Assembly: GCA_013375475.1 (NCBI GenBank) | Contig: JABXKD010000017.1 | Coordinates: forward strand, 1 to 49,166 | Reading direction: 5' to 3' | DNA: 49,166 nucleotides | Source: Promethearchaeota archaeon | GTDB taxonomy: Archaea; Asgardarchaeota; Lokiarchaeia; Sigyniarchaeales; SOKP01 | In this document: piece after piece, positions 1-49,166 of the stretch | Numbering within the stretch: position 1 is the stretch's first letter | Layout: the number at the start of each line of letters is the position of its first letter | Position numbers and translations under genes: made by a program | Notes under the pieces: generated by a model | Told to the model about the DNA's origin: nothing | The model's database searches: none | Seen by the model: the letters and a program-made list of their open reading frames with translations, nothing else

Positions 1-72
1 ACTAAGCAAATTAGGGATTATTCTATTGATGACGACGATGAAATAGCCCTTATTCCATCGAGAAATAAATAG
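1..72 (+). CDS. 3' end of a ubiquitin-like domain protein (5'-truncated by the window edge)
   Basis: Frame 1 reads TKQIRDYSIDDDDEIALIPSRNK*, which aligns with the C-terminus of the neighbouring Ubl (QLKDYNVNDNDDILLIPASVAG). Not in the ORF track. Confidence 0.7.
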   Translation, partial: TKQIRDYSIDDDDEIALIPSRNK

Positions 73-113
73 AATGAAAAAATATTGTAATAATTTTATT
101 TCCTTCTAAAAAT

Positions 114-515
114 TCAACCAGCAACGCTAGCTGGAATTAATAAAATGTCGTCGTTATCGTTGACATTATAGTCTTTTAATTGGTCATTCTCATCCATTGT
201 AACTCCCCCTGAAGACAAATGAAAATCAGACGGATCTAAAGCAAATAAATTCGCTACGGTTTCTTTGATATCACTTACCTTATTAACATCATTGATAAGT
301 AATTTTTGTTTTTTCTCTCCTGGTCCTATTGTTGATAGGAAAAAAATTGAGATCTTCTTTCCTTCAGAAGGGGGTTTGCGTTCTGGAGTTTTAACTCTAA
401 AATCATCTGTAGGAGATTTTGAATCAGCTTCATCGAGATCTTCGTCCAAATTTTCATCAAAATCCTCATCTAATTCTTCGTCGAATTCATCTTCAAAATC
501 CTCGTCAAAATCCAT
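114..515 (-). CDS. Ubiquitin-like (beta-grasp) protein with acidic N-terminal tail, ending in a single Gly
   Basis: Ubl pattern KVSDIKETVANLF...FHLSSGGVTMDENDQLKDYNVNDNDDILLIP; C-terminus SVAG. Confidence 0.75.
   Translation of the reverse strand: MDFDEDFEDEFDEELDEDFDENLDEDLDEADSKSPTDDFRVKTPERKPPSEGKKISIFFLSTIGPGEKKQKLLINDVNKVSDIKETVANLFALDPSDFHLSSGGVTMDENDQLKDYNVNDNDDILLIPASVAG
426..512 (-). repeat. Degenerate 12-nt / 4-residue acidic coding repeat (x[FL]DE, about 7 copies)
   Basis: DFDE DFED EFDE ELDE DFDE NLDE DLDE at the N-terminus of the Ubl. Confidence 0.7.
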
Positions 516-694
516 TAGATTAACACCATAAATTTAGATTACTTAATTTTATATATCTTTTAAAAAATAATAGAATTCAAGTTATATAAATAAACTTAAC
601 TTAACCAAAAAAAATCTCAAATTTAAATTACAAACACTTTAGAATTCGAATCAATATAATATTATTAATTAATTACATGAGTTAAAGAATTATC

Positions 695-1798
695 ATGAAG
701 GATAAACCTATTCCCAAGTATCAAATTCGAGAAAAAACACCCGAAGAGCAACTAGACGAAATTTCTGATGCGAAATTACTCAAAAAAATCAAAGAAGAAA
801 GAATAAAGTTAAATAAAGAGAAAATTGAATGGGAGAATGTTATCAGTAAGGTTGAGGGATATCAAGATAATATTCAAGATTTAGAAAAAAAAAGAAAGGA
901 AAAAGAACTTCAACTAAGAAATCTTCAAAATGAACATGAACAACTTAATAGCAAACTGAACAACATGAGAAACGAGTTAAAAGAGAGTAAAAATAATCTC
1001 AATGAGAAAGAAAGAGAGTTAGATCAGAAAAATGCCGACTTAGAGCGATATCAAGAGAGATTAGATGGATTAAGAGACGAATTAGAAAGTGAGAAGAAAT
1101 ATATAGCAAAAGAAAAAGAAAATGCAAAAGAAAGAATAAAAGAAATTAAAACCAAATTACCCGGGATGGAACGGAGAGAGAGTGCGTTAGAGAGGACAAA
1201 TGAAAAACTGGAAAACAATCTAATGGAATTAAGGAACGAAACTAAGAGTTTAACGCGAGAAAGAGACAACTTGAACAAAGAAATAAGTAGTATGAGAAGA
1301 GATATATTAGACGAAAAAAATCGAATTGAAGATGAGAAAAGAAGATTAAAAGATGAAAAGGAAAAGGTCCGCTATAAGAAAAAAGATTTAAATCTTAAAG
1401 CTCGTGAAATTGAGAAAAAAAAAGAGAAATTGGGGAAATTTAAAGATAATGTAGATAATGATGTTAGAAATTTAGAAAAAAAGAAAAAGGGGCAAGAAAC
1501 AAGATTAAAAGAATTAGATAGGAAAGTACCTAAAGCTGAAAATACTTATTTTTCGTTAGAAGATAAAATTAGTAGTTCGGAAAGTAAACTGAAAAGCTTA
1601 AAAGATGAAATTAGGAAATTGGAAAAAGAAAAATCAAAAATAGAGGATGAAAAATTTTCAATTAGAAAAGAAAGGCAAAGATTAGACAGTGATAAGGAGA
1701 GATTTCTTAAAGAGAAAAGAGATTTTGAGAGAGAACTAAGAAAAGCAAAAGAAATACCGAAATACAAAATTAAATCTAAAACGCCTTCGAGATATTAA
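695..1798 (+). CDS. Long coiled-coil protein with a matching motif at both termini
   Basis: E/K/R/L-rich heptads through nearly the whole 367 aa, no P-loop; IPKYxIxxKTP at both ends. Confidence 0.8.
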   Translation: MKDKPIPKYQIREKTPEEQLDEISDAKLLKKIKEERIKLNKEKIEWENVISKVEGYQDNIQDLEKKRKEKELQLRNLQNEHEQLNSKLNNMRNELKESKNNLNEKERELDQKNADLERYQERLDGLRDELESEKKYIAKEKENAKERIKEIKTKLPGMERRESALERTNEKLENNLMELRNETKSLTRERDNLNKEISSMRRDILDEKNRIEDEKRRLKDEKEKVRYKKKDLNLKAREIEKKKEKLGKFKDNVDNDVRNLEKKKKGQETRLKELDRKVPKAENTYFSLEDKISSSESKLKSLKDEIRKLEKEKSKIEDEKFSIRKERQRLDSDKERFLKEKRDFERELRKAKEIPKYKIKSKTPSRY

Positions 1799-2859
1799 TG
1801 AGTAAATTTGGGGGACTTATGAAGATTCCAAAAGGAATTGAAGGGGACTACCTTGAGACAAAAGAAAACAACCTTTTTTTCGATATTAAAGGTTATCACC
1901 ATCCCCGAGACCGGAAAATTTGTTTTTTAAGATTTTATCCAGATAAAAATGGAGATAGATCAAAGGAAGGCAAAAATTATAAAAAAATCTATTCCTTGAA
2001 TGATAGATATTTGAAGTTAAGAGAAGATTATCCTCAATTTCTTTTTTATTCAAACCAACTTGATTTAGAGCTACAGGGTGTAAAAAATGAAGATATAAAG
2101 AAAGTTTATACTCCTCGAGAATACTACGATGCCTTAAAAATGAGGAAAGATTTGTCAGAAATCGAAAAACATTCTAAAAATATGTGTGAATTATTAATCA
2201 CAATCGGTTCCATACCAGAAGATGCGATCGGTATTTCTGGTTCCCCCATGATAGGATTGAGTAAAGATAATTCTGACATAGATTTAATAATATATGGAAC
2301 ACGTGCAAGTTTAGAGTTTCAAGATAAATTAAAAGCAATGCTCCTTACTTCAAGCAATTTCAGGACTTATAATTATAATGAATACAAAACTCATTATGAT
2401 TGGAGGGTAGGAGGTTCTGGTATAAGTTTCGAAAATTTTTTGAAGAGCGAAAAAAGAAAGTTACATCAAGGAAAATTCCATGGAATTGATTTTTTTATAA
2501 GATATATCAAAAGCCCTAGTGATTGGAATGGAACTTTCTACGATTATGAATTTAAGAATCTCGGAAGGATTAAAATAAAAGCAAAAATAATTAAATCAAC
2601 TAATTCAATTTTTACTCCTTGTGCTTATAAGATTGAGTGCTTAAAAGTTCTGGAAACTAAAATCAATGGTAATCGTATTAATTTCAATAACCTAAATGAA
2701 ATAAATTCTTTTCGGGGAAGGTTTTGTGAACAAGCAACTAAAGGAGAATCTGTATTTGTTGAGGGAAAATTAGAAGAAGTAAAATTTAAAACTAGAACTT
2801 ATCTTAGAATTTTGTTAACAAGCCAAAAACACGATAAAATGGTAGTAATTAACTCATAA
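1798..2859 (+). CDS. Predicted archaeal nucleotidyltransferase (Pol beta-like, COG1665-like)
   Basis: GISGS...SDIDLIIYG motif and a C-terminal beta-rich domain (FRGRFCEQA..GE.V.VEGKLE). Overlaps the upstream stop (TAATG); alternative start at 1819. Confidence 0.8.
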   Translation: MSKFGGLMKIPKGIEGDYLETKENNLFFDIKGYHHPRDRKICFLRFYPDKNGDRSKEGKNYKKIYSLNDRYLKLREDYPQFLFYSNQLDLELQGVKNEDIKKVYTPREYYDALKMRKDLSEIEKHSKNMCELLITIGSIPEDAIGISGSPMIGLSKDNSDIDLIIYGTRASLEFQDKLKAMLLTSSNFRTYNYNEYKTHYDWRVGGSGISFENFLKSEKRKLHQGKFHGIDFFIRYIKSPSDWNGTFYDYEFKNLGRIKIKAKIIKSTNSIFTPCAYKIECLKVLETKINGNRINFNNLNEINSFRGRFCEQATKGESVFVEGKLEEVKFKTRTYLRILLTSQKHDKMVVINS

Positions 2860-2934
2860 TTAATAGTTATTTTTAAAATCCAAAAAAATAATAGTGATAA
2901 AACTTTATTTTTCTAAGCAATATCTGGTTTTAAA

Positions 2935-4011
2935 ATGATTGAGAGATATAAGAAGTCAGCAGAATTAGATCCTAATGACGCTGATGCGTGGATCAATTTA
3001 GCGGATGCATATTACGACGAAAATGAATATAAGGCTGCAATAGAAGCGTATCAAAGAGCGATAGATATCAATCCTTACTTTCCCGAGGTATGGAATAATC
3101 TTGGACTTTCGTATAGCATGTTGCGCCAATTTAAAGAAGCTATAAAGTGTTATCAGAAATCAATCGAAATAGAACCTGACGATGCAATCGCTTACTATAA
3201 CATGGGATTTGCTTATGAAGACTTAAAAGATTACGATAACGCATTAAAATACTACAAAATTGCGTTAGAATACGAACCTAGCTACACTGATGTCTGGAAT
3301 AATATAGCGTTAATATATAGAGAAAATGAGCAATATAATGAAGCAATAAAGTGCTACAAAAAAGCGTTAAAAATTAATCCGGATGAACAACTTCTTTACA
3401 ACAATCTAGCCATAATATATTACGATAACCAGAATTACGACGAAGCAATAAAATACTATAATAAAGCAATAGATCTTGATCCTAATAACGCTGAATTATG
3501 GTTTGATCTAGGGGATGTTGCTTATGAGCAAAGTGATAATTACGATCTGGCGATAAAATGCTACAAAAAGGCGACAGAACTAAATCCCACCTTTATCGAG
3601 GCTTGGAATAACTTAGGGTTATCATACACATTTACCGAAGAATTTGAACAGTCAATTAAATGTTATGAGAAAGCGTTAGATCTTCAAGAAGAAGATGCTG
3701 TGTTATACGAAAATTTAGCATTCAGTTACAGTGCGTTAAACGATTACGATAAAGCAATATTGTATTACCAAAACACACTTAGGATGGATCCAGATAATAT
3801 CAATACTCATAAGAAATTAGGTATAATTTTTTGTGATGTTAAAAATAATTACGACGAAGCTATAATACATTTTGATAAAGTAATCTCTCTTGATCCTTCA
3901 GATGTGGATTATTGGGAGTCAGTAGCTCGTTGCCACGAGAAATTGGGAAATTTTGAGAAAGCTAAAGAGTGGATTGAAATTGGTTCAAGATTAAAAGCAA
4001 ATGATATTTAA
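2935..4011 (+). CDS. Tetratricopeptide repeat protein (about 10 TPRs)
   Basis: Repeated 34-aa units of the form W/YxNLG..Y......EAIKCYxKALxxxP. Confidence 0.92.
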   Translation: MIERYKKSAELDPNDADAWINLADAYYDENEYKAAIEAYQRAIDINPYFPEVWNNLGLSYSMLRQFKEAIKCYQKSIEIEPDDAIAYYNMGFAYEDLKDYDNALKYYKIALEYEPSYTDVWNNIALIYRENEQYNEAIKCYKKALKINPDEQLLYNNLAIIYYDNQNYDEAIKYYNKAIDLDPNNAELWFDLGDVAYEQSDNYDLAIKCYKKATELNPTFIEAWNNLGLSYTFTEEFEQSIKCYEKALDLQEEDAVLYENLAFSYSALNDYDKAILYYQNTLRMDPDNINTHKKLGIIFCDVKNNYDEAIIHFDKVISLDPSDVDYWESVARCHEKLGNFEKAKEWIEIGSRLKANDI

Positions 4012-4035
4012 CAGATTGTAATTTAAGATTAACTA

Positions 4036-5346
4036 ATGGATTTTTTTAATTCTGATTTACACATTCACTCACCTCATTCTATAGCAGTATCTAAAAAGTT
4101 AAATTTAGATAGTATGGTTGAGACGAGTAAGAAAAAAGGGCTTCATATCCTTGGAACCGGAGATGTGTTGCAACCTGATTGGTTAAACTATTTAGAAAAG
4201 AATTTGAAAAAAGACAATGACGGAGCTTTCTCATATAAAGATATTTACTTTATTTTGCAGACTGAAATTGAAGATCAAGAGAGCGTTCATGAAGTAGTTT
4301 TTTTTCCTGATTTTTCTACAGTAAAAGAAGTTCAAAAAAAGATTAGTCCCTATTCAAAAAATATGTTAGACGAGTGGGGGGGACGTCCAAGGGTGGATCT
4401 ATCTCCTGCTGAATTAGTTGATATTATTACTGACTATGGTGCAATTATTGGGCCCGCACATGCATTTACGCCATTTAAGGCAATATTTCGTCAAAAAAAG
4501 TATGAAACTATCGAAGAGTGTTATCAAGATGCCGTAAAAAAAGTTAAATTTTTAGAGTTAGGGTTATCTGCTAATACTGATTTAGCTGACAGATTAGATT
4601 GCCTTAAACAAATATCTTTTCTTAGCAATAGCGATGCACATTCTGAAAACCCCCGATCCTTAGGAAGAGAATACAATAAACTTAAAATGGATAATCCATC
4701 TTTTGAAGAATTAGTTTTAGCAATTGAAAGAAAGAATCAACGTAAAGTTGAATTGAACGTAGGACTTCATCCAAAGTTAGGTAAATATTTTAATATGTTT
4801 TGCCACAAATGTAGGAGAAGAATATTGTTTAAAAAAACAGAAAAACAAGGGATTTCTCTATTCAATCAGTATTCTATCACAGAAGATTTTATTAAAGTTC
4901 TGACAAACAACCCTAACAAGGCAAAAAAAGAATATATCGATAGTGTTTCCAAGGAAAAAGTAACATGTCCAGCATGTAAGGAAAAAATCAATAAAAACAT
5001 TAAAATTAAATTGGGTGTAAGTGAACGTATTGAAGTAATTTCTACATCCTCAGAACCGATACACCCTGACCATAGACCGCAATATATAAATGCCGTACCA
5101 TTAATTGACATTATTCGAGCTGTTAAAAATATTAAAAGTGCTTCAAGCACGACTGTGTTAAACACTTATAATAAGATAATAAACGAATTAGGAACAGAGT
5201 TTGATATTATAATAGAAGTTCCTATTGAAGATATCAAAAAATTCGACGAAAAAATCGCTAAAGTTATTGTAGCAATAAGAGAGAACAAAATTGAATACAC
5301 GCCGGGTGGGGGCGGGACTTACGGGGAGATTCAACTTAGTGTTTAG
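4036..5346 (+). CDS. Endonuclease Q-like PHP-domain protein (TIGR00375 family)
   Basis: DLHIHS, GTGD, PAHAFTP, SNSDAHS, LGKY-CxxC...CPxC-GVxERI and PGGGGTYG motifs. Confidence 0.88.
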   Translation: MDFFNSDLHIHSPHSIAVSKKLNLDSMVETSKKKGLHILGTGDVLQPDWLNYLEKNLKKDNDGAFSYKDIYFILQTEIEDQESVHEVVFFPDFSTVKEVQKKISPYSKNMLDEWGGRPRVDLSPAELVDIITDYGAIIGPAHAFTPFKAIFRQKKYETIEECYQDAVKKVKFLELGLSANTDLADRLDCLKQISFLSNSDAHSENPRSLGREYNKLKMDNPSFEELVLAIERKNQRKVELNVGLHPKLGKYFNMFCHKCRRRILFKKTEKQGISLFNQYSITEDFIKVLTNNPNKAKKEYIDSVSKEKVTCPACKEKINKNIKIKLGVSERIEVISTSSEPIHPDHRPQYINAVPLIDIIRAVKNIKSASSTTVLNTYNKIINELGTEFDIIIEVPIEDIKKFDEKIAKVIVAIRENKIEYTPGGGGTYGEIQLSV

Positions 5347-5418
5347 ATATTACAATACTTGCAGTAAAGCTTATACTAATTTTTGTGACAGAAAATAGGT
5401 ATTATCTTACTGAATTAG

Positions 5419-5658
5419 CTATATTTCAAACTCCAAATTGAGATTTAAAAGTTCTCCACATTTAGAGCAAGTCATGAAATCAAATATTTTGAAAGCAACT
5501 ACCATAAGCTCCAAGTCTTTTCTAGGAAATTTGTTTTTAAACTTTTTTTTATAATCTCCAGACGGACAACTGATGATGGCTCTGACTTTTATTACATCCT
5601 CTCCTTCTGAATCTATGAATGAAGAATCCGTTGCGTTATTATTCAGTTCAGTTTCCAT
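5419..5658 (-). CDS. Small hypothetical protein with a degenerate Zn-ribbon
   Basis: 79 aa; CPSG...CSKCG; GAGG just upstream of the ATG. Confidence 0.6.
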   Translation of the reverse strand: METELNNNATDSSFIDSEGEDVIKVRAIISCPSGDYKKKFKNKFPRKDLELMVVAFKIFDFMTCSKCGELLNLNLEFEI

Positions 5659-5871
5659 ATTTCAATTAACCTCAAGCATAAAAAATATAGTCTTCAGTCT
5701 TTTAAATTTATGCTGTCCGATATATATCCTTTTTCTCTCACAAATAAGTAGAAATTTAGAAATAACCTTGATGTTATCGATTTTCAATATTACATGCATA
5801 TTACTTCCTTATATTATTTGGATATAATACACATATTATTAACTAATTACTCCTACTTATGGTAACTTTTT

Positions 5872-7014
5872 ATGGATGATGACGAATTTGATCTAAGCAA
5901 AATCGTAAATTCAAGAGTATCGGTTAGATCCCGGTTTAAAGAAATTGCCCAACACAATATAAATTCTAACAACTCTTCAAATTTAGATAATGATACGTAC
6001 CTTTCAGACTTACTTAAAGTTATAAAAATAAAATCTTTAATCATCGGAGTGGGCGGAGCAGGTAATAATACCGTATCAAGAATGCAAGATTTTGATTCAG
6101 AATTAGTAGAAACTTTAAATGTTAATACGGATGCGCACGATTTATATTACTCAAATTCTAATCAAAAACTACTGATTGGAAAGGAAATTTGCAACGGGTT
6201 AGGCTCAGGCAACGATCCGAGCGTTGGTACTGCAGCTGCTGAAGAAGATGTAGATCGTCTTTCTCAAGTTTTAAACGCTGATGTAGTTTTTTTAACTTTT
6301 GGTTTGGGAGGAGGTACTGGTACTGGAGCTGCTCCTGTTATAGCAAGGGAAGCAAAGAAAAATAAAGCTACTGTTGTTTCCTTTTGCTCTGTTCCTTTTT
6401 CATCTGAGGGAACCGAAAGAAGTTTAAGAGCCAGGAGAGGTTTAGAAGAGCTCATGAAATATTCTGATACTTTAATACCAATTCCAAACAACAATCTTCT
6501 GCGTTTTAATCAAAAATTACCTATTTTAGCTGGTTTTAAGATAATGGACGAAGTATTAATTCGATCCATTAAAGAAATAATTAATTTAATAAATAACTGC
6601 GGTTTGATTAACATTGATTACGCTGATGTAAGAAAAGTCCTTGAGAAAAAAGGAGCCTACCCTTCTGGATTAATAGGTATCACAGAATCTTTAGGGGAAG
6701 AAGCTGATCTAATAAAAAAGGCAAAACTAGCATTACATAATCCTCTCTTAGAGCCAGATACTAAAAAAGTTGATAAATGTATTGTTTCGGTTTCAGGAGA
6801 TCATCAATTATCGCTTAGTAAAATTGATAGGATTATCTCAACAATTTCCGGTGAAATCCCAGAGGATGCTTCACTTAAATTTGGAACTTCGTTAAATCCA
6901 ACTTTAGGATCGAAAATCAGGATTATGGCGTTAGGTCGAGGCCCAATCTCGCCATATGTACAAGCAGCAATACATGGGACTGAATTTCCACACTCTAATA
7001 TAGGTAGTCTGTAA
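5872..7014 (+). CDS. ftsZ: Cell division GTPase FtsZ
   Basis: GVGGAGNN, NTD, GLGGGTGTG signature, PFxxEG and T7 loop GLINIDYAD. Confidence 0.93.
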   Translation: MDDDEFDLSKIVNSRVSVRSRFKEIAQHNINSNNSSNLDNDTYLSDLLKVIKIKSLIIGVGGAGNNTVSRMQDFDSELVETLNVNTDAHDLYYSNSNQKLLIGKEICNGLGSGNDPSVGTAAAEEDVDRLSQVLNADVVFLTFGLGGGTGTGAAPVIAREAKKNKATVVSFCSVPFSSEGTERSLRARRGLEELMKYSDTLIPIPNNNLLRFNQKLPILAGFKIMDEVLIRSIKEIINLINNCGLINIDYADVRKVLEKKGAYPSGLIGITESLGEEADLIKKAKLALHNPLLEPDTKKVDKCIVSVSGDHQLSLSKIDRIISTISGEIPEDASLKFGTSLNPTLGSKIRIMALGRGPISPYVQAAIHGTEFPHSNIGSL

Positions 7015-7134
7015 AGAACATCTATATAGGGCGAATGAATTATAATCCAACTTTACCATTCAATAAGCTTTTTTTAAAAAAATCCTTATTACTAATAACA
7101 ATAGTACTAAGGTGAATTTATCATAGAAAATAAA

Positions 7135-7572
7135 ATGCCAAAAGAAGATTTAAAAAAAGCAATTCAAGATTTTTTAGATAAAAGAAAGATACTCGTACTT
7201 TGTACCTGTTCAGATAATATACCTAGAGCTACACCTATGGATTTTTATATAGATAAGAAATCTAATAATTTTAATATCTATGTAGGACCTGCCCCTGGGA
7301 GAAAAGTAAAGAATATCGAAGAAAATCCAAACATCAGTATTGGAATATATACGCCAATGGATACGGGTAAAATACAGGGTATGCAAATTACAGCATCCGG
7401 GAAAGATAAGCTGATCTTTTTAAGGGATGGGGACGAAGAGTTTGATAAGGTTCAAAAAATTGTCCGTGGAAAAAGAAAACTCCTCTTAAAAATAATTCCA
7501 GAAAAAATCGAACTCCTTGATTACGATTTCGCAAAAGACGGATATTCTCGACTTCAAACATTAGACCTTTAG
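7135..7572 (+). CDS. Pyridoxamine 5'-phosphate oxidase-like FMN-binding split-barrel protein
   Basis: LCTCSDNIPRATP...RKVKNIEENPNISIGI...GMQITA pattern. Confidence 0.8.
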   Translation: MPKEDLKKAIQDFLDKRKILVLCTCSDNIPRATPMDFYIDKKSNNFNIYVGPAPGRKVKNIEENPNISIGIYTPMDTGKIQGMQITASGKDKLIFLRDGDEEFDKVQKIVRGKRKLLLKIIPEKIELLDYDFAKDGYSRLQTLDL

Positions 7573-7616
7573 ATTGAAACTATAATAAAAAAAAGAATTA
7601 AATTATTTTAAAAGAT

Positions 7617-7925
7617 CTATTTCTTTAAAAATTCTTTAATAGCCTCATCTGCTTCCGCAAGTAACTCCATTTTAAAAGTATATCCCTCTACAGAAGCATA
7701 AAAGATATGTCTTTTTGCTAAAGCAGCCATACTTTCAATAACTTTATCATCTGGACATTCATATACTGCGTATATTTTTTGTTTTCCACGAGTTATTTGT
7801 GCGGCCCAATTTTCTACTTTTTTCAAGAAATCAGGGTAAGCAGGCTTGTCAGTTCTCATATAGGCTTTGATATTTTCGTTTAACTTATTGTGAGGGTATT
7901 TTCCAATCACCATAATTTTAACCAT
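7617..7925 (-). CDS. Hypothetical protein
   Basis: 102-aa ORF with a GGGTGA SD-like element upstream; no recognised motif. Confidence 0.65.
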   Translation of the reverse strand: MVKIMVIGKYPHNKLNENIKAYMRTDKPAYPDFLKKVENWAAQITRGKQKIYAVYECPDDKVIESMAALAKRHIFYASVEGYTFKMELLAEADEAIKEFLKK

Positions 7926-8131
7926 ATTGTTTTCACCCTTCTAAATCTGTTACTACTTTTGTTAAGAAATAATATGATAATCTTATATAAAAATTTTAAC
8001 AATTCCGTCAAAAGATAATCTCTCTACTTCCAAATTTGAAGTCCTTAAATTTAAGAAAAAGATTTTAGGAAGTCATTAATTGTATTAATTAATAATATCA
8101 GATGATAATCAACACTTAGCTTTTGATCCAC

Positions 8132-11089
8132 ATGTTATCCAATGAAGAAAGAACACAATTAAAAGGCGCTACTAACGATAAGGAGCTTAAAAAAATATTT
8201 AAAACGATAGCTTCAAAGAATCCGGATGAATTTTTTCCAACTAAAGAATTAAGGCAATTAGGATACATGAGAAAGCAATGTGAATGCTGCGGAGCGAATT
8301 TCTGGACTACCGTCAAGGAAAGAAAAGTTTGTGGAGACCCTGTCTGTTCTGGCGGATTTCAAATTACATTTAATAATCCCGCTAAAGTAAAACTCTCCTA
8401 TATCGGTGTATGGAAAAAGATTGTCGAGATACTTGAGCCTCGAGGATATGTCCCTATTAAAAGGTACCCATGCGTAGCAAGATGGAATCCTACTTCAGAA
8501 TTCACTATTGCATCAATATCTGCTTTTCAGCCTTATGTTATTACCGGTGAGGTTGAGCCACCTGCAAAAAAATTAATTATTCCTCAATTTTGTTTGAGAT
8601 TTAACGATATTGAGAATGTAGGATTGACGGGTTCACACAATACAGGTTTCATCATGGTAGGACAACATGTTTTCGTGCCACCTGAAGAGTGGAATCAGGG
8701 AGAACTCTTCTTAGATATTCATGCTTTTATTCATGAAGGTGTAGGTTTAGCGAAGGAAGAAATCACGATTCACGAAGATAGTTGGGCAGGAGGTGGATCC
8801 TTTGGTTGTAGTCTTGAATTTTTTAGTAGAGGAGTAGAATTATTTAATCAAGTGTATACAATGTTCGAGCAAACTACAACTGGCCCTCAAGAATTGAGTT
8901 TAAAAGTTTTAGATATGGGTTTAGGTCAAGAACGAGTGGCATGGTTCTCGCAAGGAACTCCAAACATATATGAGGCAACATTTCCAGAAGTAATTTCTCG
9001 ATTGAGAACCATAACTAAAATAGATACTGATTTTGAGTTATACAATAAATTTTCGAGATATTCTGCGTATTTGAATATAGATGAAGTAGACGACTTGGAA
9101 GCTGCTTGGGAGAAAGTATCAGCAGAACTCAACGTAGATCTAGACGAGTTGCAAGAAAAAATATTACCAATGACTGCCATCTATTCCATTGCTGACCATT
9201 CGAGGACTCTATTGTTTGCGATCAACGATGGAAAGCTCCCCTCTAATGTTGGTGGTGGATATAATCTTAGAGTTATTTTAAGACGCGCCTTAAGCTTTAT
9301 CGATAAATTTAAGTGGGATATCGATGTTTCTGATGTTTGTAGATGGCATGCAGCAGAACTGAAAGAATTATTTCCTGAAGTTTCTGAACGGTTAGACGAT
9401 CTAGAGAAGATTTTAAAAGTTGAAAAAGAAAAGTATTATGTTACAAAAAGAAAAGCGAATAAGATATTAGAAAAGTTACTTGTTAAGGGAGAAATTTCAA
9501 CCGAAACATTGATTGAAATTTATGACTCCAGAGGAATAAATCCAGAGATGGTTAAGGAAACCGCGAAAAAATTTGGAAGAACGGTAAAAATACCCGATAA
9601 TTTCTACAGTCTAGTAGTAGAAAGGCACGAAAAAGGAGAACAAGTTAACGCTTTTCAGAAAGAAATTAAGATAGAATTTGACGACACATTGGAAACCAAA
9701 TCTCTCTATTATTACGATTATACCGAAACCGCTAACACCGCTAAAGTTCTTAAAATAGTTGGTAACAATGTGATTCTTGATCAATCTGTTGCTTATCCTA
9801 CTTCAGGAGGACAACTACACGATATTGGAACTATTAACGGCCAAAAATTCGATAATGTGGTTAAACAAGGTAATTATATTATCCACATTTTATCTGAAAA
9901 ACCAAAATTTAAAGAGGGGGAAAGTGTTAAAGTTGAAGTTGATAAAGAATGGCGTACACAGCTCTCTCAACATCATACAGCGACTCACATTGTAAATGCT
10001 GCTGCTCGTTTTGTATTGGGAGAACATATTAATCAAGCTGGAGCTAAGAAGTCTATGAAACATTCCAATTTAGATATTACTCACTACGAGCAAATATCGA
10101 GAGAAAATTTACTAAAAATAGAAAATAAAGCGAACGAGATAGTTAAAAAGGCAATTGATTTGAATCTTTCTTTTATTCCAAGATCTGAAGCAGAAAAGAA
10201 ATACGGGATGAGAATATATCAAGGAGGAGCTGTGCCTGGAAAAAATATTAGAATTGTTGAGATTCCCAATGTAGATGTAGAAGCTTGTGGTGGTACGCAC
10301 TTAAATAATACTTCTGAAGCAGGAAGAATTAAAATAATTAAATCACAAAAAATTCAGGATGGAATAGTGAGATTAACTTTTACAGCAGGCTCTGCCACAA
10401 AAGAGCTTGAAGTAGAAGATACTCTCATTTTAAACCAATTAGAGAAATTATTACAAATTTCACAGAACAAAATCGTAGGTAGAGTTGAAGAATTATTAAA
10501 TAAGTGGAAGAACTTAAACAAATCAATACAAACGGGAAAATTTAATGAAAATGACATGGTTCTGAATTCAGATAATACTTTTGAATTAGAAATCTTAACA
10601 GAATTAGCTCGAATTCTAAATACTAAGAAAGAAGATGTTCCCCTGAAGATAAAAAAATTATATAATGAATGGAACGATGCTAAAGCAAAATTAAAGGAGG
10701 TAGAAAACTTGTTTGACGAAAATTTCATGAAAAATCTTATCAAATCCGCGTTTTTATTCAAAGACTCTAAAATGATTTTTAATTCCTTTGAAAATCTTAC
10801 TCAAAACGATCTTAAGAATCTAAGCGTGAAAATCCTAAATAAATCTGAAGATCTTAACACAATTTTTATCAATGAAGATGAGAAAGGTATTACTATTATT
10901 GGGATGGTAGGGAAAGAACTTATGAAGAGATCAGATTTTAATATGGGGGAATTTGTTAAAAAAATTGCTTCTAAATACGGTGGTAAAGGTGGTGGTAAGA
11001 AAGATTATGGTCAAGTGTTTATTGGGGATAAAGAAATAATTATTGACGATCTGGTTAATTTTATAAAAGAGAAATTAATAGATAATTAA
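8132..11089 (+). CDS. alaS: Alanine--tRNA ligase, archaeal type
   Basis: N-terminal CxxC..FWT..CGD, class II motifs (QFCLRFNDI..VG.TG.H, DMGLGQER), IADHSR, editing HHTATH/CGGTH and C-Ala GGKGGG. ATG at 8132 preferred over TTG at 8123. Confidence 0.96.
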   Translation: MLSNEERTQLKGATNDKELKKIFKTIASKNPDEFFPTKELRQLGYMRKQCECCGANFWTTVKERKVCGDPVCSGGFQITFNNPAKVKLSYIGVWKKIVEILEPRGYVPIKRYPCVARWNPTSEFTIASISAFQPYVITGEVEPPAKKLIIPQFCLRFNDIENVGLTGSHNTGFIMVGQHVFVPPEEWNQGELFLDIHAFIHEGVGLAKEEITIHEDSWAGGGSFGCSLEFFSRGVELFNQVYTMFEQTTTGPQELSLKVLDMGLGQERVAWFSQGTPNIYEATFPEVISRLRTITKIDTDFELYNKFSRYSAYLNIDEVDDLEAAWEKVSAELNVDLDELQEKILPMTAIYSIADHSRTLLFAINDGKLPSNVGGGYNLRVILRRALSFIDKFKWDIDVSDVCRWHAAELKELFPEVSERLDDLEKILKVEKEKYYVTKRKANKILEKLLVKGEISTETLIEIYDSRGINPEMVKETAKKFGRTVKIPDNFYSLVVERHEKGEQVNAFQKEIKIEFDDTLETKSLYYYDYTETANTAKVLKIVGNNVILDQSVAYPTSGGQLHDIGTINGQKFDNVVKQGNYIIHILSEKPKFKEGESVKVEVDKEWRTQLSQHHTATHIVNAAARFVLGEHINQAGAKKSMKHSNLDITHYEQISRENLLKIENKANEIVKKAIDLNLSFIPRSEAEKKYGMRIYQGGAVPGKNIRIVEIPNVDVEACGGTHLNNTSEAGRIKIIKSQKIQDGIVRLTFTAGSATKELEVEDTLILNQLEKLLQISQNKIVGRVEELLNKWKNLNKSIQTGKFNENDMVLNSDNTFELEILTELARILNTKKEDVPLKIKKLYNEWNDAKAKLKEVENLFDENFMKNLIKSAFLFKDSKMIFNSFENLTQNDLKNLSVKILNKSEDLNTIFINEDEKGITIIGMVGKELMKRSDFNMGEFVKKIASKYGGKGGGKKDYGQVFIGDKEIIIDDLVNFIKEKLIDN

Positions 11090-11283
11090 ATTTTTCATGG
11101 TCTTTATTAGGTTTTTCTATTAATTTTATATATATATTCTCTGATTAAACGGTAAAGTCGGGTTTATTCTAACTTCTACTTATATTATTTAACTATATAG
11201 ATTCTATATACTATGGCGAAATCACTTAAAACAACTGAAAAACTTACAATATTAAAGAGAAAGGAGAAGATTTTAGATTAATT

Positions 11284-11442
11284 ATGTTTGAAGAAATATT
11301 GGTAGATTTAACGGAAAAAAAGGAAGATTACTTAAAACTCAAAAGGAATTTTACTGATACTCCACTTGAGAAATCACTTGATATTATTATAGATCAGATT
11401 AATCTAGATTTAGTTAAAATCTTAAAATACAATAGAATTTAG
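11284..11442 (+). CDS. Small helical hypothetical protein (52 aa)
   Basis: Hand-translated MFEEILVDLTEKKEDYLKLKRNFTDTPLEKSLDIIIDQINLDLVKILKYNRI*; lies in an otherwise empty 700-bp gap. Confidence 0.55.
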   Translation: MFEEILVDLTEKKEDYLKLKRNFTDTPLEKSLDIIIDQINLDLVKILKYNRI

Positions 11443-11456
11443 TGGTGAAATTTAAT

Positions 11457-11621
11457 ATGAAAATAGTATATCGAGAGTTTTTTTGTCCTGAATGCGGACA
11501 AATCAAAAATCTAAAAACAGCTAAAAACATATGCGTAGATTGTAATGATAAAATCGTGTTAGATGAAATATCTCAATCTAGAAAAACGCAGAAAGTTTTT
11601 AATGAACTAATATGTGTTTAG
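11457..11621 (+). CDS. Small Zn-ribbon protein (54 aa)
   Basis: Hand-translated MKIVYREFFCPECGQIKNLKTAKNICVDCNDK...ICV*; two CxxC pairs; GGTGA SD upstream. Confidence 0.7.
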   Translation: MKIVYREFFCPECGQIKNLKTAKNICVDCNDKIVLDEISQSRKTQKVFNELICV

Positions 11622-11800
11622 TATTTTTTAGAAATTTAGTTAATTAAACTCATTTTGAGAACAGTTTTTTATTTTTGCGTGTTATTTTACTAAAATTTTT
11701 TCTAGATGGAATTAAAATTCTTTAATATAGTTTAAAATTTAATATGCATTAAAACACCTTATAGAAAAATCGGTTTTTTAAGAAATGGAGATGAGAAAAT

Positions 11801-12607
11801 TTGGTTGAAATTGTCCATATATCCGACTTCCATTACGGTAATGAGTTTGTACCTGAGTATATGGAAAATGTTATAAGTTATATTGAGGACAAAAAACCAG
11901 ATGTGGTAATTTGTACTGGAGATTTGGTTCATAAAGGAAGAGTTACACAATTTCACGCGGTTCTGCCTTATATTCAGAGAATTAGAAATATTACTAAAAT
12001 GCTAATTGTGCCTGGGAACCACGATGCAAAAAATTCAGGTCTAATCTACTTCGAGAAAATAATTGGACCTCGTCGCTCCAGATTAATATTAGATGAGTTG
12101 GATACTCTGATTGTAGGAGTCTGCTCTGCAAGGGACGACATGAGCGAAGGAATGATTGGGGATGAGCAATTAGATTTTTGTGGCAGATGCTTTAATAAAA
12201 ATCTGGAAAATAGAATACTGGCGCTTCACCATCACTTAATACCAGTACCTCTTTCAGGACAGAAATTTACTACTGTGAGAGATGCTGGTGAAATACTCGA
12301 ATTTACTCAATTATTTGAACTTGATTTGGTATTAATGGGACACAGACATGTGCCCCACGCATATGTCATCGGACCGACAACATTTCTCTACTGTGGTACT
12401 TCTACTTCTAAAAAAGTTAGAGCAGATGATAGTCCTAGCTTTAACCACATTATTTTAGACAAGGGAGATATAGAAGTATTTATGGTAAATTCTATAAACC
12501 TCGAACGGAATCTCCTTTTAGAACGAAAATTAAGTCGAACTAAGTTTGTTAGACCGCGTCGAACGCGCATAGAGCACTTATTGAGCTCAGATGTATGGGA
12601 TGATTAA
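11801..12607 (+). CDS. Calcineurin-like metallophosphoesterase (Icc/CpdA-like)
   Basis: DFH, GDL, GNHD, HHH and GHRH motifs; TTG start. Confidence 0.9.
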   Translation: MVEIVHISDFHYGNEFVPEYMENVISYIEDKKPDVVICTGDLVHKGRVTQFHAVLPYIQRIRNITKMLIVPGNHDAKNSGLIYFEKIIGPRRSRLILDELDTLIVGVCSARDDMSEGMIGDEQLDFCGRCFNKNLENRILALHHHLIPVPLSGQKFTTVRDAGEILEFTQLFELDLVLMGHRHVPHAYVIGPTTFLYCGTSTSKKVRADDSPSFNHIILDKGDIEVFMVNSINLERNLLLERKLSRTKFVRPRRTRIEHLLSSDVWDD

Positions 12608-12609
12608 TA

Positions 12610-13023
12610 TTGCGAAAAATTATAACTCCAATGGTAGCTGTTGATGCGGTTATAAAATACCCAGAAAATCATATAGTTTTAATTCGTAGGAAAAATCCAC
12701 CATTTAAGGGGGAATTAGCTCTACCCGGTGGTTTTGTTAATGTAGGCGAAAATGTAGAAGAGGCGTGTATCAGAGAAGCTTACGAAGAAACGAATATCAA
12801 CGTGAAAATTGTAAATCTTATTAATGTTTTTTCAGATCCCAAACGTGATCCCAGAGGTCACAATATCTCTATAGCTTATTTGTGTGAACCGTTAACAAAA
12901 TCTGAAAATCCAATTGCAAAGGATGATGCTCAATCTCTAGAAATTGTGCAAGTTTCCAAAATTAAGACTTTAAAACTAGCATTTGACCATAAGGACATAA
13001 TTATTGCCTCTGGAATTTTATAA
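12610..13023 (+). CDS. Nudix hydrolase (ADP-ribose pyrophosphatase-like)
   Basis: Nudix box GGFVNVGENVEEACIREAYEETNI, RDPRGH, LAFDH; 2 bp after the upstream gene. Confidence 0.9.
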   Translation: MRKIITPMVAVDAVIKYPENHIVLIRRKNPPFKGELALPGGFVNVGENVEEACIREAYEETNINVKIVNLINVFSDPKRDPRGHNISIAYLCEPLTKSENPIAKDDAQSLEIVQVSKIKTLKLAFDHKDIIIASGIL

Positions 13024-13025
13024 AA

Positions 13026-13799
13026 TTAGCCAAATATTTCTTTATAACATTCGCAACAAGGAATCCCAAAAGTAATGTGATTAGAGTATTCTAAATTAAT
13101 TATCTCAATATTATCAACTAATCTAATTAAATTTTCTCTTAAACCCAGAGTATTAGGATTGGTCTTATTAGAAAAAAGGACTCTCAGATTTGCACTATGA
13201 TAGTTCAATTTTTTGCATATTGGGCATTGATCAAAGAACTTTTCTACAAGCTTAAATTCTTCATCGTCTTCCTTTTTGGAAACATGAAAATATTCTATGC
13301 AAGTATCTGGATTTAATGATTGAACTACCATTTTAAACACTTCTTCTAGCTTATTATCTAATTCCAATAAGGATGATTCCCCAGCATATTCAATTCCGTT
13401 AGTAGCAGCGAACCTGTTAATCATTTCATCTGTTACTTCTCGTATTGCTAAATCGGCTTTGGTTCCAATTAGGATTATTGGAATTTTTCCTGCACTTGCC
13501 CTAAAAAGATTTATCCACCTTGTTAAGTCTAAGAAAGATTCAATTTTGGATAAATCAAAACATAATAATCCCGCACTAGCACCTCGACAAAAATAAGGAA
13601 AAAGAAATCTAAATCTTTGGCTATCTTTTAGATCCCATACAATAAATTTAAAATGGTCACCCTCATTAACGAAACATTCGACAGATTCAAATGAAACACC
13701 AATAGAATTGTTTTGTTTTCTATCACTCTTAATGAAAGTAGTTTTACCCGAATCTTGTAATCCTCCTAAGATTAATTTTAGCTTGTATGATCCCGGCAT
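13026..13799 (-). CDS. Rab-like small GTPase with a C-terminal Cys-rich domain
   Basis: G1 GLQDSGKTT, IGVSF, G3-like WDLKDSQRF, G4 TKAD; C-terminal CPIC...CCEC. Confidence 0.85.
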   Translation of the reverse strand: MPGSYKLKLILGGLQDSGKTTFIKSDRKQNNSIGVSFESVECFVNEGDHFKFIVWDLKDSQRFRFLFPYFCRGASAGLLCFDLSKIESFLDLTRWINLFRASAGKIPIILIGTKADLAIREVTDEMINRFAATNGIEYAGESSLLELDNKLEEVFKMVVQSLNPDTCIEYFHVSKKEDDEEFKLVEKFFDQCPICKKLNYHSANLRVLFSNKTNPNTLGLRENLIRLVDNIEIINLEYSNHITFGIPCCECYKEIFG

Positions 13800-13881
13800 T
13801 AATGATGGTCACATTCATTATTTTGAGGTATTATAAAACGCCCCATGTTTTAATAAAAACCTACTCTAAAAAATGTTATTG

Positions 13882-14277
13882 TTATTTAATCTCATATATA
13901 TTACCGAAGGTATCTTTCAAAAATAAGTAAAAGCCGACACTGTTCTTTCTAGGGACTTTGATTACTTCGAAAAGTAATTGTTTTGCTTTTTCTACAAGTT
14001 TTTCTCGATCCTCAATTATAAGGCATGTATGGGTAAATTTGTCCATTGCCGAACTAGTATCTTCCGTAATAAAAGCTTCAACACTCACCTTATCATTACT
14101 ATATCTAACTATTTTTTGCTCTTTTTTTACTCCAAAAAACTGTTCCATAAGGTCATCAGATACAACGAAGGCTCTTTCTTTTTTCAAGCCAAGTAATTCG
14201 ATAAAAAATCTATCACTATCTTCTTCGGAATTCGAACTAACAGCAAAATGCTCGATTTTCAAGTTGAACACCACCAT
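13882..14277 (-). CDS. VOC / glyoxalase family protein
   Basis: IEHFAV...FF.ELLGL...THTCL...LKDTFGNIYEI. Confidence 0.85.
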   Translation of the reverse strand: MVVFNLKIEHFAVSSNSEEDSDRFFIELLGLKKERAFVVSDDLMEQFFGVKKEQKIVRYSNDKVSVEAFITEDTSSAMDKFTHTCLIIEDREKLVEKAKQLLFEVIKVPRKNSVGFYLFLKDTFGNIYEIK

Positions 14278-14401
14278 AATTATTTAAAGTTTCTCAATTA
14301 TACTATCATATTACTTATTTTAAATAAAACTTTAATACTTTTTAGTGTTTAATAATAATTAATTCTAAAAAATAGAAGCTAGAAAGTTAAGGGATTCGTA
14401 G

Positions 14402-15259
14402 ATGACTGATGTAACTGGAGAGCAATTCTTAAATAAATTATACACTGTTTTGGATAAGCTCTACTCTATCGCTAGCACTCAATCTTCTCGTTTTAAAAAA
14501 GAATGGGATGAAAATTTTGCTTCTTTAAACGTAGAACCTCACTTAATTCGCTCCATTAAAGTTGATAAAGATAAATTTCTGACAGATAAAGATTATAGAA
14601 TTAAAGCGCTCAATATAATCAAGCTCTCTTTTGAAGATGGGTTTCATTCAATAAAATCACTCTTAACGGCTCTTTATAACTCTTATTTTAAAGATTCTGA
14701 AATTTTCCTAAGCAATTTTAACGAAGCAGACCAGGTTATCCTTAAATATTTTGTCGCTAAGAAAATTTTAGGTGACTTAATTCAATATAATCAATTAGAC
14801 CACGAAACGGTGCCATTAAAATACAATATTTTTGCGAGAAATTACTTGTTAATTAAATTTAAAGACCAGAAGACTACAGAAATTCTTGATAATCTTAAAA
14901 AAATTAACATACATCTAAAAGCTAATCAACTTAAAACCTACATGCATGAAATAGCCTCAGATGGATTTATTACTAAAATAAAAAAAGGGAAATCTCTTTC
15001 CTATCGCATAAAAAATGAATTAGAATTATCTGAAGAAGGTAAAAAAACCTACAATCAAACGATTAGTAGATTAGTAGAATGGCCAACTCTATTTTATCGC
15101 AGTTATTACAACGTAAGAGAATTAAATGTTACTATAAATGACGATTCTATACATCCAGATTTCATCAATGAAGTTTTACAGAAAGCAGCTACTCAAGGTT
15201 ACATAGCTTGTCATTATGTTTTTAGTAATTTAGTAGAATACTACGAGAAACTAAAATAA
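14402..15259 (+). CDS. Hypothetical protein, possible winged-helix segment
   Basis: 285-aa ORF; LKTYMHEIASDGFITKIKKGKSLSYRI resembles a wHTH wing. Confidence 0.65.
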   Translation: MTDVTGEQFLNKLYTVLDKLYSIASTQSSRFKKEWDENFASLNVEPHLIRSIKVDKDKFLTDKDYRIKALNIIKLSFEDGFHSIKSLLTALYNSYFKDSEIFLSNFNEADQVILKYFVAKKILGDLIQYNQLDHETVPLKYNIFARNYLLIKFKDQKTTEILDNLKKINIHLKANQLKTYMHEIASDGFITKIKKGKSLSYRIKNELELSEEGKKTYNQTISRLVEWPTLFYRSYYNVRELNVTINDDSIHPDFINEVLQKAATQGYIACHYVFSNLVEYYEKLK

Positions 15260-15294
15260 GTATAATATTTATACCCCAAAAGACCTAATCATTT

Positions 15295-16224
15295 TTAATG
15301 TGTTGTAAAGCTTCTTGTTTTTCTAACTGGGATGTTAAATTTTTCAAGTAAGGGAATCAAGTGTTTTTTGTCTTCAGAATTAGTTCCCTTCCAATCTACT
15401 ATGAAGTAATCAATTTCTTCCATTGTATTATTGATCATCATTTTAATGAAGTTCTCGTTTAATTCTTGGATGTAATACTTTGGGCAGATAAATGAAAGTG
15501 CGATGTTCGTATTAGTGATTAACCTAAAAAAATTAGGGGCATAGTGAGTACCACCGAATCCTAAACCAACTTGTTGAGTTTTTTCTTCTTTAAAACCCAG
15601 ATACTTGAAAACTGTGTTAACAATAGCATTTGCAGCAAGTTCACCTGCCTCCTTAATTACCCATTCTTGTTTACTACTCCCTAATTCCATAAATATTAAA
15701 GGGATATCTAAAGTGGTTGGTCCATGATGAGTTACCTCCATATCTAAAGAAAAATCAGGAATATCGAATTTTTCGATTTGTTCTCTTAATGATTCAATAC
15801 CTGCCTTAGATAGTAGTGCACTTGTTTTGGATAAATCTTGAGCCTTTCCACCAAAATCCGCATTATTGCTCCAATTTCCGGTTGTATGAACTAAAAAAGC
15901 GGGTCGCGCAGTCATAGAAGTATGTCTACTAGCGAAAATTATTAAATCGGGTGTGAAATTCGTCCCTCTAAGCTTGAGATTTTCAAGAAATATTAGGGGT
16001 TTCTGTGTCAATCCTAGAAATATTTGATTTTCATTAAGCAAATTGTCATATTTCCCTTTAAAGGAAGATTTCTCTAAACTAAATAGGGGTTTTTCTTGCC
16101 ATGCAGTATTAGTTTCAATAAAAGAAAATTGGTTAGAGTTTAAAAAAACTTCTCGCATATTCATAGAGGCTTTATCTTCACTCGAAGTGATTATGAAGAA
16201 TTGAATTAAAGATCTCCTCTTCAA
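15295..16224 (-). CDS. dtdA: D-aminoacyl-tRNA deacylase (DTD2/GEK1 type)
   Basis: ASRH, HTTGN, EVTHHGPT, FMELGS...W and GFGGTHYAP motifs; start uncertain. Confidence 0.9.
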   Translation of the reverse strand: MKRRSLIQFFIITSSEDKASMNMREVFLNSNQFSFIETNTAWQEKPLFSLEKSSFKGKYDNLLNENQIFLGLTQKPLIFLENLKLRGTNFTPDLIIFASRHTSMTARPAFLVHTTGNWSNNADFGGKAQDLSKTSALLSKAGIESLREQIEKFDIPDFSLDMEVTHHGPTTLDIPLIFMELGSSKQEWVIKEAGELAANAIVNTVFKYLGFKEEKTQQVGLGFGGTHYAPNFFRLITNTNIALSFICPKYYIQELNENFIKMMINNTMEEIDYFIVDWKGTNSEDKKHLIPLLEKFNIPVRKTRSFTTH

Positions 16225-16378
16225 GAATTTGTAGAAATTATTAAATATGTCATTATAAAATTCAAGGAAAAATACCTTAAATATTTATGATTTTCATACT
16301 TTGGTTCGTGAAGTGCGTATTATTAACTCCAATATAATATTAAAAACCTTTTAAATTAAAATCGCATTCAAATATTTA

Positions 16379-17341
16379 ATGTCAATTAGTTTTACAATTA
16401 TAGCTGTCATTTCATTAATATTTAGTGTACTTTTTTTCATAGTCGATTTTTATCAAAGAACACATCCTAAACTCAATGTTTCTCTAATAGCGGGAATATC
16501 TATCTCTTATTTTTTCTTAGTTCTTCTCCCAGAAATAGCCGACAATATTCCCGTACTCCCATTTGAACTTTCATTTTTTGAGTACTTATTTGTGTTAATT
16601 GGTTTTGTATTTGTCCACCTTTCTGAAAAATTAATTTTACAAAAGGTAGAATCTAAATCGCAGAAGCGAATGCGTAAATTAATCAAAAAAGAAAAAATTC
16701 TGCAAAGTGTTGAAGATAACATAGAGAATATTTTAACTAAAGAATTAGAAAAAGACGATTTAGACGATATGGCTTTAAAAGATATAGCCCTAGCAATAGC
16801 AGATTTACACAAACAAGGTGGAGGGTTCAAAGAGGAAATAAATCGTTATAAATTTAAGATTCAAACACATGTCAACGAAGATTTAAGCAGTCTGCGTTTT
16901 TTTACTAATTTCTCGTATCATCTTCTTGTAGGGATTATCGTTGTGGGATTACTTGCTTTCGATCTTAAAAGCGGGATATTATTTTTTCTATTTGCTTGGT
17001 TTAGAGCAATTATAACTAACAGATCTGAAAGTCATATCATATTTACGGATCTAGAAATCTATGACTCATACGATATTAATGAGAATATGACTCGTAAATA
17101 TGTTTTAGCTCTCTCAAATTTCTTAGGAGTATTAATGGGATTATTTTTAGATTTAATGTATTTTGAATACACAGAATTGTTCTATATCTTCTTTTCTTTT
17201 GTTTCGGGAGTAATTCTTTACACAATTGTGAGGGAAGTAATTCCTGAAAAAGAAAAAGGTCAACCTATTTATTTTTTAATTGGATTCATTGGTTTTACTG
17301 TTGTTATTTTTACGATAAATATTATCCCATCTTTAATTTAG
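16379..17341 (+). CDS. Membrane protein with a ZIP-transporter-like fold and coiled-coil loop
   Basis: About 8 hydrophobic segments; AGISISYFFLVLLPE and SGVILYTIVREVIPE resemble ZIP helices; long charged insertion. Confidence 0.6.
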   Translation: MSISFTIIAVISLIFSVLFFIVDFYQRTHPKLNVSLIAGISISYFFLVLLPEIADNIPVLPFELSFFEYLFVLIGFVFVHLSEKLILQKVESKSQKRMRKLIKKEKILQSVEDNIENILTKELEKDDLDDMALKDIALAIADLHKQGGGFKEEINRYKFKIQTHVNEDLSSLRFFTNFSYHLLVGIIVVGLLAFDLKSGILFFLFAWFRAIITNRSESHIIFTDLEIYDSYDINENMTRKYVLALSNFLGVLMGLFLDLMYFEYTELFYIFFSFVSGVILYTIVREVIPEKEKGQPIYFLIGFIGFTVVIFTINIIPSLI

Positions 17342-17522
17342 GTAAAAAACCTCATATTTTTTCTAAGTCAAAATAGCTGTAAAAATAGCATAAGAATTTA
17401 TAAAATAAAACAACTTGATTATAACTATTCATATAATTTAAGTGAAAATTTAAATAAATTTTAATTTATTAAAATCAAATTAATTAATTAATAACTTCTC
17501 TAGGTAGAAGAGGAAAAAGACT

Positions 17523-18098
17523 ATGATAAAAAAAACTTTTAAGGAAATATTGGGTATTGACGATGACGATTACAAGATAATTGAGATGCTCGAGAAGGAT
17601 GCAGATGTTACTCATTCCCAAATTGCACGAGAAATAGAGAAATCCCAGCCAGCAGTAGGGGCAAGAATCATTAAATTAGAGCGAAAAAATCTGTTGACTA
17701 AACAAGTAGGTTTTAATATCAAGAAAGTCGACATCAAAGTAGCTATAGTTTTCGTATCTACCAAGGATGTGGAAGTTGTAGTCAATAAAATAAAACAGTG
17801 CCCTTTTGTCAATCACGCGTTTAAGATCTCTGGTGAATTTAATTTATTATGCTTTATTGCAGCTTCCGATCTTCAAACCATTGAAAAATTAGTAGATTTA
17901 TGCTTTAGAAAAGATCCAAATGTTATTAATGTAAAAACTAACATTTTAATTGATTCAGTTCATGATTTTGTAGTTCCAATTGATTTTCAAATAGAGAAGT
18001 TTGACTATCATTCAAATGTATGCGGACCAAATTGTAATTTGAATGTAAATCTTCCAAAATACAAATTTGATACACCTGATATGGAAGACGAAAAATAG
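17523..18098 (+). CDS. Lrp/AsnC family transcriptional regulator
   Basis: DDDDYKIIEML..DA..THSQIA....SQPAVGARI.KLE HTH; RAM domain with ISGEFNL. Confidence 0.9.
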   Translation: MIKKTFKEILGIDDDDYKIIEMLEKDADVTHSQIAREIEKSQPAVGARIIKLERKNLLTKQVGFNIKKVDIKVAIVFVSTKDVEVVVNKIKQCPFVNHAFKISGEFNLLCFIAASDLQTIEKLVDLCFRKDPNVINVKTNILIDSVHDFVVPIDFQIEKFDYHSNVCGPNCNLNVNLPKYKFDTPDMEDEK

Positions 18099-18103
18099 AA
18101 AGT

Positions 18104-18655
18104 TTATTCTATATTATCTACTAATCCTTTTAATTGTGCCATCTTAAATTTACACTTCTCACCGCAACCCGATTCGAGCGTTGGGAGGTGTTCCTCGCTT
18201 TCGAAATCGACAGGCATTATGAAATCCTTAGCTATCTCTGTTACCATATTCATTGAGACAGATTGAACGCCAGGGTCGCTTCTGAAATGGTAATTTACAA
18301 TATTATCCAATTTATCGATTTTTGAGCTCGCAAGTAAAATACAGATGTTATGGGAACCACTTAATCGAAACGCGTTCAACATAAATGGGCAAAATCTTGC
18401 CATTTCAAGAATTTCATTTGGTCGTTTAGTATTCAATTCCACAGTGGCTAAAAATAAATCTACTTTTCTGAAATTTATCCCTGGCTGAAATTGGAGAATT
18501 CCTTCTTTTTCAAGCTTTTTTATTCTCATCCCAACAGTTGGTTGAGATCTATTAATTTTTAATGCAATTTCAGTGTGAGTTAAGTTTGGATCGTCTTGTA
18601 CTAATGTAATTATTCTGCGATCAATATCATCAAGTTTTAATTTCTCTGAAATCAT
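18104..18655 (-). CDS. Lrp/AsnC family transcriptional regulator
   Basis: LDDIDRRII....DP..THTEIA....SQPTVGMRIKKLEKEGIL; LSGSHNI. Confidence 0.9.
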   Translation of the reverse strand: MISEKLKLDDIDRRIITLVQDDPNLTHTEIALKINRSQPTVGMRIKKLEKEGILQFQPGINFRKVDLFLATVELNTKRPNEILEMARFCPFMLNAFRLSGSHNICILLASSKIDKLDNIVNYHFRSDPGVQSVSMNMVTEIAKDFIMPVDFESEEHLPTLESGCGEKCKFKMAQLKGLVDNIE

Positions 18656-18821
18656 ATCTATTAACTCTTAATAATTTTAATTCTATATTTAGATAATAAT
18701 TTTACAAATTAAAAGTATACTTATATTTTATAAATTATATAAAAAACAACACTAACTAATTTAAAATACCAATAAAGAAGGAATTCGTTTTTATAATAAA
18801 CATAAAATTAATCTATTTAAC

Positions 18822-19055
18822 TCAATCAATGGTTATTGCTCTTAATTTACAAGCAGTAGTACAAATATGACATTTAATGCAGTGATCTTCTCGTTCTTCT
18901 ACAACGGTGCACACAGGTTCGGAGTCTTTATTTAAAACTTCGTATATTCCTCTAAAGCAAGCCTCTTCACACGAAAAAGCTTCGCATCTTTTACATTTGC
19001 TAACATCTATATTATGAAATTTATAACTCACAATGTTTTCGGGTGTATCACTCAT
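18822..19055 (-). CDS. Ferredoxin-like 4Fe-4S protein
   Basis: CKRCEAFSCEEAC and CIKCHICTTAC motifs. Confidence 0.82.
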   Translation of the reverse strand: MSDTPENIVSYKFHNIDVSKCKRCEAFSCEEACFRGIYEVLNKDSEPVCTVVEEREDHCIKCHICTTACKLRAITID

Positions 19056-19173
19056 TATTTTAGTTAAAACTGAAACTCCATTTATCTCTATAGTTTATAT
19101 TATATAATGAAATTTATTTAAATCAATTTAATATAACTTTAATTAAATTAATCCCGTTTTGAGTAGTTTTAGA

Positions 19174-19842
19174 ATGTATCACAGCAAAATAGCACTTTTT
19201 GAAATCCCAAACCTCAAAAAAGGAGTTTTTTTAACTCGTCCTAATCGATTTGTAAGTGAAATTAAGCACAAACAAGAAGTAAAATCTGCTCATATTCACG
19301 ATCCTGGAAGGTTAACGGAGTTATTGATTAAGGGAAGTGAAGTTTTATTCACGGATTCTCGCGGAAAACTTGATTATTATGTTAAAGCCGTTAAAAAAGG
19401 AGAAGAATGGATTATTATTGATACGGCAATTCATTCTAAAATCGCTTCAACAATTTTTCCGTACATTCCTGCAACTGCGAAGGCAAAAGAAATAAGAAAA
19501 GAAGTGAAGATTGGCAAAAGTCGGATAGATTTCGTATTAGACGGCGTACCATTAGAAGTAAAGGGAGTAACCCTTGTAAATGGAGATTTAGCATTATTTC
19601 CTGACGCACCTACTGAGCGTGGAACCCGACATGTACAAGAAATTATTGATAACAATGGAATGCTTTTGTTTTTAGTATTTCGTAAAGCTTCTAAATTTAA
19701 ACCTAATTTTGAAACTGATCCCAAATTTTCAATAAAATTATCTGAAGCAAGAAAGAAGAAAATAACAATAATTGTAGCACAAATCAATTTTGATGGTAAA
19801 ACGATTTATTTCAATGGAACTCTCCCATTAGCAGAGTTTTAA
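19174..19842 (+). CDS. sfsA: SfsA family DNA/RNA nuclease (sugar fermentation stimulation protein)
   Basis: RPNRF, HDPGRL.ELL, SRIDF, EVKGVTL, FPDAPTERG.RH. ATG at 19174 preferred over TTG at 19159. Confidence 0.92.
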   Translation: MYHSKIALFEIPNLKKGVFLTRPNRFVSEIKHKQEVKSAHIHDPGRLTELLIKGSEVLFTDSRGKLDYYVKAVKKGEEWIIIDTAIHSKIASTIFPYIPATAKAKEIRKEVKIGKSRIDFVLDGVPLEVKGVTLVNGDLALFPDAPTERGTRHVQEIIDNNGMLLFLVFRKASKFKPNFETDPKFSIKLSEARKKKITIIVAQINFDGKTIYFNGTLPLAEF

Positions 19843-19872
19843 GGAAACGTGATTTTTAATGGATTAAGAAGT

Positions 19873-20175
19873 TCAATTACTCTTTTTCTTTTTCTTTTTT
19901 CGTTTCTTACCACGTACTTCAGGTTCTGGAGTGATATCTACATCAACTTCAGCGATAATAAAAGCTAGCAGTATAGGTCCAGCGCTGGAATATCGAGGAT
20001 CGGAAATGGCACTAAATTTTATATCTTTTACCTCGCAATTTTTGTCGCTTTGTCGTAAAATCTTCAGGTTTTTGTTAACTTTACGGGTAAATTCTGAAGG
20101 ATCTTCGTATGTCCCTCCGACCGCAAAGACTTGGTCCATTCTTACTATTTGAGGAATTGGTTTTTCTTCTTCCAT
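19873..20175 (-). CDS. Hypothetical protein with a polybasic C-terminal tail
   Basis: 100 aa ending RGKKRKKKKKKSN; co-oriented downstream of trxB. Confidence 0.7.
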   Translation of the reverse strand: MEEEKPIPQIVRMDQVFAVGGTYEDPSEFTRKVNKNLKILRQSDKNCEVKDIKFSAISDPRYSSAGPILLAFIIAEVDVDITPEPEVRGKKRKKKKKKSN

Positions 20176-20253
20176 ATTATTTTCCCAATTATTTGTTTTT
20201 TTTAATAAAAATTAAATTTCTTTGTTTTAAAAATTTAGTAGAATCTGAATGAT

Positions 20254-21213
20254 CTAATATTCAATATTCATCTTTTTAACATAATCGAAGGCGGAATAAG
20301 CTGCAATTACCCCTTCTGCTACCCCAGTTATAGCCTGTTTAAATGGTGCGTCCGCAACGTCGCCAGCAGCGAATACTCCAGGTACGTTTGTTTCTGACGT
20401 TCTATTAATAATAATTTCATCTTTATTATTTGTTTTTATACCTATGTGTTTTGCTAGATCTGAGTTAGGATTAGACCCTACTTCAATAAAAACACCATCT
20501 ATTTCAAATTCTGTGCCATTATCGAAAATGACTGCCCTAACATTATTATCCCCTTTAATCTCTACGATATTGGTTCTATAAATGATCTCAATTTTTTGAT
20601 TTGCCTTTACTCTTTTTTTATTTATAGGTTCGGCACGTATTTCTTCTCCTCGATATATGATATACACTTTTTTTACATTTTGAGATAAAAATAACGCTTC
20701 CTTTGCAGCAGAATCACTTCCACCAATCACACATACGGTTTTATCTTTATAAAATGGGCCGTCACATGTAGCGCAATAGGAAACGCCTTTTCCAGCAAAT
20801 TCCTCTTCACCGGTGACGCCTAACTTCTTCCTCTCCGATCCTGTAGCTATAACTACACTTTTTGCTTTAAACTTTTGAAAAAACGAGTGAAGAATGAAGT
20901 AATCACTAGTTTTCTCTATACTTCGAATTTCGTCCGTTATGTAAGGAATGTGCAAGGAATTCATGTGATCCTTAAACATTTCCATCAAACCTTGACCGCT
21001 TGTAGAGGTAATTCCGGGATAATTTTCTACAAGATGAGTTGTTGCGATTAAACCTCCAAAAATTTTACCTATGACTAATACATCTAATGCAAATCGAGCA
21101 GCATAGATTGCACAACCTATTGCAGTTGGACCACCGCCCAAAACAATAAGATCGTAGGTCTTTTCTGGATCAATATCTTCCATTTCTATATTATACATCC
21201 GTAAATCCTCCAT
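20254..21213 (-). CDS. trxB: Thioredoxin-disulfide reductase (low-Mr TrxR)
   Basis: GGGP FAD motif, [21 protein letters not shown] and [11 protein letters not shown]...QAI. Confidence 0.92.
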   Translation of the reverse strand: [319 protein letters not shown]

Positions 21214-21245
21214 TCATGCATTATTTAATAACTTTTATTTTCTTT

Positions 21246-21899
21246 TCATTTAGTCTTATTAATGAGTTCATATAGAAGCTCTTCAGCAGTAATATCTCCT
21301 ATTAGCTGCTTATCTTCATTAATTATTAATGTTGGAACAGTCGTAACATTATATTTTTCACTAATATCCGGATGAGCCATAATGTCAATTACATCTATCT
21401 GCAATTTTCCCTCTGATGCCAACGCGAACTGACTGCAAATCGATATAATTGTAGAACAATAAGCACAATAATCAGTAATTAATACTTTTATAACATTAGG
21501 GCTAATTTTATTCAGATTCTCATTTATAACATTCTTATAATAATTAGAAGATCCAGTAAGCACCATTAGTGCCTGTACAAATGGTTGAATTTTTGCTGCT
21601 GTAGGAACAGCTAAATAACGAATAATCACTTGATCTAAATCGTTAGTCATTAAAATTACAGGTACGTCTTGAATGTCATATTTTTTAATAAGAGTTGGTT
21701 TTGTTTCATACCTATGTTCTTCAATTTTAAGTAGCCCGTTAGAGGCTTTCTGATAGATATCCAAAACATCCAACATTTTTACTGATTCTTGGAGATTTTT
21801 CGATGATGTAAAGATCTTTAAAGTTACTGGCTTATTTAACTTTCCAATCTCCTCTTGAATCATTTTTTTATAAACATATGATATCGGCAATCTTTTCAA
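21246..21899 (-). CDS. Protein-disulfide oxidoreductase (two Trx folds; only the C-terminal CAYC retained)
   Basis: Paralog of the two upstream PDOs; CAYC and cis-Pro TVP; TTG start. Confidence 0.82.
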   Translation of the reverse strand: MKRLPISYVYKKMIQEEIGKLNKPVTLKIFTSSKNLQESVKMLDVLDIYQKASNGLLKIEEHRYETKPTLIKKYDIQDVPVILMTNDLDQVIIRYLAVPTAAKIQPFVQALMVLTGSSNYYKNVINENLNKISPNVIKVLITDYCAYCSTIISICSQFALASEGKLQIDVIDIMAHPDISEKYNVTTVPTLIINEDKQLIGDITAEELLYELINKTK

Positions 21900-22026
21900 C
21901 TCTTCAATAGACTATCTAAAAGCTTAATAATTTCTTACTCAGTATAAAAATAAAAAATATAAAAATTCTTCCTTACAGTTTTTATGACTAGTTTTTTAGA
22001 GCTGATTTCTAAATATTTAATTTAAA

Positions 22027-22710
22027 TTAGTACTGAACTCTAATGTTCCCCCCAATGAGCGATCTTAATATTTCATTTGCTCCAACCATCCCAACGAGCG
22101 TTTTTGAATCGTTTATAACAGTATAAGGCACCCCTGCAGCGTCATAATACTGACCTATGTCGGGATTCGCACTAATATCAATGATTACGGTTCTAATCTT
22201 CCCTTCAGAAGCAAGGGCAAATTGGTTTACTGTAGATACAACACTAGGACAGTATGGACACGTTTCTGTTATCATTACTTTGATAGTTGATGGTTCAATT
22301 CGATCGAGGTTTTGTTTTATTGTGGCTTCGTAATAATTCGGTGCTCCTGCAAATGTGAATAATGATTGGACAAATGGTTGGATTTCACCTCCTCGTGGAG
22401 CTGCTAAATAACGAATTAATTCTCTACCATCGTTATTAACAAATAAGATTGTTGGTACCCTCTGAATATCATAGCGTTTAGCGAACTCAGGATTATTGTC
22501 TATTGAGAGCTCTTCTATCGTCAATAACCCATGTGAATTTTCTTCATAAATTCTAAGGAGAGACATAAATTGGCCGCAATCCATACAAGCTTTAATTTTA
22601 CTCCCATCTACTTCCGTTCTTTGGGACGTAAAAACCTTTAATCTCACGGGTTTATTGAGTTTTGCCATCTCTCTTTTAATAATTTCCCTATATTTATTAT
22701 CTTCAGACAA
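22027..22710 (-). CDS. Protein-disulfide oxidoreductase (PDO / AhpF N-terminal-like)
   Basis: CMDC and CPYC, RVP and GVP cis-Pro loops, IRY...PxGxE; GAGGTG SD before the TTG. Confidence 0.88.
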   Translation of the reverse strand: MSEDNKYREIIKREMAKLNKPVRLKVFTSQRTEVDGSKIKACMDCGQFMSLLRIYEENSHGLLTIEELSIDNNPEFAKRYDIQRVPTILFVNNDGRELIRYLAAPRGGEIQPFVQSLFTFAGAPNYYEATIKQNLDRIEPSTIKVMITETCPYCPSVVSTVNQFALASEGKIRTVIIDISANPDIGQYYDAAGVPYTVINDSKTLVGMVGANEILRSLIGGNIRVQY

Positions 22711-22735
22711 TCAAAAACACCTCATAACGTGTAGA

Positions 22736-23431
22736 TTAAGCATACATTCCTCCAAAATCTCTTTGACCTTTTGTTAATTTATCTAACAAATCTTGTGGAG
22801 TAAACATTCCAACTATTCTTTCGCTCTCGTTTACAACAGTTAGTGGAACTCCTTGAACTTCATACTTTCTTGCGATGTCAGGATTTAAGCTAACATCAAT
22901 AACTTCTGCCGTTATTTTACCCTTAGATACTATTGCGAACAAAGTTAAAACTGGAACGGTCGCTGGACAATACGGGCAGGTTGGAGTTATGAATATCTTC
23001 ATCTCTGATTTATCGATCTTCTTTAAGTGAGTTAAAATTTGATCTGTATAACTAGGTCTAATACCAGAGAAATGTTGTATACTGCTTAAAAAAGGGTCAA
23101 ATTCAGATCCTGTAGGGTAAGCTGAATATCGGATGATTTCCTTCCCTTTGTCATTGATGAATAATATAGCTGGGATTCGAGTCACGTTATATTTTATTGC
23201 TTCTTCTGGACTTTCTTCGATAGATATCTCTTCGGCACTAAACTTTCCGTTTGATAATTCTTCAAGCGAATTCAACAAATTATACGTGCCCTCACAAGCA
23301 ATGCAAGTCCTTTTTTTCGAACCGTCATCCAAGGTTTTAAAATCGGTAAATAGCTTCAACACTACTTTAGCTTTTAATTTTGCCAGTTCTCTCTTAATTT
23401 TATCAATATCCTTTTTAGGAAAAATCATCAA
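22736..23431 (-). CDS. Protein-disulfide oxidoreductase (PDO / AhpF N-terminal-like)
   Basis: CIAC and TPTCPYCP, IRY...PTGSEF, VQGVP; GGTGA SD. Confidence 0.9.
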   Translation of the reverse strand: MMIFPKKDIDKIKRELAKLKAKVVLKLFTDFKTLDDGSKKRTCIACEGTYNLLNSLEELSNGKFSAEEISIEESPEEAIKYNVTRIPAILFINDKGKEIIRYSAYPTGSEFDPFLSSIQHFSGIRPSYTDQILTHLKKIDKSEMKIFITPTCPYCPATVPVLTLFAIVSKGKITAEVIDVSLNPDIARKYEVQGVPLTVVNESERIVGMFTPQDLLDKLTKGQRDFGGMYA

Positions 23432-23577
23432 ATCAAATCACCAATTAAATTTCTTTCTATTATGAATACTTCAATATACTCTTAAAATTTTTATTCGTTT
23501 AAATTATAAAAAACTTCATAGATAATCGATTTTAGGATTAAGTTTTTTAGATAATAAATTTAGAAAAATAAAGTATC

Positions 23578-24576
23578 CTATTCTATTAATAATTCTCCCA
23601 TGTCAACGAGTTTGTGTTTAGATCTTTGCTTTTTTCCAAAGAATTTTAATATCCAATACGCATCAGGGCAATATGTGGTAATATAACTTTTGCTATCCGC
23701 AGTTTCTGAATTAATATCTTCATTATCCTTAAATTCTTTCATTCTCTTAATTGCTATCATTTCAGAGATATCTGTTCTTAATTGATGCCCAACGCCTCCT
23801 CCACAACAGTTATGTGGGATAGGCAAAACATTATATCCACTATCTTCGTATATCTGTTTTAACTCCTCTTCTATACCCAGAAATTCTATATATTTTAAAG
23901 GGCAAGCGTGTTGAATAATTAGATTCCCTTTATTTTTTCTCACTCGTGGTGTTAAATATTCTGTAAAATATTCTATCTTAATACCTAACTCTTGATAGTG
24001 CTTTTTAAATACCATATAGCAACTCGGGCACACTGTTATGATTTTTTCAAATCCCATTTCGATAAAAAGCGTTTTATTTCTCTCTATTAGAATATTATAA
24101 GTATTAAGCTCTCCAGTACATAGAATTGGGTAACCACAGCATATTTCTTTTTCTAAAACATTAAAATCTACATTTTTACTTAACAAATACTTAGCTATGT
24201 TTTCACCATATTTCGGAGTTTTAACGGTAGTAAAACAACCAAAGTATAACAGAGTTTTACTTTTTAGATTTATACCATCGATAGCTTTAATGCGACTCTT
24301 ATTTAATTTAAATGGAGTTCCATATTTTTTAAGAACTTCAATTTGTTCCTTTAAACCTTCAATCTTATTTCCATCTTTTAGAAATTTTTGTTTTAACAGA
24401 AAACGCTCGTAATGCGTACCGCAAGCTCCACAATGAACGCAATTGTATAGCCTTAGATAGTCTCCTTGATTGAACTTATAATTTTCTTTAGTTTCTAATA
24501 ATTTTATCACTTCTTCATTTTCGATGAAGTGATCTGGGTCGACATCTCGGCAAGAACATTTATATTCTCTTTTCAT
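23578..24576 (-). CDS. CCG-domain Fe-S protein (HdrB/HdrD/GlpC-like)
   Basis: CVHCGAC, YFGC, EICCG, CPSC, HAC, NCCGGG, CPDA. Confidence 0.85.
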   Translation of the reverse strand: MKREYKCSCRDVDPDHFIENEEVIKLLETKENYKFNQGDYLRLYNCVHCGACGTHYERFLLKQKFLKDGNKIEGLKEQIEVLKKYGTPFKLNKSRIKAIDGINLKSKTLLYFGCFTTVKTPKYGENIAKYLLSKNVDFNVLEKEICCGYPILCTGELNTYNILIERNKTLFIEMGFEKIITVCPSCYMVFKKHYQELGIKIEYFTEYLTPRVRKNKGNLIIQHACPLKYIEFLGIEEELKQIYEDSGYNVLPIPHNCCGGGVGHQLRTDISEMIAIKRMKEFKDNEDINSETADSKSYITTYCPDAYWILKFFGKKQRSKHKLVDMGELLIE

Positions 24577-24585
24577 ATCACATGC

Positions 24586-25569
24586 CTATAGTAGTAATTC
24601 AAATAGATCTTTAGCTTTTGGACTTATTTTGCATAATTTGCTATACCTTGCTAAAATCCACCAACAACTCGGACAGTATGTTGTCGAAAAATCCCCTCCA
24701 GCTGTACCGAAATCGCTCATTCTTTTATTTGCAACTTTATCAATAACATCAGTTCGATGCATATAACCAAGACCACCACCGCAACACCAATGAGGTATAT
24801 CTAATACTTCATAGCCACTTTTTTCTAAAACATTATTTACTAGTTTATCAACCCCCTTCTTGTCGCGGTTCATCAGTTGGCAAAGATGTTGCACTCCTAT
24901 CTTTCCCGATTTTTTAACATCAGAGGGCTTCAAATAATCAGATATGTATTTAAATTCGGTATTCGAATCCATTGAAGGTTTATAATATTTATTAAAAAGA
25001 AAATAGCACGCAGGGCATAGACAGATTACTTTCTTGAATTCTTTGAAAATTTCGATGTTTTCCTTTTTACAAATTTCAAATTCGTTTTTACAACCTGAAG
25101 CGAACCAAGGCCATCCACAACATATTTCCTTATCTAAGATTGTAAAATCCACTTTATGGTTAAGTAAATATTCAAGTGCATGCTCTGTATATCTTGGAAT
25201 CCTAATTGTCGAAAGACAGCCCATATAAAAAAGGGTATCAGATTCGGTAGGAATTCCTTCAGGTCTTCTAATTCGCATCTTATTAGATGGATAGGGCGTT
25301 CGATATTTATTGAAACACTCTATCATCTCATCAAGCCCATCAACTGTATTCCCTTCCTCGAGATATTTTTGTTTTAAGAGTAAACGCTCTTCTTCTGTTT
25401 CACATTCACCGCAATGAACGCAATTGTAAAGTTTGTAATAATCATTTTGCACAAACTTAACATTATCTCCACTTTTGATTAAATTTCTTACTTCTTCATC
25501 GCTCAAATAATTATCAGGGTCAACTTCTTCGGTAGGATAATTTTTTCTACCTTTAAATCTCTCTTTCAT
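24586..25569 (-). CDS. CCG-domain Fe-S protein (HdrB/HdrD/GlpC-like)
   Basis: CVHCGEC, YMGC, EICCG, CPAC, HLC, WCCGGG, CPSC. ATG at 25569 follows an AGGTGG SD. Confidence 0.85.
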   Translation of the reverse strand: MKERFKGRKNYPTEEVDPDNYLSDEEVRNLIKSGDNVKFVQNDYYKLYNCVHCGECETEEERLLLKQKYLEEGNTVDGLDEMIECFNKYRTPYPSNKMRIRRPEGIPTESDTLFYMGCLSTIRIPRYTEHALEYLLNHKVDFTILDKEICCGWPWFASGCKNEFEICKKENIEIFKEFKKVICLCPACYFLFNKYYKPSMDSNTEFKYISDYLKPSDVKKSGKIGVQHLCQLMNRDKKGVDKLVNNVLEKSGYEVLDIPHWCCGGGLGYMHRTDVIDKVANKRMSDFGTAGGDFSTTYCPSCWWILARYSKLCKISPKAKDLFELLL

Positions 25570-25795
25570 TGTATCCACCTAAAGTTTGAAATTGAAAATC
25601 TTTATTAAAAATTTGGGTTTCGGTTTAAAAGCATTATAAGGGAAATTATACTTAGTTCAAATTTAAAGGATTTGTTAATTTAAGCTTTCTGAATTTAACG
25701 AAATTGGAGCCTTAACTAAACTAACTTTAATCGACTAACTTTTTATTTTTTTATAAATATAAGAAAAAAAGTAATTAGAAACTCCTAATATTAAT

Positions 25796-25951
25796 TTATT
25801 CTTTTTTTAACTTCACTCCCGTCCTCTGGAGTCCTACTTCTTTGTTTTCAGGTATGGGAGTACCGCAATTGTCTTTCTTTGCCTCATTCGCTTTAAAGGC
25901 TTTTTCTAATTCTGCCTCTAATTCTTCATCTGTGAGTTCTTTATTTGGCAT
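25796..25951 (-). CDS. Small protein (51 aa) with a single Cys
   Basis: Hand-translated MPNKELTDEELEAELEKAFKANEAKKDNCGTPIPENKEVGLQRTGVKLKKE*; visibly more GC-rich than its flanks. Confidence 0.65.
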   Translation of the reverse strand: MPNKELTDEELEAELEKAFKANEAKKDNCGTPIPENKEVGLQRTGVKLKKE

Positions 25952-26073
25952 ATAATATAATGAGAACTCGAAATATTTAAGGATTATATTTATAAAAAAT
26001 TGATCGAAATAATGAAAATGTTAGATTAATGCTACTAAAAAAAAAAGAATAAGTCTAAGTTAATTATATTAAT

Positions 26074-26436
26074 TTACTTAAAATGATCCATAACTGCCTT
26101 TTCCTTTTCAAAAGGGCGTCTTTCCGGAACATTAACAAATTCAGCGTTTATTGTTTCATAAAAATCTAATCGTAGGTACAAATTACAATAACACGCTCCA
26201 AATTCTTTTACATCATCGGGTGCGTAATCACAAGGACAAATAAGATCTCTATCTAATTCTCTATTTCCTGAAGCAAGACGGCATGGACAAGATTGATAAC
26301 CATAATATTTCTTGTTATCTACTAACCCATTTATTAAGTCATTCAATGGAACTTGGTCCTTATTTAGAATCCAATTGTTTTTCTGACTAACCATTCCAAT
26401 ATACTCTTTCATACCTTCGGTGGTTTCCATGTCCAT
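26074..26436 (-). CDS. Ferredoxin:thioredoxin reductase catalytic-subunit-like protein (FTR/FDR)
   Basis: CPC...CPC...CYC motifs and VPERRP. ATG at 26436 follows GGAGGT, next to the glutaredoxin stop. Confidence 0.92.
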   Translation of the reverse strand: MDMETTEGMKEYIGMVSQKNNWILNKDQVPLNDLINGLVDNKKYYGYQSCPCRLASGNRELDRDLICPCDYAPDDVKEFGACYCNLYLRLDFYETINAEFVNVPERRPFEKEKAVMDHFK

Positions 26437-26437
26437 T

Positions 26438-26755
26438 TTAATTACCTCCAAGTTTGATTAATTCTTCATATTTGCCAGGATTATAACCTACAACAAAGTC
26501 GTCATCCCATACTACAAACGGATAAGAAATTCTTTCTGGTTTATAAGTTTCCCTTAAAAATTGTAATATTTGTGATTTTTCACTCATATCAATCCTATCA
26601 ACATCTACATATCGATATTTTATACCTCTATCATTTAGAAAAGTTTTGCATTTCTTACACCACATGCAAGTTGAGAGGGTAAAGATGGTAACGTTATGTG
26701 CGTCCTTTTCCCCTTTAACTTCTTGCGCTAATCTTTCGATAAATTCTGGGAACAT
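26438..26755 (-). CDS. Glutaredoxin, methanoredoxin-like
   Basis: TLSTCMWCKK, YVDVD, ISYP and VVGY; adjacent to the FTR-like gene. Confidence 0.88.
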   Translation of the reverse strand: MFPEFIERLAQEVKGEKDAHNVTIFTLSTCMWCKKCKTFLNDRGIKYRYVDVDRIDMSEKSQILQFLRETYKPERISYPFVVWDDDFVVGYNPGKYEELIKLGGN

Positions 26756-26813
26756 TTTTTTTACCTTTGATTTTTAATATTTATTAATTTATGATTATTA
26801 TTATTGGTTCTTA

Positions 26814-27257
26814 CTATTTTACGAGATTTTTCTTCCAATTAGGATCTATACACTCTATAGCTTCTTCGGTGAGCTGTTTTAAATCGCTTTCACACGATCT
26901 TGAAAGTATTCCTAATTGCTCCAAAGCCCTCTTATCTCCAATTTTCATTAAACTCTCAACAATTAAAAACAGAAGACTTTTATTTTGCTCGTTTTCATGT
27001 TTTTCTAGCTCCCTTTTTAGCAATTCTACGATAAACATGGTAGATTTAGCATCCTTAATTTCACCCATAGCCTCAATAATTCTGTTTACGACTATTGTGT
27101 CTTGTTCTGAATTTAGGGCTCTCACTAATAAGTTTGTAGCCCTACCATCTTTTAAATGCCCTATCTGTCTTGCAGCAGAAGCACGTTCCATAATCTCACC
27201 ATGAAATAAATTTTTAATAACGAGATTGTATTCATTATCTCGAGAATCAGAATCCAT
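26814..27257 (-). CDS. HEAT (PBS-lyase-like) repeat protein
   Basis: RASAARQIGHLKDGRA, IEAMGEIKD and ESLMKIGDKRA repeats. Confidence 0.8.
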   Translation of the reverse strand: MDSDSRDNEYNLVIKNLFHGEIMERASAARQIGHLKDGRATNLLVRALNSEQDTIVVNRIIEAMGEIKDAKSTMFIVELLKRELEKHENEQNKSLLFLIVESLMKIGDKRALEQLGILSRSCESDLKQLTEEAIECIDPNWKKNLVK

Positions 27258-27424
27258 TAAGTATGTAAAATAGCTCAAGCATTAAAATTTGATTTTTATA
27301 AATTATTAAATCCAAGCATATTATTGGTTAATATCTATACAATTTTAAGGAAAAAACATTTGATATAAAACTAATCATGTCTTAAATATATCCTAGATAA
27401 AAACATATTTCGTTTAATGTTACT

Positions 27425-28465
27425 ATGCCAAAAGAGGTCATCCTAGCGGTATCATATTTTGATACTACTCTCGGACCCACTACTTTACATTGTAGTTCCC
27501 CATTGAATACTCAGGATCATCCCGATTTAGGTAAAATTCTGGAATTCACTGAAGAAGGAACGTTTATATTTACTTTTAGAAAATTTCAAACAATAAATCA
27601 TATTTTTTATATTGACTCAAACCTTGCGCGAGGTGGAAAAGAATTCCTAATGATAACTTACATGATCAGAGCGGCTTACTTCAAAGACGAAATTACAGAT
27701 GTTTACAATTATTTGTTATCTAAAACTCCTGACCTCGAATCTTACGCTTTAGAGCTCAAAAATATTCGAGAAATTACAGAAGTATTACATAGTTATAAAA
27801 ATCATATAAATAAAAAAGAAACTCTTAGTGAAGCACCGAATAAATTTAAAAAACAATTCTTTAAGCTCTTCAACAAGTATCTAGAAAAAATGACCCCTCA
27901 TCTAGATTTATCTACTCATTTATTAGATAAAGGAAATTTAAAAAAGATTTATATTTTTGGTCCTAGAAACGCAGGAAAAACGGAACTCGTTAAAAACTTG
28001 GAGGTTATACAGTTCCTACAATATAAAAATAACAATATGAAGAGGGATTTATCTAGTAAAATTTACGACTTCATAATTGATAACATCGAAGTTTTGACCT
28101 ACGAATGTGTTGATGAGGGTCCAGATGGCGAAAAGACTAAAATGTATGAAGATTGTATAGATAACGCTCAAGGCTTTATTTTAATCTTTAATGCTTCCAG
28201 TAAAGATTCTTTTAAAGAAGCAATCGAAATGTTTCAGTTGGTATTAAATAGATGTCAAGATAAGGAGAATACCCTTCCAATACTTATTATTGGTAATAAT
28301 TTTCACGATAAAGAAGAAATAACGCCTGAGATGATACTTGAGAACTTCGATATGAACGAATTAGCTGAGTGCGGACTATTAATCCAATCTTATTCCATTA
28401 ATGTTCTTAGCGAAAATGAAAAAATTATTGAAGCTATTCGCTGGCTTTTAAAACAAATAATTTAG
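27425..28465 (+). CDS. Longin-like domain fused to a degenerate Ras-like GTPase
   Basis: N-terminal AVSYFDTTLGP; P-loop GPRNAGKT; AQGFILIFN....SF; PILIIGNN. Confidence 0.72.
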   Translation: MPKEVILAVSYFDTTLGPTTLHCSSPLNTQDHPDLGKILEFTEEGTFIFTFRKFQTINHIFYIDSNLARGGKEFLMITYMIRAAYFKDEITDVYNYLLSKTPDLESYALELKNIREITEVLHSYKNHINKKETLSEAPNKFKKQFFKLFNKYLEKMTPHLDLSTHLLDKGNLKKIYIFGPRNAGKTELVKNLEVIQFLQYKNNNMKRDLSSKIYDFIIDNIEVLTYECVDEGPDGEKTKMYEDCIDNAQGFILIFNASSKDSFKEAIEMFQLVLNRCQDKENTLPILIIGNNFHDKEEITPEMILENFDMNELAECGLLIQSYSINVLSENEKIIEAIRWLLKQII

Positions 28466-28529
28466 ACTAATGTTTCGTGCTTGAATTACTTTAAGAGCAA
28501 AAAAATATCAAATTATATTTTATTTTCTC

Positions 28530-28976
28530 TTATTCATAGGGAGACTTCCACTTTCTGAAATAAAGATCATACTTCTTTAGTAAGTCTTTAGGATCTAATT
28601 TACGATCTTCTTGAATAGCCTTCAATGCTTCAAGAAAAATTTCTGTTTGCATTATTTGAAATTCCTGACTTTTTAAATCGCTAGTTGTGAGATATCTATT
28701 ACCAATTTCGTTAGCTTTCAGGTGGTCCATCGTGTTAATATTATATATATCCATGAAATAACCGATTAAGAATGTACCAAGCAGCAGAATAGGAAAGAAA
28801 ATTATTAACATCCAAAAACTTATCTCAAAAGCTAACGATATCAAAGATATTGCACTAACCGTCGATACCGCAATGCTGTAATAGGATTGACCCATCTTTA
28901 GTCTTGACAACTGTCTTCCAATGAAGTATGCGCTCCTCACTCTTTTTATTACTTTAGATTTTTTTAAACTTAACAT
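28530..28976 (-). CDS. Hypothetical membrane protein (2 TM)
   Basis: 148 aa with two adjacent hydrophobic segments. Confidence 0.65.
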   Translation of the reverse strand: MLSLKKSKVIKRVRSAYFIGRQLSRLKMGQSYYSIAVSTVSAISLISLAFEISFWMLIIFFPILLLGTFLIGYFMDIYNINTMDHLKANEIGNRYLTTSDLKSQEFQIMQTEIFLEALKAIQEDRKLDPKDLLKKYDLYFRKWKSPYE

Positions 28977-29142
28977 AATATTATTTTAGAAGCTATTATT
29001 TTAATTTAGATAATATTGAAAATTTTGTATGATTTATAATAATTTTTCGCCTTAATTTGATTTGTTATGATATTTCTTTTCTAATTATTTATAGATTAGA
29101 ACCTAAACTTTTTTTATAGTAGGTAGATATGATATAAATATT

Positions 29143-29439
29143 ATGAGCAAAATGCAAGTTCCGATTATAATAACAAAAGAAGACTGTCACAGATGTCATG
29201 AGTTAGTTGGCTGGCTTAAAGAACACGATTTAGAATATATAGAGCGTGATATTGACGACGAGGAATTCACTCATAAGTTATTGCATGATGATAACTTTCT
29301 TAAAACTTTCTGTGACGCTGATGGATGTGTTGTAAATACTCCTGTTGTAATTATGAACGGGAAATATTGGTTTAAAGAGCTCTGGGGTATCTCCGGGCTT
29401 AGAGAAAAAGAAGCAAAGAAACTCTTTGGAGTTAAATAA
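29143..29439 (+). CDS. Glutaredoxin-like protein
   Basis: TKEDCHRC...YIERDI...NTPVVIMNG. Confidence 0.8.
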   Translation: MSKMQVPIIITKEDCHRCHELVGWLKEHDLEYIERDIDDEEFTHKLLHDDNFLKTFCDADGCVVNTPVVIMNGKYWFKELWGISGLREKEAKKLFGVK

Positions 29440-30048
29440 TTAGTTTTTATATTTTTTAAATTCTGCTAATCTTTTTACGACTTTTCTAATTGTTCTTAAT
29501 CCAGTTTCGTCGTTTTGAACGCCTTCCTTACCACTATCTCTGCTCCATAAAGAAGCACCTAAGTTAGCTCCAAACGCACCTCCAGAAACGGATATTATAT
29601 GATTTTGTTGATAAAAATCTAAAATGCTTCTAATGGCAATTTCCTGCCCTCCACTTCGATCTCCCCCTACCGCAAGAGCTATTCCATATTTATCCTTAAA
29701 TACATTAGGGTTTTTAGCAACTAATCCACGACAGCGATCTAGTACAGTTTTCAATTGTCCCGAAAGATTACCTTGAAATACGGGAGTACCTATGAGTAAA
29801 AATTTAGCTTCTTCCAATTTTAAATATAATTTCTGGACATCGTCTTCATTTATACATCCCTTTTTCTCTCTAATACAATAGTCGCAGTGCGTGCAATATT
29901 TGATATCTTTTCCTCTTACCGTCCAGAATTCTGTATTAAACCCAAACTTTTCTGAAGCGTAATCCAAAGCATATTCAACAGCATAAGCAGTTCCTTGTTT
30001 TCTGGGACTTCCACAGATTCCTAAAAGCAGATTCTTATTTTCCACCAT
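29440..30048 (-). CDS. Iron-sulfur flavoprotein (Isf; multimeric flavodoxin family)
   Basis: GSPRK.GT, CTHCDYC.....C, GTPVF.G, AVGGDRSGGQE. Confidence 0.9.
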   Translation of the reverse strand: MVENKNLLLGICGSPRKQGTAYAVEYALDYASEKFGFNTEFWTVRGKDIKYCTHCDYCIREKKGCINEDDVQKLYLKLEEAKFLLIGTPVFQGNLSGQLKTVLDRCRGLVAKNPNVFKDKYGIALAVGGDRSGGQEIAIRSILDFYQQNHIISVSGGAFGANLGASLWSRDSGKEGVQNDETGLRTIRKVVKRLAEFKKYKN

Positions 30049-30138
30049 AGTTACAATATAGCATATTTCTTTGTTTATTTATTATTTTTTATTTTAATTC
30101 TAAAAAATGTTTTATATTCTTGTTTATTACTATTTACG

Positions 30139-30792
30139 ATGGATTCACCCAAATCGAGTTTGGCAAGAATTAAAATTAAATTTCCAGACCAACTGTGGAT
30201 TTCGGAAATCTTTAAGAAGTTTCGTGATGTACGAATGGAAATTGAGCATTTTCTTCCTTATGATTTTGAAAACTCCATTGGAAATTCAATAATCGAAATT
30301 TTTCATCACAATATCGATCTAATAATAGAAGAAATAACGCACCATAAATCTGTAATTGAAATTAGCGTTTTGGAAAAAGAAGAGACGCGAGTAAAGTTTA
30401 ATGTGAAAACAAAGGATCCATTTTTATTATATGCTATAATCAACTGTGGCGTTCTAGTTAACTTTCCCGTGCGAGTAAGAGAAGGATACGCTTTCTGGAG
30501 GTTAGTATCAAGCAGGGAAAGAATAGATGACCTATTAAATCTTTTTGAACAGAAAGGTATCAATTATACACTCCTCAGAATTGGAACTTCTCCTTATAGT
30601 GTTGACGACGATAAGAATAAATTAACTCTAGACGAGTCAACAATCTTGAATAAAGCTATTTCTTCAGGATTTTTTGAAATTCCGAGAAAAATTTCTTTAG
30701 AGGAATTAGCTAACGAGTTAGGGAAGTCAAAGTCTGCTCTATCTGTTAATCTTAGGAAAATAATTAAAAAAAAAGTAATGTTCGAAATGTAA
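30139..30792 (+). CDS. HTH_10 (bacterio-opsin activator-type) transcriptional regulator
   Basis: C-terminal LT..E..IL..A...GFFEIPRKISLEELANELG.SKS.LS..LRK. Confidence 0.88.
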   Translation: MDSPKSSLARIKIKFPDQLWISEIFKKFRDVRMEIEHFLPYDFENSIGNSIIEIFHHNIDLIIEEITHHKSVIEISVLEKEETRVKFNVKTKDPFLLYAIINCGVLVNFPVRVREGYAFWRLVSSRERIDDLLNLFEQKGINYTLLRIGTSPYSVDDDKNKLTLDESTILNKAISSGFFEIPRKISLEELANELGKSKSALSVNLRKIIKKKVMFEM

Positions 30793-30805
30793 ATTTGACT
30801 AAATC

Positions 30806-31315
30806 TTAGGAAAAATCCTTAATTTGTTCTGCTAAAAATGCGGCTATTTTAGAAATATCAAAAGGCCATACATAGGAGAATTTAATTTTAGGACTTTTTT
30901 TTTTTGCTCGCTCAATAGCTTCTGGTATGTCTTTTTCAGAATGCTCACCTCCCTGAGTCATCATGGGAGTAACTACAACAATTTTATCTGGATTGCGTTT
31001 TATTGCCTCTTCGAAAGCATCGTCTAAAGATGGAGAACAAAATTCGTTAAACCCAACAACAACGCTATGACCCATCTGCTTTGAAAGCACAGCAGCTAAC
31101 TCCCTCGATGTGAAACTATATTGATCATTTTCTCGAGTTCGCGGCCATTTACGCATTTTACGATCTAATTCTCCGTATTGTTGTTGCATATTTGGAGGTG
31201 GTGGTCCTGGCATGTTTTCTAAACGAGAATGGAGCATAAAATAGTCGAGAGTTTCTTTTTGAGGAAAATCATTAGGTGGCATTCCATGCATTGCAAGAAC
31301 TATAACAACCTTCAT
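30806..31315 (-). CDS. CbiX/SirB-family chelatase (single domain)
   Basis: LAMHG, VGFNEFCSPSL, VTPMM..GGEHSEKDIP. Confidence 0.85.
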   Translation of the reverse strand: MKVVIVLAMHGMPPNDFPQKETLDYFMLHSRLENMPGPPPPNMQQQYGELDRKMRKWPRTRENDQYSFTSRELAAVLSKQMGHSVVVGFNEFCSPSLDDAFEEAIKRNPDKIVVVTPMMTQGGEHSEKDIPEAIERAKKKSPKIKFSYVWPFDISKIAAFLAEQIKDFS

Positions 31316-31338
31316 AATAGTATTGTTAATCTTTAACT

Positions 31339-31352
31339 TAAGTTTAAACTTA
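31339..31352. promoter_or_regulatory. Perfect 14-bp palindrome TAAGTTTAAACTTA at the expected TATA position of the chelatase gene
   Basis: Self-complementary; 24-37 bp upstream of the ATG at 31315. Confidence 0.35.
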
Positions 31353-31457
31353 TTAAAATTAAACCGTAAGGATGTGAATTAGTTCAACAAAAATAATATT
31401 TAATTAAAAGTGGTAAAAATGCTTAAATAATAAAAAATTAAAAAGAAAAAAATCGTT

Positions 31458-32243
31458 TTATAACCATTCTTCCTTTAGAAGATCCCCTTTAACTCCAATT
31501 ACAACGTACTTAATAGGGACTTTTCTGCTTGCGCGCTTAGCACCTTCTTGAGCTAAAGCTAGTAATCCAGAACAGCAAGGAACTTCCATGATAGCTACAG
31601 TAAGGGTATTAATCTTTGCATCGTCAATTAAACTCTTAATTTTTTCAATATAAACTTCTTTACCCTGGTCAAGTTTAGGACACGCAATTGCAATGGATTT
31701 GGACTTTATGAAATCTCTATGAAAATCTCCGTATGAATAACCAACACAATCAGCGGAAATTAAGACATCAGCACCTTGATAATATGGAGCAATCGGATTT
31801 ACTAGATGCATTTGAACTGGCCATTGTCGTAGGGTTGAGGATATTTTTCCCGTGGCTTCATTTTGAACAGTAGGTTCTTCAAAAACCATCGTTTGAGATG
31901 ATTGGCAACCGCATTGGTGTGAATGTTCAGCAACAATTTGCTTCACTTGTTCTATTTCTACTTCTTCTTTACTTTTCAAAGATTCTAATCGTTTCTCAAC
32001 AGCTTCTTCGTCGAATTCAGCAGCTTCTCTTTCAATTATTTCAAGAGCACCTGTAGGACATCCTTGGATACAAGCACCTAAACCATCACAGAATACCTCA
32101 TTTACGACTTTGGCTTTTCCGTCAACTAAAGCTAAAGCCGCTTCAGCACAATCAACGATACAATTGCCGCAACCTGTACAGAGTTCTTCGTCAATTTGAA
32201 TTATTTTTCTTACAACTTTATTTTGGTGTTCTATTTCAGTCAT
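31458..32243 (-). CDS. 4Fe-4S dicluster protein with a conserved Cys-rich C-terminal domain
   Basis: CTGCGNCIVDC and CDGLGACIQGCP; QWPVQ, ADC, ACPKLD, MEVPCC. Confidence 0.88.
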   Translation of the reverse strand: MTEIEHQNKVVRKIIQIDEELCTGCGNCIVDCAEAALALVDGKAKVVNEVFCDGLGACIQGCPTGALEIIEREAAEFDEEAVEKRLESLKSKEEVEIEQVKQIVAEHSHQCGCQSSQTMVFEEPTVQNEATGKISSTLRQWPVQMHLVNPIAPYYQGADVLISADCVGYSYGDFHRDFIKSKSIAIACPKLDQGKEVYIEKIKSLIDDAKINTLTVAIMEVPCCSGLLALAQEGAKRASRKVPIKYVVIGVKGDLLKEEWL

Positions 32244-32366
32244 ATTTAGATCAAATGGAGGTGATTATATATTTTTAATTTCGAACATGTTCTTTTCAGC
32301 TTGAATTGTTCTAATTTTCAGAATATAATAATAACGTTAAAATAAGAAAAAATAAGTATAAAAACT

Positions 32367-33716
32367 ATGAAAGTTGTAATCGTAGGGAATAATGTCGCTG
32401 GAACATTTACAGCTCAGAATATTAGATATCTTAATGAAGATGTTGATATTGAAATATATACTCAAGAAAGCTATCCTTATTACACACGAGTCAATTTACC
32501 CGAATTAATCCCTGAAAAAGTTCAAATTGATGATTTAATCGTTTTTAAAGATGACTGGTATAAGAATAATAATATAAAACTAAACCTTAACTGTAAAGTG
32601 ATCAAAATTGAACCCGATCAAAAAAATCTCTTTATAGAAGGCCAAAGCAATCCTATTTCTTACGATAAATTAGTATTAGCATTAGGTAGCGTCCCTAATA
32701 TCCCTCCCATAAAAAATGCAAGAGAAATGGTCGGAAAAGGTGTGTTTACATTAAGAACCATTGATGATGCTTTAGAAATCAAGGAATACATTCAAAATGT
32801 CAAAGCGAAAAAGGCTCTTATTATAGGAGGGGGGCTACTCGGATTAGAATTGGCTAACCAAATTAAAAACGCTAATTTAGATACTACGGTCGTTGAATTT
32901 TTTCCACGTTTATTACCAAGGCAGCTAGACGACGAATGTAGTGGCATGTTAAAGAATGAAATTGAATCTAAAGGTATTAATGTAGTTTTAAATGCAACAA
33001 CTGAAGAAATCATGGGTAATGGAGCTGTCACTGGAATTAAGTTAAAAGATGGACAAAGATTTGATGCTGATATTGTTTTAATCCAAGCGGGAATTAGAGC
33101 TACCATCGATCTTGCACAAAACTCCGGATTAGAAACCAATCGAGGCATCATAGTTGATGAATTCTTGGAGACAAGTAAAAAAAATATTTTTGCCGTAGGA
33201 GATTGCGTGGAATATAAAAATCAAACTTGGGGAATTATCCCAGCTTGCATGGAACAGTCAAAAATCGTCGCCGCATCTGTCTTGGGTTTAAAAAAGATAG
33301 AATACAAGGGAACTACACCAAAAAATACCTTAAAAATAGTAGGTATGGAATTAACTTCAATTGGAATTTTTGATCCCTCAAAAGAAGAAGGTGGGGGTTG
33401 GGACATTCTAAAAAGAGCAGATAAGAACGACTGTTGCTATCAGAAATTGATCTTGAAGGGTAATACTCTCAAAGGAGCTATCCTTTATGGAGACAACAAA
33501 GCTATGCCGTTTGTTTATAAAAAAATGGAGCAAGATGTTACCCGAGAAGAGCTTATGGATATTCTTGAGCTATATGTCTATATATGCTCTAATTGCGGAG
33601 CAGAATATGACGAGACAAAAAGGGAAATTCTATTCAAAGATTTACCTGATGATTGGAAATGTCCAAATTGTAAACACCCAAAAGAAGGTTTCAAAAAACA
33701 ACAACATAAAAAGTGA
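32367..33716 (+). CDS. NAD(P)H:rubredoxin oxidoreductase-like flavoprotein with a fused C-terminal rubredoxin
   Basis: FAD/NADH motifs YDKLVLA.GS, GGGLLGLE, IFAVGD; C-terminal CSNC...[13 protein letters not shown]. Confidence 0.9.
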   Translation: MKVVIVGNNVAGTFTAQNIRYLNEDVDIEIYTQESYPYYTRVNLPELIPEKVQIDDLIVFKDDWYKNNNIKLNLNCKVIKIEPDQKNLFIEGQSNPISYDKLVLALGSVPNIPPIKNAREMVGKGVFTLRTIDDALEIKEYIQNVKAKKALIIGGGLLGLELANQIKNANLDTTVVEFFPRLLPRQLDDECSGMLKNEIESKGINVVLNATTEEIMGNGAVTGIKLKDGQRFDADIVLIQAGIRATIDLAQNSGLETNRGIIVDEFLETSKKNIFAVGDCVEYKNQTWGIIPACMEQSKIVAASVLGLKKIEYKGTTPKNTLKIVGMELTSIGIFDPSKEEGGGWDILKRADKNDCCYQKLILKGNTLKGAILYGDNKAMPFVYKKMEQDVTREELMDILELYVYICSNCGAEYDETKREILFKDLPDDWKCPNCKHPKEGFKKQQHKK

Positions 33717-33721
33717 AGATT

Positions 33722-33868
33722 ATGACAATACACCGCTGTAAAAGATGTAATTACATATATATAGACGAAGAACATGAAGTTCCTTTTGAAAAGGTTGGTG
33801 ACGATTACAAATGCCCTAGGTGTCGCACTTCTAAGAACTTCTTCGTCAAAAAGCAATCTCCAAAATAA
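33722..33868 (+). CDS. Rubredoxin-like protein (48 aa)
   Basis: Hand-translated MTIHRCKRCNYIYIDEEHEVPFEKVGDDYKCPRCRTSKNFFVKKQSPK*; 5 bp after the upstream stop. Confidence 0.85.
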   Translation: MTIHRCKRCNYIYIDEEHEVPFEKVGDDYKCPRCRTSKNFFVKKQSPK

Positions 33869-33961
33869 GTTTAAAATCTATTGCTGGGATTTGAAAAAAT
33901 CTACTATTTTTTTAATCTATAATTATTTAATCAACTCATACCATTCTTAGGTTTGTTAAAT

Positions 33962-35584
33962 ATGGAATTTGAAATAATTATCAAAAATGGAAGAATAATA
34001 GATGGTACTGGAAATCCTTGGTATTCAAGTGAAATCGGAATCAAAGATGGAAAAATAGCTGAAATAAGTCCAAAGATAAAAAACGATGCTAAGAAAGTTA
34101 TAGATGCCAGTGGATTGATGATAAGTCCTGGATTCATAGATATCCACTCACATACTGATTGGATTTTACCAGGTAGCAGAGGTCAAGAATCTACTTTATA
34201 CCAAGGAGTAACAACAGCAGTGGTCGGAATGTGTGGAGAAGGAATGGCCCCAATTCCTGAGGGAAAGGAAGAAGATTTTCTTAAGTTAATTAGTAAAATC
34301 GACCCAATCCTTACTCAATTTGAGTTTCCTTATCATACATTCGCAGACTACCTAAACTATAACGAAAAGAAACGCAATTCTGCAAATTTAGTGTTTTTTG
34401 TAGGTTATGGCAATTTACAATGGGCTAGTGGTCAGAGTGGCGAAAATCGTCCTGCAAATCCAGAACAACTCCAAAAAATGAAGGATTATTTACGCGAAGC
34501 AATGGAAGCCGGAGCTTTTGGAATGAGTACGGGTTTGATCTATACACCTCAAGTGTTTGCAAAAACAGACGAAATAATTGATTTAACAAAAGTAGTTGCT
34601 GATTATAATGGATTGTATTTTTCTCACATCCGTGGTGAGGGAGCAACTGTTTTAAAAGCTGTAGGGGAAGCCATTGAAATTGTTGAGAAATCTGGTTGTG
34701 CAGGAGGGCAAATAGCTCATCACAAAATATCTGGCAAACCGTACTGGGGTAATAGTAAAGGCACTTTAAGGTTAATTGAAGAGGCTAACGAGCGAGGTAT
34801 AAATATAACATGTGATCAGTATCCTTATAATCGTGGCATGGCTGAACTTATGACAGCTCTGCCTCCATGGGTACGCGAAGGAAAAAATGAAGAAATATTA
34901 AACCGCATAAGGAAACCAGAAATTCAAGAAAGAATTAGAAAAGAAGTTAAAGAAGGTATTGAAGGATGGGAAAATTGGATTCGAGACGAGGGTTTTCAAA
35001 ACTTATTCCTCTCAACAGTTACCCGTGAAAATTGGAAAGACATAATTTCAAAGAATATCACAGAAATCACAAAAATTAAAGGTTTTTCAGATGATTTTGA
35101 AACTTTTTTTAATCTATTAATTGACAACGAATTAAGTGTCATGACAACGATACAAAGTATGGGAGAAGAGGATATTAGGAGAATCATGACAAACCGTTAT
35201 CAAATGGTCGGAACCGATGGTTCTGGACTTCCCGCTTCTTTTGGTGCTGGAGCTTATCATCCAAGATTTTTTGGTACGTACCCTAGAATACTGGGTAAAT
35301 ATGTCAGAGAAGAAAAAGTTTTGACCTTAGAGCAAGCGATTCGTAAAATGACATCGTTTCCAGCCCAACGACTTGGACTCCATGACAGAGGACTGATTAG
35401 AGAAGGAAATTGGGCTGATATAGTTATCTTTGATCCAGATAAGATAATTGATAAAGCAACCTATGAACAACCTTATCAAATTCCTGAAGGTGTTCCATTT
35501 GTTATTGTTAACGGCGTTATTGTCATCGATAGAGGTAAAAAGAATCGCAAATCTCCAGGAAGAGTGATTAGACGACCTAAGTAG
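33962..35584 (+). CDS. N-acyl-D-amino-acid deacylase (D-aminoacylase, amidohydrolase family)
   Basis: IIDGTG.P, PGFIDIHSH, STGLIY.P, SHIR.E, DQYPY, GTDG, HPR..GTYPR. Confidence 0.92.
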   Translation: MEFEIIIKNGRIIDGTGNPWYSSEIGIKDGKIAEISPKIKNDAKKVIDASGLMISPGFIDIHSHTDWILPGSRGQESTLYQGVTTAVVGMCGEGMAPIPEGKEEDFLKLISKIDPILTQFEFPYHTFADYLNYNEKKRNSANLVFFVGYGNLQWASGQSGENRPANPEQLQKMKDYLREAMEAGAFGMSTGLIYTPQVFAKTDEIIDLTKVVADYNGLYFSHIRGEGATVLKAVGEAIEIVEKSGCAGGQIAHHKISGKPYWGNSKGTLRLIEEANERGINITCDQYPYNRGMAELMTALPPWVREGKNEEILNRIRKPEIQERIRKEVKEGIEGWENWIRDEGFQNLFLSTVTRENWKDIISKNITEITKIKGFSDDFETFFNLLIDNELSVMTTIQSMGEEDIRRIMTNRYQMVGTDGSGLPASFGAGAYHPRFFGTYPRILGKYVREEKVLTLEQAIRKMTSFPAQRLGLHDRGLIREGNWADIVIFDPDKIIDKATYEQPYQIPEGVPFVIVNGVIVIDRGKKNRKSPGRVIRRPK

Positions 35585-35708
35585 GTTCTTTTTACATTAA
35601 TTTTTTTAATACTTAAATATATTCCTTAATCTCCATGTTAAATGGAATCTTCATTTTACTTACAATAACTTGGCAAAAACTTAATATTAATCAGGGATAA
35701 TCTTAAAT

Positions 35709-36029
35709 ATGGCATTTAAAGCTCTATTCATTGCACATGCACCTGATGCAGATTATAAAAAACATAGAACTGTAATTGATACTGGAATGTATACCTTGTA
35801 TTCTGTTGTTGTTAAAACCCAAGAAGAGGCACTACAAGTATCAAAAGAATATTGGCAAAACGAGTCTATAGAAGCTATTATGTTGTGCCCTGGATTCACG
35901 CATGGTGATGTTGCTGAAATTTTTAAAGCTGTAGATGGTAAAGTTAGTGTCAATGTAGCAAGAGGAGATGGCCCTAGTAGCAGAATTTCTATGGAAGCGT
36001 TGAAAAAAGCAGGATATTTTCCTTCATAA
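35709..36029 (+). CDS. Conserved hypothetical protein (DUF6506-like)
   Basis: FKALFI..APDAD....R...AI.LCPGF motif. Confidence 0.7.
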   Translation: MAFKALFIAHAPDADYKKHRTVIDTGMYTLYSVVVKTQEEALQVSKEYWQNESIEAIMLCPGFTHGDVAEIFKAVDGKVSVNVARGDGPSSRISMEALKKAGYFPS

Positions 36030-36318
36030 TTCTATTAGTTCCATCCGATAATTCTTCTTAAAAATATTAAATCTCAGATCTCTATTTTAAACACCCACGC
36101 ATCTTCACATGGTTTTTTATTTGAAAGGTCTAGAGCTTTTTGTATTTATAGTTAAACTCAATTTAAAAAATTAAGTTGAAAAATTTTTGAGCAACCCAAG
36201 TATATGAACTTTATAACCTAAAGAAATTAAATTTATTAAAAATAAAAGAAAGATAAAGATTATTATACATTTATTTATAAAATCCTAAACAAACAAATCA
36301 AAATAAAGGTAGGTTATT

Positions 36319-36453
36319 GTGGCTAAATGGGAATGTGGTGCTTGCGGTTATGTTTACGACGAAGAGAAAGAAGATACCAAATTTAAAGATCTTCCTGACG
36401 ATTGGGTATGCCCAGTCTGCGGAGTTGATAAGAGTTTTTTCACGCAAATCTAA
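36319..36453 (+). CDS. Rubredoxin (44 aa)
   Basis: GTG start after AGGTAGGT; [44 protein letters not shown]. Confidence 0.93.
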
Positions 36454-36469
36454 GAATCACCTAAATTAA

Positions 36470-36499
36470 TTTTAATTTTATTTTTTTCTTCCTTTTTTC
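36470..36499 (+). terminator. Oligo-T tract after rubredoxin (archaeal-type terminator candidate)
   Basis: Several T runs immediately after the stop codon. Confidence 0.3.
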
Positions 36500-36640
36500 A
36501 TGAGATTTAATGAATGGACTCATTTTCGACTCAACTAGTTGTGAAGAATTTATAGGATATATAAATTAACTTTAAAATAACTTTTAAGTTCTAATAACAT
36601 AATTAACAATATTCTATTAATAAATAAAAGGGAGAAGATA

Positions 36641-37852
36641 ATGTCAAGCTTAGAATTATTAAAAGATGTGTATTATGTTGGATATGTAGACTGGGAAGTA
36701 AGGAATTTTCATGGATATTCGACACATAAGGGTTCTTCTTATAATGCATATATTGTAAAAAGTGGAGATAAAACGATATTAATTGATACCGTAAAAAGGC
36801 AGTACTTCAAGTATTATTTAGAAAACATTCAATCGGTGTGTGATCCAAAAGATATTGATTATCTTATAATGAATCATATCGAACCAGATCATTCGGGGTC
36901 TTTTCCTTTAGTATTGAAGTATTTACCAAATGCTGAGATTATTGCCTCTACAAAGGGGGTTGAAATTTTAGAACAACATTATCACGAAGAAGTAGATAAA
37001 AGTATTTTTGAAAAAATACGAGCAGTAAAAAACGGTGATACTTTAGATGTTGGAAATGGTAAAATTTTTACTTTTGTTCCTATTCCGATGATCCATTGGC
37101 CTGATTCGATGGTTTCTTTTATGAGTGACGAACATGGAAAAAATGTGTTATTTTCCAACGATGCCTTTGGGCAACATTTTGCTGCATCAAAACACTGGGA
37201 TGATGAAAATAAATTTTCAGAAGTAATGTGGGAAGCAGAAAAATATTATGCAAATATTTTGCTTCATTTATCTAACTTAATTGCTAAGACTCTCCCCGTC
37301 GTTGGAGCTTTACCGATAGATGTTATTTGTCCATCACATGGGGTGTGTTGGAGAAAGAATATCCCTGAAATCATAGAAGCTTATACAAAATGGTCAAGCG
37401 GAGAAATTGAAGAAAATTCAGCTGTGATTATCTATGACAGCATGTGGGAAAGCACAACCAAGATAGCGAAAGAATTATACCACGAGATTTGGCGTAGGGG
37501 AATTCCTGTAAAAAGGTTCAATTTAACTTCTTCTGATTATAGTGATGTAATAACTGAAGCAATGAAAGCTAAAGCGATTATTATTGGAAGTCCAACTTTA
37601 AATCGGGGACTATTTCCTTCCGTGGCAGAATATTTGTGTTACCAGAAAGGCTTAAAACCAATGAACAAGGTTGGTTTAGCTTTTGGATCGTATGGTTGGA
37701 GCAGAGGTGCGGTTAGAGCTATAATCAGTGAAATGGAAGCCACTGGAATAGCGATGTTGGACGATTCAATTGATATACAATTCGTTCCAAAACCTAGTGA
37801 TTTAAACTTTAAGGAAATTGTAGACAAATTAGTTAAAAAAATGGAGGTATAA
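36641..37852 (+). CDS. fprA: Flavodiiron protein (FprA/ROO type, class A)
   Basis: FHGY....GSSYNAY, HIEPDH, HWPD, SNDAFG, PSHG; flavodoxin domain SMWEST, GSPT, FGSYGW. Confidence 0.95.
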   Translation: MSSLELLKDVYYVGYVDWEVRNFHGYSTHKGSSYNAYIVKSGDKTILIDTVKRQYFKYYLENIQSVCDPKDIDYLIMNHIEPDHSGSFPLVLKYLPNAEIIASTKGVEILEQHYHEEVDKSIFEKIRAVKNGDTLDVGNGKIFTFVPIPMIHWPDSMVSFMSDEHGKNVLFSNDAFGQHFAASKHWDDENKFSEVMWEAEKYYANILLHLSNLIAKTLPVVGALPIDVICPSHGVCWRKNIPEIIEAYTKWSSGEIEENSAVIIYDSMWESTTKIAKELYHEIWRRGIPVKRFNLTSSDYSDVITEAMKAKAIIIGSPTLNRGLFPSVAEYLCYQKGLKPMNKVGLAFGSYGWSRGAVRAIISEMEATGIAMLDDSIDIQFVPKPSDLNFKEIVDKLVKKMEV

Positions 37853-37856
37853 ACTT

Positions 37857-39038
37857 ATGGATTTTATATTAACCGAAGAACAAAAGAAATTAAAAGCAAA
37901 AGCAAGAGAATTTGCTATTCGAGAAGTTTTACCAGTAGCTCGAATGTACGATGAGTCTGAAGAATTCCCCTTGCCGGTAATTAAAAAAGCATGGGAAGAA
38001 AAATTATTAAATTTAGGAATTCCAAAGAAATACGGTGGACAAGGCTATGGATTGCTAGATGCTTGTTTAGTAGTTGAAGAAATGTCTTCAGCATGTCCCG
38101 GAATGGCAACTTCTATTTTTGATAACAACCTTGGTGCTGAACCAATCGTTATTGGAGGGAATGAGGAGCAAAAGGAGAGAATTTTAGGTGAGCTAACTAA
38201 TGAACCTAAGCTTATCGCATTTGCAACATCTGAACCAACAATGGGCTCTGATGTAGCTGGCATGAAATGTCGCGCTGAAAAAGATGGGGAAGAATATATC
38301 TTAAATGGAGCTAAATTCTGGATTACGAATGGTGGATATGCTGATTATATTACAGTTTTTGCTACAGCTGATCCTGAGAAAAAACATAAAGGAATTGGAG
38401 CTTTTATTGTAGATACAAAAACGGAAGGGGTAAAATTAGGAAAACATATCCCTAAACTTGGTCAAAAAGCATCCAATACTGTTGCCGTAGCTCTAAAGAA
38501 TGTAAGAATCCCCAAAGAGAATGTTTTAGCTAAACCTGGTAGAGGGTTTGTCTTAGGGATGCAAACTTTTGCTCACACTCGTCCTGCAATAGGGGCTTTT
38601 GCTGTAGGTTGTGCTCGCTCTGCTATGGAATACTCAATTGATTATGCTCAGAAAAGAGAAGCGTTTGGTAGACCTATTGCGAATTATCAAGTAATTCAAG
38701 AAAAAATTGCAAATATGTATAAAGATATTGAAGCAGCTCGATTATTGACCCACAAGGCAGCTTGGGAAGCGGATCAAGGATTAGATAATAATATGAGTTC
38801 TGCTATTGCGAAAGCTTTTGCCTCTGATGTTGCAATGAATGTAACAACTGAAGCAGTACAAATATATGGAGGATATGGTTATTTAAGGACATATCCTGTT
38901 GAAAAATTATTCAGAGACGCAAAGCTTTATCAAATCTATGAAGGAACAAGTGAAATTCAACGTATTATTATAGCACGCTTCGCGATGAAAAAATATGAAC
39001 ACGCAATGCCAAGCGTATTCAAACGAGATAGAGCTTAA
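37857..39038 (+). CDS. Acyl-CoA dehydrogenase
   Basis: SEP..GSD, LNG.K.WITNG, R.AFG.PI, GGYGY, IYEGTSEIQR; GGAGGT SD inside the fprA end. Confidence 0.95.
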   Translation: MDFILTEEQKKLKAKAREFAIREVLPVARMYDESEEFPLPVIKKAWEEKLLNLGIPKKYGGQGYGLLDACLVVEEMSSACPGMATSIFDNNLGAEPIVIGGNEEQKERILGELTNEPKLIAFATSEPTMGSDVAGMKCRAEKDGEEYILNGAKFWITNGGYADYITVFATADPEKKHKGIGAFIVDTKTEGVKLGKHIPKLGQKASNTVAVALKNVRIPKENVLAKPGRGFVLGMQTFAHTRPAIGAFAVGCARSAMEYSIDYAQKREAFGRPIANYQVIQEKIANMYKDIEAARLLTHKAAWEADQGLDNNMSSAIAKAFASDVAMNVTTEAVQIYGGYGYLRTYPVEKLFRDAKLYQIYEGTSEIQRIIIARFAMKKYEHAMPSVFKRDRA

Positions 39039-39150
39039 AAATTAAATTTTATTATTTTATACTCTTTTTTTCTTACTAATATTTTAATATCGATTTGCAT
39101 TTTCTAATTTATTATTTAATTAGGATTTTTTAGAAATTAGGGATAATTAT

Positions 39151-40641
39151 ATGTCTAGGAAAGCTAATGAGAAATCTCAAATTTTAAAAACTGCAAGTTC
39201 GGGAATTGTTCCTATGAAGGAAAAATTATCCTATGCCTTTGCTCAAATGCCAGGTACATTTTATGGCGGAGTTATGGGGGTAATACAATCATTCTATTTT
39301 GCCTGGATGGGTCTTATAACGATATGGATAACCATTGCACAAATTGTGTATGCAATTTGGAATGTAGTTAACGATCCGATTTTTGGTAATAAAATTGGAA
39401 ACACCCGCTATTACAACAAAAAAAGAGGTGAAGTCCAAAGGTATATCCCCTATATTAAATTTGGGGCTCCCATTTTTAGCTTGTGTTTTGCCTTAGTATT
39501 TTTCCCTCCAGATGTGTGGAGAGGGCAAACATCTAACTTAAGTATTCAATTTTGGCTTTTTGCGTGGTATCTTGTGTCCCAAGTTGCCTATGATACTTTA
39601 TTTACTCTTGTTTTGTGTGCGTATGTTGCTTTACTCCCTCAAATGACCTTAAATCAACGGGAAAGGGAGAAAATACAACTCTATAGTACCGCGTTTCAAT
39701 TACCAGCTATTTTAGTTGGTTTTATTATTCCGATTATATTTTTAGCTGATCCTAATCCCGGTAGCATCGCTCAATTTCAAGTCCTTGTAATAGTTATTGC
39801 TATTTTTGGTATTTTTCCATATTTAGTTTTATCCAAATACGTACAAGAACATAGCGAATACATTCCCGAAAATAAAACTCCCTTATTTAAATCATTAAAA
39901 CTCGCTTTTAAAAATCCATCGTTTAGGGTATATATAATATATGATGGAGTTTCAATATTATTTTTGAATCTAGTGATGGTAAGTTTACCCTTCTATTTAA
40001 CCTGGGTTTTAGGACCAATGGAAGGGTTAAATATGCTTATTTTCTGGATTGGGCCAATTATCTGCCTAATTATTTCAATTCCTATTATATTAAAAATTGC
40101 TAAAAAATACTCCACAAAAGCATCTATTTCATTCTATTTTGGAGCTTTATCTATAGGGGGTTTCTTTAGTTTTTTTGCAGGACTTTCAGGCAACTGGATT
40201 CTTTTATCGATTGGTTTTTCAATATTTATGCTGGGTTTCCCCGGAGAGTTTGTACAACATAATCCCATGAGAGCAGATACTATAGATTATGATTATTGGA
40301 AAATTTCGGGTGAACGGAGAGAGGGACTTTATGCGGGTGTAGGATCATTACTTAGCAAGCCTATGATAAGTGTCGCCTTAGCGGTACCCCCGGCTTTAAT
40401 GACCGCATTTGGTTTAATATTTGTGGGCGATGGATTATCAGCAACTCAAGGTTTAGCCCGAGCTTCTTTAAGCGTTAATATAAGTATGACGTTTCTACCG
40501 GGAATCGTATGTTTAATCGGTTTACTAATATGGATTAAGTTTTATCCTTTAACTGGAGAAGTTGTTAAAACGATGAAAAAGGAAGTAAGTATTCTTCACG
40601 AACAAAAAAGAGAAGAGTACGAAGAACGTCGTAGTTCATAG
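39151..40641 (+). CDS. MFS transporter, glycoside-pentoside-hexuronide (MelB-like) family
   Basis: WN.VNDP.FG, AL.P.MT....ER, AD.IDYD....GERREG.Y, YPL; about 12 TM. Confidence 0.9.
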   Translation: MSRKANEKSQILKTASSGIVPMKEKLSYAFAQMPGTFYGGVMGVIQSFYFAWMGLITIWITIAQIVYAIWNVVNDPIFGNKIGNTRYYNKKRGEVQRYIPYIKFGAPIFSLCFALVFFPPDVWRGQTSNLSIQFWLFAWYLVSQVAYDTLFTLVLCAYVALLPQMTLNQREREKIQLYSTAFQLPAILVGFIIPIIFLADPNPGSIAQFQVLVIVIAIFGIFPYLVLSKYVQEHSEYIPENKTPLFKSLKLAFKNPSFRVYIIYDGVSILFLNLVMVSLPFYLTWVLGPMEGLNMLIFWIGPIICLIISIPIILKIAKKYSTKASISFYFGALSIGGFFSFFAGLSGNWILLSIGFSIFMLGFPGEFVQHNPMRADTIDYDYWKISGERREGLYAGVGSLLSKPMISVALAVPPALMTAFGLIFVGDGLSATQGLARASLSVNISMTFLPGIVCLIGLLIWIKFYPLTGEVVKTMKKEVSILHEQKREEYEERRSS

Positions 40642-40666
40642 AAGATCATTTTTTAATCTAAAATAA

Positions 40667-41218
40667 TTATTTTTCTCTTCCCCTTATTTCGTTAGTTGCC
40701 TCTAAAAAGTTAGAATGAATTAAAGTTGGCTTTATCCCTTTTACTTCTAAATCTTGTAAATGCTTCTCTCCGTGCCCCGTAACCATGTAGACTGTTTTAC
40801 AGCCCCCGTTAATTCCAAATTGTATATCAGACGGATGATCACCAATCATCCAAGATGATCTCATATCAACATCCCATTGATCAGCTATTTCATTCAAATA
40901 CTTTGGGTTGGGCTTTCGGCACTCACAATTATCTTCTTTCACATGTGGACAGAAAAATGTTTTTTCAATCTTAATATTATTTTCATTTAATATGGATATC
41001 AAATATTCGTTATACTTATGGAAGTCTTCTACTGTATAGTAACCTTTGCCTATACCCGCTTGATTGGTTACTATAAAAAAGATAAAATTTGATTGCAATT
41101 GCTTCAAACCCTTAATAACCCCGGGCAAAATCTCTAAGTCTTCAATCTTATACGAATAATCTTTGTCCTCTATCAAAACTCCATCTCTATCTAAAATGAT
41201 CGCTCTTTTTTTACTCAT
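40667..41218 (-). CDS. HAD-IIIA phosphatase, GmhB/HisB-N-like
   Basis: LDRDGV, TNQAGI, CPH.....C.CRKP, MIGD..SD. Confidence 0.9.
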   Translation of the reverse strand: MSKKRAIILDRDGVLIEDKDYSYKIEDLEILPGVIKGLKQLQSNFIFFIVTNQAGIGKGYYTVEDFHKYNEYLISILNENNIKIEKTFFCPHVKEDNCECRKPNPKYLNEIADQWDVDMRSSWMIGDHPSDIQFGINGGCKTVYMVTGHGEKHLQDLEVKGIKPTLIHSNFLEATNEIRGREK

Positions 41219-41300
41219 ATTTTTAATAATTTTACAACTTACTTAAAGTAGTCAAATTGCTTTAAATCGTGATAGACGATGTGAAATCTCAGTTTTCATT

Positions 41301-41337
41301 ACTATGTAGACTTAACACACACTATGTAGAATCAACA
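41301..41337. promoter_or_regulatory. Tandem direct repeat (20-bp period), putative operator
   Basis: ACTATGTAGACTTAACA at 41301 and ACTATGTAGAATCAACA at 41321, in a divergent intergenic region just before CTTAAATA. Confidence 0.55.
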
Positions 41338-41402
41338 ATAAGCTTAAATAGAAAGTCAAATATTTATTATTTAAGTTAATACAACATTAATGAGAATAGA
41401 AA

Positions 41403-42245
41403 ATGAGAATCCTAGCTATAATGGGTGGTCCTAGAAAGGGTTATGGGACCATGATAATGCAAGAACTAGAATATCAACTAAAATTGCTTCAGGAAGTTGA
41501 GTTCGAATATTTATATCTTAAAGATGTTCATCTAGAACAATGTAGAGGGTGTCATAACTGCTTTTTTAAAGGTGAAGATAAATGCCCAGTAGGAAAAGAC
41601 GATCGCGATATAATCTTCAATAAGATTGATCAAGCTGATGGTGTAATTTTCATGGCTCCCGCTTATGCCTTGCACATTCCTGCTCTTATGAAAAATTTTT
41701 TTGACAGGTTATCCTACATTTTCCACAGACCTTGTTTTTTCGAAAAAATCGCAATTGGTGTTTGTAATTGTGGTATTGCTGATGCGAAGAAGGTTACAAA
41801 CTATTTCAATCAAGTAGCTAACTCTTGGGGATTTAATTTCGTACATCGATTAGAGATACGGACGATGCCCATTGAAGGAGCAGAAACAAAAATTGTTAAG
41901 AAAATTAATACTACGTGTAAAGTATTCTTAGAGGCTTTAAACGGAAAAAGATATCAGAAACCAAGTTTAGGAAGTGTTCTTGGATTTAAAGTGAGGAAAA
42001 CACAACATAAAATCGCGAGGGATGAAACTAATGCAGATTATAAATATTGGTTTGAACAAGGATGGCTGGAAGACGATAAGCAATATTATTTCGACACTAG
42101 AATAGGAATTAGTAAGAGGATAATTGCAGGATTACTAAATTTATTTCTAAAACCGCAATTCAAAAAGATGTTTGCTGGCGACCCTCAACATGTTTATAAC
42201 CAATATTTAAAATTAGAATCTCTAAATTTTGAAATTATAGCTTAA
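41403..42245 (+). CDS. Flavodoxin-family / NADPH-dependent FMN reductase with a Cys cluster
   Basis: GGPRKGY, CRGCHNC......CP, ADGVI...PAY......MKNFFDR. Confidence 0.85.
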   Translation: MRILAIMGGPRKGYGTMIMQELEYQLKLLQEVEFEYLYLKDVHLEQCRGCHNCFFKGEDKCPVGKDDRDIIFNKIDQADGVIFMAPAYALHIPALMKNFFDRLSYIFHRPCFFEKIAIGVCNCGIADAKKVTNYFNQVANSWGFNFVHRLEIRTMPIEGAETKIVKKINTTCKVFLEALNGKRYQKPSLGSVLGFKVRKTQHKIARDETNADYKYWFEQGWLEDDKQYYFDTRIGISKRIIAGLLNLFLKPQFKKMFAGDPQHVYNQYLKLESLNFEIIA

Positions 42246-42318
42246 AATTAAAAAAAGAAGAATATCACCTAATTAAAAACTTGATATTAATTTTTAAAAA
42301 AAATAAAAGAGAGTTAAT

Positions 42319-42708
42319 TTATTCGGATTTCCACAATCCATGAAGATTACAATATTCCCTAGCAACGAGACCTGTAGTGTCGCCTACTACAAAGGTTGCT
42401 TCAGGCTTCATTCCAGGAGCTAACATCTGCCTCTTATAGCAGTTGTCTTTGCAGATTAATTCAATCCACATGATGTAATGTTCATTCGTCATTGGATGGG
42501 GTGTTCCCATAGAGATTCCAACATCTACAGTGACTTTATTGCCATCAATTGTTATTTTAGGAACATGCTTTTCGCCCTTCCAATCAGCTGTTTTCGCTTC
42601 CATCAAATTCATCGGTTGTCCACAACATATAGTCTCAGGGACTCCTGGATTAAGAATTTCGACGACTTTACCGCACACTTCACATTTGTAAATTGTTTTT
42701 TGTTTCAT
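42319..42708 (-). CDS. dfx: Desulfoferrodoxin (2Fe superoxide reductase)
   Basis: YKCEVCG...CCG; EKHVP, HPM..EHYI.WI, YCNLHGLW. Confidence 0.95.
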   Translation of the reverse strand: MKQKTIYKCEVCGKVVEILNPGVPETICCGQPMNLMEAKTADWKGEKHVPKITIDGNKVTVDVGISMGTPHPMTNEHYIMWIELICKDNCYKRQMLAPGMKPEATFVVGDTTGLVAREYCNLHGLWKSE

Positions 42709-42808
42709 ATCAAACTTTCACTTCCTTTATTTATGAACAGCGTTGTTTCTAATATTTATAAATTATTATTTAATTATTTTGATTAAATTTTATAAAATAA
42801 TAACTAGT

Positions 42809-43393
42809 TTAGAATTCTTCGCACCTTTTTCTGAAAAAATCTCTTGAATGTGAACAGCTTGGACACTCAAAATCGTCTGGAAGCTCATCTAATTCAACTT
42901 GGTAGCCACATTCGAGACATATCCATACTACTTTTTCTCCTCGTTTGAAGAAAATGTCGTCTCCTACTAATTTTAGTAATTTACCATATCTTTCTGAATG
43001 GTGTTTTTCTGCGAATGCAATGGCTCTAAATCTCTTAGCTATATCAAGAAGTCCTTCCTTTTCCGCGATGTCAGCGAAACCCGGATACATCTCCTTCCAT
43101 TCGTAATCTTCACCCTCAATAGCTGATTTCAGATTTTCTTCTGTAGTTCCATAAGTGGTAGGGCCAGTAGCTTTTATTTTTAACTCTTCAAAAGACTCTT
43201 TTTTTTTAAGATCTTGAAGCATTTTATAGTTCCAACCACCATGCTCTCTTTCTTGATTTGCAGTTTCTTCGAAAATTTGTGATATGAGAACATATCCTTC
43301 TTTTTTAGCGATTGAAGAAAACAAAGTATATCTATTTCGCGCTTGAGATTCTCCCAAGAATGCAGCAAATAAATTTTCAACTGTTTTTTTCAT
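42809..43393 (-). CDS. rbr: Rubrerythrin
   Basis: [17 protein letters not shown]...MY, EKHH..RY; C-terminal CLECG...CPSC. Confidence 0.95.
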
Positions 43394-43608
43394 TTTTTCA
43401 CCTTTTTTTAGTTCTTTATTGGAAATTTTCAGTAAATTAAACCTTTTTGAATATATATTTATTTCGAGAAAATTAACTTTTTTACTTATAATATAAAGGA
43501 AACTATAGAGGTTTGATTTGACATTTATAATTAACTATTTAGTATTTCTTAAATTTATCTAAGAAAATCTCTCTTCAAATAATCTATAGGAGATAAAAGT
43601 TGAGTTAA

Positions 43609-44742
43609 ATGGATAAGAATAATATTATTCAAAATGTTGATGCTTGTATAGATTGCAAAACATGTATGGAATATTGTGATACCTTTATGGTATCAAATGA
43701 TGTATTAAAATCTCCGAACGGGAGATTAAAAATTGCTGAAAAGATATTTACAAATAAAGAAATATCTGAAGAAGAAATTATCGGATTATATACGTGTACT
43801 TTGTGCGCTTTATGTGATTTAGTTTGTCAACAAAATATTTTGATATCTGAAATAATTCATTCCTCTAAAATGGAATTAGTTGAGCAGAATAAAGCGCCTT
43901 TACCTATTCATAAAAAAATCATTAAAGATATTATGGAAAAGGATAATTCTGTAAATGGAAATCCAGACGAGCGCTTAGATTGGTTACCTGAAGAATATAG
44001 AGATGAAGAAGTTTACGAAAACAAAGATTCAGATACATTATTGTTTTTAGGATGTATGTCCTCCTTTCGGGTAAAAGAGAGTGCGAGCGCAGCTTATAAA
44101 ATCCTAAAGGAGTGTAATTACGATTTTAAGATTTTTAAAAGTGAACCTTGCTGTGGAGAATATATATATTCAGCAGGTAATTTAGATCTCTCCAAAAAAG
44201 TATTTCAAACGAATTTGGAACTCTTTAAATCTAATGGAATAAAAAATTTAATCGTTACTTGCGGTGGATGTCTATATGCTTTCGATAAAGTTTACCCTCT
44301 TTATTTGAAAGATTATGATATAAATGTAAGGCACATTATTGATATTATTTATGAATTAGAAAACAAGAAAAAAATTGACTTAACGCCTTTAAATAAATCC
44401 GTTACATATCACGATCCTTGCAGACTTGGAAGAAAATTTAAGAGCGGACCTCTATATACAGAACCTAGAGCGTTATTAAGAAAATGTGGAATAGAAGTAA
44501 AAGAGTTAGCAGAAGATCATAACGATTGTCCTTGTTGTGGGGCTGGATCTGGAATTAGAGGTGTTGATAGTAGTATTAGTATAAAAATTGGGAAAAAAAT
44601 ATTTGAAAAAACCCAAACTAAGGAGATCACATCATCTTGTCCATTATGCATTTTTAATTTTAGATATGTAAATTATAAAACTCAATCAGAAAAAGAAATT
44701 AAATACGTAACAGATTATGTTTTAGAATCCATTAAAAAGTAA
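43609..44742 (+). CDS. HdrD/GlpC-like Fe-S oxidoreductase (2x4Fe-4S plus 2 CCG domains)
   Basis: CIDCKTCMEYC, CTLCALCDLVC; FLGC, EPCCG, CGGC, YHDPC, CCGAG, CPLC. Confidence 0.9.
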   Translation: MDKNNIIQNVDACIDCKTCMEYCDTFMVSNDVLKSPNGRLKIAEKIFTNKEISEEEIIGLYTCTLCALCDLVCQQNILISEIIHSSKMELVEQNKAPLPIHKKIIKDIMEKDNSVNGNPDERLDWLPEEYRDEEVYENKDSDTLLFLGCMSSFRVKESASAAYKILKECNYDFKIFKSEPCCGEYIYSAGNLDLSKKVFQTNLELFKSNGIKNLIVTCGGCLYAFDKVYPLYLKDYDINVRHIIDIIYELENKKKIDLTPLNKSVTYHDPCRLGRKFKSGPLYTEPRALLRKCGIEVKELAEDHNDCPCCGAGSGIRGVDSSISIKIGKKIFEKTQTKEITSSCPLCIFNFRYVNYKTQSEKEIKYVTDYVLESIKK

Positions 44743-44767
44743 AGTGAAACTAATTATTTCTTTAAAA

Positions 44768-47155
44768 TTAATAGTTTGTGCTTTTAACACCACCATTTTC
44801 TACAGGATAACCACTTCTGTGCCACATTATCATTCCACCGGTTAAATTTCTGACGTCTTTGAAGCCTGCTCTAGCTAAGAGTTGAGCTGCCATCATCGAG
44901 CGCGATCCACTATGACAAATTACAACAATTTCCTCATCTTTATACTGTTCTAAAGCATCAATTTTGTGCATTAATTCGCCTAAGGGTATCAATTTGGAAT
45001 TTTTTATGTGTCCAGTTCTTCCCTTATACTCTTGTGGTGTTCTTACATCTATTAAAATTGTTGGAACCTCGCCTGAATCCATTCTCTCATATAGTTCATT
45101 CGCAGTTATATTTGATAAGGCAGGTGCTCCTATAGCTCTTATTTGTTTCCTAGTCTTTTTCTCAAGTTTCACTGGCGCTTCAATTTCTTCGCGTGTTGCA
45201 ATACCTTTTTCTAATGTGGCAACTAACTTTCCTTCTTCTTTTCCCAGCGTTAATAACTTAACAGCTTCATTTAATTTTGCGTATGCCTCAACACTGGCTT
45301 TAAATCCTGGATCTGTAGCATATATTTTTAACTTTTTATTCTCGGGCAACATTTCAAGAGATTTTATAAGAGCATTTAAAGGACCAGGACAAGCTAAGCC
45401 AGAAGCATCTATTTCGATATAGTCTTCGGTTATCTTGTGTTTTTTTTCAATAAATTCTTCTATTACTTCTTCGGATGCACCGCACTCAGCAGCTATTTCT
45501 TCAGTTGTAGCTTTAGCTGTTTTATAGAGTTTATATCCACCAGTTAAATTTTTAACTTGATATCCTTTTTGGATTAAGAACCTAGTAGCAAGGTAAGCTC
45601 TGAATCCTACTTCACAGAATAGATAAATATTCTTATTTTGTGGTATTTCATTCAGTCGATTTCTTAACTCTAAATCGCTTATATTTATTGCTCCCTCAAT
45701 AGTCCCAATTTCATATTCATCAGCTGTTCGAACATCGAGGATAATACTATTATTTGATTGTATTTTGGCTAATTCGTTCCAATGCCAGATAGGCATATCA
45801 CCTTTAAGCACATTTGATGCAACAAAACCAGCCATATTCACAGGATCTTTGGCAGAACCATACGGAGGTGCGTATGTAAGCTCAAGTTCCTCTAAATCAA
45901 AAACAGTTCCATCAAATTTCATAACGGTGGAAATTACATCAATTCTTTTTTCTGTTCCCGAGCCTCCTACTGCTTGTGCTCCAAGAATTCTTCCATTTGG
46001 ATTTTCAAAGATGAGTTTTAAAGTTATAGGCACTGCTCCAGGATAGTATCCAGCGTGGTTATTAGGATGAACATATATTTTTTCATATTTTAGTTCAGTT
46101 TTATTTAATTCTTTTTCATTTAATCCAACTGAAGAAACGGTTAAATCGAATACTTTGACGACAGAAGCACCTAACACTCCATTATACCTTGAGTTGCGCC
46201 CAGCTATGACATCAGCGACAATTCTACCTTGTTTATTAGCTGGTCCTGCTAATGGTACTCCAGTTGGTTTTTTTGTAACGAAATTTTTAATCTGAATGGC
46301 ATCTCCAACAGCAAATATTGAAGGATCAGATGTCCTCATTTGCTCATCTACAATAATATGACCTTTAGGACCAATATCTAATCCTGCTTCTTCAGCTAAC
46401 TGATTCTCAGGTTTTACGCCAATAGCTAGTATTATCATATCTGTTTTAATTCTCCCCCCACTCTTAGTGATTACATAATTGAATCCTTCGCTGCTAACTT
46501 CAAAAGAATCTACTGGATCTTCTAACTGTAAACAAACGCCGTTTAGGAGTAATTCTTGGTGCACGAACTGAGCAATTTCCTTATCTAAAGAAGCCATGAC
46601 TTGGTCAAGCATTTCCGTAACCTTTACTTTAATCCCACGATGCCTAAGATTTTCTGCCATTTCTAAGCCAATAAATCCTCCTCCGATCACTGTCGCATGT
46701 TTAACGTTATTCCTCTCTATATGAGATATAATTTTATTAGAATCGGGGATATTTCTTAAGGTAAAAACCGGAACATCGTTCATCCCTGTGAAAGGAGGAA
46801 CAATCGGAGATGCTCCAGGAGAAAGGATAAGATAATTGTAATCTAATTGTATTGTATTCCCGTCTTTTAAATTTTCAACGGTTATATTTTTATTAATTCT
46901 ATCAATGCTTTTTACTTCGTGGTTTATTTTAATATTTATATTAAATCGATCGAGAAATTTCTCTGGAGTCATAAGTTTTAACCGTGCTTCTTCTTTTATT
47001 ACCTGACCAACATAATAAGGTAAACCACAGTTTGCAAAAGAAACAAATGGGCCTCTTTCAAGGACAGTTATTTCTAAATCCTCTCTTAATCTTCTCAGTC
47101 TCGCGGCAGCTGAAGCTCCGCCAGCTACTCCACCAACTATGATTACTTTTTTCAT
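44768..47155 (-). CDS. CoA-disulfide/persulfide reductase fused to rhodanese, TusA and a second rhodanese
   Basis: GGVAGGA, SFANCGLP, GGGFIGLE, YAPP; rhodanese FCEVGFRA; TusA DASGLACPGP; rhodanese ICHSGSRS. Confidence 0.92.
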   Translation of the reverse strand: MKKVIIVGGVAGGASAAARLRRLREDLEITVLERGPFVSFANCGLPYYVGQVIKEEARLKLMTPEKFLDRFNINIKINHEVKSIDRINKNITVENLKDGNTIQLDYNYLILSPGASPIVPPFTGMNDVPVFTLRNIPDSNKIISHIERNNVKHATVIGGGFIGLEMAENLRHRGIKVKVTEMLDQVMASLDKEIAQFVHQELLLNGVCLQLEDPVDSFEVSSEGFNYVITKSGGRIKTDMIILAIGVKPENQLAEEAGLDIGPKGHIIVDEQMRTSDPSIFAVGDAIQIKNFVTKKPTGVPLAGPANKQGRIVADVIAGRNSRYNGVLGASVVKVFDLTVSSVGLNEKELNKTELKYEKIYVHPNNHAGYYPGAVPITLKLIFENPNGRILGAQAVGGSGTEKRIDVISTVMKFDGTVFDLEELELTYAPPYGSAKDPVNMAGFVASNVLKGDMPIWHWNELAKIQSNNSIILDVRTADEYEIGTIEGAINISDLELRNRLNEIPQNKNIYLFCEVGFRAYLATRFLIQKGYQVKNLTGGYKLYKTAKATTEEIAAECGASEEVIEEFIEKKHKITEDYIEIDASGLACPGPLNALIKSLEMLPENKKLKIYATDPGFKASVEAYAKLNEAVKLLTLGKEEGKLVATLEKGIATREEIEAPVKLEKKTRKQIRAIGAPALSNITANELYERMDSGEVPTILIDVRTPQEYKGRTGHIKNSKLIPLGELMHKIDALEQYKDEEIVVICHSGSRSMMAAQLLARAGFKDVRNLTGGMIMWHRSGYPVENGGVKSTNY

Positions 47156-47351
47156 TTTAGAATCTACTCATACATTTTTTTAGTTATATAATCACTACTT
47201 ATAATTTTCAAAATTCATTATTCCATTTAAAGAGCGTTCTTATGATGTATTGAATAATCTAAGAACTAAAAATTTACTTTTTTGAACTTGATAAAAACAA
47301 TAACGATTATAAAATACAAGTATAAAAAATAAGAAAATATATTGAAAAAAA

Positions 47352-48155
47352 TTAGCCTCTATAATCTAAAATGATTACGACATCCACGAAAAGCTCGTAA
47401 TTCTCGTCTTCGTCGTTGTCGTGTATTGTTACCTTTTCAACTTCGTCCAGTTCTCCGTGAACTTCGATAAGATCTGCTTCATGTAATATTTTAACATCCG
47501 AATGCTTAAGTTTCTTCCTTAATTCGACGTTACCGGGGATAGATTTAGCATTTGTTACTAAAATTACTCTTCCAGTGTATTCTGTTAATTTCATTGCGAG
47601 TTCTAAGGAAGCATCTCCCGAGTCAACTACAAGGATTCTTTTTTCTCTAAGTTCCTCCAAATCTGCTGGAACGATATCGTAAACTCCTTTTCCAAAAAAC
47701 TTTTCTATTCCTAATATCACTCGAACACCTATTTGACATGAAGTAGCAATTTCTACTTCTGGAGTCGTACCTAAGCGGTAATTATTAATTGCCGCTTGTA
47801 AAGCATCAGCTGCTAGATTCGAACAATGCATTTTAATCGGCGGAAGCCCGTCTAATTCATCAGCTACGTCTTGTCTCGATATTTTATAAGCTTCGTCAAG
47901 AGTCATTCCTTTTGCCATCTCAGTTATCATTGAAGATGTAGAAACTGCTGATCCACAACCAAATGTTTTAAATTTAATATCATCAATTATCTCCTCTCCG
48001 GCGTCATTTTTACCAACTTTTAAATAGATCCACATAAGATCTCCACAAACTGGATTCCCAACCTGACCGACCCCATCTGCATCTTCTATTTCACCCACAT
48101 TACGTGGATTTTTGAAATGATCTAAAACTTTATCTGAATATTGTGTAGATTTCAT
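47352..48155 (-). CDS. iscU: IscU/NifU Fe-S scaffold fused to a TrxR-like NAD(P)H-binding domain
   Basis: YS.KV.DHF.NPRNVG, GNPVCGD, FGCGSA, LPPIKMHCS; C-terminal ~125 aa aligns with the NADPH domain of the TrxB in this window. Confidence 0.9.
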   Translation of the reverse strand: MKSTQYSDKVLDHFKNPRNVGEIEDADGVGQVGNPVCGDLMWIYLKVGKNDAGEEIIDDIKFKTFGCGSAVSTSSMITEMAKGMTLDEAYKISRQDVADELDGLPPIKMHCSNLAADALQAAINNYRLGTTPEVEIATSCQIGVRVILGIEKFFGKGVYDIVPADLEELREKRILVVDSGDASLELAMKLTEYTGRVILVTNAKSIPGNVELRKKLKHSDVKILHEADLIEVHGELDEVEKVTIHDNDEDENYELFVDVVIILDYRG

Positions 48156-48159
48156 ATTA

Positions 48160-49166
48160 TTATTTCACCTCTTCATTTTTCTTGAAAAAATCAGAAGGCG
48201 TTAAAGGCGACAACTTTCTCAATCTTATTACTTGATCCGGTAATACTTCTAAAAGTTTATCTATGTCAGTTTCACGAGTTGTTCTACCCAAAGAAACTAA
48301 TAGACTTCCATGCGCTTCTTCGTGAAGAAGTCCCATAGCAATTAGTGTGTGGGATGGTTCTAATGTTTTTGAACTACACGCTGAACCAGTAGCGGCGGCA
48401 ATATTGTTTTCTTTTAGCGTAAGAATTAACGATTCTCCTTCAATATAATCAAATCTAAAATGTGCGTTGTGAGGGGTCCTTTTTTCAGGGTGCCCGTTTA
48501 AATACGATTTAGGGATTGTTTCTAAAACGTTTTTGATAAGTTTGTCTCTTAATTTTTTCAACTTCTCTGATTCAGTTGGCATTTCTTCTTTCATGATTTC
48601 AGCAGCTTTTGCAAATCCTACGATCCCTGGAATATTTTCTGAGCCTGACCTAAACCCTCTCTCTTGCCCGCCCCCAATTATTATAGGATTTACTCTCACT
48701 CCTTTTTTCAGGTAAAGTGCTCCAACTCCCCTCGGTCCATAAATATCGTTTGATGAGAGTGTGATAAGATCGATTGGAACTTTTTGAACGTCAATAGGAA
48801 GAACGCTTTCGCTTGCTACTGCGTCAGTATGGAATAAAATTCCCTTTTCTTGAGCAAGTTTACTTATCTCAGCTGTTGGTTGTACTGAACCAACTTCATT
48901 ACTCGCAGTAGATATTGAAATGAGAATCGTCTCGTCGGTAATATACCTTTCAAGTTTGTCTAATCGGACAATACCAAACCGATCTACAGGAACTCTGCTA
49001 AATCGAAATCCTTCTTTTTCAAGATACTTGCCAATATTTAAGATCGAGATGTGCTCTATTTCAGAAATAATTATATGATTCCCTTTTTTTTTTTGTCTCA
49101 TTGCAGCTCCGATTATACCTAAATTATTCGATTCTGTCGCTCCTGAAGTAAAAATGATATCGGCAC
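48160..49166 (-). CDS. iscS: IscS/NifS-family cysteine desulfurase homolog (5'-truncated; PLP Lys replaced by Asp)
   Basis: Frame stays open to the window edge (IFTSGATESNN); IEH, NEVG..QP, GGGQE...RSG, TGSACSS; SSNDIYGPRG in place of S.HK.YGPKG. Confidence 0.92.
   Translation of the reverse strand, partial: ADIIFTSGATESNNLGIIGAAMRQKKKGNHIIISEIEHISILNIGKYLEKEGFRFSRVPVDRFGIVRLDKLERYITDETILISISTASNEVGSVQPTAEISKLAQEKGILFHTDAVASESVLPIDVQKVPIDLITLSSNDIYGPRGVGALYLKKGVRVNPIIIGGGQERGFRSGSENIPGIVGFAKAAEIMKEEMPTESEKLKKLRDKLIKNVLETIPKSYLNGHPEKRTPHNAHFRFDYIEGESLILTLKENNIAAATGSACSSKTLEPSHTLIAMGLLHEEAHGSLLVSLGRTTRETDIDKLLEVLPDQVIRLRKLSPLTPSDFFKKNEEVK

Follow-up and report, generated by a model that had tools for sequence, protein, structure and literature searches.

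At the end of the window (the whole 49,166-nt stretch of Promethearchaeota DNA analysed here), three genes on the minus strand encode a lysine-less IscS, a two-domain IscU and a CoADR-Rhd-TusA-Rhd fusion protein. These and the neighbouring features are as follows.

48160..49166, minus strand: iscS, 3' 334 codons of the lysine-less IscS, in which the PLP Lys is changed to Asp and the Cys loop kept
47352..48155, minus strand: iscU, whole open reading frame, 267 aa, starting 4 nt past the iscS stop
47775..48155, minus strand: N-terminal scaffold domain of iscU, residues 1-127, with Cys37, Asp39, Cys67, His110 and Cys111
47355..47735, minus strand: C-terminal domain of iscU, residues 141-267, with the fold of a thioredoxin reductase (TrxR) NADPH domain
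47345..47351, minus strand: run of 7 T directly 3' of the iscU stop, a putative archaeal terminator
47226..47231, minus strand: TTTAAA box, TATA-like, about 70 nt 5' of the CoADR ATG, the putative CoADR promoter
44768..47155, minus strand: CoADR-Rhd-TusA-Rhd fusion, 795 aa, recognised by Pfam domains and solved relatives
43609..44742, plus strand: HdrD/GlpC-like protein with two CCG domains and a 4Fe-4S dicluster domain, convergent with the CoADR gene and part of the surrounding redox island
42809..43393, minus strand: rubrerythrin, recurring beside the cassette described below in other loci
42319..42708, minus strand: desulfoferrodoxin (superoxide reductase type), likewise recurring beside the cassette in other loci

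A preliminary description of this DNA had reported the three co-oriented genes and their odd features: an IscS without the PLP lysine, an IscU bearing an extra oxidoreductase-derived domain 4 bp from iscS, intact sulfur-carrier cysteines throughout the fusion and about 200 bp of AT-rich DNA between iscU and the fusion gene. All of this was confirmed, with the genes at the same coordinates and with a spacer of 196 nt (47156-47351; GC 0.27 in a 300-nt segment covering it).

The iscS gene is cut at its 5' end, its reading frame, 48160..>49164, running past the end of the window, which is also the end of the contig; the full-length orthologue in the locus of the window's nearest relative (L014) has 396 aa and is 89.5% identical. 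The protein matches PF00266 over model positions 63-371 (E 5e-59), and its motif SSNDIYGP aligns with SAHKLYGP of the canonical paralogue in the same genome, so that the PLP lysine has become Asp and the neighbouring His has become Asn; in addition, the PLP-site Gln (DAVQ) is replaced by Ala (DAVA), and the catalytic loop GSACSSKT is retained. These three substitutions are invariant in 21/21 Asgard copies, among which the Cys loop is invariant as well, and the S[S/A]ND motif recurs in 78 of 80 further loci (the best 80 of 572 confirmed matches). The closest solved relative, Archaeoglobus fulgidus IscS2 (4eb5_A, E 6e-117), also carries SSNDIYGP; lysine-less proteins of this type are reported to be inactive and to provide a ligand Cys for the cluster on IscU (PMC7585200), which supports the earlier suggestion of IscS as ligand donor. 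It is very improbable that the protein still works as a cysteine desulfurase, through non-covalent PLP or another base, in an ordinary ISC or MIS pair: although fold and Cys loop are fully kept and the protein scores 478 bits on TIGR03402, this is below the cut-off of 530.75 that the genome's canonical copy passes (532 bits), and both the invariant substitutions and the reported inactivity of A. fulgidus IscS2, which shares the motif, speak against it. The lysine-less IscS is thus very likely not a PLP desulfurase but a protein of the known A. fulgidus type, which makes a sulfur supply outside PLP chemistry plausible. To that extent the preliminary proposal of a non-cysteine sulfur source is supported; its other half, with sulfur coming through the CoADR fusion, is not supported as stated.

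The IscU partner combines a recognisable scaffold with a domain of different origin. Its N-terminal part matches NifU_N (residues 5-127, E 8e-47) and the solved structures 7c8m_A (1.3e-52) and 4eb5_C (1.3e-48), and its five cluster-ligand or catalytic residues (listed above) are invariant in 19 sequences. The C-terminal part matches Pyr_redox (residues 173-246, E 1e-5), aligns with the NADPH domain of thioredoxin reductases (4a5l residues 110-228) and, in Foldseek searches, finds the TrxR fold at E 1e-10 to 1e-9 (2zbw_B at 1.7e-10), superposing on several TrxR chains with an rmsd of 1.8-2.7 Å over about 120 columns. Sequence comparison revealed none of the CxxC, GxGxxG/A and HRR motifs in this domain, which scores 45 bits on TIGR01292 against a cut-off of 343, and the dinucleotide loop is degenerate in 93/93 C-domains. 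Kept instead are R173, R196, E249, Y253 and D258 and a conserved acidic hairpin (H-D-x-D-E-D-E-x-Y-E-L-F-V-D). Among 1.84 billion representatives, the nearest relatives of the domain are only IscU fusions or their fragments, followed by true TrxRs at 25-34% identity. It therefore appears to be what remains of a TrxR NADPH domain, without the cofactor, rather than a reductase, with the hairpin most likely serving as a docking module. A complex prediction of the C-domain with the lysine-less IscS dimer scored 0.55 (runs 0.62, 0.55 and 0.00; best control 0.00), with the runs agreeing in at least 0% of contacts and a partner pLDDT of at least 80. In calibration, 58 of 80 solved complexes attained the mark used, as did 2 of 110 mismatched pairs, but at scores of 0.60 or less passes comprised only 7 of those 80 complexes and both passing mismatches, such passes being more often wrong than right, and the prediction used custom alignments and a 2+1 chain set, unlike the calibration set. 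The model thus lends weak support to docking of the C-domain on the IscS dimer. Taken together, the constancy of the Lys-to-Asp change, the S[S/A]ND motif and the degenerate dinucleotide loop indicates that these features are not due to chance.

Comparison with other loci indicates that the window ends inside an operon. Its iscS and iscU close a conserved cassette with the order tusA-(dsrE)-iscS-iscU, of which we found no description in the literature searched. In all 20 fetched Asgard loci, iscS and iscU are adjacent on one strand and directly preceded by tusA, with dsrE also present in 16; the four loci without dsrE include L014. Within the window's own assembly, contig C32 carries at its edge the start of a tusA orthologue (the first 37 codons, 89% identical), and the next gene, for a corrinoid protein, is the one that comes next in L014 too. 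The arrangement recurred in those further loci with room for the genes (tusA in 72/72, dsrE in 55/72, an adjacent IscU N-domain in 72/74 and the C-domain in 71/74), all drawn from the best 80 of 572 confirmed matches; as these 80 are the closest relatives of one lysine-less IscS query, and 4 of them lie on the same contigs as 4 of the first 20, the constancy applies to this IscS subfamily, with A. fulgidus and Methanosarcina loci outside the sample. The carrier Cys is kept in 14/14 TusA and 11/11 DsrE sequences. Thorarchaeota and bacteria of many phyla carry the cassette too, nearly always with no CoADR fusion: 39 of the 80 further loci are bacteria-labelled, among them one from strain NaphS2, which is in culture, and one on a WOR-3 chromosome of 1.9 Mb. 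Lying upstream of iscS, beyond the window end and so invisible in the preliminary description, tusA and dsrE are better candidates for sulfur delivery than the CoADR gene.

The fusion itself is well preserved. Its domains (Pyr_redox_2, Pyr_redox_dim, Rhodanese, TusA and Rhodanese) carry Cys43, Cys514, Cys589 and Cys747, all conserved in 10/10 orthologues, and its solved relatives include 3icr_A (1e-182), 3nta_A, 8a56_A (a CoA-persulfide reductase) and 6pfz_D; the four-domain form is found mostly in Asgard-labelled records. We predict that it acts as a persulfide/polysulfide reductase dependent on NAD(P)H and CoA and extended by a TusA-rhodanese relay; sulfane sulfur bound to CoA, protein or polysulfide would be turned into sulfide. 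The preliminary description had it supplying sulfur to IscU, but surveyed across genomes it is not a conserved partner. Linkage held within the window's family (f1), where the fusion lies downstream of iscU on the same strand within 2.5 kb in 48 of the 52 genomes with both (gap below 400 nt in 28 of these). Yet no fusion was found in genera g4, g5 and g8 of that family, nor, at E<=1e-80, in any of 76 genomes of the Thorarchaeota-like family f9, which carry iscS-iscU; it is absent beside all 39 bacteria-labelled cassettes, and in the one closed genome of family f2 (G213) it lies 423 kb from the cassette on the other strand. The spacer T run is present at the same place in aligned loci, and TTTAAA, TTTATA or TTTACA stands in register in 6/6 of them. 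In genus g2 (L017 and L019), an opposite-strand HdrD-like gene, orthologous to the HdrD/GlpC-like gene of the window, intervenes between iscU and CoADR. In a flank control of 23 loci (21 distinct), the CoADR gene was kept in 16, a corrinoid protein in 14 and an ABC ATPase in 17, so that the fusion is no more conserved beside the cassette than unrelated flanking genes. From this distribution, the spacer signals, the intervening gene and the flank control, the fusion appears to be a family-restricted neighbour, predicted to be separately transcribed, and not a required part of the cassette.

We consider it unlikely that in this lineage the fusion is nonetheless the dedicated supplier of the IscS-IscU pair, loading polysulfide or persulfide sulfur onto its rhodanese and TusA domains and passing sulfur or sulfide to the scaffold. 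The tight linkage within f1 and the four conserved cysteines fit such a role, as does the presence of the fusion downstream of 7/7 cassettes without dsrE and 7/14 with dsrE in the window's family (kin, not independent cases), and in L075, L080 and L085, three loci with a Deltaproteobacteria label, Pyr_redox_2 flavoproteins lie just 5' of tusA. Those flavoproteins, however, have no rhodanese or TusA domains, and characterised CoADR relatives are reported to consume persulfide, giving H2S (PMC7969121), the opposite of feeding a relay; the many cassettes without the fusion, the unlinked f2 copy, the spacer signals, the intervening gene and the equally frequent unrelated flanks weigh in the same direction. 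The linkage and the dsrE pattern leave room for a lineage-specific functional tie.

The surroundings offer a possible physiological context. Between 20 and 49 kb, the window is an oxygen-defence/redox island around the cassette, and at least one Rbr, Dfx, flavodiiron, FTR-like or flavin reductase-rubredoxin gene lies in the available flanks of 13/25 Loki-type and 15/26 bacterial loci; oxygen-defence genes were found in the flanks of 0/19 Thor-type loci, so the link to stress is not general. The genome also encodes a NifS/IscS that has the Lys, together with a plain IscU and a pair of SufC- and SufB-like proteins, answering the preliminary description's question about further desulfurase or SufBC systems, and thus does not depend on the lysine-less route.

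We lean, with modest confidence, towards the cassette as a PLP-independent persulfide-relay Fe-S module that uses TusA/DsrE sulfur carriers and sits in an oxidative-stress island, with the CoADR fusion a separate neighbour; the cassette probably builds iron-sulfur clusters from carrier-bound sulfur. The lysine-less IscS would have lost PLP chemistry and retained the mobile loop with its Cys. TusA would bring sulfane sulfur in the form of a persulfide on its CPxP Cys and hand it, often through DsrE, to that loop Cys of IscS, from which IscU would receive it; IscS would act both as relay and as donor of a fourth ligand to the cluster, on the pattern of the A. fulgidus IscS-IscU complex. The sole basis for this direction of flow is the loss of the PLP lysine. 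The frequent placement of the cassette among oxygen-defence genes in Loki-type archaea and bacteria suggests that it helps to rebuild Fe-S clusters during oxidative stress, and the cassette has apparently passed between Asgard archaea and a wide range of anaerobic bacteria. A function other than de novo assembly, namely sulfur trafficking or cluster holding (for example, for tRNA or cofactor thiolation), cluster storage or repair, or redox sensing, with IscU as a carrier, seems improbable to us. It would accord with the stress-island setting, with the canonical IscS, IscU and SufBC-like set being available for housekeeping, with TusA and DsrE families being known above all for tRNA thiolation and dissimilatory sulfur relays in the reports consulted (PMC2854127, PMC4175335, PMC11094781) and with TtuA-like PP-loop genes adjoining the cassette in L027; but that neighbourhood occurs in one locus only, and the invariance of the five IscU residues and of the IscS Cys loop argues for cluster assembly.

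Among the closest known systems, the A. fulgidus IscS2-IscU pair (4eb5, 4eb7) shares with the relay module proposed here SSNDIYGP, the Cys loop, an IscU partner and, as reported, an inactive IscS whose Cys is a cluster ligand (in structure 4r5f, unlike 4eb5, a Lys occupies this place in the motif). Its IscU, as solved, is a chain of 153 residues that matches only the N-domain, whereas the IscU here adds a 127-residue TrxR-like domain; tusA and usually dsrE precede iscS in this cassette, the A. fulgidus system being known here from structures rather than gene neighbourhood. The MIS system (MisS-MisU) of archaea and anaerobes, as described in PMC13066941, likewise has two genes at its core, IscS-like and IscU-like, lacks chaperones, ferredoxin and an A-type carrier, and coexists with SMS-like SufBC, as here with the SufBC-like pair, but it is described as having a desulfurase and no further components, whereas the present cassette joins a lysine-less IscS to a two-domain IscU and adds genes for two sulfur carriers. 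IscS, TusA and IscU families also meet in the Escherichia coli IscS-TusA and IscS-IscU complexes (3lvj, 3lvl), in which TusA and IscU are reported to bind IscS for persulfide exchange with the Cys of its loop (PMC2854127); there PLP chemistry takes the sulfur from cysteine, and IscS passes it to TusA, whereas here, with the PLP site lost, the proposed flow from TusA to IscS would be the reverse. The fusion resembles CoADR-RHD, Npsr and CoA-persulfide reductase (3icr, 3nta, 8a56 and 6pfz) end to end over its first 548 residues (E 1e-182 to 3e-106), including the active-site Cys43 and the rhodanese Cys, and differs in its added TusA domain (Cys589) and second rhodanese (Cys747). Finally, the IscU C-domain shares the fold of the low-Mr thioredoxin reductase NADPH domain, at 25-34% sequence similarity, but is set apart from it by the lack of an FAD domain, CxxC, GxGxxG/A and HRR.

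The window closes on three minus-strand genes, which the preliminary description had singled out as a lysine-less IscS, an IscU with a thioredoxin reductase (TrxR)-derived domain and a CoADR-type fusion with its sulfur-carrier cysteines intact, an observation that our analysis bears out:

48160 to beyond 49164, minus strand: iscS*, the lysine-less IscS gene, cut by the window end, which is the end of contig C88
47352–48155, minus strand: iscU*, encoding IscU with an extra C-terminal TrxR-like domain, its start 4 nt past the iscS* end
44768–47155, minus strand: gene for a 795-aa CoADR-Rhd-TusA-Rhd fusion, beyond a 196-nt spacer with a GC content of about 0.27

A Pfam match (PF00266, E 5e-59, model positions 63–371) assigns IscS* the class-V aminotransferase fold, and its best solved relative is IscS2 of A. 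fulgidus (4eb5_A, E 6e-117; also 1p3w_B, 2.5e-83), with which it shares the motif SSNDIYGP in place of the S-G-H-K of ordinary IscS; 4r5f reads SSNKIYGP at the same position. When the window copy was aligned with 20 orthologues and two canonical paralogues, the PLP-binding lysine of the S-x-H-K motif was missing from all 21 IscS* copies, with SSND replacing SAHK or SGHK (Lys to Asp, His to Asn) and DAVA replacing DAVQ, whereas the canonical paralogues read HK. The catalytic cysteine of the mobile loop (SxGSAC) was kept in 21/21 copies, as GSAC(S/T)SKT. The copy in the nearest relative of the window (L014) falls below the cut-off of the NCBIfam equivalog TIGR03402 (478.1 bits against 530.75; canonical copy, 532.2). 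With Asp for the PLP lysine, a retained Cys loop and an adjacent IscU, IscS* is of the A. fulgidus type, and lysine-less IscS itself is already known: the available portion of PMC7585200 reports that the A. fulgidus IscS bearing SSNDIYGP has no desulfurase activity and that its cysteine is a ligand of the [2Fe-2S] cluster on IscU.

Residues 5–127 of IscU* are IscU (PF01592, E 8e-47; 7c8m_A, 1.3e-52), with the cluster-site residues C37, D39, C67, H110 and C111 unchanged in 19 sequences and a TIGR03419 score of 196 bits against a cut-off of 188. In the structure model, a disordered linker (residues 133–144) separates this part from residues 141–267, which form a domain of their own (pLDDT about 85–92); with a pTM of 0.50, the relative orientation of the two domains is undefined. 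Foldseek likened the C-domain to thioredoxin reductase NADPH domains (2zbw_B, 1.7e-10; r.m.s.d. 1.8–2.7 Å over about 120 columns). Thioredoxin reductases are distinguished by an FAD domain, a redox CxxC, and GxGxxG/A and HRR motifs for NADPH. Only residues 131–262 of IscU* align with them, scoring 45 bits where the cut-off is 343. No Cys pair is present in the C-domain, and in 93/93 copies the dinucleotide loop has the form (D/H/Y)(T/S/R)G(D/E)xS; an acidic hairpin that ends in YELFVD hardly varies. A role of the C-domain as an NAD(P)H binder or reductase was ruled out because the motifs are gone from every one of these copies. Apparent stand-alone C-domains (matches of 150–200 aa) were singletons on contigs of 1–2.6 kb or carried NifU_N ends, and were taken as fragments. 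In complex prediction, the C-domain scored 0.55 against the IscS* dimer (best control 0.00; partner pLDDT at least 80; agreement between its runs, at least 0% of contacts). Of 80 solved complexes, 58 pass the mark applied, as do 2 mismatches among 110; a passing score of 0.60 or below was obtained for only 7 of the 80 complexes and for both of the mismatches that pass. The prediction thus lends weak support to docking of the C-domain on the IscS* dimer.

Relatives carry a TusA gene (80–98 aa; PF01206, E 1e-17 to 1e-24) directly upstream on the same strand, usually with a DsrE gene (118–124 aa; PF02635, E 1e-10 to 1e-16) between it and iscS*, and the carrier cysteine is kept in 14/14 TusA (CPxP) and 11/11 DsrE sequences. 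Searched by tblastn, 20 Asgard loci yielded tusA in 20 and dsrE in 16, with L014 among the four lacking the latter. Contig C32 of the window's assembly opens with the first 37 codons of tusA, 89% identical to the orthologue (the remainder of the gene is not assembled), and runs on into a corrinoid-protein gene, the one that also lies after tusA in L014; because both features match L014, we take C32 to continue the window across an assembly gap.

This cassette, tusA-(dsrE)-iscS*-iscU*, reaches well beyond the window. Full-length matches to the two-domain IscU, counted by hand among those listed, occurred in 63 of the 69 genomes of the window's Loki-type family (f1, the window's own genome included), and also in families f2 and f4 and in many genomes of the Thorarchaeota-like family f9. 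A profile scan for IscS*, with one genome per species, gave 572 confirmed places, the best 80 of which were analysed (four being the same contigs as four of the 20 Asgard loci). Among these best 80, 39 were labelled as bacteria, including Deltaproteobacteria (the cultured strain NaphS2, Syntrophaceae and Smithella), WOR-3 (with one 1.9-Mb chromosome), Aminicenantes, Zixibacteria, Stahlbacteria, Clostridia and Actinobacteria, and two as other archaea (Thermoplasmata and Methanobacteriota). S[S/A]ND was read in 78 of the 80; where the best-80 contigs were long enough, tusA was present in 72/72 loci and dsrE in 55/72, and the IscU N-domain adjoined iscS* in 72/74 and the TrxR-like domain in 71/74 (exceptions: L058, L065 and L096). 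All of these loci were selected by their closeness to a single query, so the constancy of gene order applies to this IscS* subfamily only. The Methanobacteriota-labelled locus L108 reads SSNA, with Ala rather than Asp at the lysine position, and L056 has no readable motif in its extracted IscS* sequence. L065 has its two-domain iscU some 2.4 kb downstream of iscS* rather than next to it; in L058 no iscU was found within 1.4 kb of downstream sequence.

Organism names attached to the loci identify the window's genome as Loki-type (Promethearchaeota), the genes of one locus (L128) being 88–97% identical to those of the window. Thor-type IscS* is as near to bacterial copies (62–71% identity) as to Loki copies (59–65%), and bacterial phylum labels are intermixed in a quick, unrooted IscS* tree (in which one row, L119, was poorly extracted, with a branch length of 10). 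Because of these two features, we read the whole cassette as having probably spread laterally, claiming neither donor nor direction. Two records may be mislabelled or misbinned. The Thorarchaeota-labelled L116 has cassette genes 73–79% identical to Loki-family copies and groups with them in the quick tree, so its label or bin may be wrong; a short contig of family f24 (G136:C463:1677-2474) encodes a two-domain IscU with 76% identity, the rest of f24 showing only weak IscU matches, and may be mis-binned.

The third gene of the window stands apart from this pattern. Residues 1–548 of the fusion match CoADR-type enzymes (3icr_A, 1e-182; also Npsr, CoA-persulfide reductase and A. fulgidus Npsr), sharing the CoADR-RHD/Npsr/CoAPR layout of a single active-site Cys on the N-terminal side, FAD and NAD(P)H domains, a dimerisation domain and a C-terminal rhodanese with its Cys; to this layout the window protein adds a TusA domain and one more rhodanese (Pfam). 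Cys43, Cys514, Cys589 and Cys747 are kept in 10/10 orthologues. The available part of PMC7969121 describes A. fulgidus Npsr as an NAD(P)H-dependent, CoA-bound persulfide/polysulfide reductase producing H2S. Since those of its relatives that have been characterised convert persulfides and polysulfide to H2S, we read the fusion as a predicted persulfide reductase of the redox island; the cassette would not require the fusion, although both may draw on the same sulfane-sulfur pool.

The preliminary description had instead suggested the fusion as a partner of iscSU, feeding sulfur to IscS*-IscU* with IscS as scaffold and ligand donor. Across Asgard genomes the pairing was not conserved. At E≤1e-80, the fusion was matched in 53 of the 68 other f1 genomes, in 1/1 of f26, 4/7 of f22, 4/7 of f2 (open frames of 833–840 aa) and 20/28 of f7 (mostly two-domain forms of about 570 aa), and in 0/76 of f9; in genera g4, g5 and g8 the cassette was present and the fusion not found; and in a closed f2 genome (G213) iscU* and the fusion lie 423 kb apart on opposite strands. 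Within f1 the two were mostly linked. By hand comparison of coordinates, 48 of the 52 genomes with both genes have the fusion on the iscU* strand, no more than 2.5 kb downstream (gap below 400 nt in 28), the other four having them 9.1 kb apart (G219), on different contigs (G083 and G168) or with iscU* at a contig edge (G065). In a gene-order control of 23 Loki-family loci (21 distinct), however, the fusion was retained in 16, while two unrelated flanking genes, for a corrinoid protein and an ABC ATPase, were retained in 14 and 17, respectively; with such flanks kept about equally often, within-family linkage is indistinguishable from shared ancestry. A functional tie between fusion and cassette is favoured by two points: the fusion accompanies 7/7 of the family's dsrE-less cassettes, against 7/14 of those with dsrE (kin that are not independent), and a Pyr_redox_2 flavoprotein gene lies just upstream of tusA in three Deltaproteobacteria-labelled loci (L075, L080 and L085), although Pfam, run on the flavoproteins of L075 and L080, showed neither a rhodanese nor a TusA domain in them.

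The spacer itself is consistent with separate units. Alignment of six loci shows a T run just after the iscU* stop and, at matching positions some 55–70 nt ahead of the fusion ATG, a box reading TTTAAA, TTTATA or TTTACA, which together look like an archaeal terminator and TATA box; in two g2 loci (L017 and L019) an opposite-strand HdrD-like gene, joined in L017 by an OsmC gene, lies between iscU* and the fusion. RNA-library contigs of relatives (90–99% likeness) cover parts of the fusion gene and of iscS*/iscU*, and two of them (X17 record 23 and X16 record 15) bridge the iscS*/iscU* junction, though such libraries can hold DNA; among the pieces listed, the spacer (47156–47351) is unbridged, an uncovered stretch being uninformative on transcription. 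The spacer folds no better than shuffled sequence (z −0.08), a scan for bacterial promoters and terminators gave no excess (13 sites against 14.7 expected), and Rfam returned only sub-threshold matches in 44000–49166 (V_AS7, 39 bits against a gathering score of 90; a snoRNA, E 0.095). The V_AS7 match (46965–47133, plus strand) is antisense to the 5′ CoADR coding part and is probably coding-sequence similarity.

In the window, the cassette follows a redox/oxygen-defence run (20254–41218), with genes for desulfoferrodoxin, rubrerythrin, an HdrD-like protein and the fusion in between. Two FMN reductases are encoded from 20 kb on; the run holds an FMN reductase gene and includes:

20254–21213: TrxR
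21246–23431: three thioredoxin-like proteins
23578–25578: two CCG proteins
26074–26755: FTR-catalytic-like protein overlapping glutaredoxin
32367–33716: rubredoxin reductase-rubredoxin fusion
36641–37852: flavodiiron protein

An FTR-like and glutaredoxin pair recurs near bacterial cassettes. An FtsZ/tubulin-family protein and two Ras/Arf-family small GTPases (5872–7014, 13026–13799 and 27425–28465), also encoded in the window, are usual in Asgard genomes.

Similar neighbours were found in 36 non-Asgard loci: rubrerythrin-type proteins (two clusters, in 11 and 7 loci), desulfoferrodoxin (8), FTR-like-rubredoxin (8), Fur-family regulators (8), ODP/flavodiiron-like proteins (8) and glutaredoxin (7). 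In 10 of the 36 (L076, L080, L082, L088, L098, L104 and four further bacterial loci), the gene directly after iscU* encodes a heavy-metal P-type ATPase (HMA), frequently one with a YHS domain, which, with the Fur neighbours, suggests a link to copper or iron stress. After removal of duplicates and of loci under 9 kb, at least one gene for rubrerythrin, desulfoferrodoxin, flavodiiron, FTR-like or flavin reductase-rubredoxin proteins was present in 13/25 Loki-type and 15/26 bacterial loci, and in 0/19 Thor-type loci. Given these counts and the window's own island, the stress-island setting is common to Loki-type archaea and bacteria and is not universal.

The window's genome holds other iron–sulfur genes, as the preliminary description had proposed checking: a Lys-bearing NifS/IscS (SAHKLYGP; TIGR03402, 532 bits, above the cut-off), a plain 118-aa IscU 3.4 kb from this canonical IscS, SufC adjoining a weak SufB/SmsB-like gene, and a distant SufS-like protein. 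With these present, the cassette counts as a second system rather than as the only one. At L027 (G183:C9, 9073–12678; genus g8), the cassette adjoins two PP-loop ATPase genes, one TtuA-like, and a canonical Lys-bearing iscS and plain iscU also lie beside it.

Beyond the observed gene order, residue losses and retentions, extra-domain fold and genome distribution, a route for sulfur can be sketched in which TusA (plus DsrE where present) would pass persulfide sulfur to the IscS* loop cysteine, IscS* would hand it on to IscU*, and the cofactor-less TrxR-like domain would serve as a docking module. Possible, if somewhat unlikely, is a joint reading of the whole as an Fe-S assembly cassette that moves horizontally among anaerobes and works without PLP: in it, a cysteine desulfurase that has lost its activity would have become a persulfide relay hub from TusA/DsrE carriers to IscU, the acidic TrxR-relic domain of IscU would replace frataxin-, IscX- or ferredoxin-type partners on IscS, clusters would be rebuilt from sulfane sulfur after oxygen or copper stress, and Loki-type archaea would have recruited the adjoining four-domain persulfide reductase, tuning the same sulfane-sulfur pool.

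The sulfur source for Fe-S clusters in anaerobes without an active desulfurase is described as an open question for SMS and MIS in the available part of PMC13066941, and a conserved operon uniting persulfide carriers, a lysine-less IscS and a modified IscU offers a concrete, testable sulfur route. Asgard archaea share the cassette with a cultured bacterium, NaphS2, which makes this route testable outside hard-to-grow archaea. For Asgard biology, an ISC-like pair is placed in an oxygen-defence island rather than in housekeeping, and the A. fulgidus oddity would become a member of a widespread, laterally shared system. In the literature, mainly open-access main texts, we found no account of a tusA-dsrE-iscS*-iscU* operon, an IscU-TrxR-like fusion or cross-domain spread; in its accessible portion, a preprint on an Asgard archaeon names TusA- and DsrE-bound persulfides in a figure legend concerned with Hdr-linked sulfite and thiosulfate reduction, with Fe-S assembly unmentioned there. 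MIS (MisS-MisU) is defined, in the portion of PMC13066941 available, as an IscS-like and IscU-like pair without accessory genes, whereas the pair here is accompanied by tusA and dsrE; set against known systems, lysine-less IscS and CoADR-rhodanese enzymes are the familiar part, and the cassette and its two-domain IscU are the part that would be new.

What the first reader, a model, noticed from the sequence alone, without database searches (positions are those of the whole stretch)
47352..47740. IscU fused to a catalytically stripped thioredoxin-reductase NADPH domain
Seen: the C-terminal ~125 aa (GIEKFFGKGVYDIVPADLEELREKRILVVDSGDASLELAMKL...EVHG...VDVVII) aligns with TrxB in this window ([42 protein letters not shown]...EIKG...IDGVFI), with boundaries matching the NADPH domain. 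The CxxC is gone, the glycine-rich loop reads VDSGDA, and there is no FAD domain. One extra Cys sits in the linker (ATSCQ). I do not know of this architecture being characterised. Inference: a repurposed docking or nucleotide-sensing domain on the scaffold.
Basis: partly seen in the sequence, partly recalled or inferred. Interest (0 to 1): 0.8.

Follow-up and report, generated by a model that had tools for sequence, protein, structure and literature searches.

The report
IscU scaffold with dead reductase domain
An iron-sulfur-cluster scaffold protein of an Asgard archaeon carries, as a conserved tail, the leftover nucleotide-binding domain of a lost flavin reductase, which hints at how minimal cluster-building systems once obtained their electrons.

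Summary
ORF 47352..48155 (-), 267 aa, is a complete IscU (res 1-127) joined by a disordered linker of about 21 residues, holding one Cys (C141), to a 116-aa domain. That domain has the sequence, boundaries and fold of the NADPH domain of low-molecular-weight thioredoxin reductase. It has no FAD domain and no CxxC, and the first Gly of GxGxxA is replaced in 97 of 97 unique relatives.

It is not an assembly artefact. The same ~260-aa form stands in 216 of 400 genomes of the phylum (includes 2 ordinary TrxR and 6 long-form hits), in named Promethearchaeota, Helarchaeota and Thorarchaeota MAGs, and in some sediment bacteria. IscS lies directly upstream in 16 of 17 loci.

New here: its nearest relatives are the NAD domains of 440-450-aa fusions of IscU to a complete TrxR-like flavoprotein, found in Jord-/Freyarchaeia, Methanoperedens and ANME-2. 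The tail is therefore most likely a relic of a built-in reductase. It is under purifying selection (dN/dS 0.11), so it still does something. A non-catalytic docking or regulatory role is most likely, but this is inferred, not shown.

The parts
47352..48155 (-). Whole gene: IscU fused to a degenerate TrxR-type NAD(P)H domain, 267 aa plus stop codon (47352-47354)
   Evidence: Pfam NifU_N + Pyr_redox
47775..48155 (-). IscU scaffold domain, residues 1-127, with cluster ligands C37, D39, C67, H110, C111
   Evidence: NifU_N 159.1 bits. TIGR03419 scores 196.1 against a cut-off of 187.9. The ligand positions are invariant in 25 aligned fusions. Foldseek to archaeal IscU 7c8m and 4eb5: 66-68% identity, TMt 0.83-0.88.
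47712..47774 (-). Flexible linker, residues 128-148 (LGTTPEVEIATSCQIGVRVIL), with the single Cys C141 at 47733-47735
   Evidence: Translation. pLDDT is below 50 for residues 134-144 in the full model. Exactly one linker Cys in 90 of 97 unique relatives.
47364..47711 (-). Relic domain, residues 149-264: TrxR/FNR-type NAD(P)H-domain fold without cofactor motifs
47607..47624 (-). Degenerate dinucleotide-binding loop DSGDAS (residues 178-183), standing in place of GGGxxA
   Evidence: Position 178 is never Gly in 97 of 97 (D 79, H 8, E 6, Y 2, F 1, N 1). G180 is kept in 94 and S183 in 94. Alignment with TrxRs.
48160..49166 (-). IscS/NifS-type cysteine desulfurase, cut by the contig end (334 aa seen). 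Its stop lies 4 nt before the fusion's start codon.
   Evidence: Aminotran_5 200.5 bits, spacing. IscS is directly upstream in 16 of 17 short-fusion loci.
44768..47155 (-). Downstream neighbour: 795-aa CoA-disulfide-reductase-like flavoprotein fused to rhodanese, TusA and rhodanese. A possible functional partner; not shown to be one.
   Evidence: Pfam. The same gene lies next to the fusion in L065 and three ORFs away in L064. A CoADR-like gene also stands in the bacterial cassettes L148 and L149.
20254..21213 (-). The window's ordinary TrxB (319 aa, CATC), used as comparator only

Best explanation
The gene encodes the scaffold of a two-gene IscS-IscU (minimal ISC, 'MIS'-type) iron-sulfur assembly system.

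Residues 1-127 are an intact IscU that should receive persulfide sulfur from the IscS encoded 4 nt upstream and build clusters on C37, C67, C111 and H110.

Residues 149-264 are a pseudo-reductase. They keep the NAD(P)H-domain fold of a low-molecular-weight thioredoxin-reductase or ferredoxin-NADP-reductase-like flavoprotein. That fold most likely descends from an ancestral IscU fused to a complete flavoreductase, through loss of both FAD-domain segments. Without a flavin domain, a CxxC or an intact GxGxxA loop, it cannot transfer hydride or reduce disulfides.

It is nevertheless kept under purifying selection. It has its own invariant residues, a strongly acidic surface, and a flexible ~21-residue tether that usually bears exactly one Cys. 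I therefore propose a non-catalytic, tethered protein-interaction or regulatory module. It would dock on IscS or on a cassette partner (DsrE-like, TusA or CoADR-rhodanese) and so steer sulfur or electron delivery to the scaffold, with the linker thiol possibly taking part.

Shown: the architecture, fold, motif loss, conservation, selection, operon context, and the sister relation to the long fusions.

Inferred: the direction of descent, the loss of nucleotide binding, and the docking role.
For: **Architecture and fold:**

**A real gene, widely kept**
- The best 120 clusters listed are all 263-274 aa, at 78-100% identity and 99-100% coverage.
- 216 of 400 genomes of the phylum match at E<=1e-8: f1 114/134, f3 9/14, f4 4/4, f5 2/3, f7 2/2; f31 supplies nearly all of the 73/89 tallied under '3 more families'. 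Listed open frames are mostly 258-302 aa. The 216 also include two f11 genomes whose hits are ordinary 312-338-aa TrxRs and six f21 genomes that carry the long form.
- 211 relatives in genome contigs; 125 of 127 examined loci hold the full fusion.

**Operon:** IscS is directly upstream in 16 of 17 loci, and a DsrE-like gene lies before IscS in 12 of 17.

**Motif loss:** position 178 is never Gly (97 of 97); HRR is replaced by T..K; no CxxC.

**Selection:** median dN/dS over 28 pairs is 0.04 for IscU, 0.14 for the linker and 0.11 for the tail. G149, G157, R173, R196, V197, S219, G234, Y253 and D258 are invariant in 97 of 97.

**Origin**
- L062 encodes 448 aa: NifU_N plus a complete Pyr_redox_2 (profile 1-291 of 291).
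- 116 of the 120 best relatives of that protein carry both domains at 433-454 aa. Sources name them from Jordarchaeaceae, Methanoperedens, Methanosarcinales and ANME-2.
- In the NAD-domain tree the 22 short tails form one clade (100/100) on a long branch (0.95). That clade joins the long-fusion NAD domains (96/95) apart from 13 stand-alone TrxRs.
- Short and long forms share VEKV and EDE-x-[YF]-E-L-x-VD motifs.
- Both fused forms share GCGSA and an N-terminal extension, against GCGAA and MYS in stand-alone IscU.

**Flexibility and charge:** pTM is 0.49 for the whole protein against 0.83 for the tail alone, and the linker has pLDDT below 50. Median net charge is -9 for the tail, against -5 for long-form NAD domains and -2 for TrxR NAD domains.
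Against: - No partner was shown, and nothing was tested biochemically.
- The loop keeps G180 (94 of 97) and S183 (94 of 97), with a conserved Asp at 178 and 181. This could form a non-canonical phosphate-, metal- or ligand-binding site, so 'no ligand' is inference only.
- Pfam Pyr_redox still passes its cut-off.
- The direction long to short rests on parsimony and on the recalled fact that the NADPH domain is an insertion within the FAD domain. The trees are unrooted, and only 13 stand-alone TrxRs were sampled.
- The IscU-domain tree is unresolved at its base. Stand-alone IscUs group only weakly (80/44), so it merely does not contradict a single fusion event.
- The charge difference rests on small sets of related sequences.
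- The linker Cys is missing in 7 of 97, including five bacterial forms and two from family f3, so it cannot be essential to the family's core function.
Confidence: 0.6

Rival explanations
1. The tail is still a nucleotide- or other ligand-binding sensor. It would bind NAD(P)H, ADP-ribose-like compounds, CoA or a metal through the altered D-x-G-D-x-S loop, and tune scaffold activity to the redox or metabolic state.
For: The Rossmann-type fold is intact. The loop is conserved in its new form: D178 in 79 of 97, G180 in 94, D181 in 81, S183 in 94, T201 in 95 and K204 in 84. Pyr_redox scores above its cut-off.
Against: The first Gly of the fingerprint lets the pyrophosphate approach the helix N-terminus (recalled textbook knowledge). 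Here it is replaced by an acidic or bulky residue in 97 of 97. The HRR 2'-phosphate motif is gone.
Confidence: 0.15
2. The tail is an oligomerisation module. It would bring two IscU domains together so that two [2Fe-2S] clusters can be coupled into a [4Fe-4S] cluster.
For: A review passage describes a holo-IscU dimer of an archaeon as the proposed step towards [4Fe-4S] clusters (PMC13066941, passages read). The long ancestor would probably have been a dimer through its FAD domains, as TrxRs are (recalled).
Against: In TrxRs the dimer interface is made by the FAD domains, which are missing here (recalled). Nothing in the sequence points to self-association.
Confidence: 0.12
3. The tail is a functionless vestige that has not yet decayed.
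For: All catalytic motifs are lost. The branch leading to the short clade is long (0.95).
Against: dN/dS is 0.11. Nine positions are invariant in 97 unique sequences. The domain is retained at full length across several families of the phylum and in bacteria. No truncated IscU-only derivatives appeared among the 125 full fusions in 127 examined loci.
Confidence: 0.05
4. The fusion is an assembly chimera, or a stop-codon loss private to this assembly.
For: None found.
Against: The same uninterrupted frame appears in the best 120 clusters from several sources, in 216 of 400 genomes, and in 80 named genome records from many studies.
Confidence: 0.01

Closest known systems
IscU / clostridial-type NifU scaffold (PF01592, TIGR03419), for example the solved archaeal IscU 7c8m and the A. 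fulgidus IscS-IscU complex 4eb5
   Same: Residues 1-127 are 66-68% identical to these structures, with the same fold. They score above both curated cut-offs, carry all cluster ligands and sit behind IscS.
   Different: An extra 140 residues (linker plus relic domain) that no characterised IscU has. Stand-alone IscUs of 118-140 aa exist in the same genome and in many archaea.
Long IscU-TrxR-like flavoprotein fusions (about 433-454 aa), which sources name 'NifU', 'IscU 2' or 'thioredoxin reductase' in Jordarchaeaceae, Methanoperedens, Methanosarcinales and ANME-2
   Same: The IscU domain is of the same subtype (GCGSA, N-terminal extension). The NAD domain is the sister group of the short tails (96/95). 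VEKV and EDE-YEL-VD motifs are shared, there is no CxxC, and in L062 IscS lies nearby.
   Different: The long forms keep both FAD-domain segments (Pyr_redox_2 1-291 of 291) and a GxGxxA loop. Methanoperedens forms even keep GGGNSA and HR-type motifs. They look like working reductases, whereas the window's protein cannot be one. I found no paper describing either form.
NADPH domain of low-molecular-weight thioredoxin reductase, AhpF and TrxR-type ferredoxin-NADP reductases (TIGR01292; PDB 2zbw, 4a5l, 3ab1, 2q7v)
   Same: Homologous sequence with the same domain boundaries. Same fold, TMq 0.76-0.84.
   Different: No FAD domain, no CxxC, no GxGxxA and no HRR. TIGR01292 scores 45.1 bits against a cut-off of 343.45.
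Three-domain NifU (TIGR02000)
   Same: An IscU-like scaffold permanently joined to a redox-related domain. It is a functional precedent for building accessory functions into the scaffold (passages of PMC13066941).
   Different: NifU's extra domains are a ferredoxin-like [2Fe-2S] domain and an Nfu domain, not a TrxR-type domain. TIGR02000 scores 154.8 bits against a cut-off of 273.3, and only over the IscU part.
Acidic accessory proteins of the bacterial ISC system that bind IscS (ferredoxin, CyaY/frataxin, IscX). Recalled, not tested.
   Same: The tail is strongly acidic (net -12 in the window, median -9) and is tethered next to the IscS-binding scaffold. It could therefore work like these regulators.
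   Different: No sequence or fold relationship. Binding to IscS was not examined here.

Membership tests
IscU / NifU_N scaffold (PF01592; TIGR03419 NifU_clost) | Profile score above the curated cut-off | tested here: met
   PF01592 scores 159.1 bits against 22. TIGR03419 scores 196.1 against 187.9.
IscU / NifU_N scaffold (PF01592; TIGR03419 NifU_clost) | Three cluster-ligand Cys plus the Asp and His of the assembly site | tested here: met
   C37, D39, C67, H110 and C111 are present and invariant in 25 aligned fusions.
IscU / NifU_N scaffold (PF01592; TIGR03419 NifU_clost) | IscU fold | tested here: met
   Foldseek to 7c8m, 7cnv and 4eb5: TMt 0.83-0.91, rmsd 1.5-1.9, 66-68% identity.
IscU / NifU_N scaffold (PF01592; TIGR03419 NifU_clost) | Encoded next to a cysteine desulfurase | tested here: met
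   IscS ends 4 nt upstream. IscS is directly upstream in 16 of 17 relatives' loci.
IscU / NifU_N scaffold (PF01592; TIGR03419 NifU_clost) | Assembles and transfers Fe-S clusters | not testable with these tools
   Needs biochemistry.
Low-molecular-weight thioredoxin reductase (TIGR01292 / PF07992) | Full-length profile match above the cut-off | tested here: not met
   TIGR01292 scores 45.1 bits against 343.45, covering profile positions 116-232 of 300 only. Pyr_redox_2 scores 17.8 against 26.1.
Low-molecular-weight thioredoxin reductase (TIGR01292 / PF07992) | FAD-binding domain (segments on both sides of the NADPH domain) | tested here: not met
   Only 21 linker residues precede the domain and 3 follow it.
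Low-molecular-weight thioredoxin reductase (TIGR01292 / PF07992) | Redox-active CxxC in the NADPH domain | tested here: not met
   GKGVYDIVPADLEE aligns to [14 protein letters not shown]. The domain proper is Cys-free in 94 of 97 relatives.
Low-molecular-weight thioredoxin reductase (TIGR01292 / PF07992) | GxGxxA dinucleotide loop and HRR 2'-phosphate motif | tested here: not met
   DSGDAS and VTNAK stand in their place. The first Gly is absent in 97 of 97.
Low-molecular-weight thioredoxin reductase (TIGR01292 / PF07992) | NADPH-domain fold | tested here: met
   TMq 0.76-0.84 to TrxR, FNR and AhpF chains.
Pyr_redox small NAD-binding domain (PF00070) | Profile score above the gathering cut-off | tested here: met
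   26.2 bits in the whole protein and 28.3 bits in the tail alone, against 22. This shows homology of the domain, not function.
Three-domain NifU (TIGR02000) | Central ferredoxin-like domain and C-terminal Nfu domain; score above the cut-off | tested here: not met
   154.8 bits against 273.3, matching residues 5-127 only.
Long IscU-TrxR-like flavoprotein fusions (uncharacterised group) | IscU plus a complete Pyr_redox_2 flavoprotein in one chain | tested here: not met
   The window's protein has only the NAD-domain part. L062 has the complete domain, 1-291 of 291. The relation is by descent, not by shared architecture.

The most novel reading that the evidence does not exclude
The relic domain and its single-Cys tether may be a built-in substitute for the accessory proteins that minimal IscS-IscU systems lack.

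The acidic module would occupy the surface of IscS that ferredoxin, frataxin and IscX use in bacteria. The swinging linker thiol would help resolve the persulfide, releasing sulfide onto the scaffold by thiol chemistry. That would replace the flavin route still present in the long IscU-reductase fusions.

The whole DsrE-like - IscS - IscU-relic (- CoADR-rhodanese) set would then be a self-sufficient, horizontally mobile Fe-S and sulfur-trafficking cassette, shared between Asgard archaea and sediment bacteria.
Probability: 0.15. Interest if true: 0.8.

Novelty: new variant of a known kind. Interest (0 to 1): 0.6.

Why it matters
Minimal IscS-IscU systems are described as the least studied Fe-S biogenesis systems. 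They have no known carrier, chaperone or electron donor, and whether they are self-contained 'remains to be validated' (passages of PMC13066941).

This family offers a natural series for study:
- IscU alone;
- IscU with a complete TrxR/FNR-like flavoreductase (Methanoperedens, ANME-2, Jord-/Freyarchaeia);
- IscU with only the dead NAD domain (named Promethearchaeota, Helarchaeota and Thorarchaeota MAGs, and some bacteria).

The long form is a direct candidate for the missing electron input to persulfide reduction. The short form is a conserved pseudoenzyme whose retained function can be tested by deletion. It is near-universal in the lokiarchaeal family of this window (114 of 134 genomes). Any reconstruction of Fe-S biogenesis in the archaeal relatives of eukaryotes therefore has to account for it.

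Tried and rejected
1. **Homodimer of the tail** (complex prediction, two copies, alignment A2). The first call was not queued because the queue was full. The same job was re-sent and collected. Verdict: 'no answer', score 0.02 against a mark of 0.42. This is evidence neither for nor against.
3. **IscU-domain tree** (51 rows). The backbone is unresolved. Stand-alone IscUs group at 80/44 only, and short and long forms fall into four unresolved groups. It gives no independent proof of a single fusion event. One search was the same script and failed on a regex.
4. **ESM Atlas look-alikes of the tail**. Only generic Pyr_redox clusters (score 0.92-0.95) and no structure search, so nothing was added.
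5. **RNA evidence**. Four metatranscriptome runs were laid as contigs at 85% or more likeness.
   - One 260-nt contig with 1 difference (X20 record 22) bridges the IscS-IscU junction, and one 194-nt contig (X16 record 1, 24 differences) covers the 3' end of the tail.
   - No listed contig bridges the IscU-tail junction.
   - The tool warns that DNA can be present in such libraries, so transcription is not shown.
6. **Co-occurrence of the DsrE-like neighbour**.
   - It is found in 202 of 400 genomes, largely in the families that have the short fusion (f1 109/134, f3 10/14, f4 4/4, f5 3/3, f7 2/2).
   - It is also found in f19 (15/19), which lacks the fusion (0/19).
   - It is often at unlinked places, including the own genome's copy on contig C240. 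This is suggestive at most, and related genomes are not independent.
7. **Labelled loci that I could not use**. In L139 (labelled Thermoplasmata) my frame picker returned a wrong frame, so it was not evaluated. L137 (labelled Bathyarchaeota) is a 63-aa contig-end fragment. L072 (labelled Nanopelagicaceae, 84% identity, GC 0.34) is probably a mis-binned contig, which is inference.
8. **** failed on a frame slip in my coordinates and was corrected.
9. **Paper search** ('MisU', 'MisS' with word-start matching) returned only unrelated papers.
Full report
**1. What is in the window**

ORF 47352..48155 on the - strand is uninterrupted and encodes 267 aa. Its start codon lies 4 nt after the stop of a class-V aminotransferase / IscS-type cysteine desulfurase. 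That gene runs off the contig end at 49166.

Downstream, after a 196-nt gap, lies a 795-aa protein on the same strand. It combines a CoA-disulfide-reductase-like flavoprotein with rhodanese, TusA and a second rhodanese. The wider neighbourhood is rich in oxygen-defence and redox genes: rubrerythrin, desulfoferrodoxin, a flavodiiron protein and an HdrD-like CCG protein.

**2. Checking the observation**

The N-terminal half is a full IscU:
- PF01592 scores 159.1 bits and TIGR03419 scores 196.1 bits against a cut-off of 187.9.
- The ligands C37, D39, C67, H110 and C111 are all present.

The C-terminal ~125 aa match only the NADPH domain of low-molecular-weight thioredoxin reductases:
- TIGR01292 profile positions 116-232 of 300, E 5.7e-12.
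- Pfam Pyr_redox above its cut-off.
- TrxR structures by sequence, best E 1e-6.
- The window's own TrxB (20254..21213, -) at 23% identity, E 2e-8.

An AlphaFold model of the tail (pLDDT 88.3, pTM 0.83) superposes on TrxR, TrxR-like, FNR and AhpF chains. TMq is 0.76-0.84 over 117-125 alignment columns.

In the full-length model both domains are confident. Residues 134-144 have pLDDT below 50 and pTM is only 0.49, so the model shows two beads on a flexible string.

The alignment with TrxRs shows the following:
- The domain begins and ends exactly where the NADPH domain leaves and re-enters the FAD domain.
- The CxxC is replaced.
- GGGxxA reads DSGDAS.
- HRR reads T-N-A-K.

**3. Not an artefact, and not private to this genome**

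- The best 120 protein clusters related to the whole protein are all 263-274 aa, at 78-100% identity and 99-100% coverage. Those with names are called NifU of Lokiarchaeota or Promethearchaeota.
- Searching 400 genomes of the phylum with the tail alone gave hits at E<=1e-8 in 216. The tallies were f1 114/134, f3 9/14, f4 4/4, f5 2/3 and f7 2/2. Family f31 supplies nearly all of the 73/89 tallied under '3 more families'. Four large families had none: f13 0/31, f15 0/12, f18 0/12, f19 0/19. The listed frames are mostly 258-302 aa.
- Not all 216 are the short form. The two f11 hits are ordinary 312-338-aa TrxRs, and the six f21 hits are the long form described below.
- A scan of one genome per species found 211 relatives. 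The 80 kept are titled mostly Promethearchaeota or Promethearchaeia. Helarchaeota (L133, L141) and Thorarchaeota (L143, L145-L147) also occur, with a few labelled Hermod-, Odin- or Hodarchaeota.
- An exhaustive profile-free search of 1.84 billion representatives with the tail found 111 proteins at E<=0.001. I read 22 of those 111 (20 from the best 35). They are mostly short fusions or fragments of them, many beginning at the internal Met of MHCSNL, plus a few odd contig fragments.

**4. It also occurs in bacteria**

Several loci come from MAGs labelled as bacteria: Aerophobetes, Deltaproteobacteria, Thermodesulfobacteriota and Stahlbacteria. They hold a complete short fusion at 47-54% identity in the tail.
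- Five such genomes each have 2-8 sigma-70 genes.
- Two of the fusion-bearing contigs (45 and 48 kb) carry RuvB, RsmE, YebC, a sigma-54 response regulator, histidine kinases and TrkH. These contigs are truly bacterial.
- They carry the same cassette: a CoADR-like gene, a 120-aa gene, IscS, the fusion, then a copper ATPase.
- The 120-aa protein is 73% identical to the DsrE-like protein of a lokiarchaeal locus.

Horizontal transfer of the cassette is the simplest reading; this is inference.

**5. Gene neighbourhood**

I examined 17 diverse short-fusion loci:
- IscS is the adjacent upstream gene in 16.
- A DsrE-like gene of ~120 aa precedes IscS in 12.
- TusA is among the three upstream ORFs in 4.
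- The CoADR-rhodanese-TusA gene lies within three ORFs downstream in 2 (L065 adjacent, L064 third), as it does in the window.

The window's contig ends inside IscS, so its own upstream genes are unseen.

The own genome also has a stand-alone IscU of 118 aa elsewhere, not beside IscS, and two distant NifU_N-like genes.

**6. Origin**

One family of the phylum (f21, six of six genomes) matched the tail only weakly. In the single f21 genome I examined (G117), the match lies inside a 448-aa ORF. That ORF consists of IscU followed by a complete TrxR-like flavoprotein: Pyr_redox_2 profile 1-291 of 291, with an FAD-binding GGGPAG at the start and GD at the end.

Of its 120 best relatives, 116 carry both NifU_N and Pyr_redox_2 at 433-454 aa. 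Sources name them from Jordarchaeaceae, Methanoperedens, Methanosarcinales, Methanosarcinaceae and ANME-2 (Methanocomedens). The given protein names are NifU, 'IscU 2' or 'thioredoxin reductase'. None of the eleven long forms I read or aligned (L062 plus the ten) has a CxxC at the position where TrxRs carry it. The Methanoperedens forms keep GGGNSA or GSGNSA; one of the three read also keeps HR-x-D-E-L-R-A.

Evidence linking short and long forms:
- A profile of the short tails scores the long-fusion NAD domains at 59-98 bits, against 41-80 bits for the stand-alone TrxRs sampled (P0171, an apparent long-fusion fragment, left out).
- In a maximum-likelihood tree of 47 NAD domains, the 22 short tails form one clade (100/100) on a long stem (0.95).
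- That clade joins the 11 long-fusion domains, plus one apparent long-fusion fragment, at 96/95. The 13 stand-alone TrxRs lie apart.
- Short and long forms share VEKV and an acidic EDE-x-[YF]-E-L-x-V-D motif.
- Their IscU halves share GCGSA and a 4-5-residue N-terminal extension, against GCGAA and MYS in stand-alone IscUs.
- The IscU-only tree is too poorly resolved to add more.

In all TrxR-family proteins the NADPH domain is an insertion within the FAD domain (recalled knowledge). An isolated NADPH domain must therefore derive from a complete enzyme. The most economical history is a single fusion of IscU to a CxxC-less TrxR/FNR-like reductase, followed in one lineage by loss of both FAD-domain segments. 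The direction is inferred, not shown.

**7. Is the relic still functional?**

I collected 97 unique C-terminal halves from 125 full fusions.
- The first Gly of GxGxxA is never present: D 79, H 8, E 6, Y 2, F 1, N 1.
- The new loop is itself conserved: G180 in 94, D181 in 81, S183 in 94.
- Nine positions are invariant: G149, G157, R173, R196, V197, S219, G234, Y253, D258.

Among 17 close relatives, 28 of 136 pairs had dS below 1.5 in both domains. Their median dN/dS was 0.04 for IscU, 0.14 for the linker and 0.11 for the tail. This is clear purifying selection.

Further properties:
- The tail is more acidic (median net charge -9; -12 in the window) than long-form NAD domains (-5) or TrxR NAD domains (-2). 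The sets are small and related.
- The linker is 22-33 residues when counted from residue 126 and holds exactly one Cys in 90 of 97.
- That Cys sits 9-10 residues before G149 in 79 sequences and 3-4 residues before it in 8.
- The linker Cys is absent from five bacterial forms and two of family f3.
- The domain proper is Cys-free in 94 of 97.

**8. Mechanism**

Shown:
- An intact IscU encoded behind IscS.
- A folded TrxR-type NAD domain with no flavin domain, no dithiol and a broken dinucleotide fingerprint.
- Strong constraint on that domain and on a flexible, single-Cys tether.

Inferred:
- The domain no longer binds NAD(P)H and no longer carries electrons.
- It acts as a tethered, acidic protein-interaction or regulatory module. 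It could act on IscS, at the surface that acidic partners use in bacterial ISC (recalled). It could instead act on one of the cassette's sulfur-relay or reductase proteins.
- The linker thiol may serve as an auxiliary persulfide-handling or ligand residue in the lineages that have it.

I put about 0.6 on the overall statement and about 0.4-0.45 on the docking or regulatory role specifically. The rivals are a ligand sensor with a non-canonical site (0.15), an oligomerisation module (0.12), a vestige (0.05) and an artefact (0.01).

**9. Comparison with what is known**

- The N-terminal half is a member of the IscU family on every feature testable here.
- The tail is homologous to the TrxR NADPH domain, but the protein fails every defining feature of a thioredoxin reductase except that domain's fold.
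- It is not a three-domain NifU.
- Its nearest relatives, the long fusions, appear uncharacterised.

My full-text searches found no description of either fusion. The queries were:
- IscU + Asgard;
- IscU + thioredoxin reductase + fusion + archaea;
- minimal iron-sulfur / MIS / SMS;
- IscU + pyridine nucleotide-disulfide oxidoreductase + fused, 0 papers;
- IscU + IscS + Lokiarchaeota, 1 paper;
- thioredoxin reductase + NifU + domain fusion + methanogen.

What I read of each paper:
- PMC6857552: passages only, with no mention of the fusion.
- PMC13066941: passages only. It calls MIS the least studied system, without carrier or chaperones, with its self-contained function still to be validated.
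- PMC12192291: passages only.
- All other papers were seen as search listings only.
- The primary MIS/SMS paper by Garcia et al., cited in PMC13066941, was not read. Its supplements could list such architectures.

**10. Verdict**

This is a real, widespread and so far undescribed variant of the IscU scaffold. It is best read as a pseudoenzyme relic of a built-in reductase. The function of the relic remains open. The natural series of IscU, IscU-reductase and IscU-relic makes the electron-supply question of minimal ISC systems directly testable.

Noticed in passing
L062:5001-6344 (+) and proteins P0232-P0350: A 433-454-aa fusion of IscU to a complete, CxxC-less TrxR/FNR-like flavoprotein. It is widespread in records named Methanoperedens, ANME-2, Methanosarcinales and Jordarchaeaceae. 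One source calls a 326-aa protein, identical to the C-terminal 73% of L062's ORF, a separate 'NAD(P)/FAD-dependent oxidoreductase', although the 448-aa frame has no stop. This is a candidate built-in electron donor for Fe-S assembly.
   Followed up: partly
window 44768-47155 (-): A 795-aa protein: CoA-disulfide-reductase-like flavoprotein + rhodanese + TusA + rhodanese. It lies directly downstream of the fusion and recurs in L065 and L064. It resembles NADH-dependent persulfide reductases (recalled) and could supply or remove persulfide sulfur for the cassette.
   Followed up: partly
L148:1401-3811 and L149:5086-7493 (bacterial contigs): The cassette DsrE-like - IscS - short fusion, with a CoADR-like gene before it and a copper ATPase after it. 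It sits on contigs that carry RuvB, RsmE, YebC and sigma-54 regulators. The DsrE-like protein is 73% identical to the lokiarchaeal one. Transfer between Asgard archaea and sediment bacteria is likely.
   Followed up: partly
L065:2679-3326, L059:2645-3339, L061:3023-3707 and others: TusA and a ~120-aa DsrE-like protein (with a VCEASK Cys) precede IscS in many short-fusion loci. This suggests the operon also feeds a persulfide relay.
   Followed up: partly
L002:1516-1872 (own genome, contig C243): A second, stand-alone IscU (118 aa as called) that is not next to IscS. It is flanked by a metallo-beta-lactamase-fold protein and a heavy-metal P-type ATPase. Two more distant NifU_N-like genes lie on C210 and C266.
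   Followed up: no
L041:1501-1866 and L038:152-514: Stand-alone IscU paralogues in two other genomes of the phylum lack the first ligand Cys (GNPADGD) and the His of the His-Cys pair (NECSNL, MECSNI). They may be degenerate scaffolds.
   Followed up: no
window 20254-21213 (-): The window's own TrxB has GGSDSA and YRGEEIRA where canonical enzymes have GGGNSA and HRRDxFRA. Its nucleotide preference may not be NADPH.
   Followed up: no
window 32367-33716 (+), 36641-37852 (+), 42319-43393 (-), 43609-44742 (+): A cluster of oxygen- and redox-defence genes: an NADH:rubredoxin-oxidoreductase-like protein with a C-terminal rubredoxin, a flavodiiron protein, desulfoferrodoxin, rubrerythrin and an HdrD-like CCG/4Fe-4S protein. 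The Fe-S assembly operon sits inside an oxidative-stress neighbourhood.
   Followed up: no
window 27425-28465 (+): A 346-aa protein whose C-terminal half matches Arf/Ras-family small GTPases, with a ~170-aa N-terminal extension that has no family match.
   Followed up: no
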